From: Lytechinus pictus
Taxonomy: Eukaryota
Assembly (NCBI RefSeq): GCF_037042905.1
Contig: NC_087251.1
Span: 37,326,001 to 37,390,000, forward strand
Direction of reading: 5' to 3'
Length of the DNA stretch: 64,000 nt
Shown here: positions 1 through 64,000 of the stretch, one piece after another
How the letters are laid out: each line of letters starts with the position of its first letter
Numbering within the stretch: the stretch's first letter is position 1
Program-made: the position numbers and the translations under genes
The notes under the pieces: model-generated
Told to the model about the DNA's origin: nothing
The model's database searches: none
What the model saw: only the letters and a program-made list of their open reading frames with translations

Positions 1-406
1 AAATGAAGTTTCTTTACTATTAAAGTTACATAAACTGAAATATTTCATATTAAGCAAATAATCACATTTTGTAAAAGTGATGGGACACGAGATCATTTAC
101 AAGGCAAGTTGGATGTAGATCTATGCCCTTTATTTCAAGAGCAATCTTTGACAATGGAGCGTATCACAGAAATTTTCATTCTAAATTTTGATAAAATTTC
201 ATTTCATTTATTGCTTCAACCAATTTTAAAAACTGACAAAATTACAATATTCAAATGTACAATACAACCAAACATCATACCCCAAAATGGAAATGGATAT
301 AATTTGAAAGCTCACAATCATAGTAATTTACCATCCTAATTTACCTTTACTTGAATTGCATTTTCCATATTTACCCAATTGTTCATGTTTTTTTAAATTT
401 ACTTAC

Positions 407-470
407 CATAAACAGATCCCTTGAATGAAGATCAACAGCGAGCAAAAAGGCCTTTTCAAATCTCTGATAT
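407..470 (-). CDS. WDPCP: WDPCP exon (YQRFEKAFLLAVDLHSRDLFM)
   Basis: tacag|AT...TG|gtaagt; 64 nt; strongly conserved motif. Confidence 0.95.
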
Positions 471-3400
471 CTGTAAACATAAAAAGAATTGATATATCTT
501 CACTTATAATAAAACAAAAGAAAACAAAACAGAAACAGAAAATGTTTTGTCTAAAAAATTTATTCAATAACCTGTCTGTTTTTTATTCCTAATTAATTAA
601 AAGATTTTTTTTCCTGAATTGCATAACTCTTTTAAACAGTTTTCGGGGTTGTTTCCCCCTAATTGATGCACAGACCAGAGATGACTTTTCCTCAGAACTA
701 CGAAAGAACTTGGTGAATGTTCCATAAAGCTACTTGAGTGAGCTTTTGAATGACTGGTAATCCTTTGTTGTGTTAAATGATACACACAAGGGCCCCATCT
801 TACGGAGACTTACGACTTATTCATTCAATCTCAAGTATATGGAAATCCATCAACGTCATAATATTTTCTTCAGGAAATTCGCACACTGAATTTTCAAGAA
901 AAATATGAAGGTATGAATATACATCATATCTAGAAAATATTTTGAACAAACGTTTTAGATGTTGACGTTGCTGGCTTTCCATTGTTAAGGTTGATCGGAT
1001 CAATCGCATCACTTTGTAAGATGGGGCCCAGATTTTCACCGGTATTGATTTAGTACCAAAGAAAGGGTCACCAGTCGTTCGTAGAGTCATTCGCAACTCG
1101 GGAACATATTTATGAAATACCCACCTGTTCCATTACAAACTTATACTTCATTCTTTACCTATATAGTAATAACTTTAAATACTCTAAGGTCCTGATTAAT
1201 TGATAAGTTTAAATCAAATGTGCAGTCACATGTGACTCACTTTCAAGCATTGCACACGTTTTTCTGAACAACGTGCAACTCCTCAAACTCTTTCACAAAA
1301 ACTCTTTCATGAAATACTTTCAAATTAACTATTTACAGAACTCCCCTTATCCCCTATAATACATGCTCCAAATGAGCATCCACCTCCACCCAGATCCACT
1401 GCTGAAACTAGAGCATTTGAATTAAGATATATACATACATTTTTAATCATGTCTAAAGATTAAGAAATATCTGTCTGATCCCGAGATACAAAATTTCTGA
1501 AATTTACCGGTAATTATTTATAGGATTGCATATTTATTTATTATTAAAGCCGAGTACTGCAGAGATGTTTAATAAATGAGACTCATAGAGAAATGATATC
1601 TGGGATAAAAATCTCATACATATTGGTAAAGGGAAAAGGGGTCAAGGTTTATATAATTACTATTCCTGTTATACAGACTTGATATACAGTGCGTATCAAA
1701 AAAAAGTTTACACTTAGAAAAAATCCTGTAAAATTATACATTTGTAATTTCCTGAAGATTTTTCCACATTTTAACATTGGTACAGATCCATTTAAGCAAA
1801 TGACGATATAATTGCCAACAAATATTTCCGCTTGAGTGAGCACCACTTACTTTTGAAAAGTTATGCAAATAAAAGTACATGTTAATCATGAAGAACACAT
1901 AGAATTTAGCTTGTAAAATTGATTTGAAGATATCTTTTACCTAATTTAACTTGTTTCCTTGCCCAAAACACTTCGAAGAGTGCATCGCGCCCCACCCCAC
2001 TCCCCCACACACCGAGACCATGGTGATGATATTTGCTTTACACTGAGCTGTGATTTACATGAAATGGCTTAGGCTTGATTTTCATTTTGTTGATCATTGT
2101 CAAGCTTGGGAAAAGTGTGCAGAAACAAGTATTAAATGAAAAAATGAAATGTAAACCCACTTTAAATGAAAAAAATGCTTGAAATGTCTGATATAAACTT
2201 TTGTTCAGATTCAGTTATGTCCTCAGATCCAGCTGGCACAAAAAAGGTAAAGGTTGTGCTTACTTAGTGTTGAAATTTCAATTTGGGTGGCAAAATTGTT
2301 ACAAAATGCTTGAATGTATCCGTTTTATTTCAATTGACTAAAAGTGCAAGGGAAATGTATGAGAAATGTTTCGCAGGGTAAGTTTGATTTCGCCCTTTCC
2401 CCTTGACACAGCATAAAAACAAGCATTTCTGCGCAAGCAGATTTCTGCAAGCTTTACAAAATTGGACAGTGCTGACTCAAGTGTAACATTCTGTCAAAAC
2501 TTTTACTTTCATTGGATAGATGAGACCCAAACCCAAGATTATATGTGAAAAAATTACCCAAATGTTACACATTTTTTAATACCCAGGGATTTTTCAAAGT
2601 GTAAACTTTTTTTTATACGCACTGTAGAATAATATGAGATTACGACATAATCCAAAGACGTCATCCTTTTCACTGACGATTGCTCAGACAAGGGGGCGAT
2701 TCATTATGTAAGACACAACTTTAAGAATGATTCACATATAATCGGCTAGAGATTTCAAATCTTTTAAATCTCACTTGCTTTGACACACTTGTTACAACAG
2801 ATATGTAACGGATCAAATCTTGTGTGGGTCCTCCCTGATATTATATTCATACAAACTATACTTTGAATCTTAACCCCCCTCCTAAAAAAGGATATGAATA
2901 AATAAACAAATAGAGAAAGAAAGAGAGAGAAAGAGAAAGAGAAAAAGAGAGAAAGAATGAAAGATAAATGATTAAAATAAATGAATAAAAAAACAATAAA
3001 AGTGAAAAGTTATTCTAAGCTTAACTAGAGTAATAAAGTCTAGAAAGTCAGCAAAAATTTTAAGAGAAAAAGCTATGAAATCAGGGTTATACAACCGAAC
3101 ACTGAAATAATGAAATCTAGACTGAAGGCGGGGTAACTTGAGCCACCACCCCCCGGCCAATAATGAATGAGCCAGTCATTGTGGTGGTGTCATATATTGA
3201 TGACCCATTGCATAACCCCTAACCCCACCAAATTGTTTTCAACTTTGAAACAAATTTCAGCCAAAAAGTAAAAAAGGGTGTGAAATAGATAAGTGCTTTT
3301 TACCCATGCACATCTTTATATATAATAAAGACATAAGAACAATGTTGTTAGTCCAGGTATGGATCCTCATTCTTGTCATAGTCTGTTAAATGATAGATGC

Positions 3401-6400
3401 ATAAGAAATGTGTGGATGTAAAAACATCGCATTAAGTTCGGACTGGGCTAAGTTGAGCCAGCCAACATGGGGCAAGTTGAGCCATGGTAATTCTTATGGT
3501 AATGTATATATATAAAACAAGTGGAACGCCTCTGGCAGTCTCGCCTGCATTACGCAATTTGATGTAGCAGCAGTGCTGCCTCTAAAAACAGCTAATGAAT
3601 AATTATTCATAGAAGAAAACACTAATATGATAATAAAATATGTCCGTTCACCCAAAATTACCTTTGATCATGATCATGTGACCTAAGACATGTGAAAAAC
3701 ACTAAACAATCATTCATAATTGATTACCCTTATGTTGATGTTTCATGAGCTAGATCCATAAACTTTCTAAGTTATGATGCCTATTCAACACATTCTCCCA
3801 ACACGGCCGGAGGTCATTAACCTTTAAATAACCTTTGATCTTGGCCATGTTCCTGAACTGCGCAAAGGGTATTCAGGAATACATTGCTGCTCTTATGTCC
3901 AAGTTTCATGAACTACATCGATAAATTTTTAAAGTTATGATGACAATTCCACAAATACCCCCAACATTACCAAAGTTTGTTGACCCTAAATGACCTTTGA
4001 CCTTGGTCATATGACCTGAAACTCGCACAAGATGTTCAAGGATACTTAATTGCTCTTATGTCCATGTTTCATGAACTAGATCCATAAAATTTCAAAGTTA
4101 TAATGACAATTCCTCAAATACCCCTAACATGGCTAAAGTTCGTTGACCCCAAGTGACCTTTGACCTTGGTCATGTGACCTGAAACTCAGACATGATATTC
4201 AGGGATACATGGTTGCTCTTTTGTCCAAGTTTTATGAACTAGATCCATAAACTATGACAATTCCTCAAAAAACCCAATATGGCCAAAGTTTATTGACCCT
4301 AATTGACATTTGACCTTAATCATGTGACCTGAAACTCAGGCAGAATCTTCAGTAATACACTATTACCCTTATGTCCAAGTTTTATGAACTAGGTCTATAT
4401 ACTTTCAAAGTTATGACAACATTTCAAAAACTTAACCTTTGTTAAGATTTCAATATTGATTCCCCCAACATGGTCCAAGTTCATTGACCCTAAATGACCT
4501 TTGACCTTAGTCATGTGACCTGAAACTCAGGCAGGATGTTCAGTAATACTTGATTACCCTTATGTCCAAATTTCATGAACTAGGCCTATATACTTTCTAT
4601 TCTAAGTTATGATGACATTTCAAAAACTTAACCTTGGTTAAGATTTCAATGTTGACGACGCCACCATCGCCGTCGGAAAAGCGGCGCCTATAGTCTCGCT
4701 CTGCTATGCAGGCGAGACAAAAACCTTTAAAGGAGAATGAAACTCTTGGAGCAAGTTAGCTTTTGTGAAAGCAGAAAAATCAAAGAATTAGATCAACAAA
4801 ACTTTGAGTAAAATAGGACTAGCAATAAAAGAGTTATGAGCATTTGAATGTCGAGATCACTAATGCTATGGAGATCCTCCCATTGGCAATGCGACCAAGA
4901 TCTGTGATGTCACGCACGTACAACTCTCCCATTCGGACACTGAAAATATACCCCAAAACATATCTTTTTGCTCATTCTAATCATATGACAAACGATTCAT
5001 CAATGATATAATGTTGTGAAACCTCTGTACTTGTCATCTCATAAAGAAAACACCTAACCTTGTGATAGACTCTATAAAAGTGAGAATATAAGTGAAATAA
5101 GTACTAAAGTAATGAGGGAGTTGTACGTGTGTGATATCACAGATCTTGGTCGCATTGCCGATGGGAGGATCTACATGGCACTAGTGATCTCAATATTCAA
5201 ATGCTCATAACTTTCTTATTATTCATTCAATCTTCCTCAAACTTTCAACAATATGTTTCTTTGATTTTTCTCTTTGATATGGATTCAGCTAGTTTCAAGG
5301 GTTTCATTCTCCTTTAAAAGCCATCAATATGCAGGCAGAAAGGAACAAATTCACATGACAGTTCTTTTACTTTTAGAGGATAGAGAATTAGCAAGTGAAA
5401 GACTTTGAACAAAAAAATAACATGCTGGTTCTTCCCCCATACATTTTGTACATAATTTTTGTGGCTCAACTTACCCCAGAAAGTGGCTCAACTTACCCCA
5501 GAAAGTGGCTCAACTTACCCCACAGGTGGGGCAAGTTGAGCCATTTGACATTTTTTTCGAAGGTGACAATGACTTTCAGTGTGGAGGTAGAAAGTTATAT
5601 ATAGGTGAAAAATTTTCCAAGAATTAAATTTTAAGGCAAGGTACTTATTTCTACAAGATTATTCTTCATATCAATTCTACCATGCAAAAAGCAAAAAGTG
5701 TCACAACTTACCCCGCCTTCCCCTACCGTACATTGAAAATTACCAACACAGATACGTTAATAAGGGCACGTGTAAAATAATTATTTGCTTGGGGAAAAAG
5801 ACCTCAGCGTAATGCTACACATTCAGTTTGCTTATTTCTCTGGAATTACTCATTTTCGTCCAGAATCATTTGACATTTAATAATTGTAATATAATGCGAG
5901 TCCACCTTTCTTATCTGTTTATCAATATATAAGCACTTTTGTGGCTGGATGGTCGGTTAAATATATTTCTTTTTCATGAAAAGATAAGTTCATGTTGATA
6001 TCACATTATACAGCCATATTCATTTATCTATTATTTATTAAACAATATTTCAATAGGGTGCCCTTTCAGCAAAAGCTGGTATCAAAAGGGGCCCTAAAAG
6101 CATAAAAACAAAACATGTATATACAAGTGATAAAAATATACAAGGTAAAAACATTATATAAATCATACATATTAGAACACAGAAAGGCATGCAAAATTCG
6201 AGTCATTAAAATATATGTAACACAGGAACCATTGACATTTTAACATTTGCTGGACATTATATATGATTTGAGTTCTTTTTTAAAACTAGAGAGGGTGGAT
6301 AGGGTTTTTAAATGAAGGGGCAAGGAATTGAACATTGATATTGAGGAAATAATGAATGAGCATTTATAGTATTCAGTATTGCATTTTGGGACATCGAGTT

Positions 6401-9400
6401 GTAGATTGGAGGCAGATCTTGTATTTACGTTATGTTTTTTCGGATACTAATTTAAAGTTATCATCAAAATATTTAAACTCTTAAATATAAATATACATCG
6501 GAAATACATTACTCTTTGGGGATAGGAGAACCATTCAAGTTTTTTTAATAACTGATCAGACGGGGTGAGGACGTTATTATTCTGGCAGCACGTTTCTGAA
6601 GTTTTATTACTTGATTCGTTTGTGTGATAAATTATAAACCCCATACCTCACAACAATAGTCAATTTGACTTTGGATTAAACAGTTATAGATTAGTTTTGC
6701 AGTGGTAACATCAATGAATGGATTAGCCCTTTTAAGTATGGCAAGAGCAGCACATACTTTTTTACTAACGTGTTCTACATGATCATGCCAAGGAAGTTTA
6801 TCGTCTATTATGACACCTAAACACTTTATTTTTATAGTGGAGTGAACCTTCTTTATTACTTTACCATCAATTGTGATAGAAATATCTGAATCTGATTTAT
6901 TTTAATTGTTCATTCTTTGTCTTGACCCCAGTATCATCATATTTGTCTTTTCAACATTGAGAATTAACTTATTTAATTTTAACCATTGGTTTAAAGCATT
7001 TACATCTTCTTGTAAATCCAATTTCATACTATCTATATCGGATCCTGATAAAAATAATGTTGTGTCGTCGGCATACATTGTAACTTGACCATTCTTTATT
7101 ACATGAGGCAGGTCGTTCATTAGGACTAGAAAGAGTAGCGGACCTAATATGGATCCTTGTGGTACTCCGATAGACACACTTTCTTTCCCAGAAATAGATT
7201 TGTTATATTGAACACATTGCGATCTCATGTTTAGGTATGAGTTAAACCATCTTAGTGTTTTATCGGAACAGCCAATACACTGGAGCTTATTAAGCAGTAC
7301 ATTCGTGTTAACAGAGTCAAACGCACGTCTAAGATCGATAAAAACAGCGCACACAAGCTGACCATTGTCTATTGCTTTAGACCAGTAATCCGTCATTGAA
7401 GCTAAAGCGGCTGCGGTCGAGTGACCCGGTCGGAAACCAAATTGTACTTTCCTCAAGATTGACTTTTTGGTGAGGTAATGGTAGAATTGTTTAAGCTTGT
7501 AACCGATTTTGCAATCGGCAACCGATTCCATTCGATTTCACCACAATCGGCGATCACTTGCCGGTCTTCGATCATGCCCCTTGAAGGAAAAAATCGAAAA
7601 TAAAAAATCGGCGTAGATCTAGTAACAGTGCGTGATCGTTCAAAACATATTTCAAGATTGTTTTTGAGGTGCTAGCTAATTAGAGGTCGCATTATTCAGG
7701 GAGAAAGACGCGGTATTATCTATTCCGATCATTTTTAAGAGGATAGATATCTTCTCTTCCAACTCATGGTGATACTGATAGCGGATGCCGCCGTGAAATT
7801 TTTAAAGGTCGTATTACTGACGGAGATCACTGCACTACTCTCTCACATCGTTTATGATGATATACATCTTTTCAACCTCGTGGTGATAGCGGACCCCGCC
7901 GTGAACTTTTAAAGGTCGTATTATCGACGGACATCTCTGCGCTACTCTCTTAAATCGTTTATGATGATAGACATCTTCTCTTCAACCTCGTGGTGATAGC
8001 GGACCCCGCCATGAACTTTTAAAGATCGTACTATTGACGGAGCTCATTGCGTTACTCTTTTACATCGTTTATGATGATATACATTTTATTTTCAACCTCG
8101 TGGTGATAGCGGATGCCGCCGTGAACTTTGAAAGGTCGTATTACAGACGGAGCTCACTGCGCTACTCTCTTACCCCCTTTGTGATGATAGACATCTTCTC
8201 TTCAACCTCGTGGTGATAGCGGACCCCGCCGTGAACTTTTAAAGCTCATGCTACTGACGGAGCTCATTGCGTTACTCTCTTACATCGTTCATGATGATAT
8301 AAATCTTCTCTTCAACCTCGTGGTGATAGCGGACACCGCCATAAACTTTTAAAGATTGTACTAATGACGGAGCTCATTGCGTTACTCTCTTACATCGTTT
8401 ATGATGATATACATTTTATTTTCAACCTCGTGGTGATAGCGGATGCCGCCGTGAACTTTGAAAGGTCGTATTACCGACGGAGCTCACTGCGCTACTCTCT
8501 TACATTGTTCATGATGATATACATTATATTTTCAACCTCGTGGTGATAGCGGATGCCGCCGTGAACTTTGAAAGGTCGTATTAACGACGGAGCTCACTGC
8601 GCTACTCTCTTACCCCCTTTATGATGATAGACATCTTCTCTTTAACCTCGTGGTGATAGCGGACCCCGCCGTAAACTTTTAAAGCTCATGCTACTGACGG
8701 AGCTCATTGCGTTACTCTCTTACATCGTTCATGATGATATAAATCTTCTCTTCAACCTCGTGGTGATAGCGGACACCGCCATGAACTGTTAAAGATCGTA
8801 CTATTGACGGAACTCATTGCGTTACTCTCTTACATCGTTTATGATTATTACATCTTCTCAACCTCAATTTATTTGTCTTTGTAACTTCGTCGGGAGATGC
8901 TTTTTTTATATTTCTTCTTAGATATCAAAAGTTCAGTTCTCAAGATAGTAATAAATTGATTTGAAAACGCTAGCTACCCAAAACATTTTAATAACATTTC
9001 AAATCATCGTGCGTGCTTGCATCTTGTACTACATTTTAATTGCACTTGCGACTTTAAGATGATGCGTCGTACGAGATCAAGAGATCATTCCAATAATCCT
9101 AAATCGCTAGCACCTAAAAATAGTTATAAAAGATGTCCCGCCGATCATCGTTCATTAACCTGCGAGTGAACTATGAGAAATAATTTCATTTTATTTTCCT
9201 TTGCGCCTTTGCTCGGAAGATGCGTCTTTCGTTTATCTTTCTAATAAAAATCACTCGGTTTATTCTAAAGCAATAGCACCTCAAAACCCCTTTAAAACAT
9301 GTTCCAAACGATCGCGCATGTTGGCGACTTCCATTCCAATGCATTCGTCTTTGTGACTTTGTCAGGAAGATGCGAGCGACCGCGAACAAAATTTTGATGT

Positions 9401-12400
9401 ATTCCTTTGTTTTTAAACATCGCCGATTCGATTTTCGATTCGATTTCGATTTTAGAAGCTTAACTGCCGATCTGATTTTTGATCCGAGTTACAACATTAG
9501 AATTGTTGATGGGCCATATAAAGACAAATGAAAATGAAAGAATTTAAGAAAAGGCTTTTACAAATAGTCACTATTTTTACAGAGCAGGTTTTAATTCATT
9601 ATGATTTATAACATGTCTGTCAGTTATGGTTTATGGTGAGATATAATTTTGCTCATGAATCACTCAAAATAAAGAATTCCATACACTGTGTTTCACTGTG
9701 ATCTCTCCAGTCCATAGCTTCAATAAAGAGTCACCATGTGACTTTAAAGAACGGGTAAAATTAAAGTGCACTGCACTGTACATGTATACTAGCTTCAATG
9801 AAAGTGCACCTACAATTATAAATACTGTACTACAATAGTTTACCTGAAAAAAAAACTTGTTAGGAGGGGTAAAAGTTCCTCATCATTAAAAACAAATTAG
9901 TCAAGATCATTACCATTTCCAGAAGCACTTTCTTGTGAAAATTTCTTACAAGGTCAATGGTTGCCGCCATTTCTAGGGACAATTTTTGTCAAAAATTTAT
10001 GTCGGGAGGGGGAGGGGGGGGGTAACTCCCCCTCCCCTGCCTCACCCTCAGGTACCCTGTAGTCCTGTACTACAATAGTCAAATAATGATAAAGATGTTT
10101 GAATTACCAACATACAGATTTAAAAGTCATATACCAGCTTCTTTCAAAGACCCCCAAAACACGAGAAGCTTATGGTGAGCGAGCTTTCTCTGCCGCAGCA
10201 CCTATCTCTAAATAAATTACCATTGAATTTAAGAATCAAAATCATTAGAGACTTTCAAATCTTACATGAAGTCTTATCTTTTCTGACAGTATCAGCTCTT
10301 GGTGCTCAAACACTCTTCCAAGCTCTCTTACTCTTTATTTTTTCTTGTCTGCCTAGGAATTGAATATTTCTAGATAGACGGGGCTATATAAATGTCTAAC
10401 CTTATCCAAATCCAAGACAAACACTGAACTTGACACCATATAGAGCTTACGGCTAAAACTATTTTGTGAAGCTGCGTCTTCAAGTCTTTCGTGTAGCGAG
10501 ATATATGCCTCTCCATTCCTGTAATGAATCAGTTTCGAATCTGGAATACAGGACACTTAATTATTACATTTCAGGGAAAGGGAAATAATGCAACTTTCTC
10601 AGTATTCTTAATGTACAACTTTTCTCAGGTTTTCTTCCAAATCTCTCTTGGCGGGTATTCAACTGAAAGTATTAACGTAGTACTTAACTTAGCATTTTAC
10701 TTGGCATGGTGACGTCTAAGCCAAATATCATGCAATGTAATCATCCACCTGTATGCAGTGTGTATGACTACAAGTATGTACCTTAACTGCAGGCAAGCCA
10801 GAGTTAACCATGTAGGGGGAGGCTTAGATTAGAGCAAGATACTTAGCAAATAAATAAGAACTGAACCAGAACACCAAAGATGATAAAGTACTTTAAACTG
10901 AATAATGAGTAAAATACTGAAAAATACCAGCCCACACCTCCCAGAGGTAATAGTTTTTGCCATCGCCTTTAATAACCAATGGTAATAATTTCTTTTCAGT
11001 GCACATTTAGAGCTACAATCTTGCCAGGCCCTCCCCACCACCTATTCAATCTATTCTAGGCTTAAATTGAAACTCTAATAACTGTATCCTTTATTTTTCA
11101 AAATAAGATGTGAAAGAAAAACAAATCAAAGACATTTAAGACTGGGATAAATTTTGGATAGAAAAAAAAGTCAAATAAATCTAGCCAGTGCCCTCCCTCC
11201 CATTTCATTCTATCATTCAAGGATTTGGATTCAAAATCAAAGGTATCTGGGGAGTGGTTCATGGAAATTTCATTCAGTGATTTTCAACAGCAAGCGCTAC
11301 AAGCCACTGAAAAGCCTTGCATCTGATTGGCCGAGAACAAAACAGCCTGTGAAAATCACTGACAAAAAAACTTTTCATTTATCACTCTCCATCAAATTCT
11401 GTCAGCAGACACCACATTCAAGATGATACTACAAGAGAGTCAAGGCAACCGCACACCCTGCGACTGGTCCACGGTCAGATTTTGGAACAAATCACACTTT
11501 TCTTATTTTCTGAAAATGTGAATGAATAGTATATTTTTATTTGAGGTTCAAATTAACCGAAAGAATACTAATATAACCATTTTGGATGATTGCAAGCCTT
11601 TATTTTGGAGTAAAGGCCAAATTCAACTGATCAAATTCACTTTTATTGTAAAGGTCAAGTCCACCACAGAAAAATGTTGATTTGAATCAAAAGAGAAAAA
11701 TGCACAGCAAGCATAATGCTTAAAATTTCATCTAAATCAGATGTGAAATATAAAAGTTATGACATTTTGAAGTTTCGCTTATTTTTCACAAAATGGTTAT
11801 ATGCACCATAAAGTGACATGCAAATGAGATACTCCATGTCCCTCACTCACTATTTCTTTTGTATTTTATTGTTTGAATTGTACAACATTTTACAAAAAAT
11901 GACCAACTTGAATGAGCCACAAAATTTTAAAACAATGGTAAGTCCACATATCCAGTGAGGAATAAAACTCCTATCAAATGGCAGTGAAGAGAAAATTAGA
12001 ATATATCACATTTCATTTAATAAAATAAAAAATTGTGAGTAGATGATCTCATCAGTTGCCTCGTTTGCATACCCATCAGGATATGCATATGACTGTTTTG
12101 TGAAATTAAGTGAAATTTCAAAATGTCATAACTTTCTTAATTTACATCCAATTTGATGAAATTTTCAGTGTTATGCTTGTTGGATTTTTCTCTGTTTATT
12201 CAAATCAACTTTTTGTTGGGGTGGACTTGTCCTTTAAAAAGGATGATAGCATAGTAACAGAATTGAACATAGGTATTCGTACGATGATTTAGAACATTAC
12301 ACAGCAAGATAATCGTAAGGTGTGCGGCGTCCTTTACCTACATGATCAGGGGCAGGTTGCAGAAAGAGTTGTATTTAAAGGAGAATGAAACTCTTGGAGC

Positions 12401-15400
12401 AAGTTAGCTTTTGTGAAAGCAGAAAAATCAAAGAATAAGATCAACAAAAGTTTGAGTAAAATAGGACTAGCAATAGAAGAGTTATGAGCATTTGAATGTC
12501 GAGATCACTAATGCTATGGAGATCCTCCCATTGGCAATGCGACCAAGATCTATGATGTCACAGATGAACAACTCTCCCCTTTTGGACACTGAAAATATAC
12601 CCCAAAACATATCTTTTTGCTCATTCTAATCATATGACAAACGATTCATCAATGATTATAATGTTGTGAAACCTCTGTACTTGTCCTCTCATAAAGAGAA
12701 CACCTCACCTTGTGATAGACTCTATAAAAGTGAGAATATAAGTGAAATAAGTACTAAAGTAATGAGGGAGTTGTACGTGTGTGACATCACAGATCTTGGT
12801 GGCATTGCCAATTGGAGGATCTACATGGCATTAGTGATCTCAATATTCAAATGCTCATAACTTTCTTATTATTCATTCAATCTTCCTCAAACTTTCAACA
12901 ATATGTTTCTTTGATTTTTCTCTTTGATATGGATTCAGCTGGTTTCAAGGGTTTCATTCTCCTTTAAATGCAACTCCAAAAATCAAATACAATTCCATAT
13001 GAACAATGCTGGATCCCGTAACACAAAGGTTAGCGATTAATTCTACACTTTTCATGATTGATTGTACATTGTAGTCAATGTAATCAATCGTAGAAAAATA
13101 TTCAACGATCACTGCTAAGCTTTGTGTTACAGGCCTCTGATCGCTTTCAGATTGAATGAACTATTTCTGCAATGGGCAAACTTGTTATAGAAACTGCAAT
13201 TGTTGAAATAATAAGTCATTATGACACAGAGCCTAAATGAAACTGTGATGTGATGAAGAAATTAAAAAAAAATGAAAATCTATTAAGGAAAAAAACACAA
13301 GTTTTCATTATATACAGACTGCAGTACACAGATGAAGCTCGGCAAACATGCTACACACTACAAACAAGTTTGAACAGCAGATTTTGCACTGATGCATTTT
13401 TTTTTTCATTGGATTTGCTATGATTTTTTTTCCTCTTTATTATTCATAATAAAAAAATTTGAATCCTGAAAATGTGCATTTTCCATGAAATTCTCTGAAA
13501 AATTTCCTTCCCGAATTCTCTAAAATTTTTCATTCACGCATAAAATGGGGACATTTAAATTTCTCTAACCTGAGCAAAAATTGAAAGAACCTGCGAGCCA
13601 GACGGCTGACGGAATCCCGATAATTGATAACGATGACCTCAGATAAGGGTCTGAGCGGTGCATAAAAGGATCCAAGACTTGTCTCTAAGGCAGCTACATT
13701 GAAACAATGGACAAAATATTAAATTAGTGAGTGGAAGAAGGAAACTACTAATAATACTCTGCATTCGTTCCGACCTTAATACATCAAAACAAAGTCCCTT
13801 AGAAGCACTTAACAGATATGTCAAAACCCTAGTCATTCCATCCTGGCATGCCTGCACACAATGTATGCACTTTTTCCACTCCCGGGGGAGAGTTACAACA
13901 AGAGTTTCAAAACTACATTGCTCGGCATACCACATAGGCTTTCGCATCCTACTGGGTACCCATTTAACACCTGTGTAGAGAGTGGCAAAGAGTGGATTGA
14001 CGCCTTGCCAAAGGACGCTAAAGCCGGGTGAGATACATCCACATGACCCTCTGATTACAATGTGAGTGTCAATACTTTTACACCTGGATAATGCCCTATA
14101 ATACCAAAGTGTTCATCACTTCTCCAAGATAAATGCAGCTGGGGTAACAATTTCAAAATAAGATCATACAGAATCAAATTACCACAAGATAGTCTGTATC
14201 TATAAACAAGAAATGTGTGCCAAAGGATTCTGGAAAAATTGTGTACTTGCCAAGAAATTAGCAAAACAAGCATGAAATTCTAGCACAATGTCGGGTCTAT
14301 TTCCAAGCAATGATAATAAACTGTCCAGTATGAGCTTATTGGTGATCTTCAGTGTGTTGTTTTTCTGCTTAGCTTTCAAAGTTCAGTTTAATAATAAAAC
14401 TGTACCAGGGCCCCGTCTTACAAAGAGTTACGATTGATCCGATCAATCGCAACTATGGAGGGCCAGCAACGTCAGCATCTATTATGCATGTTTGTTCAAT
14501 ATATTTTCTAGCTATGATGTATATTCATGCATTCATTGTTTTCTTGAAAATTCACTGCGCTTCTCTTTGCATACAAAGGACATTGTGCAAATTTTTCGAA
14601 GAAAAAAATTATGACACTGATGGATTTCCATAGAGTAACGATTGATCGGATCAATCGTAACTCTTTGTAAGACAAGGCCCAGATCTAAATCTTCAATGGT
14701 AACATAGTGACAATAAACTTGGTTTTACAGACTTTCTCATAAAATCAATTAAATTCAACTACTATTTACCTCAAACACCTCCATTGTCATATGCTGTTAG
14801 ACAATAACATGTACATTTCTTTGGATTTGAAAGCCAAAGAATCAATAATGAAATAGACATCATCTATAAAAGACCAATAAAGTCAGCACAAATAACTGCG
14901 AGACCTAGAAAAGTTGACATTCTGGTAAATTCTATTCACTCAAAAAAGTTTTTAACTTATAAGTGTATTTTGTTGCCAAAGAATTCGCTGAAATTTCAGT
15001 AAATTCAATATTTAATCAGCTAAATAATCAAATTTATATACAAGTCATTAATTTGCCACATTGCAAGTTTGTACGTCTGGAATAATATCAACTAAAATGG
15101 GAAATAGGAAATTGCCACCTAGGATCTGTTTCATAAACCTTGTTATAATAACAAATATGCAATAACAGTTTAAAGCTAATGAAATCATTGGATTTTATTA
15201 ATAGTTACGCTTTGTATCTTCTGGAAAAAGCGCTATATTAATCCAAATATTATAATTATCATCTTACCTTCTCTGACTGCATTTAACGGAAGACGAAGGA
15301 GGTGGTTTACTATGGCTGATAAACAACCAAAACAAGTACTGCTTGCAGTGTTCCAGTTCAATGCAGAAAGCAAGTGGGTGGCCTAATCACAAAACAAATA

Positions 15401-18400
15401 GGATAAATATTTTTCATTCCATGTATTGTTTCTGCAACTTTTCATATAGAAAATAACAAAGAAAATACATAGTACATTACAAAATATTCAAGAATGAAAA
15501 AATATGAACATGTTTGTATTATCTATAACATAATGATTTAAGAAGGTTGAAGGGGTTGCCACTATAACCTAAGCTTGACTGTAAATGTGGCAACTCCGGA
15601 AAACAATTACAAATTACCTTTAATAATACTAGTACTACATGTATATCATGTTAAAGGAAGGAAACATTTTATATTTTTTTCAATTTCAATTCTGTTTATT
15701 ATATTAACACATTCTGAAGACAACTTTACAAAATATTATGAATATATAAAGCAAAAATAATTGCTGTTTAAAGGTTGTAATCAAACCTTAGGCAATTATA
15801 CTCCTAGGGAGAATTTATCATCAATCAAACTTTTTTTCAACTCCTTTCAGCATGTTCCAAACACAATGAGATTTACATTACAATTTATTAGGAATGAAAT
15901 ACTTGAAACATATAGCACATGTAAAAAAAAGAAGGTTACATCACAATGAACTCCTTGAATTTGAAAAGAATGAACTCACACCCAGGGAATAAGTTTGCTT
16001 CGAAATTTGATAATACCGAGTTCCCACTGTCACGATTTTAGCCACGACTGAAACGGTGGTCTTATTCATGGTGTAATCGTAGTGATTGTATCAGATCAGT
16101 TTTGGCAATCATATTGATCGTAGAAAAAAATTAATTGGTTGAAAAATTTTCCTGATCAGTTACAAAGGGTCAATCGTGGCATTCATAACGGATCGCACGA
16201 CAGTGGGGACGAGGTATGAGCATTTTTGGTCATTAGAGAAAAGTTCTTAAAAGGTGTCTGTACTGTACAGTCCTATGTAAAAATCTGCTACAAAAAGACT
16301 TTTATGTAGCAGCCTTCAAATAATGTGGACAAAATTATGATGCAATACCAGGAAAATTATTCCCTGCACACTATAGATCTTATCATAATACCTCATTCCC
16401 ATCGTCATGCGATCTGTTAGAATTGGCTGTTTGTAGCCGATCAACAAAATTTTTTAGCCATCCCAAATTGTTTTCTTCAATCAAAACAAATGCCACGACT
16501 GACCACAATATCTGATAAGATCTGCCACAAACACGACAATTACTCCACAATACTGGGCCCCGTCTTACAAAGAGTTATGATCGATCCATTCAATCGTAAC
16601 TCTATGGAAATCCATCAGTGTCATAATTTCTTCTTCTAAAATGTCCTTTGTAAACAAAGGAGAACACATCAAATTGTCAAGAAATCAATGAATTTATGGA
16701 TATACATTCATATCTATTTCTAGCTTATACACTCATTTGTACTATGTCGATTAGATGCTGGAAATGCTCTTCTTTTTAACATAACCTCACGCTATGTCAA
16801 TAAACTTCAGTATGCTCAGAATACAGCTGCCAGGGTTTTAACCGGTACATCAAAATATGAACACATTTCACCAATTCTCCAAAAGTTACATTGGTTGCCA
16901 ATCCGGAAGCGTATAGAATTAAAAATACTTCTTCTTACTTGGAAAGTGTCAAATGGTTTGGCACCAACATATCTACAAGACCTTGTCATGCCTTATACAC
17001 CAGCTCGTAGCCTAAGACCATCACACCAGCAACTTCTTAAGACTCCCAAGACATGTGTAGCATATGGTGCGCGAGCTTTCTCTGCCTCAGCACCTTCTCT
17101 CTGGAATAATTTGCCCATATATTTAAGAATAATACCATCGCTGGAGACCTTCAAATCTAAACTGAAGTCTTATCTTTTCTAACAGTATTAGTTATTGGCA
17201 CTTTGACACTCATCCAAACTTTCTTTCTTTCTTTTCTTGTGCGCCTCGGAATAGAATATTTCTAGATAGATGGCGCTATATAAATGCCTATTATTATTAT
17301 TATTATCTAGAATTTTTTTTGTACAAACATGCATTTTACATGTTGACGTTGCTAGCCGTCCATAGTTGCGATTGATCTGATCAATCGTAACTCTTTGTAA
17401 GACGGGATGGAAATCCATCAGTGTCATAAATTTTTCTACAGGAAATTTGCACAATGTCCTTTGTATGCAAAGAGAAGCACAGTAAATTAAAAAAAAACAG
17501 TTAATGCATGAATATACATCATAGCAAGAAAATATTTTGAAAAAGCATGCATAATACATGTTGACGTTGCTGGCCGTCCATAGTTGCGATTGATCGGATC
17601 AATCGCAAATCTTGGTAAGACGGGGCCCAGTTTCAATCGTGCTACAAATTATAGCAGTGGGTACTAGGTATAACAAATAAATAAAATGATTTTATAGAAA
17701 GAAATTTTGAACACTTAAAGTACATGACAGTGGTGATTTCAAGTCCAGTGCTGGTGTTGGAAGCACAATTTTGATTACGTTTCCCAGCACCAAAACCTAT
17801 CTGAGTTTACACAAATAATCCATATTGCAATATTGACAGCTCAACACCTAGTGAGTGGCTTTTCAGGGCCATCTACATTTTGTGTCTTGTGTTATAGTCA
17901 TGTAAAAATTGACCTAACACCAACACCACAAGGTCAACACTGAATTTGAAATCACCCAGTGATTTTACATCCTTATAACTGAAATACTTACTTCATCAAT
18001 CTGATCATTGGCCAGATAAAGCTGGGTAAGCTGCTGTGCCCCTAGACTGCCTCGGCTCATCACCCCTAGTCCCATCTGTACCAATACAAGTGGTCCTCTG
18101 CAACATGAAGTAAAGTAATTTATTAAGGCCTGTATTCTGAAATGCAATTCAACTCAGGTCATGGTCTTAAACTCAGTGCCAAAATTATGGAAAGCCAAAA
18201 ATGTCAACATTTTGTGAATATTGTATGTTTCTTTTGCTCACTTTGTTCTTTTGTCATGCAATCATGGCAAAGAAAAGCAATTCAGTTATTCTTCCAAGAC
18301 ATTTATAAATGATCTACATGTAAATGTGACCGCACACCTTACGACTGGTCTGTGACCCGATTTTAGAATAAAATGTAGTAGTATTTGATGCTAATATTAA

Positions 18401-21400
18401 GACTTGGAATATCTTACTGTGTAATGATCTAAATCATCATACGAATACCTATGATCAAATTTGTGACTATGCTATCATCCTTCTTAGAATAAAAGTGAAT
18501 TTGATATCTAGTCGTAATGACGTCATAGCAGTCGTACGATTGGCTACGATTTGACACTAATTTGGACTTTACTCCAAAATAAGGGCTTGCAATCTTTATA
18601 AAATGGTTATAATATTATTATTTCAATTAATTTTAACCTCAAATAAAATGATATGTTCCATTCAGATCTTCAAAAAATGAGCAAAATGCAATTTGTTCCA
18701 AAATCGGGTCGCAGACCAGTCGTAAGGTGTGCGGTCGCCTTAAGTGTCAGATGAGCTGATTATCATAGTCAAACCACAACTTTGGACAAGAGTTCAAATT
18801 AAACTGAGTTCAGAATACCTAGCATAGAGTATACATAATGATGACGTCACAATTTTATTTGTCTGCATTTCATCCTTTTTTTCGTCATATCTCGAAGGAG
18901 CATAATGAAAACCTCCAAAGACCAAACTTGGTAGGAATCAGTTCTAGCAGGGCCCCTGCTATGACCACATGGATATCTAATTAGCTTTACTGAAGTCAAT
19001 GTAAAATTGGCCTGGTTTTTATTGTGCAGTATTGAGTAGAGTGCCTCCAACACTCATGATACAAACACACAACTAGGAAATTGAATACAAACATTAGCCA
19101 GACTTAAATCTTTGTGAAACATCCTCATAGGATATTACACCAACTTGAAGGTTGAACCTTACAGCGGTGCTATGAAATTAGTGAACCCCACCAGAAAGTG
19201 CACTCCTTTATGCTGAGTGTTGAATGTAGACAGCAACCCTACAATGTCCAGCAGCCCATAGAAACAAACTATATTGAATGTAATATTATATCACCTGACT
19301 TCACAATTAAATATCTAAAAGATGGCAGAATTTGAACACTTTTAAGTATGTTCATTTTCTGGTAGGGAACACTAACTTTTTTCCACCACTGTTATATGGT
19401 AGGTAGATATGCAAGACAAATAGCTACATATTATTATTTGAAAGTCATACACGTTGACAGTTGAATACACATTACCTATTGAGAGTAATCAGCATGGAGT
19501 CCTGAGCATCAGGAATGCTGTCCCAGGAACACGATGAGGATGCCCATGACAGATCTACAATATGGCTCTCGAGTCTACAAAAGGAAAACAAAATGATAAT
19601 CATAGCAGACATAGTTTCATCATTCATTTAACAAGTAAAATTTGCCAAGATGGCTCTCAAGTCTACAAAAGGAAAACAAAATGATAACCAGCAAAGACAG
19701 AGCTTCATTATTCATTTAACAAAATGGAGATCCCCAAGACAGATCTAAAATATGGCTCTCTAGTCTACAAAAGGAAAACAAAATGATAATCATAGCAGAC
19801 ATAGTTTCATCATTCATTTAACAAGAAAAATTCGCCAAGATGGCTCTCAAGTCTACAAAAGGAAAACAAAATGATAACCAGCAAAGACAGAGCTTCATTA
19901 TTCATTTAACAAAATGGAGATTCCCAAGACAGATCTAAAATATGGCTCTCGAGTCTACAAAAGGAAAACAAAATGATAATCATAGCAGACATAGTTTAAT
20001 CATTCATTTAACAAGAAAAATTTGCCAAGATGGCTCTCAAGTCTACAAAAGGAAAACAAAATTATAATCAGCAAAGACAGAGCTTCATTATTCATTTAAC
20101 AAAATGGAGATCCCCAAGACAGATCTAAAATATGGCTCTCGAGTCTATAAAAGGAAAACAAAATGATAATCATAGCAGACAGAGTTTCATCATTCATTTA
20201 ACAAGTAAAATTTGCCAAGATGGCTCTCAAGTCTACAAAAGGAAAACAAAATGATAATCAGCAAAGACAGAGCTTCATTATTCATTTAACAAAATGGAGA
20301 TCCCCAAGACAGATCTAAAATATGGCTCTCGAGTCTATAAAAGGAAAACAAAATGATAATCATAGCAGACATAGTTTCATCATTCATTTAACAAGAAAAA
20401 TTTGCCAAGATGGCTCTCAAGTCTACAAAAGGAAAACAAAATTATAATCAGCAAAGACAGAGCTTCATTATTCATTTAACAAAATGGAGATCCCCAAGAC
20501 AGATCTAAAATATGGCTCTCGAGTCTATAAAAGGAAAACAAAATGATAATCATAGCAGACATAGTTTAATCATTCATTTAACAAGTAAAATTTGCCAAGA
20601 TGGCTCTCAAGTCTACAAAAGGAAAACAAAATGATAATCAGCAAAGACAGAGCTTCATTATTCATTTAACAAAATGGAGATCCCCAAGACAGATCTAAAA
20701 TATGGCTCTCGAGTCTACAAAAGGAAAACAAAATGATAATCATAGCAGACATAGTTTAATCATTCATTTAACAAGTAAAATTTGCCAAGATGGCTCTCAA
20801 GTCTACAAAAGGAAAACAAAATGATAATCAGCAAAGACATAGTTTAATCATTCATTTAACAAGTAAAATTTGCCAAGATGGCTCTCAAGTCTACAAAAGG
20901 AAAACAAAATGATAATCAGCAAAGACAGAGCTTCATTATTCATTTAACAAAATGGAGATCCCAAGACAGATCTAAAATATGGCTCTCGAGTCTATAAAAG
21001 GAAAACAAAATGATAATCATAGCAGACATAGTTTCATCATTCATTTAACAAGTAAAATTTGCCAAGATGGCTCTCGAGTCTACAAAAGGAAAACAAAATG
21101 ATAATCATAGCAGACATAGTTTAATCATTCATTTAACAAGTAAAATTTGCCAAGATGGCTCTCAAGTCTACAAAAGGAAAACAAGGCAAAAGCAATTTTG
21201 TGTCTCGCCCACTTATGAAAATAACCAGAAATATTGTGATTTGCGAGGGCACGCAACAGAATTATATCAAAACTTCATTGTGGAATGACTTGGATGGAAT
21301 TACACTTGTCATAAGAGCCTTGCACGTAAACTTTAATGTTGACCTGAAAATGACCTTTGACCTTACCATGTGACCTCCGACTGCAGCATAACATGGAGGT

Positions 21401-24400
21401 CACCTATTAAAGTACATCTACCATCCAAGTTTTGTTAAAAAGTGACTTACGGTTGCGGAGTTAAGTGTCATAAGAGAGTCTTGCATGTAAACTTTAACGT
21501 TGACCTGAAAATGACCTTTGACCTTACCATGTGACCTCCAACTGTAGCATAACATGCAGGTCCCCCAAGTCCATCTACCATCCAAGTTTGGTTGAAAAGT
21601 GACTTACGGTTGCGAAGTTAGGTGTCATAAGAGAGTCTTGCATGTAAACTTTAACGTTGACCTGAAAATGACCTTTGACCTTATTATGTGACCTCCAACT
21701 TCAGCATAACATGCAGGTCCCCCAAGTCCATCTACCATCCAAGTTTGGTTGAAAAGCGACTTACGGTTGCGGAGTTAGGTGTCAGAAGAGAGTCTTGCAT
21801 GTAAACTTTAACGTTGACCTGCATGTAAACTTTAACGTTGACCTGAAAATGACCTTTGACCTTACCATGTGACCTTCGACTGCAGCAAAGCATGCAGGTC
21901 CCCCAAGTCCATCTACAATCAAGTTTGGTTGAAAAGCGACTTACAGTTGTGGAGTTATGTGTCATTAGGTTTGTGACGGACAGACGACGGACGACATTTG
22001 GATCCCTAAGTCTCGCCTTCACCTCTGGTGGGCGAGACAACAAAATGATAATCAGCAAAGACAGAGCTTCATTATTCATTTAACAAGATGGAGATCCCCA
22101 AGACAGATCTACAAGATGGCTCTCAAGTCTACAAAAGGAAAACAAAATGATGATCACAGACTTTCATTGTTGATACATAACAATAATAATAATAGTTGGT
22201 ATTTCTATAGTGCCTTTGCCATGAGATACAGTTGGGCTTTGAGATGCCATCCCTGGTCAGCTTAATAGATAAAATAGATACAACTTACAAGGCAATGACA
22301 GTCAATGTATATGTGATTACGATATTAGAATAGGTAGATCTTCCAAATTAAATCGAAGTGATCCAAGCCTGGGTGCAGTAGAGAAGAAAGCTGCATCCCA
22401 GCAAATTTGAAGGTGTATGGTAGAGTAAAGGTCAATGACAATGGAAGACAATTAATGCCATTTTAAACATACATCCCAGAAAAAACAAAAAAGAAATTAT
22501 CAATGCTTTATCTTAACTTAATCACAAATGTTAAGACCGTGTCAGCATATACCACGTTGTCACAATAACCACAAAGGAGGCGTATTCTAAAATTAGCTTC
22601 CTTTTAATACTTGGAAGTATCTCAGTAGCGGTGCTAGCTTGTAGCATATATTCAACAACTGTGTGTGAATCCTTCAGTTTTGTATTAAAAAACGAAGAAA
22701 ACTCGGGATCGACCAAGGTCGATGTACCTTCGAACGGTCTTGTTTTAGCTGTGACCTTGCTTTGACCTTGAAGGGTAATTAGTCTAAACTCAAGTACATG
22801 CAAAAAAACCAAACATTTCAAAAGGCAACAATATCTGAATATCAAAACTATGTCATTCTATGACATCCCAACCCCCTAAGCGTGACGGAATGTCACAAAT
22901 ACAACAATCAATTCTTGCGTTAAAACTTTGATAAAAAAGGTTCATTAAAATATAATTGTCCAATGTCCATCTTTTCATCTTTGGCATTTTGAATCATTAG
23001 GAGCAATTTGTCCAATGTCTTCATAATTGTCCTGTAATTAATATCATCGTTCTCAAAGTCTAAATGTCTGAACGTTCCTCTCGCTTCATCAGAGATACAA
23101 GTTTAGTGATGGGTCTGTTTGCACATGTGCCGTCTGCAAACTTCACTTCAACAATTCTTACCAGTCCATCTTGTCCAGGTTTGGTGTCTACTACTTCGGC
23201 CATCTTCCAAGACCCACGTCTTTTGTCATCACCGATGACAAGGACAATATCGTTCTTCTCTAAGTTCTCTGCAGAATGTTGCCACTTCTGACGTGGCGTC
23301 AACTTGTGGATGTAGCCAAGCCATCTATGCCAAAACCCGTCCACCATTTTATTGCAAAGTTCTCTACGTTTGCGTGGATCTCCTTTGTAGTCTTCACAAG
23401 GGATGTCTGGACAGGTCAATTCCCCTCTACCAATAAGAAAATGATTGGGGGTAATTGGAGGATGGTCCATGGGTGAGGAAGACATCGCAGTCAGGGGGCG
23501 GCTATTGATGAGACCTGAGATCCTGCAGAAGATGGTCTCCCATTCCACAAAGGTTAGACGATCCGCCTTCACAAGATGCCGCATAGCTTTCTTTACTTCC
23601 TGGACCATGCGCTCAACCGCTCCTTGGTGGTGAGGTCCTCCTGGTGGTCCGAACTTCCACTCGATTTTGAAACGTTGACAGTGCTCACGGACCTGTGTTT
23701 GGTTGAGTTTAAGATTCAGTTCATTGATTGTATTGTCAGCCCCTCGGAAACAAGTGGCATTGTCACTAACCATCATGGCAGGTGCTCCTCTAACACTGAC
23801 AAACCTTTCCAAGGCTTGAAGGAAAGCCTGAGTTGAGAGGTCCTGGACAACAGTCAAGTGGACAGCCCTGGTAACTGCACATGTGAATAAAGCACAGTAT
23901 CCTTTGGTCGTGGTATTACGATTCAGTTTCACCATTACTGGGCCTAGATAGTCTACCAAGGTGGTCTTGAAGGGTGGAGAACAAGGGCTGATCCGGAACT
24001 CTGGTAAATCGGCCATTCTCTGGTGTGCCGGTCTTCCTCTATATTGTCTGCAAGGGATGCAACAACGAACAACACGTCGTGCGATGTTCATGTCGCCTAC
24101 TATCCAATACCTCTTCCTGACCTCATTCGCAGTCCGCAAATGACCACCATGAAGGGCATGTAGATGTCTATCACGTACAAGGAGGAAGCTAATGTGGCTA
24201 TTCTTTGGCAGAAGATAAGGATGGCGAACATCATACGACAAAGGGGCCCTACCAAGACGTCCGCCAACACGATACACCTGTTGGTCCTCATCAAAGAATG
24301 GACTGAGTTTCTGTATATTGGGATCTTGGAAATCTATCCCTTTCTGTGCTTGCCTGACCCAATATAGCTCTGCTTCCTTGATCATTCTTTGGGATGGCCA

Positions 24401-27400
24401 TTCAGAGATCTGCCGGATGAGTTGCTTCAGCCATTGATTCCGTGGAAGCTCCTTGAGGGATAACACCCTGGCCGTGACCATCTGGAGTCTAGACCAACTA
24501 GAGAATTTGGTTGCATCAACAATCGGAGAATTCTTGGACACAGCATTCACAGATAATGCGAAAGTCTTGCTGTTTCGGGAGTGAAATTTCTTCCGTTCAG
24601 GATCTCCTGGTTTGACGGGAATGTTTTCAGGTGTCTTCGGCCATGATTGAGGAGGTAATCTCAAGAATCCTGGTCCATCAATGACCTCCTGCATGTCTGT
24701 GACATCGCCTCCTCTAGAAATGAGATCAGCTGCATTTTCATCTGTGGGAACGTAGGCGATATCACTGTAGGGGTCAAATTCAGAAGTGATCTCACCAACT
24801 CGATGGGCAACATATGAGCGGAAGGTTTTCGATTGCCCTCTTAGCCAACTTATCACCGTCATGCTGTCTGTCCATATCTTCCATCCTTCTATGTTGAGGC
24901 GTAGAGCACTTCGGATGGTGTACATCAATCTGGATAGAAGGAGAAGAGCTTGTAACTCCTTCCGAGGCATACTTGTTTGCTTTAGTGGCGTCACCCTAGA
25001 CCTGGCACAGACAAAGGATAAATGAGCTTGTTGACTGTCAGTATGGGACCATCTCAGCCAAACTGCGAAACCCATAGCGTCCTCCGATGCATCGCTAAAA
25101 CCATGCATATATGCTGTAGGTAGAGGTCTCTTTCCCCTGTAAGGCTCCGGTATCAGACATCTTGGAATCTCAATGCCATCCATTTTGTCAAGGTCTCTGT
25201 TAATCTTACTCATCATGGCATACAATTCACTGCTTTTGTCAATAGGGGAGTCCCAGTCAAGGTCTATTTGCCATAACATTTGAAGAAGAATCTTGGGGCG
25301 TACCAACAGACCAGAAAGCATTCCAAAAACATCGTAATAGGATGCCGTTTGAGCAAGAATCTTCCGTTTGGTCAGGGTAGTATCGTCAGAGGGTTTGACC
25401 TTCTTCACGCTCAGTGTATCCTTAGATAGATCCCAACTGGTTCCAAGAACTGTAGCAGTTTCAGTGTTTTCTGTCTCGTCACATACCTTTTTCACATTAG
25501 ATTGCCACTTCCTTATGTTGAAGTTTCCCTTCTTCAGCGTGTCCGTCAATTTAGACTTCAGCTCCAGAGCTTCCTCAGTGGTCCTGACTGACTCGTTCAG
25601 GTCGTCCATATAGAATTGCTCCGTGATTACTGTCTGTAGTTTGTCATCATCCGGTGCATGTTCGCTAGCCACATGTCTGAGAGTGACTATTGCTGCAGTA
25701 GGGGAGGGCTTGTCCCCAAATGTAACGGTCCTCAGTTCATAGACTTGCATTGGGTAATTTGGATTTTCTCTAAACACAAATCTGTGGAATCTAGCATCAT
25801 CTGGGGGAATCTTGATCGCCTGGAACATCTTCGAAATGTCAGCGATCACGCCCACTTCATTTTCACGAAACCGGAGGGCTACCTCAAACAAATTTGAGTT
25901 GACGTTCTCTCCTTTGATAAGATAATCATTCAGGGAATGTCCTTGAAATTTCGCCTTACCGTCATATACGACTCGGACTGGAGTAGTTTTTGAGTCTTTG
26001 ACAACTGCGAAGTGTGGAAGGAACCACATCTTGTTCCCTGTTTCCCTGTCTTGTTGCAACTCATCCTGCGTCACCAGCCGAGAGACACCCCTTTCCAGTT
26101 GATCCTTCATTTGCCGACAGTAGACCTCCCATTCCTTTGGGCGATTTCTGAACTGGTTCTCAAGGCTCTTCTGTCTCTTTACAGCGTACTCATAGTTATC
26201 TGGTAACCCTTCTGGAGATCGCTTCCAGGGTAAGCGGATCTCATAAGAACCATCTGGTAGTTGATTGACACTCTTCATCATGGATTCAGTAGCTCCTTTC
26301 TCATCATCAGAAATGCACTTGCATTTCCTGGGTTCCAAGCCAGCCGTCTCGAGTCCAATGAACTCCTCTAGGGATCCTGAAGCGACCACGTTAACGTAGT
26401 TAAGAAGTGGTGCTGTGTTAGAGGGACCTCCTTGAATAAACCAACCTAGGGGACATCTTACCGCAACTGGTTCATCGGGTCTGCCTCCTCTGATATATTC
26501 CTCCCAGACCATAAGGTGAGTATTGTCCACTCCAAGTAATAGATCAATTACTGGTGATGAGGCTTCATCAATATTTACACCTGTCAGGTGGTCATAGGAT
26601 TTCAGCTGCTCAGGAGTAATGACAGGTATATCTCCACAGGGTTTCTCGATCTCAATGGCTCTCAAGGGATATGAACAATTTCCTTGGCTATCCTCGATTT
26701 CACATTCCAGGATCCTCAGCTTGCGTTTGATGATGCTTCCACCTACAAGGCTCAGGTCATGGTCCTGGTAACAGTCGCCATCAATTCTGGAAAAGATTCC
26801 TGTTCTTACGAGGGTGGCCTGACTACCCCCATCTATCAGGATGCGTACAGGGTGTCGTTTGTTACCACATCGCAGAAAACCCATCACAGTTGGTAAGGTA
26901 GCCTGCAGTTTCCCTACTTCTGTGCTTGTAGAAGATTGAACTGAGCTGTTGGAATGCATGGGTCTCACAATGTCTTCTTGATTAGCACTGACTCTTCGAC
27001 TCTGATCTCTGGCATCATCATGGGCTTTGGTACAAATGGCGGGAAAGTGCTCATCACTACCACACATCTGGACTCGACATGGTGACCTGAACTGGCACTT
27101 ACTGTGGTCATAAGGTGGCTTGCCTGAGATACAGTTATTATGGCCACACCTGAAGCAGATGTTGTTAGACTTCATCACATCAAATTTCTCCTTTAGCGCA
27201 AGAGACCTGAATTTATTGCATGTTTTCAGATAATGAGATGAGGTCTTTGGGTGCAGAGGGCACTTTGGGATGTGTGCAGTTGATGTATCCTCCCTCGACA
27301 TGGCTGCGTTGAAGGACTTTGAAACTCTCTTTGTAGGTTCCAAGCTTTCAGATGTAGTAGATTTTGATTTCTCAATTAGGATGTGCTGTTGATATAGCCA

Positions 27401-30400
27401 TTTGCTGAGTCCTGAGAGGGAATCATCAGTATTGTCATCGCGAACACTTTTGTAATACAGAATCCTATGTTCCTCTGGGAGCTTCAACTTGATTTGGCTC
27501 AGCATAATCCTGCTATTCATCTCACCTGCTAAACCAATCGTCTCTGCTTGGCATTCAAAATTCTGAAGAACCTGGATGAAGTTTGCCATTGCAGGAAGAT
27601 TAACCTTTCCTTTACTCTCATATGGCTTGAGACTATCCAAATCCTGTAGCAGTCTGTCAACTACTCGGTCTTTGTCATCAAAGCGTTGGTCTAGCATCTC
27701 CCATGCTCTTGCTACACTCGAACAGCTTTTGACCAAGTTTCTTTCCTTCTGAGACATCATTGATTCTGACAACTGGAAGAAACATTCAATCTCCGACAGT
27801 TCCTTCGTACAATGTTGGAACATTTCCTTGAATCTCTGATATTCCCTGATATCTCCATTGAATGTTGGGAATTTAAGTCTCGCCATCCTGGGAGCACAGG
27901 CACCTGCAGATTGATTCCGAGAGGTAGGAGCAGGAGAGCTTGGAGGAGTAGTTGACTGTTGATTGGATGCTTGGTTGATTGATGATGGCGACAGCTGTTT
28001 GCTGAGGATTTTCCTACCATCATTAATCTTCTGGACAAAGTCTGCCTCACAGTTGACCATCCAGGTTTCCTCTGCTTCAAATTCAACGTCGTTCTCTATT
28101 ACCTGTACAAGCTCTGCGTGCGTCTCTTCTACCCTTGCGAATTGTTCCTCGGCCTTGTCGATGTACTGCTTGAGGAGACTAGTATCTGCAGAGTCATTGG
28201 AGAGGTTGACAATAGCTGTTAATGTCCTCGTCAATTGTCCCTTCAGATTGCGCCTCGAAACCTTTAGAGCCTTTGTGTCAGCCATCTTGCGTTGATAATA
28301 TACAGCAAAGTTGTTGAAGAACTGTTAAGACCGTGTCAGCATATACCACGTTGTCACAATAACCACAAAGGAGGCGTATTCTAAAATTAGCTTCCTTTTA
28401 ATACTTGGAAGTATCTCAGTAGCGGTGCTAGCTTGTAGCATATATTCAACAACTGTGTGTGAATCCTTCAGTTTTGTATTAAAAAACGAAGAAAACTCGG
28501 GATCGACCAAGGTCGATGTACCTTCGAACGGTCTTGTTTTAGCTGTGACCTTGCTTTGACCTTGAAGGGTAATTAGTCTAAACTCAAGTACATGCAAAAA
28601 AACCAAACATTTCAAAAGGCAACAATATCTGAATATCAAAACTATGTCATTCTATGACAACAAATATTTACATTTTGGCATCCTTTCTTCAAATTGCTTT
28701 TACTATTTCATGATTGAATTATATTTCATGTGACTTGCACCAGATGAAAGATAAGACTGTTAGCTCTACAATAATATGCCATTTGTTAATCATATTTGTG
28801 ATTTCTCGATCACGAATTATTGATAATTCTCAGGTACCGGTAAGTACTTTTCATGAATGCAGTGCATATTTCCTCACCTGAAATGAGTTGTTAAGGATAG
28901 AACTGGTTTGGGTTCAAGCTGCTCGGACATTGAGTAGAAGAAGAGTGTATTCAGAGCCATGTCAAAACACTGCAGGTCAAAGGTTATTATATACAAGAGT
29001 CAAATATCAAGACTTTAAAAATAGGTTAGTCTACACAGATACATTAATACAATATAGGACCTTGAGATTTCATCAATTTTATTCATGTCACTTATGTTTG
29101 TACTTATAAACAAAAGGAATCAAGTAAACAAAAGCAGTTTTTACATATCCATGAATTATCAAATAGCACATATGAAGATAAGTAAGCAATTCTTGTAACC
29201 CACTACAGTCTAGCCAGCAGTCTAGATTCCCAGGCGTTAATTCCATTTTGTTTTATTTTTTAAATTTCTTTTATTTTCATTTTTTGGGGGGTCTACCTCT
29301 TTTCTGTTTAAGCTTTCAAAGTTAACAGTGAGTAGGAAAATTCACACTAATTGTCATCCTTCCTGCATAAGTATTTGTGCGAAAACTTGCCCTATTGTTA
29401 TGTAGTATGTATTTAACTTCCTCTTATCCTTTCAGTCATTCACCTTCGCTTGTTTACAAACTCCCCCAATGTCATCTAAGAATCCCCAAACCCCCAAGAC
29501 CATTTAACTCCTAAACCTTGACCATAAAGACCAACCCTCAGTGACGTCAGCTAACTTCAAGGAAGAAGTATGACTCACACTTCCAGCCCCAGTCACTTGC
29601 ACAGAGCATCACCACACCCCTTATACCAGAGAAAGTTTGATAGGCAGTTACCTGTAGACCAATCAGATCAAGTTTAGATCACTCCCACCTTAAATTGTTA
29701 CACCCCCAAAACTAATGATATAAATAAGACTTCTTGATTATTGGAGAGATAGAATACAACGATAGAATACTAGACCAACACTCATCCATAGAGACTGACT
29801 GACTTCAAGACTTAGACGTCCATCGAATATTAACTTAACTCCATAATCTCAATCTGATACTTCTAAATTATTTTATATTCATCGTCTCCTATTATATCTG
29901 AATATTCATGTACTTCGAACTGTAGCTGAATATTGATGATTAAATACTTTGTGACTTTGAACTGTATAACTTTCTCCAAAGTTTCCTCATTACCCTTCCC
30001 TTCTAAATTATAATTACCGATCCCAACACGACACTATTAGCACAAGAAAAGTAAAATGCTGAATCAAAAATCAAATTCATTTTGTCTCTGTGAAAATTAA
30101 ATGCTGGAAAGACGACAAGCACCAGCGAGATGAACCCCCGGCTCAACACAGCCAATGCAGTTACAGTAAACTATGGCCACCAATGATGCCAAGCTTCTGA
30201 CATTCAATGCATAAGGCACAAGAGATTTAATATCACTTAAGTTCGCATGCTTTCGGAATGCTCTATTGTCTTGCTAATCCCCATAACGAATGGGTTCGTA
30301 GTGCCCCCTGCATACATCCGAATGCGAGGATTACTGTTAACAAAGAAGTCAATAGAAAGCGCTGAAGTACTCTGTTCAGGATACCACTGAACGCAAGGAT

Positions 30401-33400
30401 TACTATTAACAAAGGAGTCAATAGAATGCGCTTAAGTATTCCGTTCAGAACGGAGAATGGTTCTGCTCAGCTAGAAACAGCTACAGCCAGGTCCAGGGGG
30501 ATTTTCCCCAAGTGATCAATGTGACGAAAAAAAAAGCAGTTTGCCGATGTATGGATTTGAGATTCATTGCCGATCGTTTGGCGATCATTTTAAGAAACAT
30601 CCCGAGTCAAAACTTTCTGCATTTTAATTTTGACGGACGTATTTCTCCATTTTTATTAAAAGGTGATCAATAACAGATGTCTTGCGCTCATGATAAGAAA
30701 TTTCCCGTGTATGAAGGGATGTCCAAACTTTGCGCTTTTTTATTTTGGCGGACGATATATATATTTTTTTTTCAGTTATATTGAAAGTCAATAAATTTGA
30801 CATTCGTTACAAATCGTCTAACAATAATTTAAAGGCATTTCTCGAGTCAGAAGGGATGTTCAAACTTTGCGCTTTTTGATTTTGACGAACGTATTTCATT
30901 TAATTAAAAGTTAATCGTCAGAGAACTTAACGATGTCGGCGCTATCTCTTCGACATCGGATCAGGCGCGGAGGTCGTCCGCTAGTTCATTCTTGACATTT
31001 TTCTTCCTGTGGTCATGCTTTATTTCATACCCTGACATCGTTTACATGATCGTTAAATAGGTTCTGACGTCAGAGAACTTCACGATGTTGGCGCTATCTC
31101 TACGACATCCGATCAGGTGCGGAGGTCGTCCGCTATTTTATCCTTGACATTTTTCTTCCCGTGGTAATCATTTATTTCACACCCTTACATCGTTTACATG
31201 ATCACAAAATAGGTTCGATTGGCGCTATCTCTCCGAAATCAGGCGCAGAAGTCGCTATCTCCCCCCTCTCTATATATATATCTTTCTCTTGTTCTATCTC
31301 TCCAACTATTGACTTTCCTCCCACTCTCCTATTCTCAAACTCATCCTTTTATTAAATTCCAGTTTAGAATACTTAACTCAAAGATGATCGTCAATGTTTC
31401 GAGATGGACATAATCATATCAATATAATTCACCTCCCGGGTTCACTTTTAGTAATTATTTTATCTTCCAATAACATCAAATATTTGCTTCATTTTTTATC
31501 CACTCCGCCATAAAATGAATATTGACCTAAAAGGTATTAAATTGTTATTTGATACTTCTAACGATTTTTAACCTATACCTTTAGAAATTATTTATTCTCA
31601 CACAGAGCACACCGAGGCTCAATGATTGTTTTCTATTGCGCAATCCACAACTGGGGGGGGGGTCAATAGATGGAGAGAAAAGAGCGAGAGAGATGGGGGG
31701 GGGGCTTTGAGGTTGTTTTCTACAGTATACTTCAGTTTTAAACATTTATTTCATATCGGGTAGCATCAAAGTTTAGACATCCCTTCTGACTAGAGAAATG
31801 TCGCAAAATAACCTCTAAACAATAATAATGTACGTTTAATCTTGCAGTAAACTTTGCTCTTTTAAATTCTTGACACTTAAAAACTTTAACAATACCATAC
31901 TGCTAAAGGCGATTTTCCCCCCTTTTTTTTAACAAGTGCACAAACCTTTTTACCAAGAATGCGTATAGCTTTTTCATTTATTTGAATGCAGGATAAAAGA
32001 ACACAGCGGATTAAATGCCTTGCTCACGGGCATAGGTGCCGCGGCCGGGGATTGAACCCCGGAGTGATTCTTAAGGTATGAATGACATCAAAGTGTATAT
32101 TATTGTTTGAGCGAACGTAAATCTCCTTTGACGCGGATTCGGGTCAGAATTGTTTGGGTATTAACGGAACTTCTAATCCAGTGGGTAGAGGGGGGGGGGG
32201 TCGAATATATTTGAGGATGATAAATCACAATAATGACAAGTATACAATCATGAGAATAACGAGGGAGTAGGAAATAATGATCAATCATTTATATATTGGC
32301 ATATAATTGTGACCAATGTTTCCTTGTGATTTTCATAATTATGATCGTTATTGAATGAAACCATTTCCCACAAAACCCCTAAAATTCGACATTGCTGTAT
32401 TGATAAATTCTTACTCCGACATCAGAGGCTTATATCTTTTAACGATATTAGAGCTTATTATGTAATTTGCATTATGAAATTATAATCATTATCTTCCAAC
32501 CAAATATGAGTCTTGCTTTTTCTCGATCCGACACGGCATAAAAAATGAAGGTTTAACAGTATAGGATATTCAATTCAAAGATGATTGTCACCGAGCATAA
32601 TTCTGAATAATTAAAGGAGGAAATAATCATATTGATATAATTGCGTGATTTACTATCTATCCTCCCACAATATACACATATCTCTTCTTCTTGATGCTTC
32701 TCGATATGAAATAAAGTTTTAAAACTGAAGTATAGAATATCGGCCTCAAAGCCACCCCCCCCCCCCTTCCCCAAAATCGTCAAGCTCTCTGACGTCAGAA
32801 CCTATTTTATGATCATGTAAAAGATGTCAGGGTATGAAATAAAAAATGATCACGGGAAGAAAAACATCAAGGATAAAATAAGCGGACGACCTCCGCGTCT
32901 GATCTGATGTCGGAGAGATTGCGCCGACATCGTTAAGTTGTCTGACGTCAGAACCTATTTTATGATCACGTAAACGATGTCAGGGTATGAAATAAAGGAT
33001 GACCAAGGGAAGAAAAATATCAAGGATAAACTAGCGGACGACCTCCGCACCAGTCTGATGTGGGATAGATAGCATTGACATCGTTTAGTTGTCTGACGTC
33101 AGAACCTATTTTATGATCATGTAAACGAAACGATGTCAGGGTATGAAATAAAGAATGACCACGGGAAGAAAAACATCAAGGATAAACTAGCGGACGACCT
33201 CCGCGCCTGATCTGATATCGGAGAGATAGCGCCGACATTGTTAAGTTGTCGGACGTTAAAACCTTTTTTATGATCAAGTAAACGATGTCAGGGTATGAAA
33301 TAAATGATGACCACGGGAAGAAAAATATGAAGGATAATAGTCAAGTCAATATAGGGTTTGACCCACCACTAATTGCAACACGAGATATTCCACTGAAATG

Positions 33401-36400
33401 CTTTCAAGGAAGGTCCCCTAAACAACATACTAAAAGTCCCAAGAAATCCAAGCAGTGGAAATTTATGAAATTTGCATATTATGCAAATTAGCCATAAAAA
33501 GTTAGAAAAATAAGGAAAATAGCCCAAAGATTACAAATTGAGTGTCCAAAACAATTCAATTTGAGCGAAAATTCATGATAAATAACTGCAATCAATGTTT
33601 TTTGTCAATAGTGCAAAAAAATCTACCTCATTTGCATAATATGCAAATAAGCATCCTTATATGGAAAAATGTCAAGGTATTGTGATTTTTCTCTCATTAT
33701 CTGCTTCAAAATTTCATTAGTGTTGGAATTTACATGCTGCTATCACTAAGGATGTTGAATACATTTGTATTCAGCTTAGTGTCTGTAGTGTAATTTGCAT
33801 ATTATGCAAATAAAAGTATCTAACATGTTATAAATATTCAAGAAAACACACTGGTGATACATCCCTCAAAAATTGCAGGTAGATTATCTATTGAAATTGG
33901 AATATGGCAATACCTTACAGGAAGGTTTCCTAAACGCCATATTAAAAGTCCTTATATATACAAGTATATAGGAAAATCACAAAATTAGCATTTTATGCAA
34001 ATTAGCCATAATAAATTACAAATAAGGAAAATAATCCAAATATTGGAAATCAAGTGCAGAAATCAATATGAATTGAACATGATAAGTTTTACAAATTTAT
34101 TTATTTTTTAAATAAAAAATCGTAAATAAATCTACCTCATTTGCATATACATGTATATGAGCATCTTTATATGGAAAAAAATCCAGAAATTTTGATTTTT
34201 CTCACGAAAACAGTTATGAAAACATTTCAGTCTAGATCAATATGATGTGATCACTAAGAATGGCAAATACATTAACAATCAGCTTAATATCTGAAGTGTA
34301 ATTTACATATTATGCAAATAAGCATCCGACATGTTATAAATATTCAAGGAAACACATAAGTGATACTTTCCTCTAAGATTTCATGTAGATTATGTGTATT
34401 AACCATGATGACCTTCCCTACACTTCTTGCTTGGTTGATATTGACTTTTGTCACGAGTAGTTACCCCACTCATACTGTACAATGATGAGTCCATTCTACA
34501 TGGATCCCACTGCTTGAATGCTTCATTATTTCCATCCAAGTCTTACTCTCTTCTTGACTTTGCGTTTCTTGCGAGTATAGTCCACGCTAGCAACTCCTGG
34601 ATTGCCAAGTGATCAGCACAAGATGTCACACCCGTACAAATAAAAGCCCATTAGCTTCGAATATTTGGTCCTTGTAGCACACCAATTAGCTTATAAACTT
34701 GGGGTCCTTGTATTTAAAGCGCTTAACGATAAATCTCCACCCTACATCTCAGAGCTCTTATCTCAGCATAGACCAACACGCAGTCTCAGATCAGCAGCTC
34801 AAGCATTGCTGAGGGAATCTCTCAGCTACACAACCTGTTGTGACAGAGCCTTCTACATCTCTGGACCAAAGCTGTGGAACAGCCTTCCCCAATTTATCAG
34901 GAGAGCAGAGACCCAATCAACTTTTGAGTCTTACCTGAAGACCTTTCTGTTCCCCACTCCAACATTATCCCAAGACAAGAATAACTCAATTGTAGCATTA
35001 CTAGGACAGTACTTGAACTGAATGATGATCCTAAGCACTGTTTGAAGACATTGAAATTTGTGAGATATTTCCTATTTTTGAGCAAGCGCCATGAGCGCCC
35101 AGCTGAGGCGGATACCGGCGCTTTACAAGAACCCATCATCGTCATCATCACTTGTCTTGGTGGTGAATATGAGTACTTGCTTGGATCACAAGATCTCTGG
35201 GCATGCTTAATAAGAGTAACAATGGGCATTTGCCTATACGAGCAACATGAAAGCCATTCATAAATTCATGATGAAGGCTTAAAGTGCATTATAGGCATCG
35301 TTCTCAGATACAAGAATTGTGATTAGACGTTCTTGCTGAATCCAGTTGCTGCTTCATGATGAAGCGTCCATTTTCTGCTCTTTCCTCTTTGATAAATCTC
35401 CTATGGCAACCATCTCCAAATATTAAATCTATAGTTTCTAAGTAAGTCGTATGCAAATAATAATATGAATTTCCTGATATTTATGGTAAACAAAAATTCC
35501 TCAGTGAGACAATGAACAAACCAGATGGAGGACTAAGCCAGATTATTGCCTTTCCAACAAGAGGACACAACATAATGGAACACCCTTAACATCACCATCA
35601 AATACCACCACTTCCAGGATTTATTGGCCACAATGTGCTACTCATGGGTATACTGAGGTTATCCAGAGGAATAAACAATTTATGGTACGACTATAAGGAT
35701 GTACTCTGGAGGAATGCTGACTTTAATAGTGTCATGCAGATGTACTTTGGACAATCATACAACTCTCTGTATATTGAAAATAAATCCAACAAGTCGAGCA
35801 TAGGAGACTGAATGCCAATCAAGAGGACTTTAACAAGAACACACCGTTAACCATGTCTTCTTCCGACACAAGTTGCCTCAATGAGACAATGGACATAAGT
35901 TGTGTCGGAAGATGTCAAAGAGTTTTAGAGAAAGGCTAGGAAGGCTTGCACATTTTAGAGCTCCAAAAGCATCAGTAAGGTAAAGCTCAGAATTGCTACA
36001 ATGCATTAAAGAGGACCATATGAGGGTTTGTAGACAAGCCTATAATACATAATTTGTTGACCGGATTGACAATGATCCAGGCTGTAACAATTAGCATGTT
36101 GGGAGCCCTTAATATCAATAGCTATGACTAAATTGGAATATAATTATTAAAGGAAGGCAAAGATTTTTAGTCTTAGTATTCACCACGGATCATGATGATG
36201 ATGACGCTGAAGTCCTGACCCAGACATGGCCAGATAACATATTGTTTAGTCAAGCAGGTGTAGCCAGACTACTGAAGAAATTGTTAAAGAAAACAACCTG
36301 CATGAAGCTACTAGGCCAGACGGAATCTCTGCTGCACTTAATGAGACTACTCATCAGATCTTACCTGCCATAAGTTTGCTTTTCCTGGCCTCCCTTTATC

Positions 36401-39400
36401 ATGTTTATGCGGTGAAATTTCAAGAAAGTCTAAGTCGTTCCCATCCATATAAGAAAGGGTTGTCAACTCTAACAAACTACACACCAATTCAAATACTGTG
36501 CTTTATTCTTGCCAATCCCATCATCTTGTCACACTAAACGCTTAGGAAGCGAAGAACATATTTCCAGTATTTTTCCTTGAATACAAATCATATTAGGACA
36601 GATTTGAATGCTTAGTGATAGCAGCATATTAATATGAAAAACTGAAATGCTTTCACTGCAGTCAATGTGATAAAATCAAAATTTCTTGACATTATGCAAA
36701 TGAGGCAGATTTGCTAGCTTTTTTAGATAAAGACATTGAACTTATTTATTCATCATGAACTTTTGTTCAAAATTACTTGCTGTGGACATTTAATTTGTAA
36801 TCTTTGGATTAATTTCCTCATTTACTATTTTTTTAAATGGCTAATTTGCATAATATGCAAATTAATTTTCAGGCATTGGGATGAATTATCATGCTTAGTG
36901 ATATAGTAGCATATTAATGTCAACATTAATGAAATGTTTTCAAGCAGTCTATATGAGAAAAATCACAATATCTTGACATTTTTTCCATATAAGGATGCTT
37001 ATTTGCATAATATGCAAATGAGGTAGAAGTTTTTGCACTTTTGATTAAAAACATTGAATTCAGTTATTTATCATGAATTTCCATTCAAATTAAATTATTT
37101 TGGACATTTAATTTGTAATCTTTGGATTATTTCCCTTCTTTTTCTAATTTTTCATAACTAATTTGCATAATATGCAAATTTCATAAATTTCCACTGCTTG
37201 GATTTCTTGGGACTTTTAGTATGATGTTAAGGGGACCTTCCTGGAAAGCATTTCAGTGGAATATCTCGTGTTGCAATTAGTGGTGGGATACCCCCCTATT
37301 CTGGCTAGATTGACTGGACTATAAACTAGCGGACGACCTCCGCGCCTGATCTGATATCGGAGAGATAGCGCCGACATCATTAAGTTGTCGGACGTTAGAA
37401 CCTTTTTTATGATCACATAAACGATGTCAGGGTATGAAATAAAGGATGACCATGGGAAGAAAAATGTCAAGGATAAACTAGCGGACGACTTTCGCGCTGG
37501 ACCTGGTGTCGGAGAGATAGCGCCGACATTGTTAAGTTGTCTATCAACTTTTAATTAAATGAAATACGTTCGTCAAAATTAAAAAGCGCAGTTTGGACAT
37601 CCCTTCTAACTCAAGAAATGTCTTTAAATTATTGTTAGACGATTTGTAAGGAATGTCTGATTTATTGACTTTCAATATAAATGAAAAAATATCGTCCGTC
37701 AAAATCAAAAAGCGCAAAGTTTGGACATCCCTTCTGACTTGAGAAAAATCGCAAACTGACTTCTAAACGATCTGTTGAATGTCAAATGATTAACTTTCAA
37801 TATAAATGAAAAAATATCATCCGTCAAAATAAAAAAGCGCAAAGTTCTGGCATTCCTTCATACACGGGAAATGTCTTAAAATTCTCGACTAACGATCTGT
37901 ATTGAATGTCAAAATGGTTATAAATGAACAATACGCCCATCAAAATTAAAAAGGTTGATAATAAACTTTCAATATGAATGAATAAATAAAGGACGCATGT
38001 TTGTTCGTCCAACTTAAGAAGTGCTCAAAGTTTGATCATCCCTTTTTATTCGGGAAATGCCCAGCGTTGCAGTAAGAAATCTATATCAAGGCTTGAATTA
38101 ATCCCCACGTTCGCATGTATTCTTTCATTAATAATCCGACCATTCGCTTTGCCGTTCAGTGACACCCCCTTTTGTGCGAGAAGACAATCAAAATCAGTAC
38201 TCTTCTCGGCTCACTCTTTCAGTAGGATTCTGAACGTGAATGATCTTGAACGAATAGGGTCTATTGTCTACTCTTTTAATCCCCGTTCAGAGCCCGTTCG
38301 CACACAAGAGGGATTTAATCTCTTGTGCCTAAGTATCCATCGGTATCGATCAATTTTCACAGAGCGGATCACTGGAATTGACTCTAGAGCAAATGTAATG
38401 GAATCGGTGTACACCATTCATTCACACAGAATCTACAGAAAATGTTGTACCTGTATTTTTCCTGCTGTACTCCCGACAACGAACACTGAATCACCAGGAT
38501 GCCAGGAGATGAATTGAGGTACCTGGTGGATGAAACAAAAAGATTCACTACATGGTCACAATAAATATAATATCAGTACCAAGTATCACATTGGGTATGT
38601 ATGCGCAAACACATTGAGAAAGACCGAAGATGTAGAAAATGGCAATGCAGAGGCTCAACGGTACACCTTGTATTCTTATTGGGGCTAATATTTGGTCCTG
38701 TAGATCGGCAAGAACATACTTGCAGGAACGTCGAGTCTAGGTGGTTCTTTTCAGGACCAAAGTATATACAAGAATATGGTTTATTGTACGTCCTCTATAT
38801 TGATTCATTCTTTGCTACGGAAACCTTCAGAAGTTAATGTCATTATTAAATAGTTATACTTGCTTACAGGCAATTCCATACAGGATTTGATTTGATTTTA
38901 TTTATTTATTTCTGTTTCACAATTGTACATAATATGATAAACATAACATAACAAGGTCGAAAATACTACAAGACAAAATATAATATATATAACATAATCA
39001 TAGATTTAAGGAACACAATTCAGTAAATAAATGTTTATTGGATGTTTGTCCAACCCCCTGTATATGGGACCTTCCCGATATGATTTGCCTCTATATTCTA
39101 GCTCCAATAAAGGTTGACACGACATATTCTCCTGTGACATTTGCTCCGGTCTTAATATCTCAGAAGGCATGGAGTTTGAGTTAGTATCGTAATACAGTTT
39201 TTGGTTTAGAATAATGTAAAGATTAGGATTAGGGTTTATTTAGTTTTGGAGGGTAGATTTTATGTTTGGCTTAATATGCAGATTTTCCATCAGAGCAATT
39301 GTCGCCAGAGCAAATGTCATTGAACCCATACAAAAAGCTGTAATGCCATCATATCAATATGGCTTGTTTCGTGAAGTAAAGTAAAAATGGATAAAAATAA

Positions 39401-41859
39401 TGGTTGGACCTTAAAAATGGCTATTTCATGTAATCGCCCTTTTAAAGTGCATCCATTAAAAAACTAATTTGAATCTGAATATGTAAGGATGTAAGAACAA
39501 ATTGCAAGGAGGTCAAACAGACATTATTAATATTTCAAAAAGAAAATAACATGTCTTAAGTTTCGTACTATCTGCTCTTCAGTTTGATACTTCCATCAAA
39601 GAAAATAATCAAGGAATAATAAAGTTCTGTTTCAATAGAATAATGCCTGCATTTCCATAATTTCATTACTACAAATGAATTTTCACTGATTTCCTTTTTC
39701 AATAATATCATTATTCCAAATCTATTTCCACTGATTTCCTGACGTAGCTATGGCATTATTTTTAAAAGACTTCATGCTTGGCCGATTGTCAAAAAACAGA
39801 GTGTCATAGCTAGCCTGTAAAAGATCTTCATTTCATGAATTTACAGAAATTCAAGAAATTTTCTAGAGCCAGAAAAAAATACAATATTCACTTTAATACA
39901 TTATAAATCATCAAAACAACCTACCAAGTCAGTTTGAATGAACTGTGTAACTCTCTTGCTTTCATTATACAGAACCTGTTAACAGAGAAAATACATTTAG
40001 TCATTATATTACATTTATTCGATCAGAGTTTTAAGGCCAAAAACCTCAAATAAAACAAATGAAACACAAATATAAATGATAATGGCTAGAAAATATAAAT
40101 TTATCAATCTTATCAAATCATAGGAATAGAAAAAAATATATCGAAATACAAATATAAAGGATACCAGAAATACCACTGGCCAGGGAAAAATGAATGGAAA
40201 CGTACACATATTTTGTTGTGAAATTTCATACTTCATTTAAAGATGATAGATTATAAACAAATATCAGCAATTTTGCTCTTTATTTTTGTAATTTTATTCT
40301 AGTATTAAACCAATAGGATACAAGATCAACTTCAAAAATATTTTTCCCAGCAAATAATTTTCTGTGTATTCCTTAGCAATGAAATAGTTATCTCATGAAA
40401 AATGAAATTGTAATCATAATTACCAATCTGCAATCTGCACATCCCAGTACAAGTTTATCCTCATTGTGATTTCTGCCATATGTAAGTACTGGAGCTGGAT
40501 ATGAAAGAGAATAGAGGGCTTGAATTAATCAAAAGCCTTCGAAGGCCAAAGAGTGACATGTAGATACCATGTTGACTAGGCTTGATGTCCCTCTCATTTG
40601 CCTTGGGAGAATTGTTGAGCCCCCCCCAGAAAAAAATAATAAATCGCTGTTTCCTGTAGTATAGATATGTACCCTTCGGAAAAGTGGCCAGCCTTGCCCT
40701 CAAAATGTTGAATCTTAAATTTTAAGGCCTGGAATATATACATGCATTGCTAAGTATCAAAACATATACCGTAAAAAAAGAAAGAGAAAAATATTTTTTT
40801 TGGGGGGGGGAAATAAATGCGCTCTCAAAGTTTGCAAAAGAAGGAAAAGTTGTTGTTTTTTAAGGGTTTTTTAAGGATGTTTTAAAGATGTCTGTTTCCC
40901 TTAATAATGTGGTAATGAATGAGAAAATACTGTAATTATTAAAATGATATGATTGCATATATCAGACCCTGCCACAGCACTAACATCCTCTGGCAAGGCA
41001 TTTATCTATATTTTCCCACTCTCAACCCAGGTGCACTAAATGAGTACAAGAATATGAATGTTGCATATGATTATCATAATTATCACAGAAATAATGCTGT
41101 CATGTTCTCCTTTAATATTCAGTCAACTTATATTATCAGATGAGGAATTACTTTTACATACCTCATGAGGGAAGCATTTCCTTAATTGTTGTGGGATAAG
41201 GCCTACTTGTTATTTTGACTACCAACTTTAACTGATCGTATATTTTTTTCTTGTCAATTTGTTCAATTTCTCTGTATTTATTAATTTGATTTTCTGTATG
41301 TATTAGTAGTTAATTGTGCGCCTTGAGTGTCATTGACAGATATGTGCGCTATACAAATCTTTAATTATGATTATTACTTTTAAAGAATCTTCAAAATCAT
41401 TATATTCTCATAAAAGTGAGGATGAAATACATCATCAGCCTTTCAGTATAAAGCAACATTTCAAAATCAGTTCAAAGTAATTTCTTCAAGAAATTAAGGC
41501 ATCAAATGCTTACATTTCAGAGGTATTGCTGTCACTGAAGCCCTTTGTATCTGAAAAGTGAAATAAAAACGTAGTATTCTACTATTCATGTTGAATGATA
41601 CCAAATAGCAGTAATTTGGCCACCAATGAATACCTTGAAAAAAACATCTATGAAATCCAGCTGAGAGCAATTCACAACATGTAGTAGTTTCTCCTCCTCT
41701 TTCTCCTTCGTTTTAATCATGTGTTTGCTCTACATTACCCCTACATGTATATCGTAAATATGGTTCAATATGCAGTCGTGTTATTTATTGCATGCAGTAT
41801 GTAATATACATGCATTTTTTAATCATGTAAATGATACCACTGTTACGAAACTGTACACC

Positions 41860-41898
<39 letters not shown>

Positions 41899-44800
41899 AT
41901 GTGCAATTTAGTCTTTGTAACTGCGACGCACGATTCAATAAATACCAAACCATACCGTTGATCCTCAGTGAATCCCATAATGTTCAGAGGCACATAGTCA
42001 TCAAGTTAATTTCAAAGCTGCCTAATTTGTAGAAGTGAGAAGAGTAATAGGTATATAACCAGAGCTGCCAAGTTGTATTTTGCATTTTCAGTATTCTTAT
42101 CCCCCAAAATCAGTATATTGACAAAAAAATCAGTATTTTTACCGTGTGAGATATACATTTATATATTTTGTATTTTTCCCCAAAAAAGTGTATTTCATAA
42201 TTAAATGCTTGGCGCACTCGCCCATCACGGCGCTCAAGCTGCATGCAAGCTAAAATGCGCACTGCTCTTGCAGATGAAAAAAAAAAACCCATTGAAACTT
42301 GTGTATATCTCACGCTGGTTTTTACAAAATTATTGAAAAAAAAAAAGTTACCTGAAATTACATTGATCTAATAACCATATTTGTGTAAGTTTTATGAAAT
42401 AGAGACATGTAGATATGATTTTTCTCAATAAATTATGATTTTTTTTTACAAAAAACATATTTTTTAAAGAAAAAACGTACTGCCGTATTTTGGTTGCAAA
42501 AACGTACTAAATACGGCTAAAACGTACTGGTTGGCAGGTCTGTATAACTCACCCTACTCCTTGAACACTCATAGATACAGGTATCAATGCTGGCTCGACC
42601 TGCTGCAACCTCCAATGTATGTATGTGTCTTGGCTGGTTCAAGCTATCACAAATAAAAAATTACAGCAATGAACAACCAATGAATCTCCTTAACAGGGAA
42701 TTTCTATTCATTATTTTGAATGCTCTCTTTCAGTATGTTGAATATTCCGTTCCTCTGATTGGTCAAAAGTGGGATCATGTACCTGACAATGCCTGCAAAA
42801 CAATGGCTGCTATGCTTCAAGCATATATTTGCTTATATAGTTTGCCTCTGCATTTTACTCATTAAGTCTTTTTTTCTATATTGTATTTATGTCTTTCTCC
42901 AGTCACTATATATAAGATTGTCACTTATTATGTACTTTATGCTATATTATGATTATGTTTCACGCATTGCAAATTTGTTTTGTGTATTATCCCAATAAAT
43001 ACAGAAAATCCTGTAAAAAAAACAAACAACAAACTAAGGTGGTTAGCAAGGGCAACAGTCATAGTTAACAAGATTTCTGCCCATTGCCCCTTGATCCGCC
43101 CCATAAGAATGGGCACAGGTAAATTTGGCTGAAATCCCCATTTGATTGCGAAAACCATAATATCAGCGCGATTTAATTTACTCACGGATTTACACACTTA
43201 TTGCGCCTGCATTACACGATTCAATATAGCAGCAGTGCTCACTTTGAAAACAATTATTGAATAATTATTCACAAAAAACACCATTCATCTGATGATTAAA
43301 TAATGTTCATTGACCATAAATGACCTTTGACCTTGATCATGTGACCTACATGCAAACCTTGTGCAAGAAGATCACTGATACTTGATTACCATTATGTCCA
43401 CTTTTCATTAACTAGATTCATAAACTTTTAACGTTATGATGGCAACCGCTAACATGACCAAAGTTTATTGACCTAAATGACCTTTGACCTCAGTAATGTG
43501 ACCTGAAACTCAAGCAGGATATCACATCTACAGGAAATACTTTAAAAGTTTGGAGATGTAAACCAAAGTTTGAAAATGGATAAGGCTTGTTTTCAATGAC
43601 TATGTGTCTAGAGTACATCTGTAAGCACAACTAACTCTGGATGAACCCGGCATGACCTACGTACAGTGCATAAAAGTTACACACAATGGAAGGCAGTCAA
43701 CACGGCCAACAGACTTTTTTGATTTTGAGAAAACTGGGCATTAGCTTAATGTGTCTCCAAGACGGTTATCAAAATCAGGCTAATAAATTGCTACTTGTTT
43801 CTAAATTAGAGTTTTTCATCCTATATTGTGGTGCATTTGAAGATTTTTTAGGACAAATGCAAGCACTCATACACATGTTTCATCTTAGTTTGAAAATTTT
43901 TCAAATCAGCTATACACAAAGTGCAATAATTCATTAAAACCCTTTAATAAAATTGAACTAACAGAACCTTGAAAACTTGATGTCAAGAATGTTAACAGAT
44001 ATGAACCTTGTGGAAATGCACGAACTGGATTCTTTGTGGTATAACAAGAACGTATGTTTGAAAACTCAGACATTGTTTTACTACTCAGTTTGGTATGTAA
44101 AAGGTATCAAAACAGTACAGGATGTAATTCATGATAGTGGTAATCGTTTCAAAGAAATTTTTTAATTGGTGCTAGAGTTCGACATTCAGGGCAATCCCCT
44201 TGTTTAGAATGTGGTCGAACGATGATAGAAACCCTTACAATTTAATGAAGAAAAATTATTATTAAGTGCTAACTAATTTTCAAGATTTGCTATTTCAGTG
44301 TTTATAGAATCTCTTTTACCCTATGAAAGATACAGAGAGTGGAATATTTTAAATATAAATTTAAATGGTCCTTTATCCACAAGAATAAAGAAGTAATTTT
44401 ATTTCAAGGCATTTCACAAAGCTATAGCAACCAACGCTTTTTAGTCCAGGAAAAATAAGGTTTGACCGCAAACAAATTGCAATAGAATTTTTTTCAACGC
44501 AATGCATTTTCATGAAGTCCCCAAAATGACATACTAAAAGTCCAGAAAAATCCATTTAGTGGAAAGATGTCTAATTTGCATAAATCCAAAATGGCGGCTA
44601 CCGTAAAAATTGTTGATGATTATTGATAGTAGTACAAACATTGTTCTGATCATAGCACTTTAAAAAATTATGATAAAAGCATGAAACTTTCACCAGTGTT
44701 ATATCTTACCATAGTCTTCATTTTAAAATCAGAATACAAATCAAATTTGACCTCCGCTGACCTCTAGAGGTCAATGACCTTAAGTTCAATGACCTCTAAA

Positions 44801-47800
44801 TATAAGAAAATTGATGCTTATAATGGTATGATGGTTATAATGAAAACAAAATGATTCAATATTGACTTTCAAGGTATCTTGATATTTTAGAAAGAATTTG
44901 GTGGGTTTTAAGTCTTGACCTTTGACCCTGGAGAGCTGGAAAAGGTCAATGACCTGAACATTTTAGAATATTGACACGTAATTTGGATACCTGTAAATCC
45001 AAAATGGCGACTATCGTGAGAATTTTTGATGATTATTGATAGTAGTACAAACATTGTTCTGAACATAGCACTTTCAAAACCTATGATAAAAGCATGAAAC
45101 TTTAACCAGTGTTATATTTTACCATAGACTTCATTTTGAAAGCAAGATGCTATAATATAGTCAAATTTGACCTACGCTGACCTCTAGAGGTCAATGACCT
45201 CTAAATATCAGAAAATTGATGTTTTGCATCATTAGTACATAATAAATATGGTAATAATGAAAACAAATTGATTCAATATTGACTTTCAAGGTATCTTGAT
45301 ATTTTAGAAAGAATTTGGTGGGTTATAAGTCTTGACCTTTTACCTTGGAGAGCTGGAAAAGGTCAATGACCTTAACATTTTAGAATATTGACACGTAGCA
45401 TCTCTGATTTATGAACCTGTAGGCTTCTAGTGTAAGAATTGCAATACAATTAATTTGAGCACGATGCATTTCCATGAAGTCACCAAAATTACATACTAAA
45501 AGTCCATGTAGTGGAAAGACGTCTAATTTGCATAAATCCAAAATGGCGACCATCATGAAAACTTTTCATGATTATTAGTACAAGCACTGGTCTGATCATA
45601 GCACTTTTAAAAATTATTATTGAAGCATTGAACTTTCATCAGTGTTATATCTTACCATATGCTTCATTTCAAAATAATGATGCAAGTCCGATTTGACCTC
45701 TGCTGATCTCTAGAGGTCAAATACCTTAAGGTCAATGACCTCAAAATATCAAAAAATTGATGTTTTGCATCATTAGCTCATGATAAAAATAGTAATAATG
45801 AAAACAAAATTATTCAATATTGACTTCTGAGGTATCCTGGTATTTTAGAAAGAATTTGGTGGGTTATAAACTTTGACCTTTGAACACTGGAGAGCTAGAA
45901 AGGGTCAATGACCTTAACATTTTGGAGTATTGACGCTAAGCATCACTGTTTTATGATAAACCGGTCTCAAGGTGTAAAATTTGCAATACTATTTATTTCA
46001 ACACATTGCATCTCCATGAAGTCTCCAAAATTATATACCAAAAGTCCAGAAAAATCCAAGTGGTGGAAAAGCGTCTTATTGGCATCAAAAGTGATCCAAA
46101 ATGATTAATCGGAGTAGTACAAACACTGGTCTGATCATAAGATTAAAGCGTTAAACGTTCGTCACTGTTATATTTTATCATAGGTTTCATTTTAAAATTC
46201 GGATGCAATTTAGAATTGACCTGTGCTGAACTCTAGAGGCAATGACCTAAAGGATTATTGACGTCGGAATATCATAAAAATTTATGTTTTGCATCATAAT
46301 AATTCGTTAACTTATAAGGTCCCTTGATACATGAGAAAATTTGCGAGTATTAAAAGTTGTGACCTTTAACCCTGAAACTTTCAAAGGTCAATTTATTTAG
46401 AATATTAAACTTAACTAGTTTACTATCCAGCTTCTGCTGAATAGAACAACCCAGGACAAGATACACCAAAGTGGATATCTTCCATGGGACCAGTCCAATG
46501 GAGACTTCACCTGGATATTGAAATTGAAGGAACAAAGAAGGGAAAGGCAGCACGCTTCGGTGACACCACTCTGAGTAAATGAAACATTTTGATCTGCCGC
46601 TCAGATGTTCATTTGATCATCTTATCATGTCTACATAGGGAAAAGGATAAGATGACAATATCTTAGATCTCGTCTCCTCTACATCCTGTGTGAGAGATGA
46701 TCAGATGGCAAGATCTTGGATCTCGCCATTTTTTACATCCTGTGGATCAGATCTAAGATATTGTCATCTTATCCTTTTCCCTAAGAGTTGTAGACATGAC
46801 GAGATCCCAGATCTGATCATCTCTTCTAAAAGATGTAGACATGATGAGATCACAGATCATGTCATCTGATCATCTCTCCCACATGATGTAGACATGACAA
46901 GATCCAAGATTTTCTCATCTGATCATCTCTCCTAAAGGATGTAGACAAGACGAGATCCAAGATCTTGTCACCTGATCATCTCTCCCACAGGATGTAGACA
47001 AAACGAGATCCGAGATTTTGTCATCTTATCTTTTTTCCTTAAGAGATGTAGACATGACGAGATGATTATATGAACATCTTCAACTTCCATACTTAAGAAT
47101 GGCTTGTCAGCCTGTTTAACAATGTGCTACGCAGTCCCATCTCCCAGAAATTTTGAGGAAGGCTAAAGTAATTCCTCAAACCTGGGAAAGATCCGAATGT
47201 GCCTAAAGCTACAGGCCAATTGCCCTTTTCTGATATCTCTACAAGCTACTTGAGCATCTCATCCTAAAAAAAAATGGTCCCATTATAGAACGACATAACA
47301 TATTCCTAACCAGGCTGGTTTTTCACTTTGGAAATAATATACAGGCTAGGTTCTCCACCAGACTCAGTTCACCGAGGACTTCCGACTTAATACGGTATTA
47401 CTAACTAACGGGTGTAGAAAATTTTGTTGAATTAGCAGTTGCATCTGATACTGTGGTCTACTCGTACAACTATACAACAAATCATTGATGACATTCATCT
47501 GACCAAAGTCATCAAACCTCTACTAGAAAACAGACATCTATTTATGGAACTCAACAAGAAGACCAACATGTAAAGAATTCAAAAGAACTGACTCTCTCAG
47601 GGTAGTGTTCTTGCTTGAGTCCAGTCTTCAAACCCAAAGACCAAGGTTAGCTTGTTTCATCCCCACAATCCTCATGCTTTGAGGAAACTCAAAACAACCT
47701 ATAGTTTTAATTCTATTCTAGCACTGCGACCATGCAATATATCTCGGTGTCAACCTTGATCAGTCACATTAAGAGTGAAGGGGGAAAGTGGGGATCCATA

Positions 47801-50800
47801 ATAATTACCTTCTCCGGAACTGACAAACTCCTCCACCAATACTCTGGTACAGAGAATGCATGTGCTGTCTTGGACATGTCTACCTCTAGACAACACTTGT
47901 GGGACTATCACAAACTATCTAAAGCCAAAAATGTGAAGAGTCTGTATGTCCTGTCAGGTATTGCCCATCTGATATACGCAGATCAGTAGCTATACCACAG
48001 AGCTCTCAGCGAAGATATAGCGTCCATCAAATCTATGATGCCAAACTAGTTGAAAAAGCCTAAAATCTAGGAAACATATTTTTAATTCTGTCCAACCTCT
48101 GACAGAGTCACCATTACGGTATGCAAGTTATGGGAAGAGAAGTGCGGTGCCAACCAGCATCGTGGTAAGCTGCATCTGCTTTCTAAAGAGCAACTACACC
48201 AGGTTACAATCTAGATGGGAAAACTTGCAAGTCTCTCGGGAAGTATACATAGATGATAATTTCAAAAAAATAATTGAGGCATTTCAGATATCATTTCAAA
48301 ACCTCCCAATGCTCTAACCTCAGTCAGGAATGTACTTGCCAAAAAAGACCTGGGACTCGTTTCATAAAGAGTTACAACTGTTGTAACGTTGCCATTATGA
48401 CAACTACCATGGTAACCTTGATTTTGATTGGTTGCTGAACCCTAATGCCATGAATGCCATGGTAGTTGCCATGCCATAATGGCAAAGTTACATTTACATG
48501 TAAGTAAAGTTTGCAGATCTCAACATTTGACTGCTGAGGAAAGTGAAAGGTCAGTTACCTCAAAACATTATCATATCAACCAGTGATGCCGAGTGCCAAT
48601 ATTTTTACATTTTAAGGTCAAATTTCTTTAGAGATCCTCAAATTTCAAACATAAGTTGATATAACATGATGCTAATCAAGAACTCTGGATGCAAAACATC
48701 AATATTTTTAAGTCATTGGCCTTAAGGTCATTGTCCTCAAGAGGTCAGGAGAGGTCAAATCTGAATTGCATTGGAATTTTTAAATGAAGCCTATGGTGCA
48801 GATATAACACTGGTGAAAGTTAAATGCTTTTATCATTATTTTTTAAAGGAGAATGAAACTCTTTGAGCAAGTTAGCTTTTGTGAAAGCAGAAAAATCAAA
48901 GAATAAGATCAACAAAAGTTTGAGTTAAATCGGTCTAGCAATAGAAGAGTTATGAGCATTTGAATGTCGAGATCACTAATGCTATGGAGATCCTCACATT
49001 GGCAATGCGACCAAGATCTATGATGTCACAGATGAACAACTCTCCCCTTTTGGACACTGAAAATATACCCCAAAACATCTCTTTTTGCTCATTCTAATCA
49101 TATGACAAACGATTCGTCAATGATATAATGTTGTGAAACATCTGTACTTGTCCTCTCATAAAGAGAACACCTCACCTTGTGATAGACTCCATAAAAGTGA
49201 GAATATAAGTGAAATAAGTACTTAAGTAATGAGGGAGTTGTACGTGTGTGACATCACAGATCTTGGTCGCATTGCCAATAGGAGGATCTACATGGCATTA
49301 GTGATCTCAATATTCAAATGCTCATAACTTTCTTATTATTCATTCAATCTTCCTCAAACTTTCAACAATATGTTTCTTTGATTTTTCTTTTTGATATGGA
49401 TTCAGCTGGTTTCAAGGGTTTCATTCTCCTTTAAGTGCTATGATCAGACCAGTTGTTTTTACTATTATTTGTAAAAATGAAAAATTGTCACGATGGCCTC
49501 CATTTTGGATTTATACAAACTAGATGTCTTTCCACTACATGGATTTTTCTGGACTTTTAGTATGTCATTTTGGAGACTTCATGGAAATGCATTGTGCTGA
49601 AATAAATTGTATTGCAATTTTTTCACGAGAGGGCTGTTTATCATAAACCACTGATGCTAAGTATCAATATTGAAATATGTTAAGGTTATTGACCTTTGCC
49701 AGTGCTCCAGGGTCAAAGGTCAACATTTATAATACACAAAATTCTTTCTAGAATATCAGGTTACCTTGAAAGTCAATATTGAATTATAATTTTGTTTGCA
49801 TTATTATATTTATCATGAGCTAATGATGCAAAACATAAATTTTCTGATATTTTGAGGTCGTTGACCTTAAGGTCATTGACCTCTAGAGGTCAACAGAGGC
49901 CAAATCTGACTTGCATCCTAATTTTAAGACGAAGCCTATGGTAAGATATAACACTGGTGAAAGGTAAATGCTTTAATCATAATTTTTTTAAGTGCTATGA
50001 TCAGACAAGTGTTTGTACTACTATAAGTAATCATTACTGAAAATCCTTGCGATGGCCGCCATTTTGGATTTATGCAAAGAAGACGTCTTTCCACTACATG
50101 GATTTTAAAAACACTTTTAGTATGAAATTTTGGGGACTTCAAGGAAATGCATTGCAGTAAGAAATTTCTTGTGCAATTTGTTTGAGGTTGACCCCCTAAA
50201 TCAGTAATTTTTCCTGGACTATAAAGCTAACAAATTTTTCACAAATTTGAAATGAAATGTGGTTGCGTTAATTTTTATACACACTGTACAACATGATATA
50301 GCCAGAGGGCGTGACTTTGACAGCCCCCTGAGAGGGGTAGGCGTCAATGTGCCAGCCCTTTTTATGTAGCTGATAGAGAAAAGCCTAATCTTAACTAAGT
50401 GGTTAAAAAGCGTAGATAAATGCATACAATCTTCAACTACTGTACTGTATACACTAGATACGTTATACATATTAGTCTACGAAAATGCATACAAAACGCG
50501 ACATTTGTGAAATTTGAATAGTCAACTTTGATACCTTATAAATTTGTTAAAAAGAATGACACCAATTTAGAATTGCATCCACATGATAATAGTATATCAA
50601 TAAAGTTTTCTGGAACATTTCAAGGTAATTGCTCCATTTTTCTTAGATTTATGTAAAATCATGTATTTCCAAAATTTACAATTTTTTGGAAAAAATGACA
50701 AAAATGCAGTTTTCTACTACAAAATCTCAGCCAAATTATCTATTTATCCCCTATAAATAGTATCAAATCATAGGAAATTTATTTCTCTTTCATATGACAC

Positions 50801-53800
50801 TAATTTTGTGGCAATTAAATGTTCATGTCAAAATCTATGTACGAAAATTCAAATTTTCTGAAAATTTGGCGGCCATTTTGGATTTATGCAAATTAGACGT
50901 ATTTCCACTACTGGGATTTTTCTGGACTTTTAGTATGTCATTTTAAGGACTTCAGGGAAATGCATTGTGGTAAAAAAAATTCTATTGCAATTTGTTTGCG
51001 GTTGACCCCCAAAATCAGTTATTTTTCCTGGACTATTTGTACAGGATAAAGAGATTAGACATTGAATTTATGTAGTTTTTGCAATCAGTTGTCTGAATCT
51101 ACCAAACATTTTATGGTTGAGCGTACGATCGTAACCCCTCTCTGGAAATGTTTAGAAAAGTACTTCAGCTCAAAACTTAATCTTGGGAGTACTATAGTAA
51201 ACTTTCCAAAAATGTTTGGACTTAGCAGACCATCGCAATCATTTGTGTATAAACCTTTTCTTCCTCTGTACTTGCTTTTATATTTATTGCTGAAAGTTTA
51301 GAAAAGAAAAGCCCTACTTACATTCCCTTCTTGTCTTCATCAAAGTGAAGTATAAATCTGAATATCATTCTACTGCAATGCATGATATAATTACGCATCA
51401 CTTTCAAAACTTTGTTTTTGTTATCTGGCTTGTAGAAACCTGTATTTGTACCTTGTGAATCAGTTTTCAGTACCAAATGAAAAAATTGTTCTTTGTAGGA
51501 AAATGAGGAAGGTACATTTAAGAGTAGGAATGATATCATCCCATCAAATTGTGATAGTTGTGATAAAGTAAAAATCGAGAAGTTAATTAGAAGCAATATA
51601 CATTTTCTTTTACAGATTAATGCAAATGAACCAAATCGATAACAAGATAGTGAATAAAATAAGGAAAATGATGGACATTTAAGACCTCTGCTAAAGCCAG
51701 GTACATGTAATAATAATCATCCTCTGAAAAGGCTTTATGTATTTGCATCATCATGTTAACAACACAGCAATTACATTGACATACCTGAAATCAACTGCAA
51801 ACGGTTCATTCTCTGTCCTGACAAAACTAATTTCTTCTAGTTTGGTTCTGAATGGAGAAAGAAAGAGGAAAATTATCAAAGAATATCACAATCTACATCC
51901 CAAATAAATGTTGATTATCAAACATGAAGTTTAAAAAAGAAGATAGTCAACTTAACTCTAAACATCGGCCTTGGGGAATTAACTATTGCAAATACCTTTG
52001 CCTCTATGCTGTAACTGGGTATTCTTTCAATGAGCTGCTGCGGCACTATTTTCTTTTTCCTTTTCTTAATTTACTACTAGTATCAAATCCATCTAGTTCT
52101 GAACTTTTTAGTAGTTTACACATGGACACTCCTACAACCAACATAATACTAATTTTTAATAAAAAAGGGTCGTCACTTCACAAAGGGGTCTATTTTATCC
52201 TCACTTCCAAAGGTGGGGGGTCCCAAAAGAAAGAAACTACTCATTGTAGGGTTGGTTGGTGCTGCATCCCCACCCACCCCCTTCTCTGTTATTAAACAGC
52301 TCTGCTCCAATCTGAGTCAGGTCAGGAACATATTTTCTATGTGACAAAATGTGTTAGAAAAGAGGGATTCCTACTTTCGCCTGATAATTTCAGACTTCTG
52401 GATCATTCAAGAACAAATCTGGGAAGTATTCAATGCCACATTTTTCCCACCTTGGCCTTGGCCCAATTCATGTGCAGAAAGTCTGCGAGAGAAAGTTTTC
52501 TCCAGCGGCCTCGAGACTCGGAAGTACGGACCTGGTGGGTGTTTCATGATAGCTGTCAGCACTGACTGAATTGTCAGAGCTGACTATTTTAGTGAAATCC
52601 TTGCTTTTGATTGGCTGAGAAGCACTGGCCTCTGACTGTCACTATGGTAACTGTCGGAAAAAGACAACTTGTTAGTGCTGACAACTTTCATGAAACAGTT
52701 CCCTGGACTGCATCCCTGAAACAAATGCTTACCCATTGACAGCATACACAAACAGATTAGCTCTGTCTTTCTCTGCTGCCACAGGAGGGGCCCACTGGAG
52801 GGAGGTCTCAGATGCAGTGGCCCACCACGCTAATATCTAACAAACATAAACAAAACACAATATAAGTTACTCATTTCATTCCCATTTATTATATTTTATT
52901 TTGACATGGTACATGTACATCAGCCACAGGCTGTTCTTCAGAACGTCTGTGTATAATAAAAACACATTACATGTATATATAATTAAGAAATACAAAATTT
53001 TCTTACAGGTAAAACATTGATATTACATAAAAAGAGAAAGTGTTGAAGAAAAAAAATCAAAACAAAAATATAATTAAAAGAAAAAAAATGGGGGGGGGGG
53101 GTCACACCACTCTTGTGTCAAATTTAAATCTGTTAAAACTAGTTATTTTTACATCATTAGGTAGTTTATTCAAGCTTCTAGCTATACTCATTATGATAAT
53201 AATATTTTACCCAGGATAATAACAATATATGGGATTTGTAATGCGCCAAATCCACTCGGCAGAGTGCCCAAGGCGCAGTGAAAGAAAGAGAAAATTACAA
53301 ATATTTCAATACTAGATTCAGGAACAATTAAAACAGACCTGCCAACCTCTGGGAATGAAAAATTGTATTCGGTGATTTAAAAAAGTGTATTTTTCCCAAA
53401 AAAAGTGTATTTCATAATAAAATGTGTGGCGCACTCGCTGATCACTGCGCTCAAGCTGCATGCGCACTGCTCTTGCAAATGAAAAAAAAAAAAATTTAAA
53501 CATGTGTATATCTCATCCTGGTTTTAACAAAATGATTGGAAAAAAAACAAGTTACCTGAAATTACATTGATCTAATAACCATATTTGTGTAAGTTTTATG
53601 AATAGAGACATATAGAGATGAATTTTTTTTAAATTTTTTTTTACAAAAAAGTATTTTTTAAAAGAAAAATGTACTGCCGTATTTTGGTTGCACAAACTTA
53701 CTAAATACACCAAAAACGTACTGGTTGGCAGGTCTGTTAAAAGTAGGAGCATTGAATACAGCAGGCCCTGCTTAACATAATAATGTTATTACCCTGGATT

Positions 53801-56800
53801 TATTATTACTATTTAGATATCCAGCATTTTCAACATAAGCAATTTACAAGGGAATACACAATAAGAATTAAAAAAAGAAGAAGACATTAAAATTACAAGT
53901 CCAGGTTGCCTGAGAAAAGATGTTATAACAAACTTACTTTAGCCCTAACCTAGACTTTGATAGCAAAACCCACAATCGTAAATTTTACAATAAAACAATA
54001 ACAATTACAATGAAAATAAAAATATATAAGAAAAAGAAAATATGGTGTCATTAGGAACAAAATATGAATTACCTCATACCATATTACATGTAGATCTCAA
54101 TAAAATGTTTAGACTCATTCCAATATTAGTTTAACAATTTTTTTAATGCAAAACAAACTTGAAATTAATCACTTTTATTCTAGCCAATACCAATAATGAT
54201 GAACAAGATGTCAAGGATGTTTCTATTCAATTCATTAACTTTGAATTATCGATAATAAATATTCACTTTTATGAGTAAAAAAGTACATGAGGTATTATCA
54301 GAGTTGTGATGATGACTGATGACCGGGGTAATAATATTGTTCTGATGTATTAAATGCTATATTAAGCTGAATATTTTTTTCTTTAATATTATTATTACTA
54401 TTTATTTTTTGTTTTTATTAATTTATTTATTCATTTATTTTGTCATTATTATAATGACTAAATTTCCATAAATATAAAAGTTAATGAACAGATACAGGAA
54501 AAGAACAATGTCAAATAGCATTCAATGACATGTCCAAATGAATAAAATTCATGTTAATTCTTTTTGACATATAAACAGTAACTAGTTTATTACTTTGAAT
54601 TATAATAACAGTTAGGTTCTTTCTACTAAAGTGATTTAATTTCTTACCCATTCCTGAGTGGTATTGACTGATAGTGTTCTCTTCAACTTCTTGTTCTTTG
54701 GGCCAGGGAGATCAAGATATGACAGCTGAAAATAGCAAAATATTTTTAAAAGATTAACACACACTGCAAATTTTCTGAACATTTACAAGGTCTTGTAGAC
54801 AAGCTTCTACCCTAAAGCAAACATGGCTTAAATCATCCTAAGACCATTGAAGGCACTGGGAGATTCGTTGTGCCCTCTCTTATCTACTTGTGCTGCAATA
54901 TGGAAATGTTCCCAACAGAAAAGTGCCCTGTCACTTGAAATATTGAAATCTAAGGCCTTAATCAAGGCTCGACATTAGCGGTGGCCCGGGGCCACCAGAA
55001 ATTCACCTCGGGCAACCATTATTGATAAATGTTAAGTTTTGGTTGCCCGATTCGGGCCACCAAAACTTAACATTTATCAATAATTTTCAAAGTAGCGCAA
55101 TTTTCCTCCCGATTTTGCACGCATTTATCAACTTTATACAGTTCAAATTGCAACCCAGTTCGTCATGCGCCCTTTTTGTTGATCTACACACAAATACACA
55201 CACACAAAGTTTACATATTAGGCCTACAGCTATAGCATACAGTAGCTATTATCCAGCCAGCCGCGCCGGCCGGCTGGCGTTAGCTTTGCATGAAGCCACT
55301 GCATACAGCTGTGCTCTAGATCTAGCTCAGCCTATTCAGACTCTGGGAGCTGCGATAAAAAATGTTGCTGCTAAGAAATCTTCCACAGAACTTTGAAAAT
55401 CTGAGTCAAAGTCACATTTTACACCAATGAAATGACATTTTACAGTCTATATTACGAAAATTTGGTGTACCCTGATTATTTGCAAGCATTAAGAAGAGGA
55501 ATTATGAGTTCTCTTTTGACTACAAAAGACCGATTTCCAAATGAATTAATACACATAAAAACACATAGGCAAGTACATCACAGTCCCACGTGTGCATTTG
55601 TATGTACGTTGATACTTTGTTTCTTTCGAAGCTGTGTCTTTTCTTGTTTATAAATGACTTCTTAAACCACTCTTGAGAAAGTGAATACTTTGGGAAGGCA
55701 TTTCATTGATATGAAATGTGAATTTTTCCAACATTTTGGCAAATATAGGGAAGGACTTTTCTCACTTTTTTTCCAGATATAACTTTTGCCATTTTCTTCT
55801 TATATTTTTTCTTTAATTTTTTTTACAGTGGTTAAACCATTTATACCCCTTCCCATTGAATATGCCTGATTAAAAAATATGTTTCTACTGAAAATAAAAT
55901 AATACAAACTAAAGGATATAAAAATAGAAATGTGCCATTCCCAGAAGGTAAGTGAAAATTATTTGCTTGGCTTTTAATTATATTCCAGTCAGAAAAGACT
56001 GTTGCCACAGCTGTTAAAAATGTTCGTAATGGCTTCTTAATTTTCCCCTTTTCCCCATGTTTATATTAATTTTGTTTTATTCATTTTTCTTTCACTTTCT
56101 TTTCTTTTTTTTCTCTCTAAATTTTTTCTTTTCTTTTTTCCCTGTTCTTTTTTTTTTCTTTCTTTCTTCATTTTCTTTCTTTTGTTTTATTTCACTTATT
56201 TCTTTTATTATTTTCGTTTTCTTTTTGTAATATACTTTTTGAAAATTATTTTCATTTGTTTCCCCCTTTTATGCATTGTTCTAATTTTGCAGCATATTTT
56301 TCTGTGATTTTCTCCTGCTATAATATGCTGCAAAAGAGAAAACGGAAATAAACTGGATTTGGGGCCTGCATAATCTAGGTTTTAGGATTCAAAGAGGAAG
56401 AAATGAAAAACCATTGTTTTGTACATCTATCTGAGTTTGCTATGCACTATTTATTTACTTTACCATTATGAGTGTGTGTCTATACGGAGATTTAAAAAAA
56501 AAAGTCCACACAACCTGCGAACAATAAAATTCATTTATTCTCTTTCAATCATTTCATTTTTACAACGATAGAAACAATTTATACATGTATTGTACCACAA
56601 GCCAATTAGCAAAGTAAAATAACAGCAAACAAGGTTTACATACAAGATGATAAAGTGAAAGTTCTTAGTGGTAGTGGCTGCAGAATTAATATTTCAGAAG
56701 TTTGTTTTATTAATTTTTAATGTGTTTCTTTATATTTTTCGGGCCACCAAACTTTAATATCGGGCCACCAAAAAAAATTATTTGATGGTTTTGGTGGCCC

Positions 56801-59800
56801 GAACGGGCTACCACCAAAAAAAGTTAATGTGGAGCCTTGCCTTAATGAATAACTCTTTTGGGAGATGGGAATAAGAAATATTGGATAAGTTTGAAATACA
56901 TTGTAGGATCTGGGTCCCTTAACACAAAACTTAACAATGATCGTAGAACATTTTTCTACGATTGATTCCATTGACTACAATGTACAATCAATCGTGAAAA
57001 CCAAGCGTACGATCAATCGCTAACCTTTATGTTACGGGACCCAGGTTAGAAAGAAAGAATGAACAAAGGGTCAGTCAGAACGCTGTAACTTCACAGCAAA
57101 TGCTTGTCATCTCCCAGAAGAGACATATTCCATGATCACTGTTATTTTCAGCATTGACTGTAAAGTAAGAAATAAAATTTGACTTTCTAAGCAAACAGAC
57201 ATAACTGATATCATATTCAATACAGTATTAATAATAGACACAGCTCAACCATCAACACAGAAACAGAAACTACTGGGTCTTTCTTTAACCTATAGCCAAC
57301 AGAAACCAAGTGGTTCCTGTACAAATCGGATGGGAAATACAGTATACAAAAAACAGACTTTGGGAAAGTACAGAGGAATTATTTGTGAGGTTGGTCTGGC
57401 AATTACTATTTTTCCTGAGGGGTGAAGTCTTGAGGGAAAAATAGTTATATTGCCAGTCCAACCGAGGATTAGTAATTCCCACTATGGGCAATTCCATAAA
57501 ATAATCAACCTTTTTGTACATCCGACCCCCATTTTTCTCAAGTTTTACTTCACTTCATAAACTGATGTCATGTTCATTTGAAAGCATTACAAACTATCAT
57601 AAGAACCAGAAATCAGAGACAGAAAATTTCACAAAGGTCTCACATACATGGGGTCGGATGACATATTCTATCGAATTGCCCATATGCTTTCAAAGGATAT
57701 GCCTGATATATTTGTGTTTTTATCCTACTTTTAATAAATTAGAACCAAAATCTATGAGCCATTGTTACTTGTGTCAAATTACCTACTTTCCCCTTAGCAC
57801 CACGCTAAGTGGAATGTGGATTAGTGCCTGTGCCGATAGCTTGCTGACAGCATACCTGAGAGATTACTTAAATATCCAGTTTTAAATAATGACATCAGAA
57901 TATTGGTACAGCGAAAAATATTTCAAGGTCTGACGTCACGCAACATCATAGTCAGAATATATCTGATCGCATGATGCTGTTTGAACCAATCACTATACAG
58001 GATTTAACCTAAGTAGGATATACGAGAGTGAAGTTGGCTCAGTGTGTAACGTGTCTGCCCGTCGAACCAAAGATTGTGGGTTCAAGTCCACCCCAGGCAG
58101 ATGACTGAAGCCAGTGTGTTGTGTGTAAACGTCTCTCCCATGTTTCATAGATGCAGGCTATGTTACAGTGGAAAACACTCTGTCCCTCGGATAGGACATT
58201 AAATGGAGGCCCCATGTAGAGGAGAGTCACCACCTTTGCACGTTAAGAACCCACTGCACTATTCGTATAAGAGTAGGGGGAAACCCCGGTGTAGTGGTCC
58301 ACCTGCACTCCCTCCAATCAGGTATATCGGGAGGAGAGACCTGCGGGTCACAGTGATTCAGTTCGCTTTTCGCCTCCCAGGCACAAGTGACGCCAAACAA
58401 ATAATAATAATAATAAAACTCAATAGTCATTGTGTTAATTACCTTGGGATCTAAAGAGGACAGCTTCTCTATTTTCTTGGCAGAGTCTCCTGAAGGATTT
58501 GTCTTCTTACTAAAGAAAATGAACGCTGCTTTGGGTTTGTCGCTCCATGAACACATGATAAAGTTGCTTGTCATCACAGCTGAACAAATATACACAGAAC
58601 GATAGCAGATATTATTTTTAAAGGGATGGTCCGGGCTGAAAGTACTTATAGCTTAATAAATAGAGTAGAATTCACTGAGTAAAATGCTGAAAATTTCATC
58701 AAAATCGGATAACAAATAATAAAGTTATTGAAGTTTAGCAATATTTTGTGAAAACAGTTGTCATGAATATTCATTAGGTGGGCTGATGATGTCACATCCC
58801 CACTTTCCGTTTTCTTTGTTATTACATAAAATCATATTTTTATAATTATTTCATACTTGATATGATATGATTTTATCCGATTTTGATGAAATTTTCGGCA
58901 TTTTGCTCAGTGAATTCTACTCTATGTATTAAGATATAAATATTTTCAGCCCGGACCATCCCTTTAAGAGAATTAAACAGATTAAAGTTTACACCATCAT
59001 TCACGTAATTAAGATTTCATAGGTTACAAACAGGCTCATTTTAATATAAAAATGCATATTCTCTTGCCAGAATAATTTCCAAAGCAAAATGCTAGAAAGT
59101 GATGTTACTGGAAACATGGTTCAGATTGTCCTATTCAAATGTCAAGAAATTCTAGTTCAGTTAGTTGAAAAAGGTATGTTGCCAATCTGCAAGCATGAAA
59201 TTTTCCTGGAATTGCATCTGTACAATATATTTAAAAGAAAGTCTACTAGAATAGCATTTCAAATTGTGAAGAAAAAAAACATTTTAACGCAACAAAAGTT
59301 TTTGCAATATTTTACACAATGTCTAAATGCAGCAGACACAATAATGATATCAAGTGAAGTGGGAAGTTTCCAGTAATAATTTGGGGGGGGGGGGTATTAG
59401 ATTTGGTTTGGACGGGGGTGTGCGGCTGAAGGTTCAAAACCCAGACCCAATTTTGGCTAAAAAAAGGTACCCATTATTAAGTATTTATTAAAATGTGAAA
59501 AGGAAAAAAAGGGATAAAAAGGTTATCACGCATAATTGGAGAATATGGAACCATGTTTAAGGCTAGTAACTAAAAATAAATGTTTGGGGATTTTCCAGCA
59601 TAAAACCATACCCATATTCAGGGATTTCTTCCAAAAAGCGACCCATTCCAGGGGCACATCCCCGCATGCCTTATTTTATGAGCACCCCCCCCCCCTGGGG
59701 TAATGATACAGGTTTATTTCCAATTAGTCTACTTCTCAGGGTCAGATTGTCTTATAGCATATGACTTAAATCAATTTGGTCTAATATCCTTTTAGTCTAA

Positions 59801-62800
59801 TCTCCACTTGGTCTAATACTGACTTGGGCTAACTTTCATTTAATTTAATCTATAAAGAGTATAAAGAGAATTTTCTCTCCGTCTACTTCTATTGCACTCT
59901 TTGAATTAAATTTGGTTCATAAACAGTTTATCTAATCATCTAGACTAACTGGTGTTTGACAAAATGGTAGTGAAGAGAAAATGGTAAATGGGCTTTAATA
60001 GTGGGAATTAGATTAAATAGACAAACTAGGTGTGGACAAAATGGCCCGTATTCTGAAGTCATGTTTAACTTAGACAAAGGTCTAACTCTGTACTAAAATT
60101 ATGGGGAGCCAAAAATACAAATAAAAGTTTATATTGTATATTTTTTATGTTTACTGTTTTGTTTCCTTTTGTTTCATAATGAAGAAAATACTTCAGTTAT
60201 CATTCCCAGACAATTATGGACAATTTGGGTGTCATATGAGTTAAAGAATTGAATGTGTACTATTGGGGATTTGTGCCCCAATTGGCTCTCCATAGTTAAA
60301 CCACAACTTTAAACCAGGGTTTAATTTAAACCCGACTTCAGAATACGGGCCAATGAGATTACACCATGTGGGATGAAACCAAAAGGAAAATAGGCAAATA
60401 GACAAAGTGGATGTAAACCAAGGGGCAATTTATCATAATTAATACAATGAAGTTAAGGGTGTCTTCGAAAATATACCATGATCAAACTTACCGTGCGTGA
60501 TAGAAGGAGGAACCTTTCCTTGAAGACTCTTATCAATGACCAGTCTATCAATATCCCCACTGTGACTGGCTATTTGTATAGAAAGCAACACACAGTTACT
60601 CAAAAGGAGCTGGACATTCTTCTGGGATCTCCATAGTGTAGCAACTATTTCATGACTGGCAAGTAATTCCTTTTCAACACCAACAAGAAATACAAAGAAA
60701 ATAATTGTCATCTGCAATTTAACTAGCAAGTAATTCCTTTTAAAATTTAAGAACAAATACAAATAGATAATTGGCAATAATTGTGTAGTTTAGGAGTACA
60801 GTATTGTTGAACAAATATGATTAAAAGACAATCTTCATATGAGGGATTAATCTCTAATTTTACTCAAAATTCTAAGATCTATTTTATGATCTTTCTTTGA
60901 CCTTGAATATATTTGTCTTTCTCTGCACAGAGTTATGACAAAATTATCTTTAATGGAGACAAATTCATTAGGAATGCTATGGAATATATCTACATAATTT
61001 GGATCTCCACTTGAATCATACATTATGATATAGTATTTTTCAAAATCTTAAGATTCATTGGTTAAATAACACAATATAAAGAATATACATTACACTTTGC
61101 AGAAAAATATAGTCAAATGATATTACCATCCATGGGAAGTGTAATAGTGATAACAAATATACATGTACAAAGCCCTGTAATACTAGTCCGCAGTGACATC
61201 ATCTGGCTATAGAGTACCAAAGTGTGACGTCATAAATTTTTCCATTTTTGCATGTCAGCATTTTTTTATACCATATTTTGATAGAGCATGATAAAAACCC
61301 CAACAACCCAAATTTGGTGGGATTCGGTCCATGGGGATCCAAGATATGACCTCATGAATACATAATTAGCCCCCCATTGAAGTCAATGTTATTGGGCTGG
61401 TTCTAAATGTCAGGAACCAGGCAAATAATACATGTACATTGACTTTAATGGGACAAATTATGTATTCATTAGGTCATCTCTAAGGCCCTCTAAACCAATT
61501 CCCTCAAAATTTAGGTTGTGGGGGTTTTTCTTCATGCTCTACCAAAATATGGTATCAAAAACGCGGAAATACAAAAAAGTTTTTCTGTGATTTCACCACG
61601 TCAGTACTCAATAATAAACAACACATGACATTTTTAATTATTACATAATAAAATATCGAGCATCAAATACACAAAATGGAAATGGAATCCATAGAAATAA
61701 ATGAACATCAGCCTACCTCCGCTTCTTTAAGAAGATCCCTAAGTTTATCCGGCCTTCTGTTCTTTGGTGTCCAAACTTGATCTCGACCTACAACATTGAA
61801 TGATTAGATAAACACAAGAATCATATATTGATGATAAAAACTCAAAACAGACATTTGTGAATGCTAAGGAACAAAAGGATCTCGGCTAACTTCTAAATAT
61901 TCTCATTTTCTGATAATGGCCATCATACCAGCAATTTGAATCAAACTTCACAATGTTTTTGTTTTATCAACAGGTATATGTATCAAGACTGATCTACAGC
62001 TGAGCAGTCTATTATAGGATTCCACAGTGTATTACTGACCTAATTATAGGACAGTCGTCCTTTCAGGTTTTCAACATTGAAATCTTGAGCATTTAATCAA
62101 AATGGAAAAGACGCTATATAAATCATATGTATTATTATTATCATTATCTGTTAATGAAATATTATTTCAGTATTTTTTATATCATTTCGAAAATGAAATT
62201 TGTATGTTCAATTGTGCTGAACCAATACTTACTTTCAAAATACTGCTGCTTCTGATCCATATATCCAGTGTTAACTAAATATAAGAAATTCAATCAAATG
62301 AAGTAACAGTTAGTGAAATAGTGTTCCAGGGATACTATTACTTTAATCATAATTTCAATAAACTGTTATCATAATATTCATAAATCAAAATTATTATTTT
62401 TATCACATGACTCTAATGGAGTCACTCCAATAATGCATACATAAACCAAGTTTGAAATTAACCCCTTGGGTGGTTCTTTCATTATCGAAAGAACGTAAAA
62501 AAGGATAGATAGATGGATGACCTGAAACCATCCACTGTGGGCAGAGTCATTAAAAGATATTGTTTGGGATATGGTTGATATTTCATAAATCATTATCAAA
62601 CAATAAAACATTGAAATTAATCCCTCTTTAGTTCTTTAGTTTCAAGAGAACATAAACAGGATGGATATACCGATGGCCCCAATCATGCCACTAGCAACCA
62701 TCTACATGTGTTGTGGGTGATCATAAACAAAAATATTACTTAAGTTAGCAATTAGGATTTATTAAATCTTCAAATACTCAAAATTAAAAACAGTAGAATC

Positions 62801-63058
62801 AACTTCTAAAATGGTTCTTTACTTCAAGAGAACATACAACAGAACAGACAGATGGATAGACAACCAAAAACAAGCCTCCAGCAACCATATACTGTAGGTA
62901 GAGTCATACATGTATAACAAATAATACATTACTTCAGCAGTTATGGTTAATATCATCATTTATTAACCAATCATTAATTATCAATTATTAAACTATTAAA
63001 CTTTATGTCTTACCCATGTCTCCTTTGTCATAGTAGCTATGGCATCCAATGTTTCCAT
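407..63058 (-). CDS. WDPCP: WDPCP/fritz, partial spliced CDS of 19 exons (~546 codons); first and last exons lie outside the window
   Basis: Exons in transcription order: 63014-63058, 62233-62274, 61717-61787, 60492-60669, 58443-58579, 54648-54725, 52733-52836, 51785-51847, 42553-42643, 41514-41550, 40424-40494, 39925-39975, 38451-38522, 28878-28969, 19476-19574, 17992-18097, 15268-15382, 13570-13693, 407-470. All have AG/GT ends, phases join, and there are no stops. Peptides match motifs I recall from vertebrate WDPCP (WTxKNRRPxKLRD, EKDRANL, EDKLxLGCxD, FDMAL, SAIVNHLLR, LETSLGxFYAP, RYQRFEKAFLLAVD). Confidence 0.95.
791..1028. mobile_element. Harbinger-like MITE (GGCCCC..CTTAC family)
   Basis: TIR GGCCCCATCTTAC; CAG on the right flank; sister copies at 14409 and 16556. 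Confidence 0.75.
1687..2624. mobile_element. Tc1/mariner-type non-autonomous element
   Basis: TA TSD; ~29-bp TIR CAGTGCGTAT(C)AAAAAAAAGTTTACACTT. Confidence 0.85.
3516..4718 (-). mobile_element. Non-autonomous Helentron-type element (HINE) with ~6 internal repeats of ~150-190 bp
   Basis: Sub-TIR GTCTCGCCTGCAT/ATGCAGGCGAGAC; inner inverted repeat AGTCTCGC; AACAAG terminus; tgacctttgacct core shared with 21180-22038. Confidence 0.75.
4731..5313. mobile_element. Kolobok-like MITE, family A, copy 1
   Basis: TTAA TSD; AGGAGAATGAAAC/GTTTCATTCTCCT termini; long imperfect palindrome. Confidence 0.85.
6020..7494 (-). mobile_element. Truncated CR1/L2-group LINE (RT core plus 3' end)
   Basis: ORF 6902..7531 has QFGFRPGHST, VFIDLRRAFDSV, GVPQGSILGPLLF and YADD; it continues with stops toward an AATA-rich tail near 6020. 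Confidence 0.9.
7495..9459. mobile_element. Non-autonomous TIR element carrying a 110-bp tandem array; superfamily unresolved
   Basis: TTAA on both sides; imperfect TIR GCTTGTAAACCG/CGATTTTAGAAGC; many CGAT motifs near both ends. Confidence 0.55.
7740..8866. repeat. 110-bp tandem repeat, ~10 copies
   Basis: ttcaacctcgtggtgatagcgga at 7871, 7981, 8091 ... 8751. Confidence 0.95.
10135..10400 (+). mobile_element. Degenerate 3' fragment of the same LINE family
   Basis: gcgagctttctctgc...gaagtcttatctttt...ctatataaatg matches 17070-17290. Confidence 0.75.
11443..12333. mobile_element. PIF/Harbinger MITE interrupted by a Kolobok-like element
   Basis: TIR AGG..ACCGCACACC; same family as 18324-18740 in the opposite orientation. 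Confidence 0.7.
11652..12233. mobile_element. Kolobok-like MITE, family B, nested in 11443-12333
   Basis: AGGTCAAGTCCACC/GGTGGACTTGTCCT termini; GTAA and TTAA flanks. Confidence 0.75.
12379..12963. mobile_element. Kolobok-like MITE, family A, copy 2
   Basis: TTAA TSD; near-identical to 4731-5313. Confidence 0.85.
13570..13693 (-). CDS. WDPCP: WDPCP exon (AALETSLGSFYAPLRPL...ARRFFQFLLR)
   Basis: tgtag|CT...AG|gttag; 124 nt. Confidence 0.95.
13880..14045 (-). mobile_element. CORE-like SINE fragment (others near 31985-32065 and 40990-41048)
   Basis: Minus strand reads ggcaaggc...ctctctacacaggtgttaaatgggtacc. Confidence 0.5.
14409..14679. mobile_element. Harbinger-like MITE (same family as 791-1028)
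   Basis: CAG TSD; ~40-bp TIR GGCCCCGTCTTACAAAGAGTTACGATTGATCCGATCAATCG. Confidence 0.82.
15268..15382 (-). CDS. WDPCP: WDPCP exon (ATHLLSALNW...SAIVNHLLRLPLNAVRE)
   Basis: attag|GC...AG|gtaag; 115 nt. Confidence 0.94.
16014..16218. mobile_element. Short MITE (ATACC..GTTCCCACTG family)
   Basis: ataccgagttcccactgtc / gacagtggggacgaggtat; a second, interrupted copy lies at 16389-17670. Confidence 0.6.
16556..17627. mobile_element. Harbinger-like MITE(s) of the same family, partly duplicated, carrying a LINE 3' fragment
   Basis: CTG and CAG flanks; right TIRs near 17405 and at 17627; itself nested in a MITE at ~16389-17670. Confidence 0.7.
16716..17305 (+). mobile_element. 5'-truncated L2/CR1-group LINE, 3' end
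   Basis: KLQYAQNTAARVLTG...HISPILQKLHWLPIRKR...RAFSASAPSLWNNLP...FKSKLKSYLF followed by a (TAT)n tail. Confidence 0.88.
17992..18097 (-). CDS. WDPCP: WDPCP exon (GPLVLVQMGLGVMSRGSLG...DQIDE)
   Basis: tgcag|AG...AA|gtaagt; 106 nt; lies inside ORF 17965..18147. Confidence 0.93.
18324..18740. mobile_element. PIF/Harbinger MITE
   Basis: TAA TSD; TIR GACCGCACACCTTACGACTGGTCTG; nested in an older MITE at 18127-18820. Confidence 0.8.
19162..19391. mobile_element. Degenerate Tc1-type MITE
   Basis: ta|cagcggtg..aattagtg..ccc.ccagaaa and its inverse. Confidence 0.55.
19476..19574 (-). CDS. WDPCP: WDPCP exon (LESHIVDLSW...DSMLITLNR)
   Basis: tgtag|AC...AG|gtaat; 99 nt; phase 2-2 matches both neighbours. 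Confidence 0.88.
19530..22160. repeat. 190-bp tandem array (88 + 102 bp subunits) derived from a WDPCP intron/exon junction, interrupted by an insertion at 21180-22038
   Basis: Motif gtctacaaaaggaaaacaaaatgata recurs at 19573, 19661, 19763, 19851, 19953 ... 21166 and 22127. Confidence 0.95.
21180..22038 (-). mobile_element. Non-autonomous Helentron-type element (HINE; DINE-1/pearl-like) with ~157-bp internal tandem repeats
   Basis: Sub-TIR GTCTCGCCCAC/GTGGGCGAGAC; extra inner inverted repeat near 22010; GACG-type microsatellite at 21976-21995; CTTGTT end; no TSD. Confidence 0.75.
22529..22865 (-). repeat. 3' LTR of the BEL element (337 bp)
   Basis: Direct repeat of 28323-28659. Confidence 0.95.
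22866..22877 (-). other. Polypurine tract of the BEL element
   Basis: AGGGGGTTGGGA directly abuts the 3' LTR. Confidence 0.75.
23060..28285 (-). CDS. BEL/Pao Gag-Pol polyprotein, 1741 aa
   Basis: Domain order is Gag (FPTFNGD; Cys/His knuckles), protease (LIDGGSQ), RT (ADISKMF...YMDD), RNase H (HGFSDAS, WTDS, ENAAD), integrase (HALH...CIPC, VDYLGP, SDNAT, GAVER). The motifs are typical of BEL/Pao. Confidence 0.97.
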   Translation of the reverse strand: MADTKALKVSRRNLKGQLTRTLTAIVNLSNDSADTSLLKQYIDKAEEQFARVEETHAELVQVIENDVEFEAEETWMVNCEADFVQKINDGRKILSKQLSPSSINQASNQQSTTPPSSPAPTSRNQSAGACAPRMARLKFPTFNGDIREYQRFKEMFQHCTKELSEIECFFQLSESMMSQKERNLVKSCSSVARAWEMLDQRFDDKDRVVDRLLQDLDSLKPYESKGKVNLPAMANFIQVLQNFECQAETIGLAGEMNSRIMLSQIKLKLPEEHRILYYKSVRDDNTDDSLSGLSKWLYQQHILIEKSKSTTSESLEPTKRVSKSFNAAMSREDTSTAHIPKCPLHPKTSSHYLKTCNKFRSLALKEKFDVMKSNNICFRCGHNNCISGKPPYDHSKCQFRSPCRVQMCGSDEHFPAICTKAHDDARDQSRRVSANQEDIVRPMHSNSSVQSSTSTEVGKLQATLPTVMGFLRCGNKRHPVRILIDGGSQATLVRTGIFSRIDGDCYQDHDLSLVGGSIIKRKLRILECEIEDSQGNCSYPLRAIEIEKPCGDIPVITPEQLKSYDHLTGVNIDEASSPVIDLLLGVDNTHLMVWEEYIRGGRPDEPVAVRCPLGWFIQGGPSNTAPLLNYVNVVASGSLEEFIGLETAGLEPRKCKCISDDEKGATESMMKSVNQLPDGSYEIRLPWKRSPEGLPDNYEYAVKRQKSLENQFRNRPKEWEVYCRQMKDQLERGVSRLVTQDELQQDRETGNKMWFLPHFAVVKDSKTTPVRVVYDGKAKFQGHSLNDYLIKGENVNSNLFEVALRFRENEVGVIADISKMFQAIKIPPDDARFHRFVFRENPNYPMQVYELRTVTFGDKPSPTAAIVTLRHVASEHAPDDDKLQTVITEQFYMDDLNESVRTTEEALELKSKLTDTLKKGNFNIRKWQSNVKKVCDETENTETATVLGTSWDLSKDTLSVKKVKPSDDTTLTKRKILAQTASYYDVFGMLSGLLVRPKILLQMLWQIDLDWDSPIDKSSELYAMMSKINRDLDKMDGIEIPRCLIPEPYRGKRPLPTAYMHGFSDASEDAMGFAVWLRWSHTDSQQAHLSFVCARSRVTPLKQTSMPRKELQALLLLSRLMYTIRSALRLNIEGWKIWTDSMTVISWLRGQSKTFRSYVAHRVGEITSEFDPYSDIAYVPTDENAADLISRGGDVTDMQEVIDGPGFLRLPPQSWPKTPENIPVKPGDPERKKFHSRNSKTFALSVNAVSKNSPIVDATKFSSWSRLQMVTARVLSLKELPRNQWLKQLIRQISEWPSQRMIKEAELYWVRQAQKGIDFQDPNIQKLSPFFDEDQQVYRVGGRLGRAPLSYDVRHPYLLPKNSHISFLLVRDRHLHALHGGHLRTANEVRKRYWIVGDMNIARRVVRCCIPCRQYRGRPAHQRMADLPEFRISPCSPPFKTTLVDYLGPVMVKLNRNTTTKGYCALFTCAVTRAVHLTVVQDLSTQAFLQALERFVSVRGAPAMMVSDNATCFRGADNTINELNLKLNQTQVREHCQRFKIEWKFGPPGGPHHQGAVERMVQEVKKAMRHLVKADRLTFVEWETIFCRISGLINSRPLTAMSSSPMDHPPITPNHFLIGRGELTCPDIPCEDYKGDPRKRRELCNKMVDGFWHRWLGYIHKLTPRQKWQHSAENLEKNDIVLVIGDDKRRGSWKMAEVVDTKPGQDGLVRIVEVKFADGTCANRPITKLVSLMKREERSDI
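28309..28318 (-). other. Non-tRNA primer-binding site candidate (TTCAACAACT)
   Basis: Starts 4 nt after the 5' LTR; exact complement of AGTTGTTGAA at 28454-28445; no TGG follows the LTR. Confidence 0.65.
28323..28659 (-). repeat. 5' LTR of the BEL element (337 bp)
   Basis: On the minus strand: TATA-like TAATACAAAA starting at 28481, Inr-like CAGTT with predicted start at 28454, ATTAAA at 28402-28397. Confidence 0.95.
28878..28969 (-). CDS. WDPCP: WDPCP exon (CFDMALNTLFF...LSLTTHFR)
   Basis: tgcag|TG...AG|gtgag; 92 nt; FDMAL motif. Confidence 0.92.
29396..30033 (+). mobile_element. Solo LTR (638 bp), probably Gypsy-type
   Basis: TGTTA...CGACA ends; 4-bp TSD CTAT; CCAAT at 29659, TATAAA at 29719 and ATTAAA at 29939 in U3-R-U5 order. 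Confidence 0.8.
34650..35145 (+). mobile_element. L2/CR1-group LINE 3' fragment inside an Academ-like element
   Basis: YKLGVLVFKAL...PTRSLRS...DRAF...PKLWNSLP...LKTFLF; (CAT)n-like tail. Confidence 0.8.
35480..36490 (+). mobile_element. Degraded non-LTR retrotransposon fragments
   Basis: Remnants resembling KAxGPDGI and NYxPI, with many stops. Confidence 0.4.
38451..38522 (-). CDS. WDPCP: WDPCP exon (VPQFISWHPGDSVFVVGSTAGKIQ)
   Basis: accag|GT...AG|gtaca; 72 nt. Confidence 0.9.
39925..39975 (-). CDS. WDPCP: WDPCP exon (VLYNESKRVTQFIQTDL)
   Basis: aacag|GT...TG|gtagg; 51 nt. Confidence 0.88.
40424..40494 (-). CDS. WDPCP: WDPCP exon (SPVLTYGRNHNEDKLVLGCADCRL)
   Basis: tccag|CT...TG|gtaat; 71 nt. 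Confidence 0.92.
41514..41550 (-). CDS. WDPCP: WDPCP micro-exon (IQRASVTAIPLK)
   Basis: ttcag|AT...AT|gtaag; 37 nt. Confidence 0.9.
41864..41897. repeat. (AT)n microsatellite
   Basis: Read directly. Confidence 0.95.
42060..42542. mobile_element. hAT-like MITE with a 6-bp TSD
   Basis: CAGAGCTGCCAA/TTGGCAGGTCTG termini; TATAAC on both sides. Confidence 0.8.
42553..42643 (-). CDS. WDPCP: WDPCP exon (LNQPRHIHTLEV...IDTCIYECSRSR)
   Basis: gatag|CT...GG|gtgagt; 91 nt. Confidence 0.92.
43200..43520 (-). mobile_element. Truncated copy of the 3516-4718 HINE family
   Basis: cgcctgcattac...agcagcagtgct and tgacctttgacc repeats match 3543-3900. Confidence 0.75.
43530..44441 (+). mobile_element. Degenerate L1/Tx1-type LINE ORF2 3' region, continuing at 51036-51310
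   Basis: LWYNKNV...LFYYSVWYVKGIKTVQD; FHKAIATNAF|LYRIK...LCSFCNQLSESTKHF (C-terminal Zn-finger) is joined across the insertion. Confidence 0.7.
46580..47075. repeat. ~50-bp minisatellite, partly inverted
   Basis: gatgtagacatgacgagatc...tcatctgatcatctctcc units at 46780-47070; inverse units at 46620-46745. Confidence 0.8.
47075..48245 (+). mobile_element. Heavily degraded non-LTR retrotransposon RT (Vingi/Ingi-like)
   Basis: Frameshifted remnants: WLVSLFNN, RKAKVI, KPGKDP, SYRPIAL, LYKLLEHLIL, QAGF, QGSVLA. Confidence 0.6.
48847..49430. mobile_element. Kolobok-like MITE, family A, copy 3
   Basis: TTAA TSD; the empty site is visible in the sister repeat near 49985 (ttttttaagtgctatgatcagac). 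Confidence 0.88.
51785..51847 (-). CDS. WDPCP: WDPCP exon (TKLEEISFVRTENEPFAVDFS)
   Basis: ttcag|AA...AG|gtatgt; 63 nt. Confidence 0.9.
52535..52702. mobile_element. Short palindromic MITE
   Basis: TGTTTCATGA..GTCAGCACT inverted repeat with CTG flanks. Confidence 0.55.
52733..52836 (-). CDS. WDPCP: WDPCP exon (ILAWWATASETSLQWAPPVAAEKDRANLFVYAVNG)
   Basis: gttag|AT...GG|gtaag; 104 nt. Confidence 0.93.
53334..53736. mobile_element. Second copy of the 6-bp-TSD MITE
   Basis: CAGACCTGCCAACC perfect TIR; TTAAAA on both sides; interior matches 42160-42540. Confidence 0.82.
54648..54725 (-). CDS. WDPCP: WDPCP exon (LSYLDLPGPKNKKLKRTLSVNTTQEW)
   Basis: ttcag|CT...GG|gtaag; 78 nt. Confidence 0.9.
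54963..56839. mobile_element. Non-autonomous hAT-like (or P-like) element
   Basis: TIR CAAGGCTC.ACATTA; subterminal GGGC(C/A)ACCA repeats; CCTTAAT duplicated. Confidence 0.75.
56913..57043. mobile_element. Short palindromic Harbinger-like MITE (related copy at 13011-13136)
   Basis: GGTCCC.TAACA.AAA TIR with CWG flanks. Confidence 0.65.
58024..58416 (+). mobile_element. tRNA-derived SINE with a Deu/Nin-like central domain
   Basis: A box TGGCTCAGTG; B box GTTCAAGTCC; core cggataggacattaaa...gcacgttaagaacccactgcactattcg...aagagtagggg; (AAT)n tail. Confidence 0.8.
58443..58579 (-). CDS. WDPCP: WDPCP exon (AVMTSNFIM...EKLSSLDPK)
   Basis: ttcag|CT...AG|gtaat; 137 nt; lies inside ORF 58227..58595. 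Confidence 0.92.
58622..58963. mobile_element. Kolobok-like MITE, family C
   Basis: TTAA TSD; TIR AGGGATGGTCCGGGCTGAAA. Confidence 0.85.
60043..60351. mobile_element. Harbinger-like MITE
   Basis: 3-bp TSD AAT; TIR GGCCCGTATTCTGAAGTC; a related copy lies at 18127-18820. Confidence 0.8.
60492..60669 (-). CDS. WDPCP: WDPCP exon (ELLASHEIV...VIDKSLQGKVPPSITH)
   Basis: aaaag|GA...CG|gtaagt; 178 nt; lies inside ORF 60439..60777. Confidence 0.9.
61212..61609. mobile_element. Palindromic MITE with GAG...CTC termini (Sola-like?)
   Basis: Long imperfect inverted arms (taccatattttg/caaaatatggta; aaaaccccaacaacc/ggttgtgggggtttt). Confidence 0.5.
61717..61787 (-). CDS. WDPCP: WDPCP exon (RDQVWTPKNRRPDKLRDLLKEAE)
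   Basis: tgtag|GT...AG|gtagg; 71 nt; conserved motif. Confidence 0.93.
62233..62274 (-). CDS. WDPCP: WDPCP exon (VNTGYMDQKQQYFES)
   Basis: tttag|TT...AA|gtaagt; 42 nt; phase 1-1; fills the expected gap between its neighbours. Confidence 0.75.
63014..63058 (-). CDS. WDPCP: WDPCP exon (GNIGCHSYYDKGDM)
   Basis: tttag|AT...GG|gtaag; 45 nt; resembles the IGxYxYYDK motif. Confidence 0.85.
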
Positions 63059-63417
63059 CTAAATTTTATATGAAATTATCACAACAGATGATAGAATGAT
63101 GAACTATGCAAAAGCACTTTATCAATGTGCATTTCCATGTTTGGATTAATTATCATATCATCTTGGTTCAATGAGTTATGCCAAGAAATATATATTATCA
63201 TATCACGTAACAGGGGCATTAATAGTAAAATAAAATTAGACACCTATCAAAACAGATATTACTTTCATGATGCAACAGACAGATTTACAACTTTCACTCT
63301 ATGCTTAAAGCATCATAACATCTCAATTCATCTTCACTTGTCAAACAATTAAGGGAAGAATTAAAGTTGACAACTTTATCGGGTATTAGTTACTGTATAG
63401 TATTATCATTATTTTTT

Positions 63418-63492
63418 TATTATTACTATTATTATTATTAGTAGTAGTAGTACTAGTAGCAGCAGCAGCAGTAGTAGTAGTAGTATCATTAT
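63418..63492. repeat. Compound (TAT)n(TAG)n(CAG)n microsatellite
   Basis: Read directly. Confidence 0.9.
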
Positions 63493-63517
63493 TATATTTT
63501 TATTGTTATTATACTAG

Positions 63518-64000
63518 CAGAGATGCCAACTTTTGGAAATCAGAATTAGGGAGGATTTGCAACCGACACCAAATTATGTGCGCATAGCGCACATCTCGAG
63601 CGCGGAGCGCTCGACCCTTGCGGCCGGGGTCGAGGGCCCGCCTTAGGGCCCTGGAAGCTCTGGGTTTCTAGATGCTCTCTGGTGCAATCTGACCCTTATT
63701 TTGGAGCATTTCACATGTTTTTAAAAAAACATTGTTCCCACTTTTTTGACATAAAAATAAAAATATCAAATATGCGTATGTAAAAAAAATGAGGGGACAA
63801 TAGAAGAAAAGTACCTGTTCAACTATAATAATAAGGAATTATCCTCTTTATTATTATTAAAGCGCGGGTAACGTCTTCCTCCTCGCTGGTCCCTTGCTTG
63901 GTGAAATAAGTCAACAGGGTACTAGTGGAGCTCGAAGATCTCGTCTTCGCAATGTCCGTATGCCGTTTGCTCCCTACGTGCTTCCGAATATCATCACGAC
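63518..64000. mobile_element. Left end of a CAGA..TGCCAAC element running off the window
   Basis: Terminus resembles those at 42060 and 53334; GC-rich interior; other end not seen. Confidence 0.45.

What the first reader, a model, noticed from the sequence alone, without database searches (positions are those of the whole stretch)
19476..22160. Tandem array that multiplies a WDPCP 3' splice site about 18 times
Seen in sequence: the 190-bp unit (88 + 102 bp) is built from the polypyrimidine tract and AG (ttttgttttccttttgtag) plus the start of exon 19476-19574. Extra acceptor copies have their AG at about 19663, 19765, 19853, 19955, 20043, 20145, 20233, 20335, 20423, 20525, 20613, 20715, 20803, 20891, 20992, 21080, 21168 and 22129. 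The functional exon is the last copy in transcription order. The 102-bp subunits carry ~15 exon codons and then TAA, and I see no strong donor in them. Inference: the spliceosome must skip ~18 near-identical upstream acceptors, a natural test of exon definition. Use of the decoys would give poison/NMD isoforms, and copy number could tune WDPCP dosage.
Basis: partly seen in the sequence, partly recalled or inferred. Interest (0 to 1): 0.7.

Follow-up and report, generated by a model that had tools for sequence, protein, structure and literature searches.

The report
Splice-acceptor "mirage" repeat in urchin WDPCP
An intron of a sea urchin cilia gene carries 18 extra tandem copies of the next exon's splice signal and first few codons, a kind of repeat already known from lancelets as a "mirage", and the main mRNA seen still uses the last, genuine copy, so it is most likely a tolerated by-product of DNA duplication.

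Summary
Observation confirmed: all 18 extra acceptor AGs are at the stated positions, upstream of a 99-nt exon of Lytechinus pictus WDPCP/fritz (minus strand). Copies score like the real acceptor, and every one leads to an in-frame stop within 49 nt. In 4 of 4 RNA contig sets (2 studies) the spliced contig enters at the last copy; 3 of 4 show no array sequence, and one (X1) shows array sequence whose origin (pre-mRNA, DNA or decoy use) contigs cannot resolve. The structure matches published amphioxus "mirage" minisatellites (BflGb6: intron 3' end plus exon start, splicing unaffected) and mirrors the human F7 donor VNTR. This scan has already noted many such arrays, including about eight findings in this genome and two in annelids. 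Added here: the 22129 copy is unit 1 of the same array, cut off by a HINE-like insertion that supplies it with donors; the 102-bp units are exon/old-copy chimeras, pointing to unequal exchange; copies keep a proline codon seen in outgroup urchins. Poison isoforms and dosage tuning remain untested. New member of a known kind; low-moderate interest.

The parts
19476..19574 (-). Working WDPCP coding exon (99 nt), last copy in transcription order; acceptor AG 19576-19575, donor TAG|GTAATG
   Evidence: Exon chain reproduces XP_054758060.2; spliced contigs with 0 mismatches in 4 of 4 runs
19575..21167 (-). Contiguous mirage array: ten 88-bp and seven 101/102-bp units, each exon-start fragment + about 55 nt of intron end + AG
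   Evidence: 9 of 10 and 5 of 7 units distinct, mean pairwise differences 3.0 and 1.8 nt
21168..21179 (-). 3' remnant of the pyrimidine tract and AG of the second acceptor, split from its 5' part by the insertion
   Evidence: sequence at both element ends compared with sister units
21180..22038 (-). HINE-like non-autonomous element (ends good to a few bases) inserted at TT in the pyrimidine tract; 157-bp internal repeats; carries GT donors at 22023, 21945, 21866, 21528, 21367
   Evidence: terminal inverted arms and 157-bp repeats; features compared with PMC7492417; donor scores
22039..22185 (-). First and most diverged unit of the array: original upstream intron end, AG at 22130-22129, 46 nt of exon homology ending in TAA
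22529..28659 (-). BEL/Pao LTR retrotransposon in the same intron: two identical 337-nt LTRs (28659-28323, 22865-22529), 5-bp target duplication, one 1754-codon frame; context, not part of the array
   Evidence: Pfam Peptidase_A17, DUF5641, DUF1759, RVT_1, Integrase_H2C2
28878..28969 (-). Upstream WDPCP exon (92 nt) whose donor CAG|GTGAGG opens the 9303-nt intron
17992..18097 (-). Downstream WDPCP exon (106 nt)
   Evidence: Pfam Frtz; joint 18097-19476 in 4 of 4 runs

Best explanation
A 'mirage' minisatellite that the spliceosome tolerates. History (inferred): an old tandem duplication of about 102 bp (about 55 nt of intron end + 46 nt of exon) left a partial copy upstream of the exon; an 88-bp derivative arose; unequal exchange or slippage inside the shared acceptor-plus-exon-start then multiplied the units, and by construction always leaves the one complete exon last; a HINE-like element later split the first unit off. 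Splicing: the dominant mRNA enters at the last copy (shown). The likely reason (inferred) is exon definition: only the last acceptor sits 99 nt from a good donor across complete exon sequence; the decoys face either no donor or a 187 to over 2600-nt, AU-rich, stop-containing exon. Any leak would be cleared by NMD (inferred). No function is needed to explain it.
For: Shown: joint 18097-19476 in 4 of 4 RNA contig sets; the exon piece stops at 19576 and the contig goes on into other sequence, 1320 and 1344 nt of it in X2 and X4, which fits 1193 nt of upstream coding sequence plus a 5' UTR; depth in the boundary bin equals the spliced contig alone in X6, X2, X4 (9.55, 5.49, 2.45 observed; 9.55, 5.48, 2.46 expected) and is 0 over the three array bins. 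No donor above 3.4 bits inside the array. GC of the 99 nt after the AG is 0.32-0.34 for 17 decoys, 0.40 for 22129, 0.48 for the real exon. Chimeric units: all 7 internal 102-type copies have the real exon's base at +14 while the three compared codon by codon carry the 22129 copy's bases at +28, +37, +38, +43. Boundary echoes are not enriched in this gene: 2 of 38 exon edges against 11 of 300 random intronic AGs. Published class with the same anatomy and normal splicing (PMC3087553 section 16; PMC3902484 passage).
Against: Run X1 holds 0.51 of the sampled words of exon plus array against 0.10 in the other 7 listed runs and has summed contig depth of about 15-50 over array bins against 67 for the spliced contig; that share fits low-level pre-mRNA or DNA over the whole array, but equally an exon extended to the 19853 decoy (0.49 expected). 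Contigs drop rare variants, so leak is not excluded. The decoys are not ordinary background: only 8 of 3340 other intronic AGs reach the real site's score. Real exons of this gene range from 0.33 to 0.54 GC, so composition alone is not decisive, and folding shows no masking of decoys. The exon-definition step itself was not tested.
Confidence: 0.8

Rival explanations
1. Leaky array: the nearest decoys (19663, 19765, 19853) share the real donor, or the 22129 acceptor pairs with donors in the inserted element, often enough to divert a measurable share of transcripts to NMD; mildly deleterious, not regulated.
For: X1 array signal and a word share close to the value expected for extension to 19853. 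Decoys score as well as the real site, and six of them have a better branch-point-like word (CTGAT at -26) than the real site. That word is changed to CTGGT ahead of exactly the two nearest 88-type decoys, 19853 and 19663: a post hoc hint of selection, probably one event, with other candidate branch words left intact. 22129 has donors at 184 and 263 nt.
Against: No array depth in 3 of 4 runs; the X1 mRNA contig is unbroken across the junction. The two letters before the exon in all four contigs fit a donor exon ending in AG, which excludes the 21945 and 21866 pseudo-exons as the dominant partner.
Confidence: 0.13
2. Regulatory device: array length sets the share of unproductive splicing and tunes WDPCP dose, and is kept by selection.
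For: All 18 copies keep AG and all lead to a stop; WDPCP is needed for ciliogenesis (PMC10824913 passages).
Against: Intact AGs and stops are shared by descent among units that differ by 2-3 nt, so they count as two or three observations, not 18. The intron collects other recent insertions. No sign of conservation, regulation or length-linked expression was found; the mouse phenotypes cited are for homozygotes.
Confidence: 0.03
3. Assembly artefact, or a copy number inflated by the assembler.
For: No whole-genome DNA run was listed, so length could not be checked; 7 of 8 listed runs hold only the exon's share of words.
Against: Units are heterogeneous and patterned (9 of 10 and 5 of 7 distinct), with an element inserted inside one unit; X1 independently holds array words and a unit variant known from the array (19636).
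Confidence: 0.04

Closest known systems
Amphioxus 'mirage' minisatellites (Adh3; globins BflGb6 and BflGb9; troponin C; PGBD5): Ebner et al. 2010, PMC3087553 (passages and section 16 read); PMC3902484 (one passage read); the original Adh3 paper was not read
   Same: BflGb6 has tandem copies of an intron's 3' end plus the 5' part of the next exon, many with intact AG, 81-100% identical, boundary copies excluded from homogenisation, with regular splicing by RT-PCR.
   Different: Echinoderm host; 18 extra copies against 3-6 in BflGb6; two unit types forming a higher-order 190-bp dimer; split by a mobile element that supplies donors. Length polymorphism, shown in amphioxus, was not testable here.
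Human F7 intron 7 37-bp VNTR (Borensztajn et al. 2006, PMC1557585; abstract and Discussion read)
   Same: Identical splice sites multiplied by a minisatellite whose terminal unit spans the junction; only the copy next to the complete exon is used, though the pseudo-sites are functional when tested.
   Different: Donor side, 5-9 sites, and dissected with 50 constructs; here acceptor side, where simple 5'-to-3' scanning would pick the wrong copy, and no experiments exist.
Variable internal tandem repeats at exon-intron boundaries of human duplicated genes (De Grassi and Ciccarelli 2009, PMC2812944; passages read)
   Same: Tandem repeats at junctions can activate cryptic sites and create alternative forms.
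   Different: There the repeats are often exonic or yield new introns with transcript support; here no decoy use is shown and every use would truncate the protein.

Membership tests
Mirage minisatellite (as described in PMC3087553) | Head-to-tail copies that span an intron-exon boundary of the host gene | tested here: met
   Each unit holds the acceptor and 17-46 nt of the exon start
Mirage minisatellite (as described in PMC3087553) | Minisatellite-sized units (10-160 bp in the published cases) | tested here: met
   88 and 101/102 bp; higher-order period 190
Mirage minisatellite (as described in PMC3087553) | Many copies keep the splice signal | tested here: met
   18 of 18 keep AG; 9.0-9.6 bits against 9.6 for the real site
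Mirage minisatellite (as described in PMC3087553) | Regular splicing of the main mRNA is undisturbed | tested here: met
   Dominant spliced contig uses the last copy in 4 of 4 runs; rare forms cannot be seen in contigs
Mirage minisatellite (as described in PMC3087553) | Concerted evolution inside the cluster, boundary copies excluded | tested here: met
   Internal units differ by 1.8-3.0 nt on average; the first copy differs from the exon at 7 of 46 nt
Mirage minisatellite (as described in PMC3087553) | Length instability between haplotypes or in soma | not testable with these tools
   No genomic DNA run listed; no genome held
Regulated poison exon (AS-NMD) | Inclusion creates a stop more than 50-55 nt upstream of a junction (rule recalled from vertebrates) | tested here: met
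   Stop 40-49 nt after each decoy, at least 144 nt before the exon end
Regulated poison exon (AS-NMD) | The alternative junction is actually used, and regulated or conserved | tested here: inconclusive
   No decoy junction seen; X1 array signal unassigned; loose-end table cut
HINE (non-autonomous Helentron), for 21180-22038 | 5' subTIR with hairpin partner, GTCY microsatellite, about 160-bp central repeats, 3' subTIR and palindrome, TT insertion without target duplication (PMC7492417 passages) | tested here: met
   Seen in sequence and compared; the empty site is inferred from sister units; no autonomous partner was sought

The most novel reading that the evidence does not exclude
In some animals or conditions (as perhaps in run X1) the nearest decoys, or the element-completed 22129 pseudo-exon, take a sizeable share of WDPCP splicing, and array length and branch-point changes set that share. 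The locus would then be a natural allelic series for 3' splice-site choice among identical sites, and a case where a mirage affects gene output, which the published cases did not show.
Probability: 0.1. Interest if true: 0.62.

Novelty: new member of a known kind. Interest (0 to 1): 0.27.

Why it matters
As one more mirage it matters little alone: the class is published and this scan has noted it repeatedly in the same genome. It is a clean acceptor-side counterpart of the F7 donor VNTR in a tractable laboratory urchin: 18 equally strong acceptors are passed over in a 9.3-kb intron, which argues for exon definition over first-AG scanning and is easy to test by RT-PCR or minigene. The readable history (old seed, chimeric units, element insertion) bears on the open question, stated in PMC3087553, of how mirages arise. 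My searches of the held library found no echinoderm case in print; that library lacks most subscription papers.

Tried and rejected
No genome is held for the window, so no genome-wide count of mirages and no second haplotype. The run search listed 8 runs from 2 studies, all contigs, none on record as RNA or as genomic DNA; 'no RNA holder listed' is no evidence; the four laid (of 8) proved spliced by their joint. Parts of the array without cover in X6, X2 and X4 do not prove absence of array RNA or of the array in those animals. Only 17900-19790 was laid (one 88 and one 102 unit), so the 28878 junction was inferred from contig positions, not seen as a joint; multi-copy intronic elements crowded the tables, and 867 loose ends and 4495 pieces were not shown, so loose ends at 19662 and 19764 could not be read. 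Structural masking of decoys: rejected, mean unpaired probability 0.45-0.65 against 0.58 for the real site. Stops as a sign of selection: rejected, shared by descent. Enrichment of echoes at exon edges in this gene: not found. A date for the split of the two Lytechinus species: search listing only, none taken. WDPCP dosage sensitivity: search gave nothing specific. The splice-site models rest on 18-19 sites of one gene and are crude. Supplements of PMC3087553 (BflGb6 alignments) were not opened; they may bear on how closely unit structure matches.
Full report
Host gene. The window is animal DNA of about 35% GC with one 41-46% GC block. Exon-sized frames on the minus strand hit Pfam Frtz, PF11768 (5 of 21 pieces scanned). 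One exon found a 100% identical WDPCP/fritz protein named Lytechinus pictus; its cluster holds XP_054758060.2 (P0013), which matches the window's exons residue for residue. A chain of 19 AG/GT-bounded exons from 63058 to 407 was derived. The exon in question is 19574-19476; the intron before it is 28877-19575, 9303 nt.

Observation. The contiguous array has ten 88-bp and seven 101/102-bp units; 9 of 10 and 5 of 7 are distinct, with mean pairwise differences of 3.0 and 1.8 nt. The 22129 copy is not a stray: it is unit 1, and an 860-bp element with inverted ends, a GTCY microsatellite and 157-bp internal repeats sits inside the pyrimidine tract of acceptor 21168. These features match the HINE description in PMC7492417 (passages). 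Most of the remaining intron is a BEL/Pao retrotransposon with identical 337-nt LTRs and a 5-bp target duplication, hence recent.

History (inferred from sequence). The first copy differs from the working exon at 7 of 46 nt, 4 of them silent third positions. It encodes Pro-Ser-Cys where the working exon, the other L. pictus model (one further change) and the 774-aa Lytechinus record P0014 (L. variegatus by my recall of the accession series) have Ser at the first place; three other echinoid proteins (S. purpuratus cluster P0017, unnamed P0003, Diadema P0005) have Pro. So the seed duplication may predate a change shared by both Lytechinus records; this rests on one base, and a back-change is perhaps 5-10% likely by my rough count. 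The internal 102-type units carry the real exon's bases up to +14 and the first copy's bases from +28 on, which is what unequal exchange between the real exon start and a partial copy produces; such exchange makes the 88+102 dimer and always leaves the complete exon last.

Splice signals. In a model trained on the gene's 18 other acceptors the decoys score 9.0-9.6 bits, the real site 9.6, the leave-one-out median 8.3; only 8 of 3340 other intronic AGs in 60.5 kb reach 9.6. The decoys are therefore strong, not background. What they lack is a partner: the best GT in the array scores 3.4 (median real donor 6.9, lowest 0.8). Pairing with the real donor gives exons of 187, 289, 377 and up to 2653 nt, AU-rich (GC 0.32-0.34 against 0.48), each with a stop 40-49 nt in. 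Local folding does not hide the decoys.

RNA. The run search with exon plus array listed 8 runs of one organism in 2 studies, all contigs; 7 hold 0.10 of the words (the exon's expected share is 0.11) and X1 holds 0.51. Four were laid on 17900-19790. All four have a contig with the joint 18097-19476, GT-AG on the minus strand, no mismatches, depth 67, 47, 27 and 12; the exon piece ends at 19576 and the contig continues into sequence not on the stretch. In X2 and X4 that upstream part is 1320 and 1344 nt, fitting 1193 nt of coding sequence plus a 5' UTR. In X6, X2 and X4 the boundary bin is fully explained by that contig and the three array bins are empty. X1 is the exception: summed depth 53, 51, 15 and 3 over the four bins, with a unit variant (19636) found in 3 of the 10 assembled 88-bp units and one (19621) in none of them. 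A share of 0.51 fits about 0.6-0.7-fold cover per copy of unspliced RNA or DNA, and also an exon extended to the 19853 decoy (0.49). Contigs give no strand or level and drop rare paths, so this stays open; it does show that array sequence exists outside the assembly, unless X1 is its source.

Comparison. Ebner et al. 2010 (PMC3087553; passages and section 16) describe in amphioxus BflGb6 tandem copies of an intron's 3' end plus the next exon's 5' part, named mirages after the Adh3 case, with intact AG/GT in many units, regular splicing, length differences between haplotypes and unhomogenised boundary copies. PMC3902484 (one passage) adds troponin C and PGBD5. The human F7 VNTR is the donor-side equivalent, where pseudo-sites are functional but unused (PMC1557585, abstract and Discussion); that Discussion also notes that classical duplicated-site experiments gave conflicting results. 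Five of six mirage features were met here; length instability was not testable. Searches found no echinoderm case. Earlier notes of this scan gave me the term and both papers and list about eight similar findings in this genome; I checked the papers, not those loci.

Is it more than a by-product? In this gene 2 of 38 exon edges have a 16-nt or longer echo across the junction within 600 nt, against 11 of 300 random intronic AGs: no enrichment, in a small sample. Nothing found points to conservation or regulation. WDPCP matters for cilia (PMC10824913 passages), so heavy leak would be costly, which fits a tolerated, nearly silent array.

Verdict. Real, well above chance, a new member of a known kind. 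Shown: anatomy, host exon, dominant use of the last copy. Inferred: origin by unequal exchange, exon definition as the reason, NMD of any leak. Open: the X1 signal, polymorphism, and any effect on dose. Interest 0.27; the leaky-array reading has about 0.1 probability and would merit about 0.6.

Noticed in passing
window 60670-60770 (- strand): A second, decayed single-copy echo: the acceptor and first 11-15 nt of exon 60669-60492 are repeated 67 nt upstream (16-nt exact word across the junction). The echo scores 3.3 bits against -0.1 for the real acceptor; use would shift the frame or hit a stop.
   Followed up: partly
window 22529-28659 (- strand): Recent BEL/Pao LTR retrotransposon, identical LTRs, one uninterrupted 1754-codon frame, in sense orientation inside the same WDPCP intron; it makes up about two thirds of that intron.
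   Followed up: partly
window 13570 and 407-470; proteins P0013, P0001, P0014: Both L. pictus RefSeq models (558 and 573 aa) end by reading through a donor, whereas the related record has 774 aa; exon 470-407 is intact and RNA contigs of 4587 and 3556 nt run far past this region, so the truncation is probably an annotation error.
   Followed up: partly
window 3729-4527 and 43318-43516: Other pieces related to the HINE-like element's internal repeat (163-bp array at 3729-4416; short BLAST hits at 4141-4527 and 43318-43516).
   Followed up: no
window 7776-8859, 30916-31216, 32776-33337, 37571-37913, 44581-45397, 46749-47063: Further intronic tandem arrays (periods 110, 152, 153, 125, 417, 53) unrelated to exon edges; the gene's introns are rich in minisatellites.
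   Followed up: no
window 6902-7537 (- strand): Reverse transcriptase fragment (Pfam RVT_1, 211 aa) of a LINE-like element in the 13-kb intron.
   Followed up: no
window 17900-17960, 18200-18800, 19100-19400: Short intronic elements with very high summed depth (thousands to tens of thousands) in all four RNA contig sets: multi-copy elements present in many other transcripts.
   Followed up: no

Follow-up and report, generated by a model that had tools for sequence, protein, structure and literature searches.

Probable Tf1-like self-priming in BEL/Pao retrotransposons of Lytechinus pictus

A BEL/Pao retrotransposon of Lytechinus pictus probably starts minus-strand DNA synthesis from its own RNA and not from a host tRNA, in the manner of Tf1; on sequence comparison we give this reading a probability of about 60%. 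The element lies in a stretch of 64,000 nt (the window), to which all positions refer. An initial annotation of this DNA had proposed self-priming for one BEL lineage. The core of that proposal is supported, the site concerned being conserved and covarying with its partner, but the arrangement is not special to one lineage and extends over a broad BEL/Pao set.

In the proposed mechanism the RNA segment AGUUGUUGAA (28454-28445) would fold back onto UUCAACAACU (28318-28309), 4 nt after the 5' LTR. The RNase H of the element would cut after 28445, and the free 3'-OH would be extended by reverse transcriptase through the spacer, U5 and R. The plus-strand strong-stop DNA would later copy the primer back, and the site would thus be rewritten in each new copy, a cycle that predicts a perfect match of site and primer with sharp ends.

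Structure and classification of the element

The element, on the minus strand, is a young, intact BEL/Pao (Belpaoviridae) LTR retrotransposon, and a comparison of its two LTRs (337 bp each) gave 0 mismatches, that is, 100% identity. Its main features are:

28323..28659, minus strand: 5' LTR, 337 bp, TG..CA, intron-less form; other copies stop at the same base
22529..22865, minus strand: 3' LTR, 337 bp
28660..28664 and 22524..22528, unstranded: target-site duplication of 5 bp (ACAAA on the plus strand), flanking both LTRs
23060..28285, minus strand: single gag-pol ORF of 1741 aa, BEL/Pao type by its Pfam matches
22866..22877, minus strand: polypurine tract AGGGGGTTGGGA, adjoining the 3' LTR on its upstream side
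28397..28402, minus strand: ATTAAA poly(A) signal, 53 nt downstream of 28454; AATAAA stands at the equivalent place in family B
28346..28360, minus strand: conserved U5 block ATTGTGACAACGTGG, found by alignment; it reads ATTGCAACAACGTG in family B and L043

The ORF matches Peptidase_A17 (3.3e-38), DUF5641, DUF1759, RVT_1 and Integrase_H2C2 in Pfam, and DUF1759 was found also in families B, C, D and E. Pao-type polyprotein domains thus lie between LTRs bounded by a target duplication. No Ty3/gypsy chromovirus polyprotein was matched by the ORF, the Pfam matches being instead Peptidase_A17 (Pao), DUF1759 and DUF5641. The U5 block (28346..28360) holds a second, shorter complement of GTTGTTG and is a possible counterpart of the U5-IR structure of Tf1; in one predicted fold of family B the 5' motif pairs with this block instead.

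The post-LTR site and its partner in the LTR

On the minus strand the 5' LTR ends in ...GGTCTTAACA at 28323 and is followed by GTTC (28322-28319), TTCAACAACT (28318-28309) and TTGCTG. The features concerned are:

28309..28318, minus strand: predicted primer-binding site TTCAACAACT, complementary to RNA of the element itself; the same in A, B and L043
28319..28322, minus strand: 4-nt spacer GTTC, from the LTR end (CA) to the predicted primer-binding site
28445..28454, minus strand: putative self-primer AGTTGTTGAA, internal to the LTR and set in an initiator-like CACA/GTTG

AGTTGTTGAA (28454-28445), which sits inside CACACAGTTG, is predicted either to form the opening 10 nt of R or to be the 3' portion of a leader fragment released by cleavage. 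It is the perfect complement of TTCAACAACT over exactly 10 bp, with no extension at either end, so that both the complement (28318-28309 with 28454-28445) described by the initial annotation and its caution that the match is only 10 bp hold good. The minus-strand sequence likewise agrees with that annotation on the lack of TGG after the LTR, the 37-nt leader (ATG at 28285) and the ATTAAA downstream of the 10-mer (28402-28397). A tRNA-type TGG site next to the 5' LTR is absent both from the window element (post-LTR sequence GTTCTTCAACAACTTTGCTG) and from family B. The 4-nt gap between LTR and site, at first taken for unusual, proved ordinary: spacers of 1-4 nt separate the LTR end from the site in all related lineages of the clade.

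By the criterion of a plant survey, at least 10 bp that are complementary to the 5' LTR and begin 0-5 bp beyond its end (PMC6317226), the window element would be scored as self-priming, with 10 bp starting at +4. A match of 10 was reached by 6 of 3000 mononucleotide shuffles of the LTR and by 15 of 1000 neighbour-preserving swaps, an imperfectly shuffled control; among the other 24-nt windows of the element interior, 2 of 227 reached at least 10 against the LTR. Taken alone, the 10-bp match is modestly improbable (chance about 0.2-1.5%), and it gains its weight because relatives in the same genome share the arrangement.

Conservation in related families

The same arrangement was found at the same place in all five full-length copies of family A, that of the window element, whose post-LTR sequence was read; one copy has a two-base difference just beyond the site. 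In the sister family B, with a Gag identity of 58%, both 10-mers are kept in DNA that is otherwise 56% identical: AGTTGTTGAA stands at the same distance from the ATG (-169) and TCTTCAACAACT comes directly after the LTR end, as placed by nine 3'-LTR or solo-LTR matches (eight stopping at query base 140, one at 138). The longest conserved blocks of the A/B alignment are exactly the two sites and the one U5 block, and around the 10-mer a block of 17 nt, CACACAGTTGTTGAATA, is shared unchanged with family B, whereas its surroundings are 56% identical. The complement starts in A and B at the A of an initiator-like CA/G, and its ends are sharp, two indirect hints that it may be the 5' end of the transcript.

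The post-LTR block common to A, B and L043 measures 12-13 nt (T/TCTTCAACAACT), of which the pairing with own RNA covers only 10. L043, a single degenerate copy, keeps the site and has an LTR complement of only 7 bases (8 with G.U). The site is unchanged among these three, and hence no covariation occurs within the group.

An intron in the LTR

The LTRs of this clade carry an intron of the spliceosomal GT..AG type. Sister copies (L032 and others) read CTGAAG/GTACGT...GCTACAG/GATTC at the place where the window copy has a precise junction, 11 nt upstream of the 10-mer:

28465..28466, minus strand: exon-exon junction ..CTGAAG/GATTC.. (28466/28465), exact loss of the 805-nt LTR intron
28472..28481, minus strand: TAATACAAAA, the TATA-like box of the initial annotation, which is the 3' end of the upstream LTR exon

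By comparison with these sister copies, the window copy is the exact intron-less form, derived from spliced RNA. Exact intron-less copies occur in three families, the window copy among them. When three intron-less and two intron-bearing copies were compared over 2604 bases, no shared private change was seen and the tree was a star; the intron-less copies may each stem from a separate spliced RNA. The idea that they form a lineage of their own, with a promoter outside the intron, draws no argument either way from the star tree.

The TATA-like sequence was correctly placed by the initial annotation (28481-28472, 27 nt upstream), but its reading as a TATA box falls: it is exon sequence, because the splice junction brought the exon there, and sister copies that retain the intron have its polypyrimidine tract in the -27 region. 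TATA-like sequence about 30 nt upstream of the predicted starts was also sought in ten alignments; the stretches are AT-rich in most and were given no weight because the genome is AT-rich.

Covariation in distant BEL/Pao lineages

Eleven lineages from the same genome were examined (A, B, L043, C, C', D, E, F, G, H and I); one further fetched sequence, L081, in which no LTR end could be recognised, was left out of every count. At 1-4 nt after the LTR, 8 of the 11 show at least 10 contiguous Watson-Crick complements to their own LTR RNA: 10 in A and B, 13 in C, 11 in D, 12 in E, 12 in F (14 in one copy), 11 in G and 12 in H. The post-LTR sequences of the seven more distant lineages differ, with own-LTR complements of 11-14 nt in C to H. 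There the complement joins the last 4-7 nt of the upstream LTR exon to the first 7 nt of the downstream exon, and from C to H at least 10 nt are reached only at the spliced junction (7 in unspliced sequence, 5 in C'). The predicted primer of these distant lineages would be the start of a spliced RNA.

Family E serves as reference, its AAGAA/ATTGAAT pairing with ATTCAAT TTCTT. Sequence comparison gave seven two-sided, pairing-preserving changes relative to E. In C, exon-2 position 3 has T>C with A>G in the site, exon-1 position -2 A>G with T>C, and position -3 G>A with C>T. In H, position -3 has G>A with C>T, -4 A>G with T>C, and -5 A>T with T>A; in C', position -5 has A>T with T>A. The primer/site pair of A and B is wholly unrelated to that of E. 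Because site and own LTR change together, a constant host RNA or tRNA is ruled out as the explanation of this pattern. Cross-family complements in D, E, F and H (9-15) are as long as own-family ones because these families share a core, so that the case for covariation is carried by C, C', H and A/B. Covariation of site and LTR among relatives was a check suggested by the initial annotation, and these seven changes within one genome supply it; relatives with a canonical TGG site, which it had named as contrary evidence, were absent among the 11 lineages.

The exceptions, beside L043, are C', with a CpG-type change making a mismatch inside the core of a copy that also carries a stop codon, and lineage I, with only the 7-nt core and no upstream exon found within 1.9 kb. 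Family G provided a blind test: among 123 upstream GT dinucleotides, the best preceding complement to the site singled out one GT, and this is the only consensus GTAAGT donor homologous to those of the other families. The LTR ends of E and C were confirmed by 3'-LTR and solo-LTR matches.

Function of the pairing

Covariation proves pairing, not priming, and the pairing, which presumably serves priming, could be real and have another purpose, with something else as the true primer. It might form a leader stem present only at the 5' end, looping out R-U5 and masking the 5' poly(A) signal, or it might act in packaging or dimerisation, or control splicing of the LTR intron. In families A and B the poly(A) signal does fall inside the region closed by the predicted stem, and in C, F, G and H the LTR partner shares bases with AATAAA (ATTG/ATCG-AATAAA). 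In minimum-energy folds of the leader the pairing closes the structure in 5 of 7 cases, the other 2 folding without it. We nevertheless regard a purpose other than priming as improbable. No alternative primer site was seen, and the LTR boundary of A and of B lacks a site of the TGG type. The paired site, moreover, always lies 1-4 nt after the terminal CA, where the 3' end of a primer must define U5, and its complementarity is sharp-ended and perfect even in dead copies, as if copied from the primer in each cycle.

Rearranged copies point the same way. In L051 and L052 (family E) and L077 (family F) a 12-mer junction is followed directly by the reverse complement of the spacer and U5, so that extension appears to begin exactly at the site; such snap-back structures are suggestive of the product expected from it.

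Search for a host primer

Self-priming was weighed also against a host RNA ending in ...AGTTGTTGAAGA(A) as the primer of A, B and L043, whether an internal tRNA fragment as in copia, a mitochondrial RNA or another small RNA, the LTR 10-mer being conserved for a different reason, e.g. as an initiator. A conserved post-LTR block of 12-13 nt with a spacer of 0-1 nt resembles a classical primer-binding site, L043 keeps the block without a good LTR partner, and TTGAAGA might represent the anticodon loop of a tRNA-Phe (GAA).

Genome searches gave little to such an RNA. The 12-mer occurs 229 times against 199 for the reversed control, which is no multi-copy excess; the surplus of about 30 is comparable to the probable number of element copies that carry the site. 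None of nine sampled 12-mer sites holds a tRNA, and the 13 sites fetched were all free of tRNAs. A search for the 10-mer followed at 0-30 nt by a T-loop motif gave 4 matches (15 in the control), none of them a tRNA. Within 30-60 nt there were 9 against 5 in the control; judged from the matching sequences alone, the 10-mer apparently never lies in a tRNA body, and no match joins it and the motif inside one. No tRNA was found inside the 64,000-nt window.

The host tRNA set is very incomplete. An Rfam tRNA search scored 63 of about 73,000 candidates, and the 46 genes fetched were all tRNA-Lys; among the seven sequences compared (both anticodons) the longest complement to the site was 4 nt. A rare or mitochondrial host primer for A and B is compatible with a set made up of tRNA-Lys. 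Priming by a host RNA would further need a coincidental, perfect 10-nt LTR complement at an initiator-like CA/G in two families, and the seven related lineages track their own LTR, not a constant host RNA; we consider it still less probable than a different purpose for the pairing. The possibility that the match arose by chance in a derivative whose real primer site has gone, to which the 10-bp length and the 2 of 227 equally long internal matches might lend some colour, can be set aside as very improbable, given that all five family-A copies and family B share the arrangement and that an intact ORF with identical LTRs implies recent replication with the present leader.

Splicing and the start of transcription

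Self-priming in this clade may depend on splicing. As a joint reading this is tentative, and we lean somewhat against it: removal of the LTR intron would make the primer. Transcription would start 4-7 nt upstream of the intron donor, and loss of the 5' intron would leave a capped RNA end of 11-14 nt that pairs with the primer-binding site and primes, the 3' intron copy having to remain unspliced to be inherited. Families A and B would have moved primer and start into the downstream exon, with the RNA starting at 28454, and the window copy would descend from an RNA whose 3' LTR intron had been spliced out.

RNA-seq data under the same species label, from three raw-read runs and one contig run, were mapped to an intron-bearing sister locus. 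One of the three raw-read runs has reads on the LTR, in a single orientation and with a depth of about 6x in each of the two exon parts; the other two have essentially nothing on the element. The covering run has 0 coverage over the intron and 3 junction reads, and its coverage ends some 70 nt inside gag. The junction reads are no proof of splicing, given the existence of intron-less DNA copies; 7 of 9 reads carry the window-type T-run. No pile-up of starts was seen in these sparse data (one run, about 6x).

The 3' splice site precedes 28454 by 11 nt, and intron-bearing and intron-less copies accordingly differ in their -30 regions, a difference that fits poorly with a single fixed promoter. 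The chances that the 5' end of the primer is the transcription start, at 28454, seem evenly balanced; a start further upstream in the LTR, with the primer an internal segment of the leader, is a weaker though serious candidate, and a start elsewhere is unlikely.

Relation to known systems

The closest parallel is the Tf1 group, comprising Tf1/Tf2 of S. pombe and Tj1 of S. japonicus, Tf1/sushi Ty3/gypsy chromoviruses. These too have no tRNA-type site, the post-LTR site complements own LTR-derived RNA of similar length (10-14 nt here), and relatives keep the match while their sequences differ. The Tf1 self-primer is reportedly 11 nt long. To our knowledge, self-primed reverse transcription has been proved by experiment only for Tf1-type Ty3/gypsy elements and predicted for some copia lineages. 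The window element differs in being BEL/Pao by its Pfam domains and in being known from its sequence alone. It differs also in the spliceosomal-type intron beside the primer segment in the LTR, most lineages having the sequence of their predicted primer only after splicing. We know of nothing like a primer dependent on an LTR intron in Tf1. The mechanism of the Tf1 group is described in PMC4600332 and PMC6934838.

In plants, self-primers have been predicted for Tcn1 chromoviruses and the Ty1/copia TAR lineage (Houba, Osr-1) (PMC6317226). These share the sequence criterion with the present elements and belong to other superfamilies in plant hosts; as far as the account in that survey goes, no LTR intron is described for them. 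Copia-type priming uses an internal tRNA half (1/2 tRNA-Met, 1/2 tRNA-Ile), with a site lacking TGG (PMC6317226). The lack of TGG is common to both, but the copia partner is a constant host tRNA fragment, in contrast to the lineage-varying own LTR seen here.

Canonical BEL/Pao elements (Belpaoviridae, genus Semotivirus) share with the window element the gag-pol organisation, Peptidase_A17, DUF1759, DUF5641, the LTRs, the 5-bp duplication and the polypurine tract. They are described in the ICTV profile as tRNA-primed, with an 18-nt site that pairs with the 3' terminus of tRNA-Arg or tRNA-Gly (PMC8742986). Here, in contrast, no tRNA-complementary site was found (no TGG, and a tRNA comparison confined to tRNA-Lys). 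No report of self-priming in BEL/Pao was found in print, and no description of an LTR intron with a splicing-made primer; the supplements of the surveys cited may contain BEL/Pao primer annotations.

If the proposal is true, self-priming arose, or persisted, in all three LTR superfamilies, and the failure of annotation pipelines based on tRNA sites on such elements would be explained. Splicing would be coupled to replication competence, the primer of most lineages existing only in spliced RNA, and the intron-less LTR copies would form a readable record of the RNAs that were reverse-transcribed.

Structure of the element

The features of the BEL/Pao element, read from the minus strand of the window, are listed below.

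28323-28659 and 22529-22865, minus strand: 5' and 3' LTRs, 337 bp, 0 mismatches, TG..CA ends
28323, minus strand: 3' end of the 5' LTR, ...GGTCTTAACA, read from sequence (the stretch first annotated covers the last two thirds of this LTR)
Between the LTR end at 28323 and the ATG at 28285, minus strand: 37-nt leader, GTTC TTCAACAACT TTGCTG...
28346-28360, minus strand: U5 block ATTGTGACAACGTGG, kept as ATTGCAACAACGTG in the sister family B and the single relative L043, holding a second complement of GTTGTTG
28285 to 23060, minus strand: open reading frame of 1741 aa, no stop
Directly before the 3' LTR, minus strand: polypurine tract
Flanking the LTR pair: 5-bp target-site duplication, ACAAA on the plus strand

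The reading frame contains Peptidase_A17 ("Pao retrotransposon peptidase", 3.3e-38), DUF5641, DUF1759, RVT_1 and integrase zinc domains, and the element is an intact, recently inserted member of BEL/Pao. Tandem arrays surround it at 19482-21244, 21249-21904, 30916-31216 and 32723-33359, with units of 190 bp (~9 copies), 157 bp, ~152 bp and 153 bp. The ICTV profile of the Belpaoviridae describes replication as tRNA-primed, from an 18-nt site complementary to the tRNA-Arg or tRNA-Gly 3' end (PMC8742986); the window element is BEL/Pao, yet lacks the tRNA site of that description.

The initial annotation had proposed that the RNA primes its own reverse transcription through a 10-mer in the LTR (28454-28445) complementary to the primer-binding site (28318-28309). 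On the minus strand the complementarity is exactly 10 bp. The sequence features described there are all present: the 10-mer sits in CAGTT, TAATACAAAA precedes it by 27 nt, ATTAAA follows it, and TGG is missing after the LTR. Ten pairs were reached by 6 of 3000 LTR shuffles and by 15 of 1000 neighbour-preserving swaps, an imperfect control, while at least ten were reached by 2 of 227 control windows from the interior of the element. Alone, the match is only modestly beyond chance; its weight comes from the relatives. A satellite-like repeat with units like ...GGAAAGTTGTTGAA(C/G)A...ACAACGTTGG..., found in L068 (contig 5, ~13.612 Mb) and in the flanks of L005 and L033, carries the 10-mer by itself and adds to the background count of the motif.

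Introns within the LTRs

Searching the 812 Mb genome assembly with the LTR and leader gave 34 matches. A contiguous 337-bp LTR was present in three elements: the one in the window and one each on contigs 21 and 6. In copies on contigs 12, 13, 15, 14 and 6, LTR bases 1-195 and 193-337 matched ~800 bp apart. In one copy (L032) an 805-nt insert lies between ...AAAACTGAAG and GATTCACACACAGTTG...; it starts with GTACGT, ends with a pyrimidine-rich tract and CAG, and by its sequence has every hallmark of a spliceosomal intron. The window LTR is an exact deletion of this intron, with the junction at 28466/28465, 11 nt upstream of the 10-mer. For this reason the "TATA-like" box is the end of the upstream LTR exon, the intron lying at -27 in intron-bearing copies.

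The three intron-less copies of family A, to which the window element belongs, share no private substitution relative to two intron-bearing copies over 2604 bases; each may thus have arisen separately from a spliced RNA. Exact intron-less LTRs also occur in two more distant families, E (L053, both LTRs; contig 8, ~33.53 Mb) and F (L078; contig 17, ~31.775 Mb), that is, one element each as against 3 among the A elements seen. Their recurrence in three families indicates that LTR introns really are removed, fairly often, from RNA that is reverse-transcribed.

Only one of three raw-read RNA runs covered the LTR exons, at ~6x with the intron at 0. The covering run (X11, L032:2353-3576) contained three junction reads, was of a single orientation and ended ~70 nt into gag, with none deeper; at this ~6x it displayed no pile-up of starts on the LTR. 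Most of its reads bear the 7-T form of the T-run, as in the window-type LTR. This low-level transcript may well be antisense, maybe starting in gag, or read-through. In the flank of the same sister copy, a short repeat adjoining the LTR (L032:3577-3700), unrelated to the element, is covered deeply and in both orientations by every RNA run, with depths of ~770-1600 in the contig run.

Sister families

The first 308 Gag residues as query gave 60 matches. Family B (six copies, L037-L042) is 58% identical to the window Gag, L043, a single degenerate copy with a stop codon, is 56% identical, and further lineages stand at 21-28%; DUF1759 was present in all four families tested (B, C, D and E). The B LTR has an intron of ~1 kb in the same place as A (CAAG/GTATGT ... 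TTTACAG/GAATC), shares the identical block CACACAGTTGTTGAATA, and is directly followed by TCTTCAACAACT. Its end was checked on nine 3'-LTR or solo-LTR matches, eight stopping at query base 140 and one at 138. Aligned from exon 2, the LTR part downstream of the intron, to the end of the leader, A and B have 56% identity, and conservation runs longest at the LTR partner, the site and one U5 block. Since both partners are conserved without variation, there is no covariation between these two families. In L043 the post-LTR site is kept and the LTR complement is only AGAGTTG (7 nt, 8 with G.U), which may be either a point against self-priming or decay.

Covariation in the distant lineages

LTRs of the distant lineages (C, C', D, E, F, G, H and I) end in ...CCA and are followed, 1-4 nt on, by ATTCAAT... 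(ATTCGAT... in C and C'); these ends were confirmed for E and C through 3'-LTR and solo-LTR matches. Each LTR contains a pyrimidine tract and (C/T)AG, then ATTGAAT (ATCGAAT in C); reverse-complemented, this heptamer equals the first 7 nt of the site. Far upstream is a donor, mostly ...GAA/GTAAGT, and the 4-7 nt ahead of it continue the complement, matching the bases that come next in the site. Unspliced, these LTRs offer just 7 pairs (5 in C').

Pairing of the spliced LTR junction with the primer-binding site
C: 13 contiguous pairs
C': 12 with one CpG-type mismatch in a dead copy (8 contiguous)
D: 11 contiguous pairs
E: 12 contiguous pairs
F: 12 contiguous pairs (14 in copy L077)
G: 11 contiguous pairs
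H: 12 contiguous pairs

The G donor was found blind, the best-complementing of 123 upstream GT dinucleotides being the sole GTAAGT donor homologous to those of other families. For I, a search reaching 1.9 kb revealed no upstream exon, and L081, with no recognisable LTR end, was left out of the counts. The initial annotation had suggested looking for covariation among related BEL families, and it is found here: the site tracks each lineage's own LTR, with seven two-sided, pairing-preserving changes relative to E (three in C, three in H and one in C'). Because D, E, F and H have the core in common, complements across these families (9-15) match their own-family counterparts in length; those between classes (A/B vs C vs D-H) drop to 4-8. 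To judge from these changes, a site that follows each lineage's own LTR cannot come from a constant host tRNA. In C, F, G and H (L044, L074-L076, L075/L082, L079) the poly(A) signal AATAAA shares bases with the LTR partner (ATTG/ATCG-AATAAA). A cut after ...GAAT, as proposed, would land within this signal, and R would measure only ~20-30 nt.

Rearranged BEL/Pao copies occur in two families: L051/L052 (E; contig 8, ~26.84 Mb) and L077 (F; contig 10, ~22.606 Mb). In these the upstream exon and the 12-mer junction AAGAAATTGAAT run straight into the reverse complement of spacer and U5, which in L077 goes on into R and 127 nt of the intron before returning to sense at an 8-nt microhomology. Such copies are consistent with the product expected if a strand ending in the junction 12-mer were extended from the site, and are not decisive; they could also have been produced by template switching between DNA strands at this complementarity.

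Proposed mechanism of self-priming

In Tf1, a 5' segment of the element RNA pairs with the site adjoining the LTR; RNase H then cleaves this duplex, leaving an end from which minus-strand synthesis starts (PMC4600332, PMC6934838). By analogy, the RNA segment AGUUGUUGAA would pair with 28318-28309, a cut after 28445 would yield the primer, and its extension would copy GTTC, U5 and R. Retroviral plus-strand strong-stop synthesis uses the primer to rewrite the site in every new copy. Rewriting of the site by the self-primer in new copies would account for the perfect complement, retained even by dead copies, for its sharp ends and for the variable base just beyond it (T in A, A in B and C in L043; G, T and C within F).

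The sharp 5' end of the complement would then mark that of the primer. In A and B we infer this to be the A of the initiator-like CA/GTT at 28454, which is the transcription start originally proposed and precedes the poly(A) signal by 53 nt. In C to H it would lie 4-7 nt upstream of the LTR donor, implying that the first exon is very short and that only spliced RNA contains the primer. Alternatively, transcription may start further upstream, the primer being an internal segment. That splicing of an intron inside the LTR creates the primer is a tentative reading, at rather under even odds. Minimum-energy folds used the pairing in 5 of 7 leaders, the exceptions being E, and B with the RNA begun at the 10-mer, where the U5 block competes.

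Priming of A and B by a host tRNA is weakened mainly by the covariation in their relatives. The complementary 12-mer was counted 229 times across the genome and the reversed control 199 times, with no tRNA at nine sampled sites bearing the complement or at four from the first gapped pattern. The 10-mer with a T-loop motif gave 4 matches within 0-30 nt (control 15) and 9 within 30-60 nt (control 5); in none of these nine, judged from the printed matches alone, does the 10-mer apparently lie inside a tRNA body. No tRNA genes were found within the window. The tRNA comparison covered tRNA-Lys only (46 genes, 7 sequences compared, both anticodons), the longest complement being 4 nt. A dense tRNA-Lys array with TTT and CTT anticodons occupies contig 4, 9,700,600-9,735,000 (L088, L089), with 41 genes in the 20 kb examined at a spacing of ~460-490 bp; the top Rfam tRNA matches of the genome are all this array or other Lys genes.

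Relationship to known systems

A survey of BEL/Pao (PMC3118150) contains none of the words PBS, tRNA and intron. In the open-access collection searched we found no report proposing self-priming for BEL/Pao, and nothing relevant on LTR introns; PMC3601003 and PMC5443660 mention self-priming in general terms. Self-priming has been shown for Tf1. Predictions of it exist for the Tf1/sushi group, Tcn1 and the copia TAR lineage (PMC6317226), and the window element has the sequence property behind those predictions. It would work like Tf1 without being a member of that family. Self-priming is likely in this BEL/Pao clade, as the initial annotation suggested, given the covarying relatives; the promoter details of that proposal are wrong or open. 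The phenomenon extends beyond the one lineage considered there.
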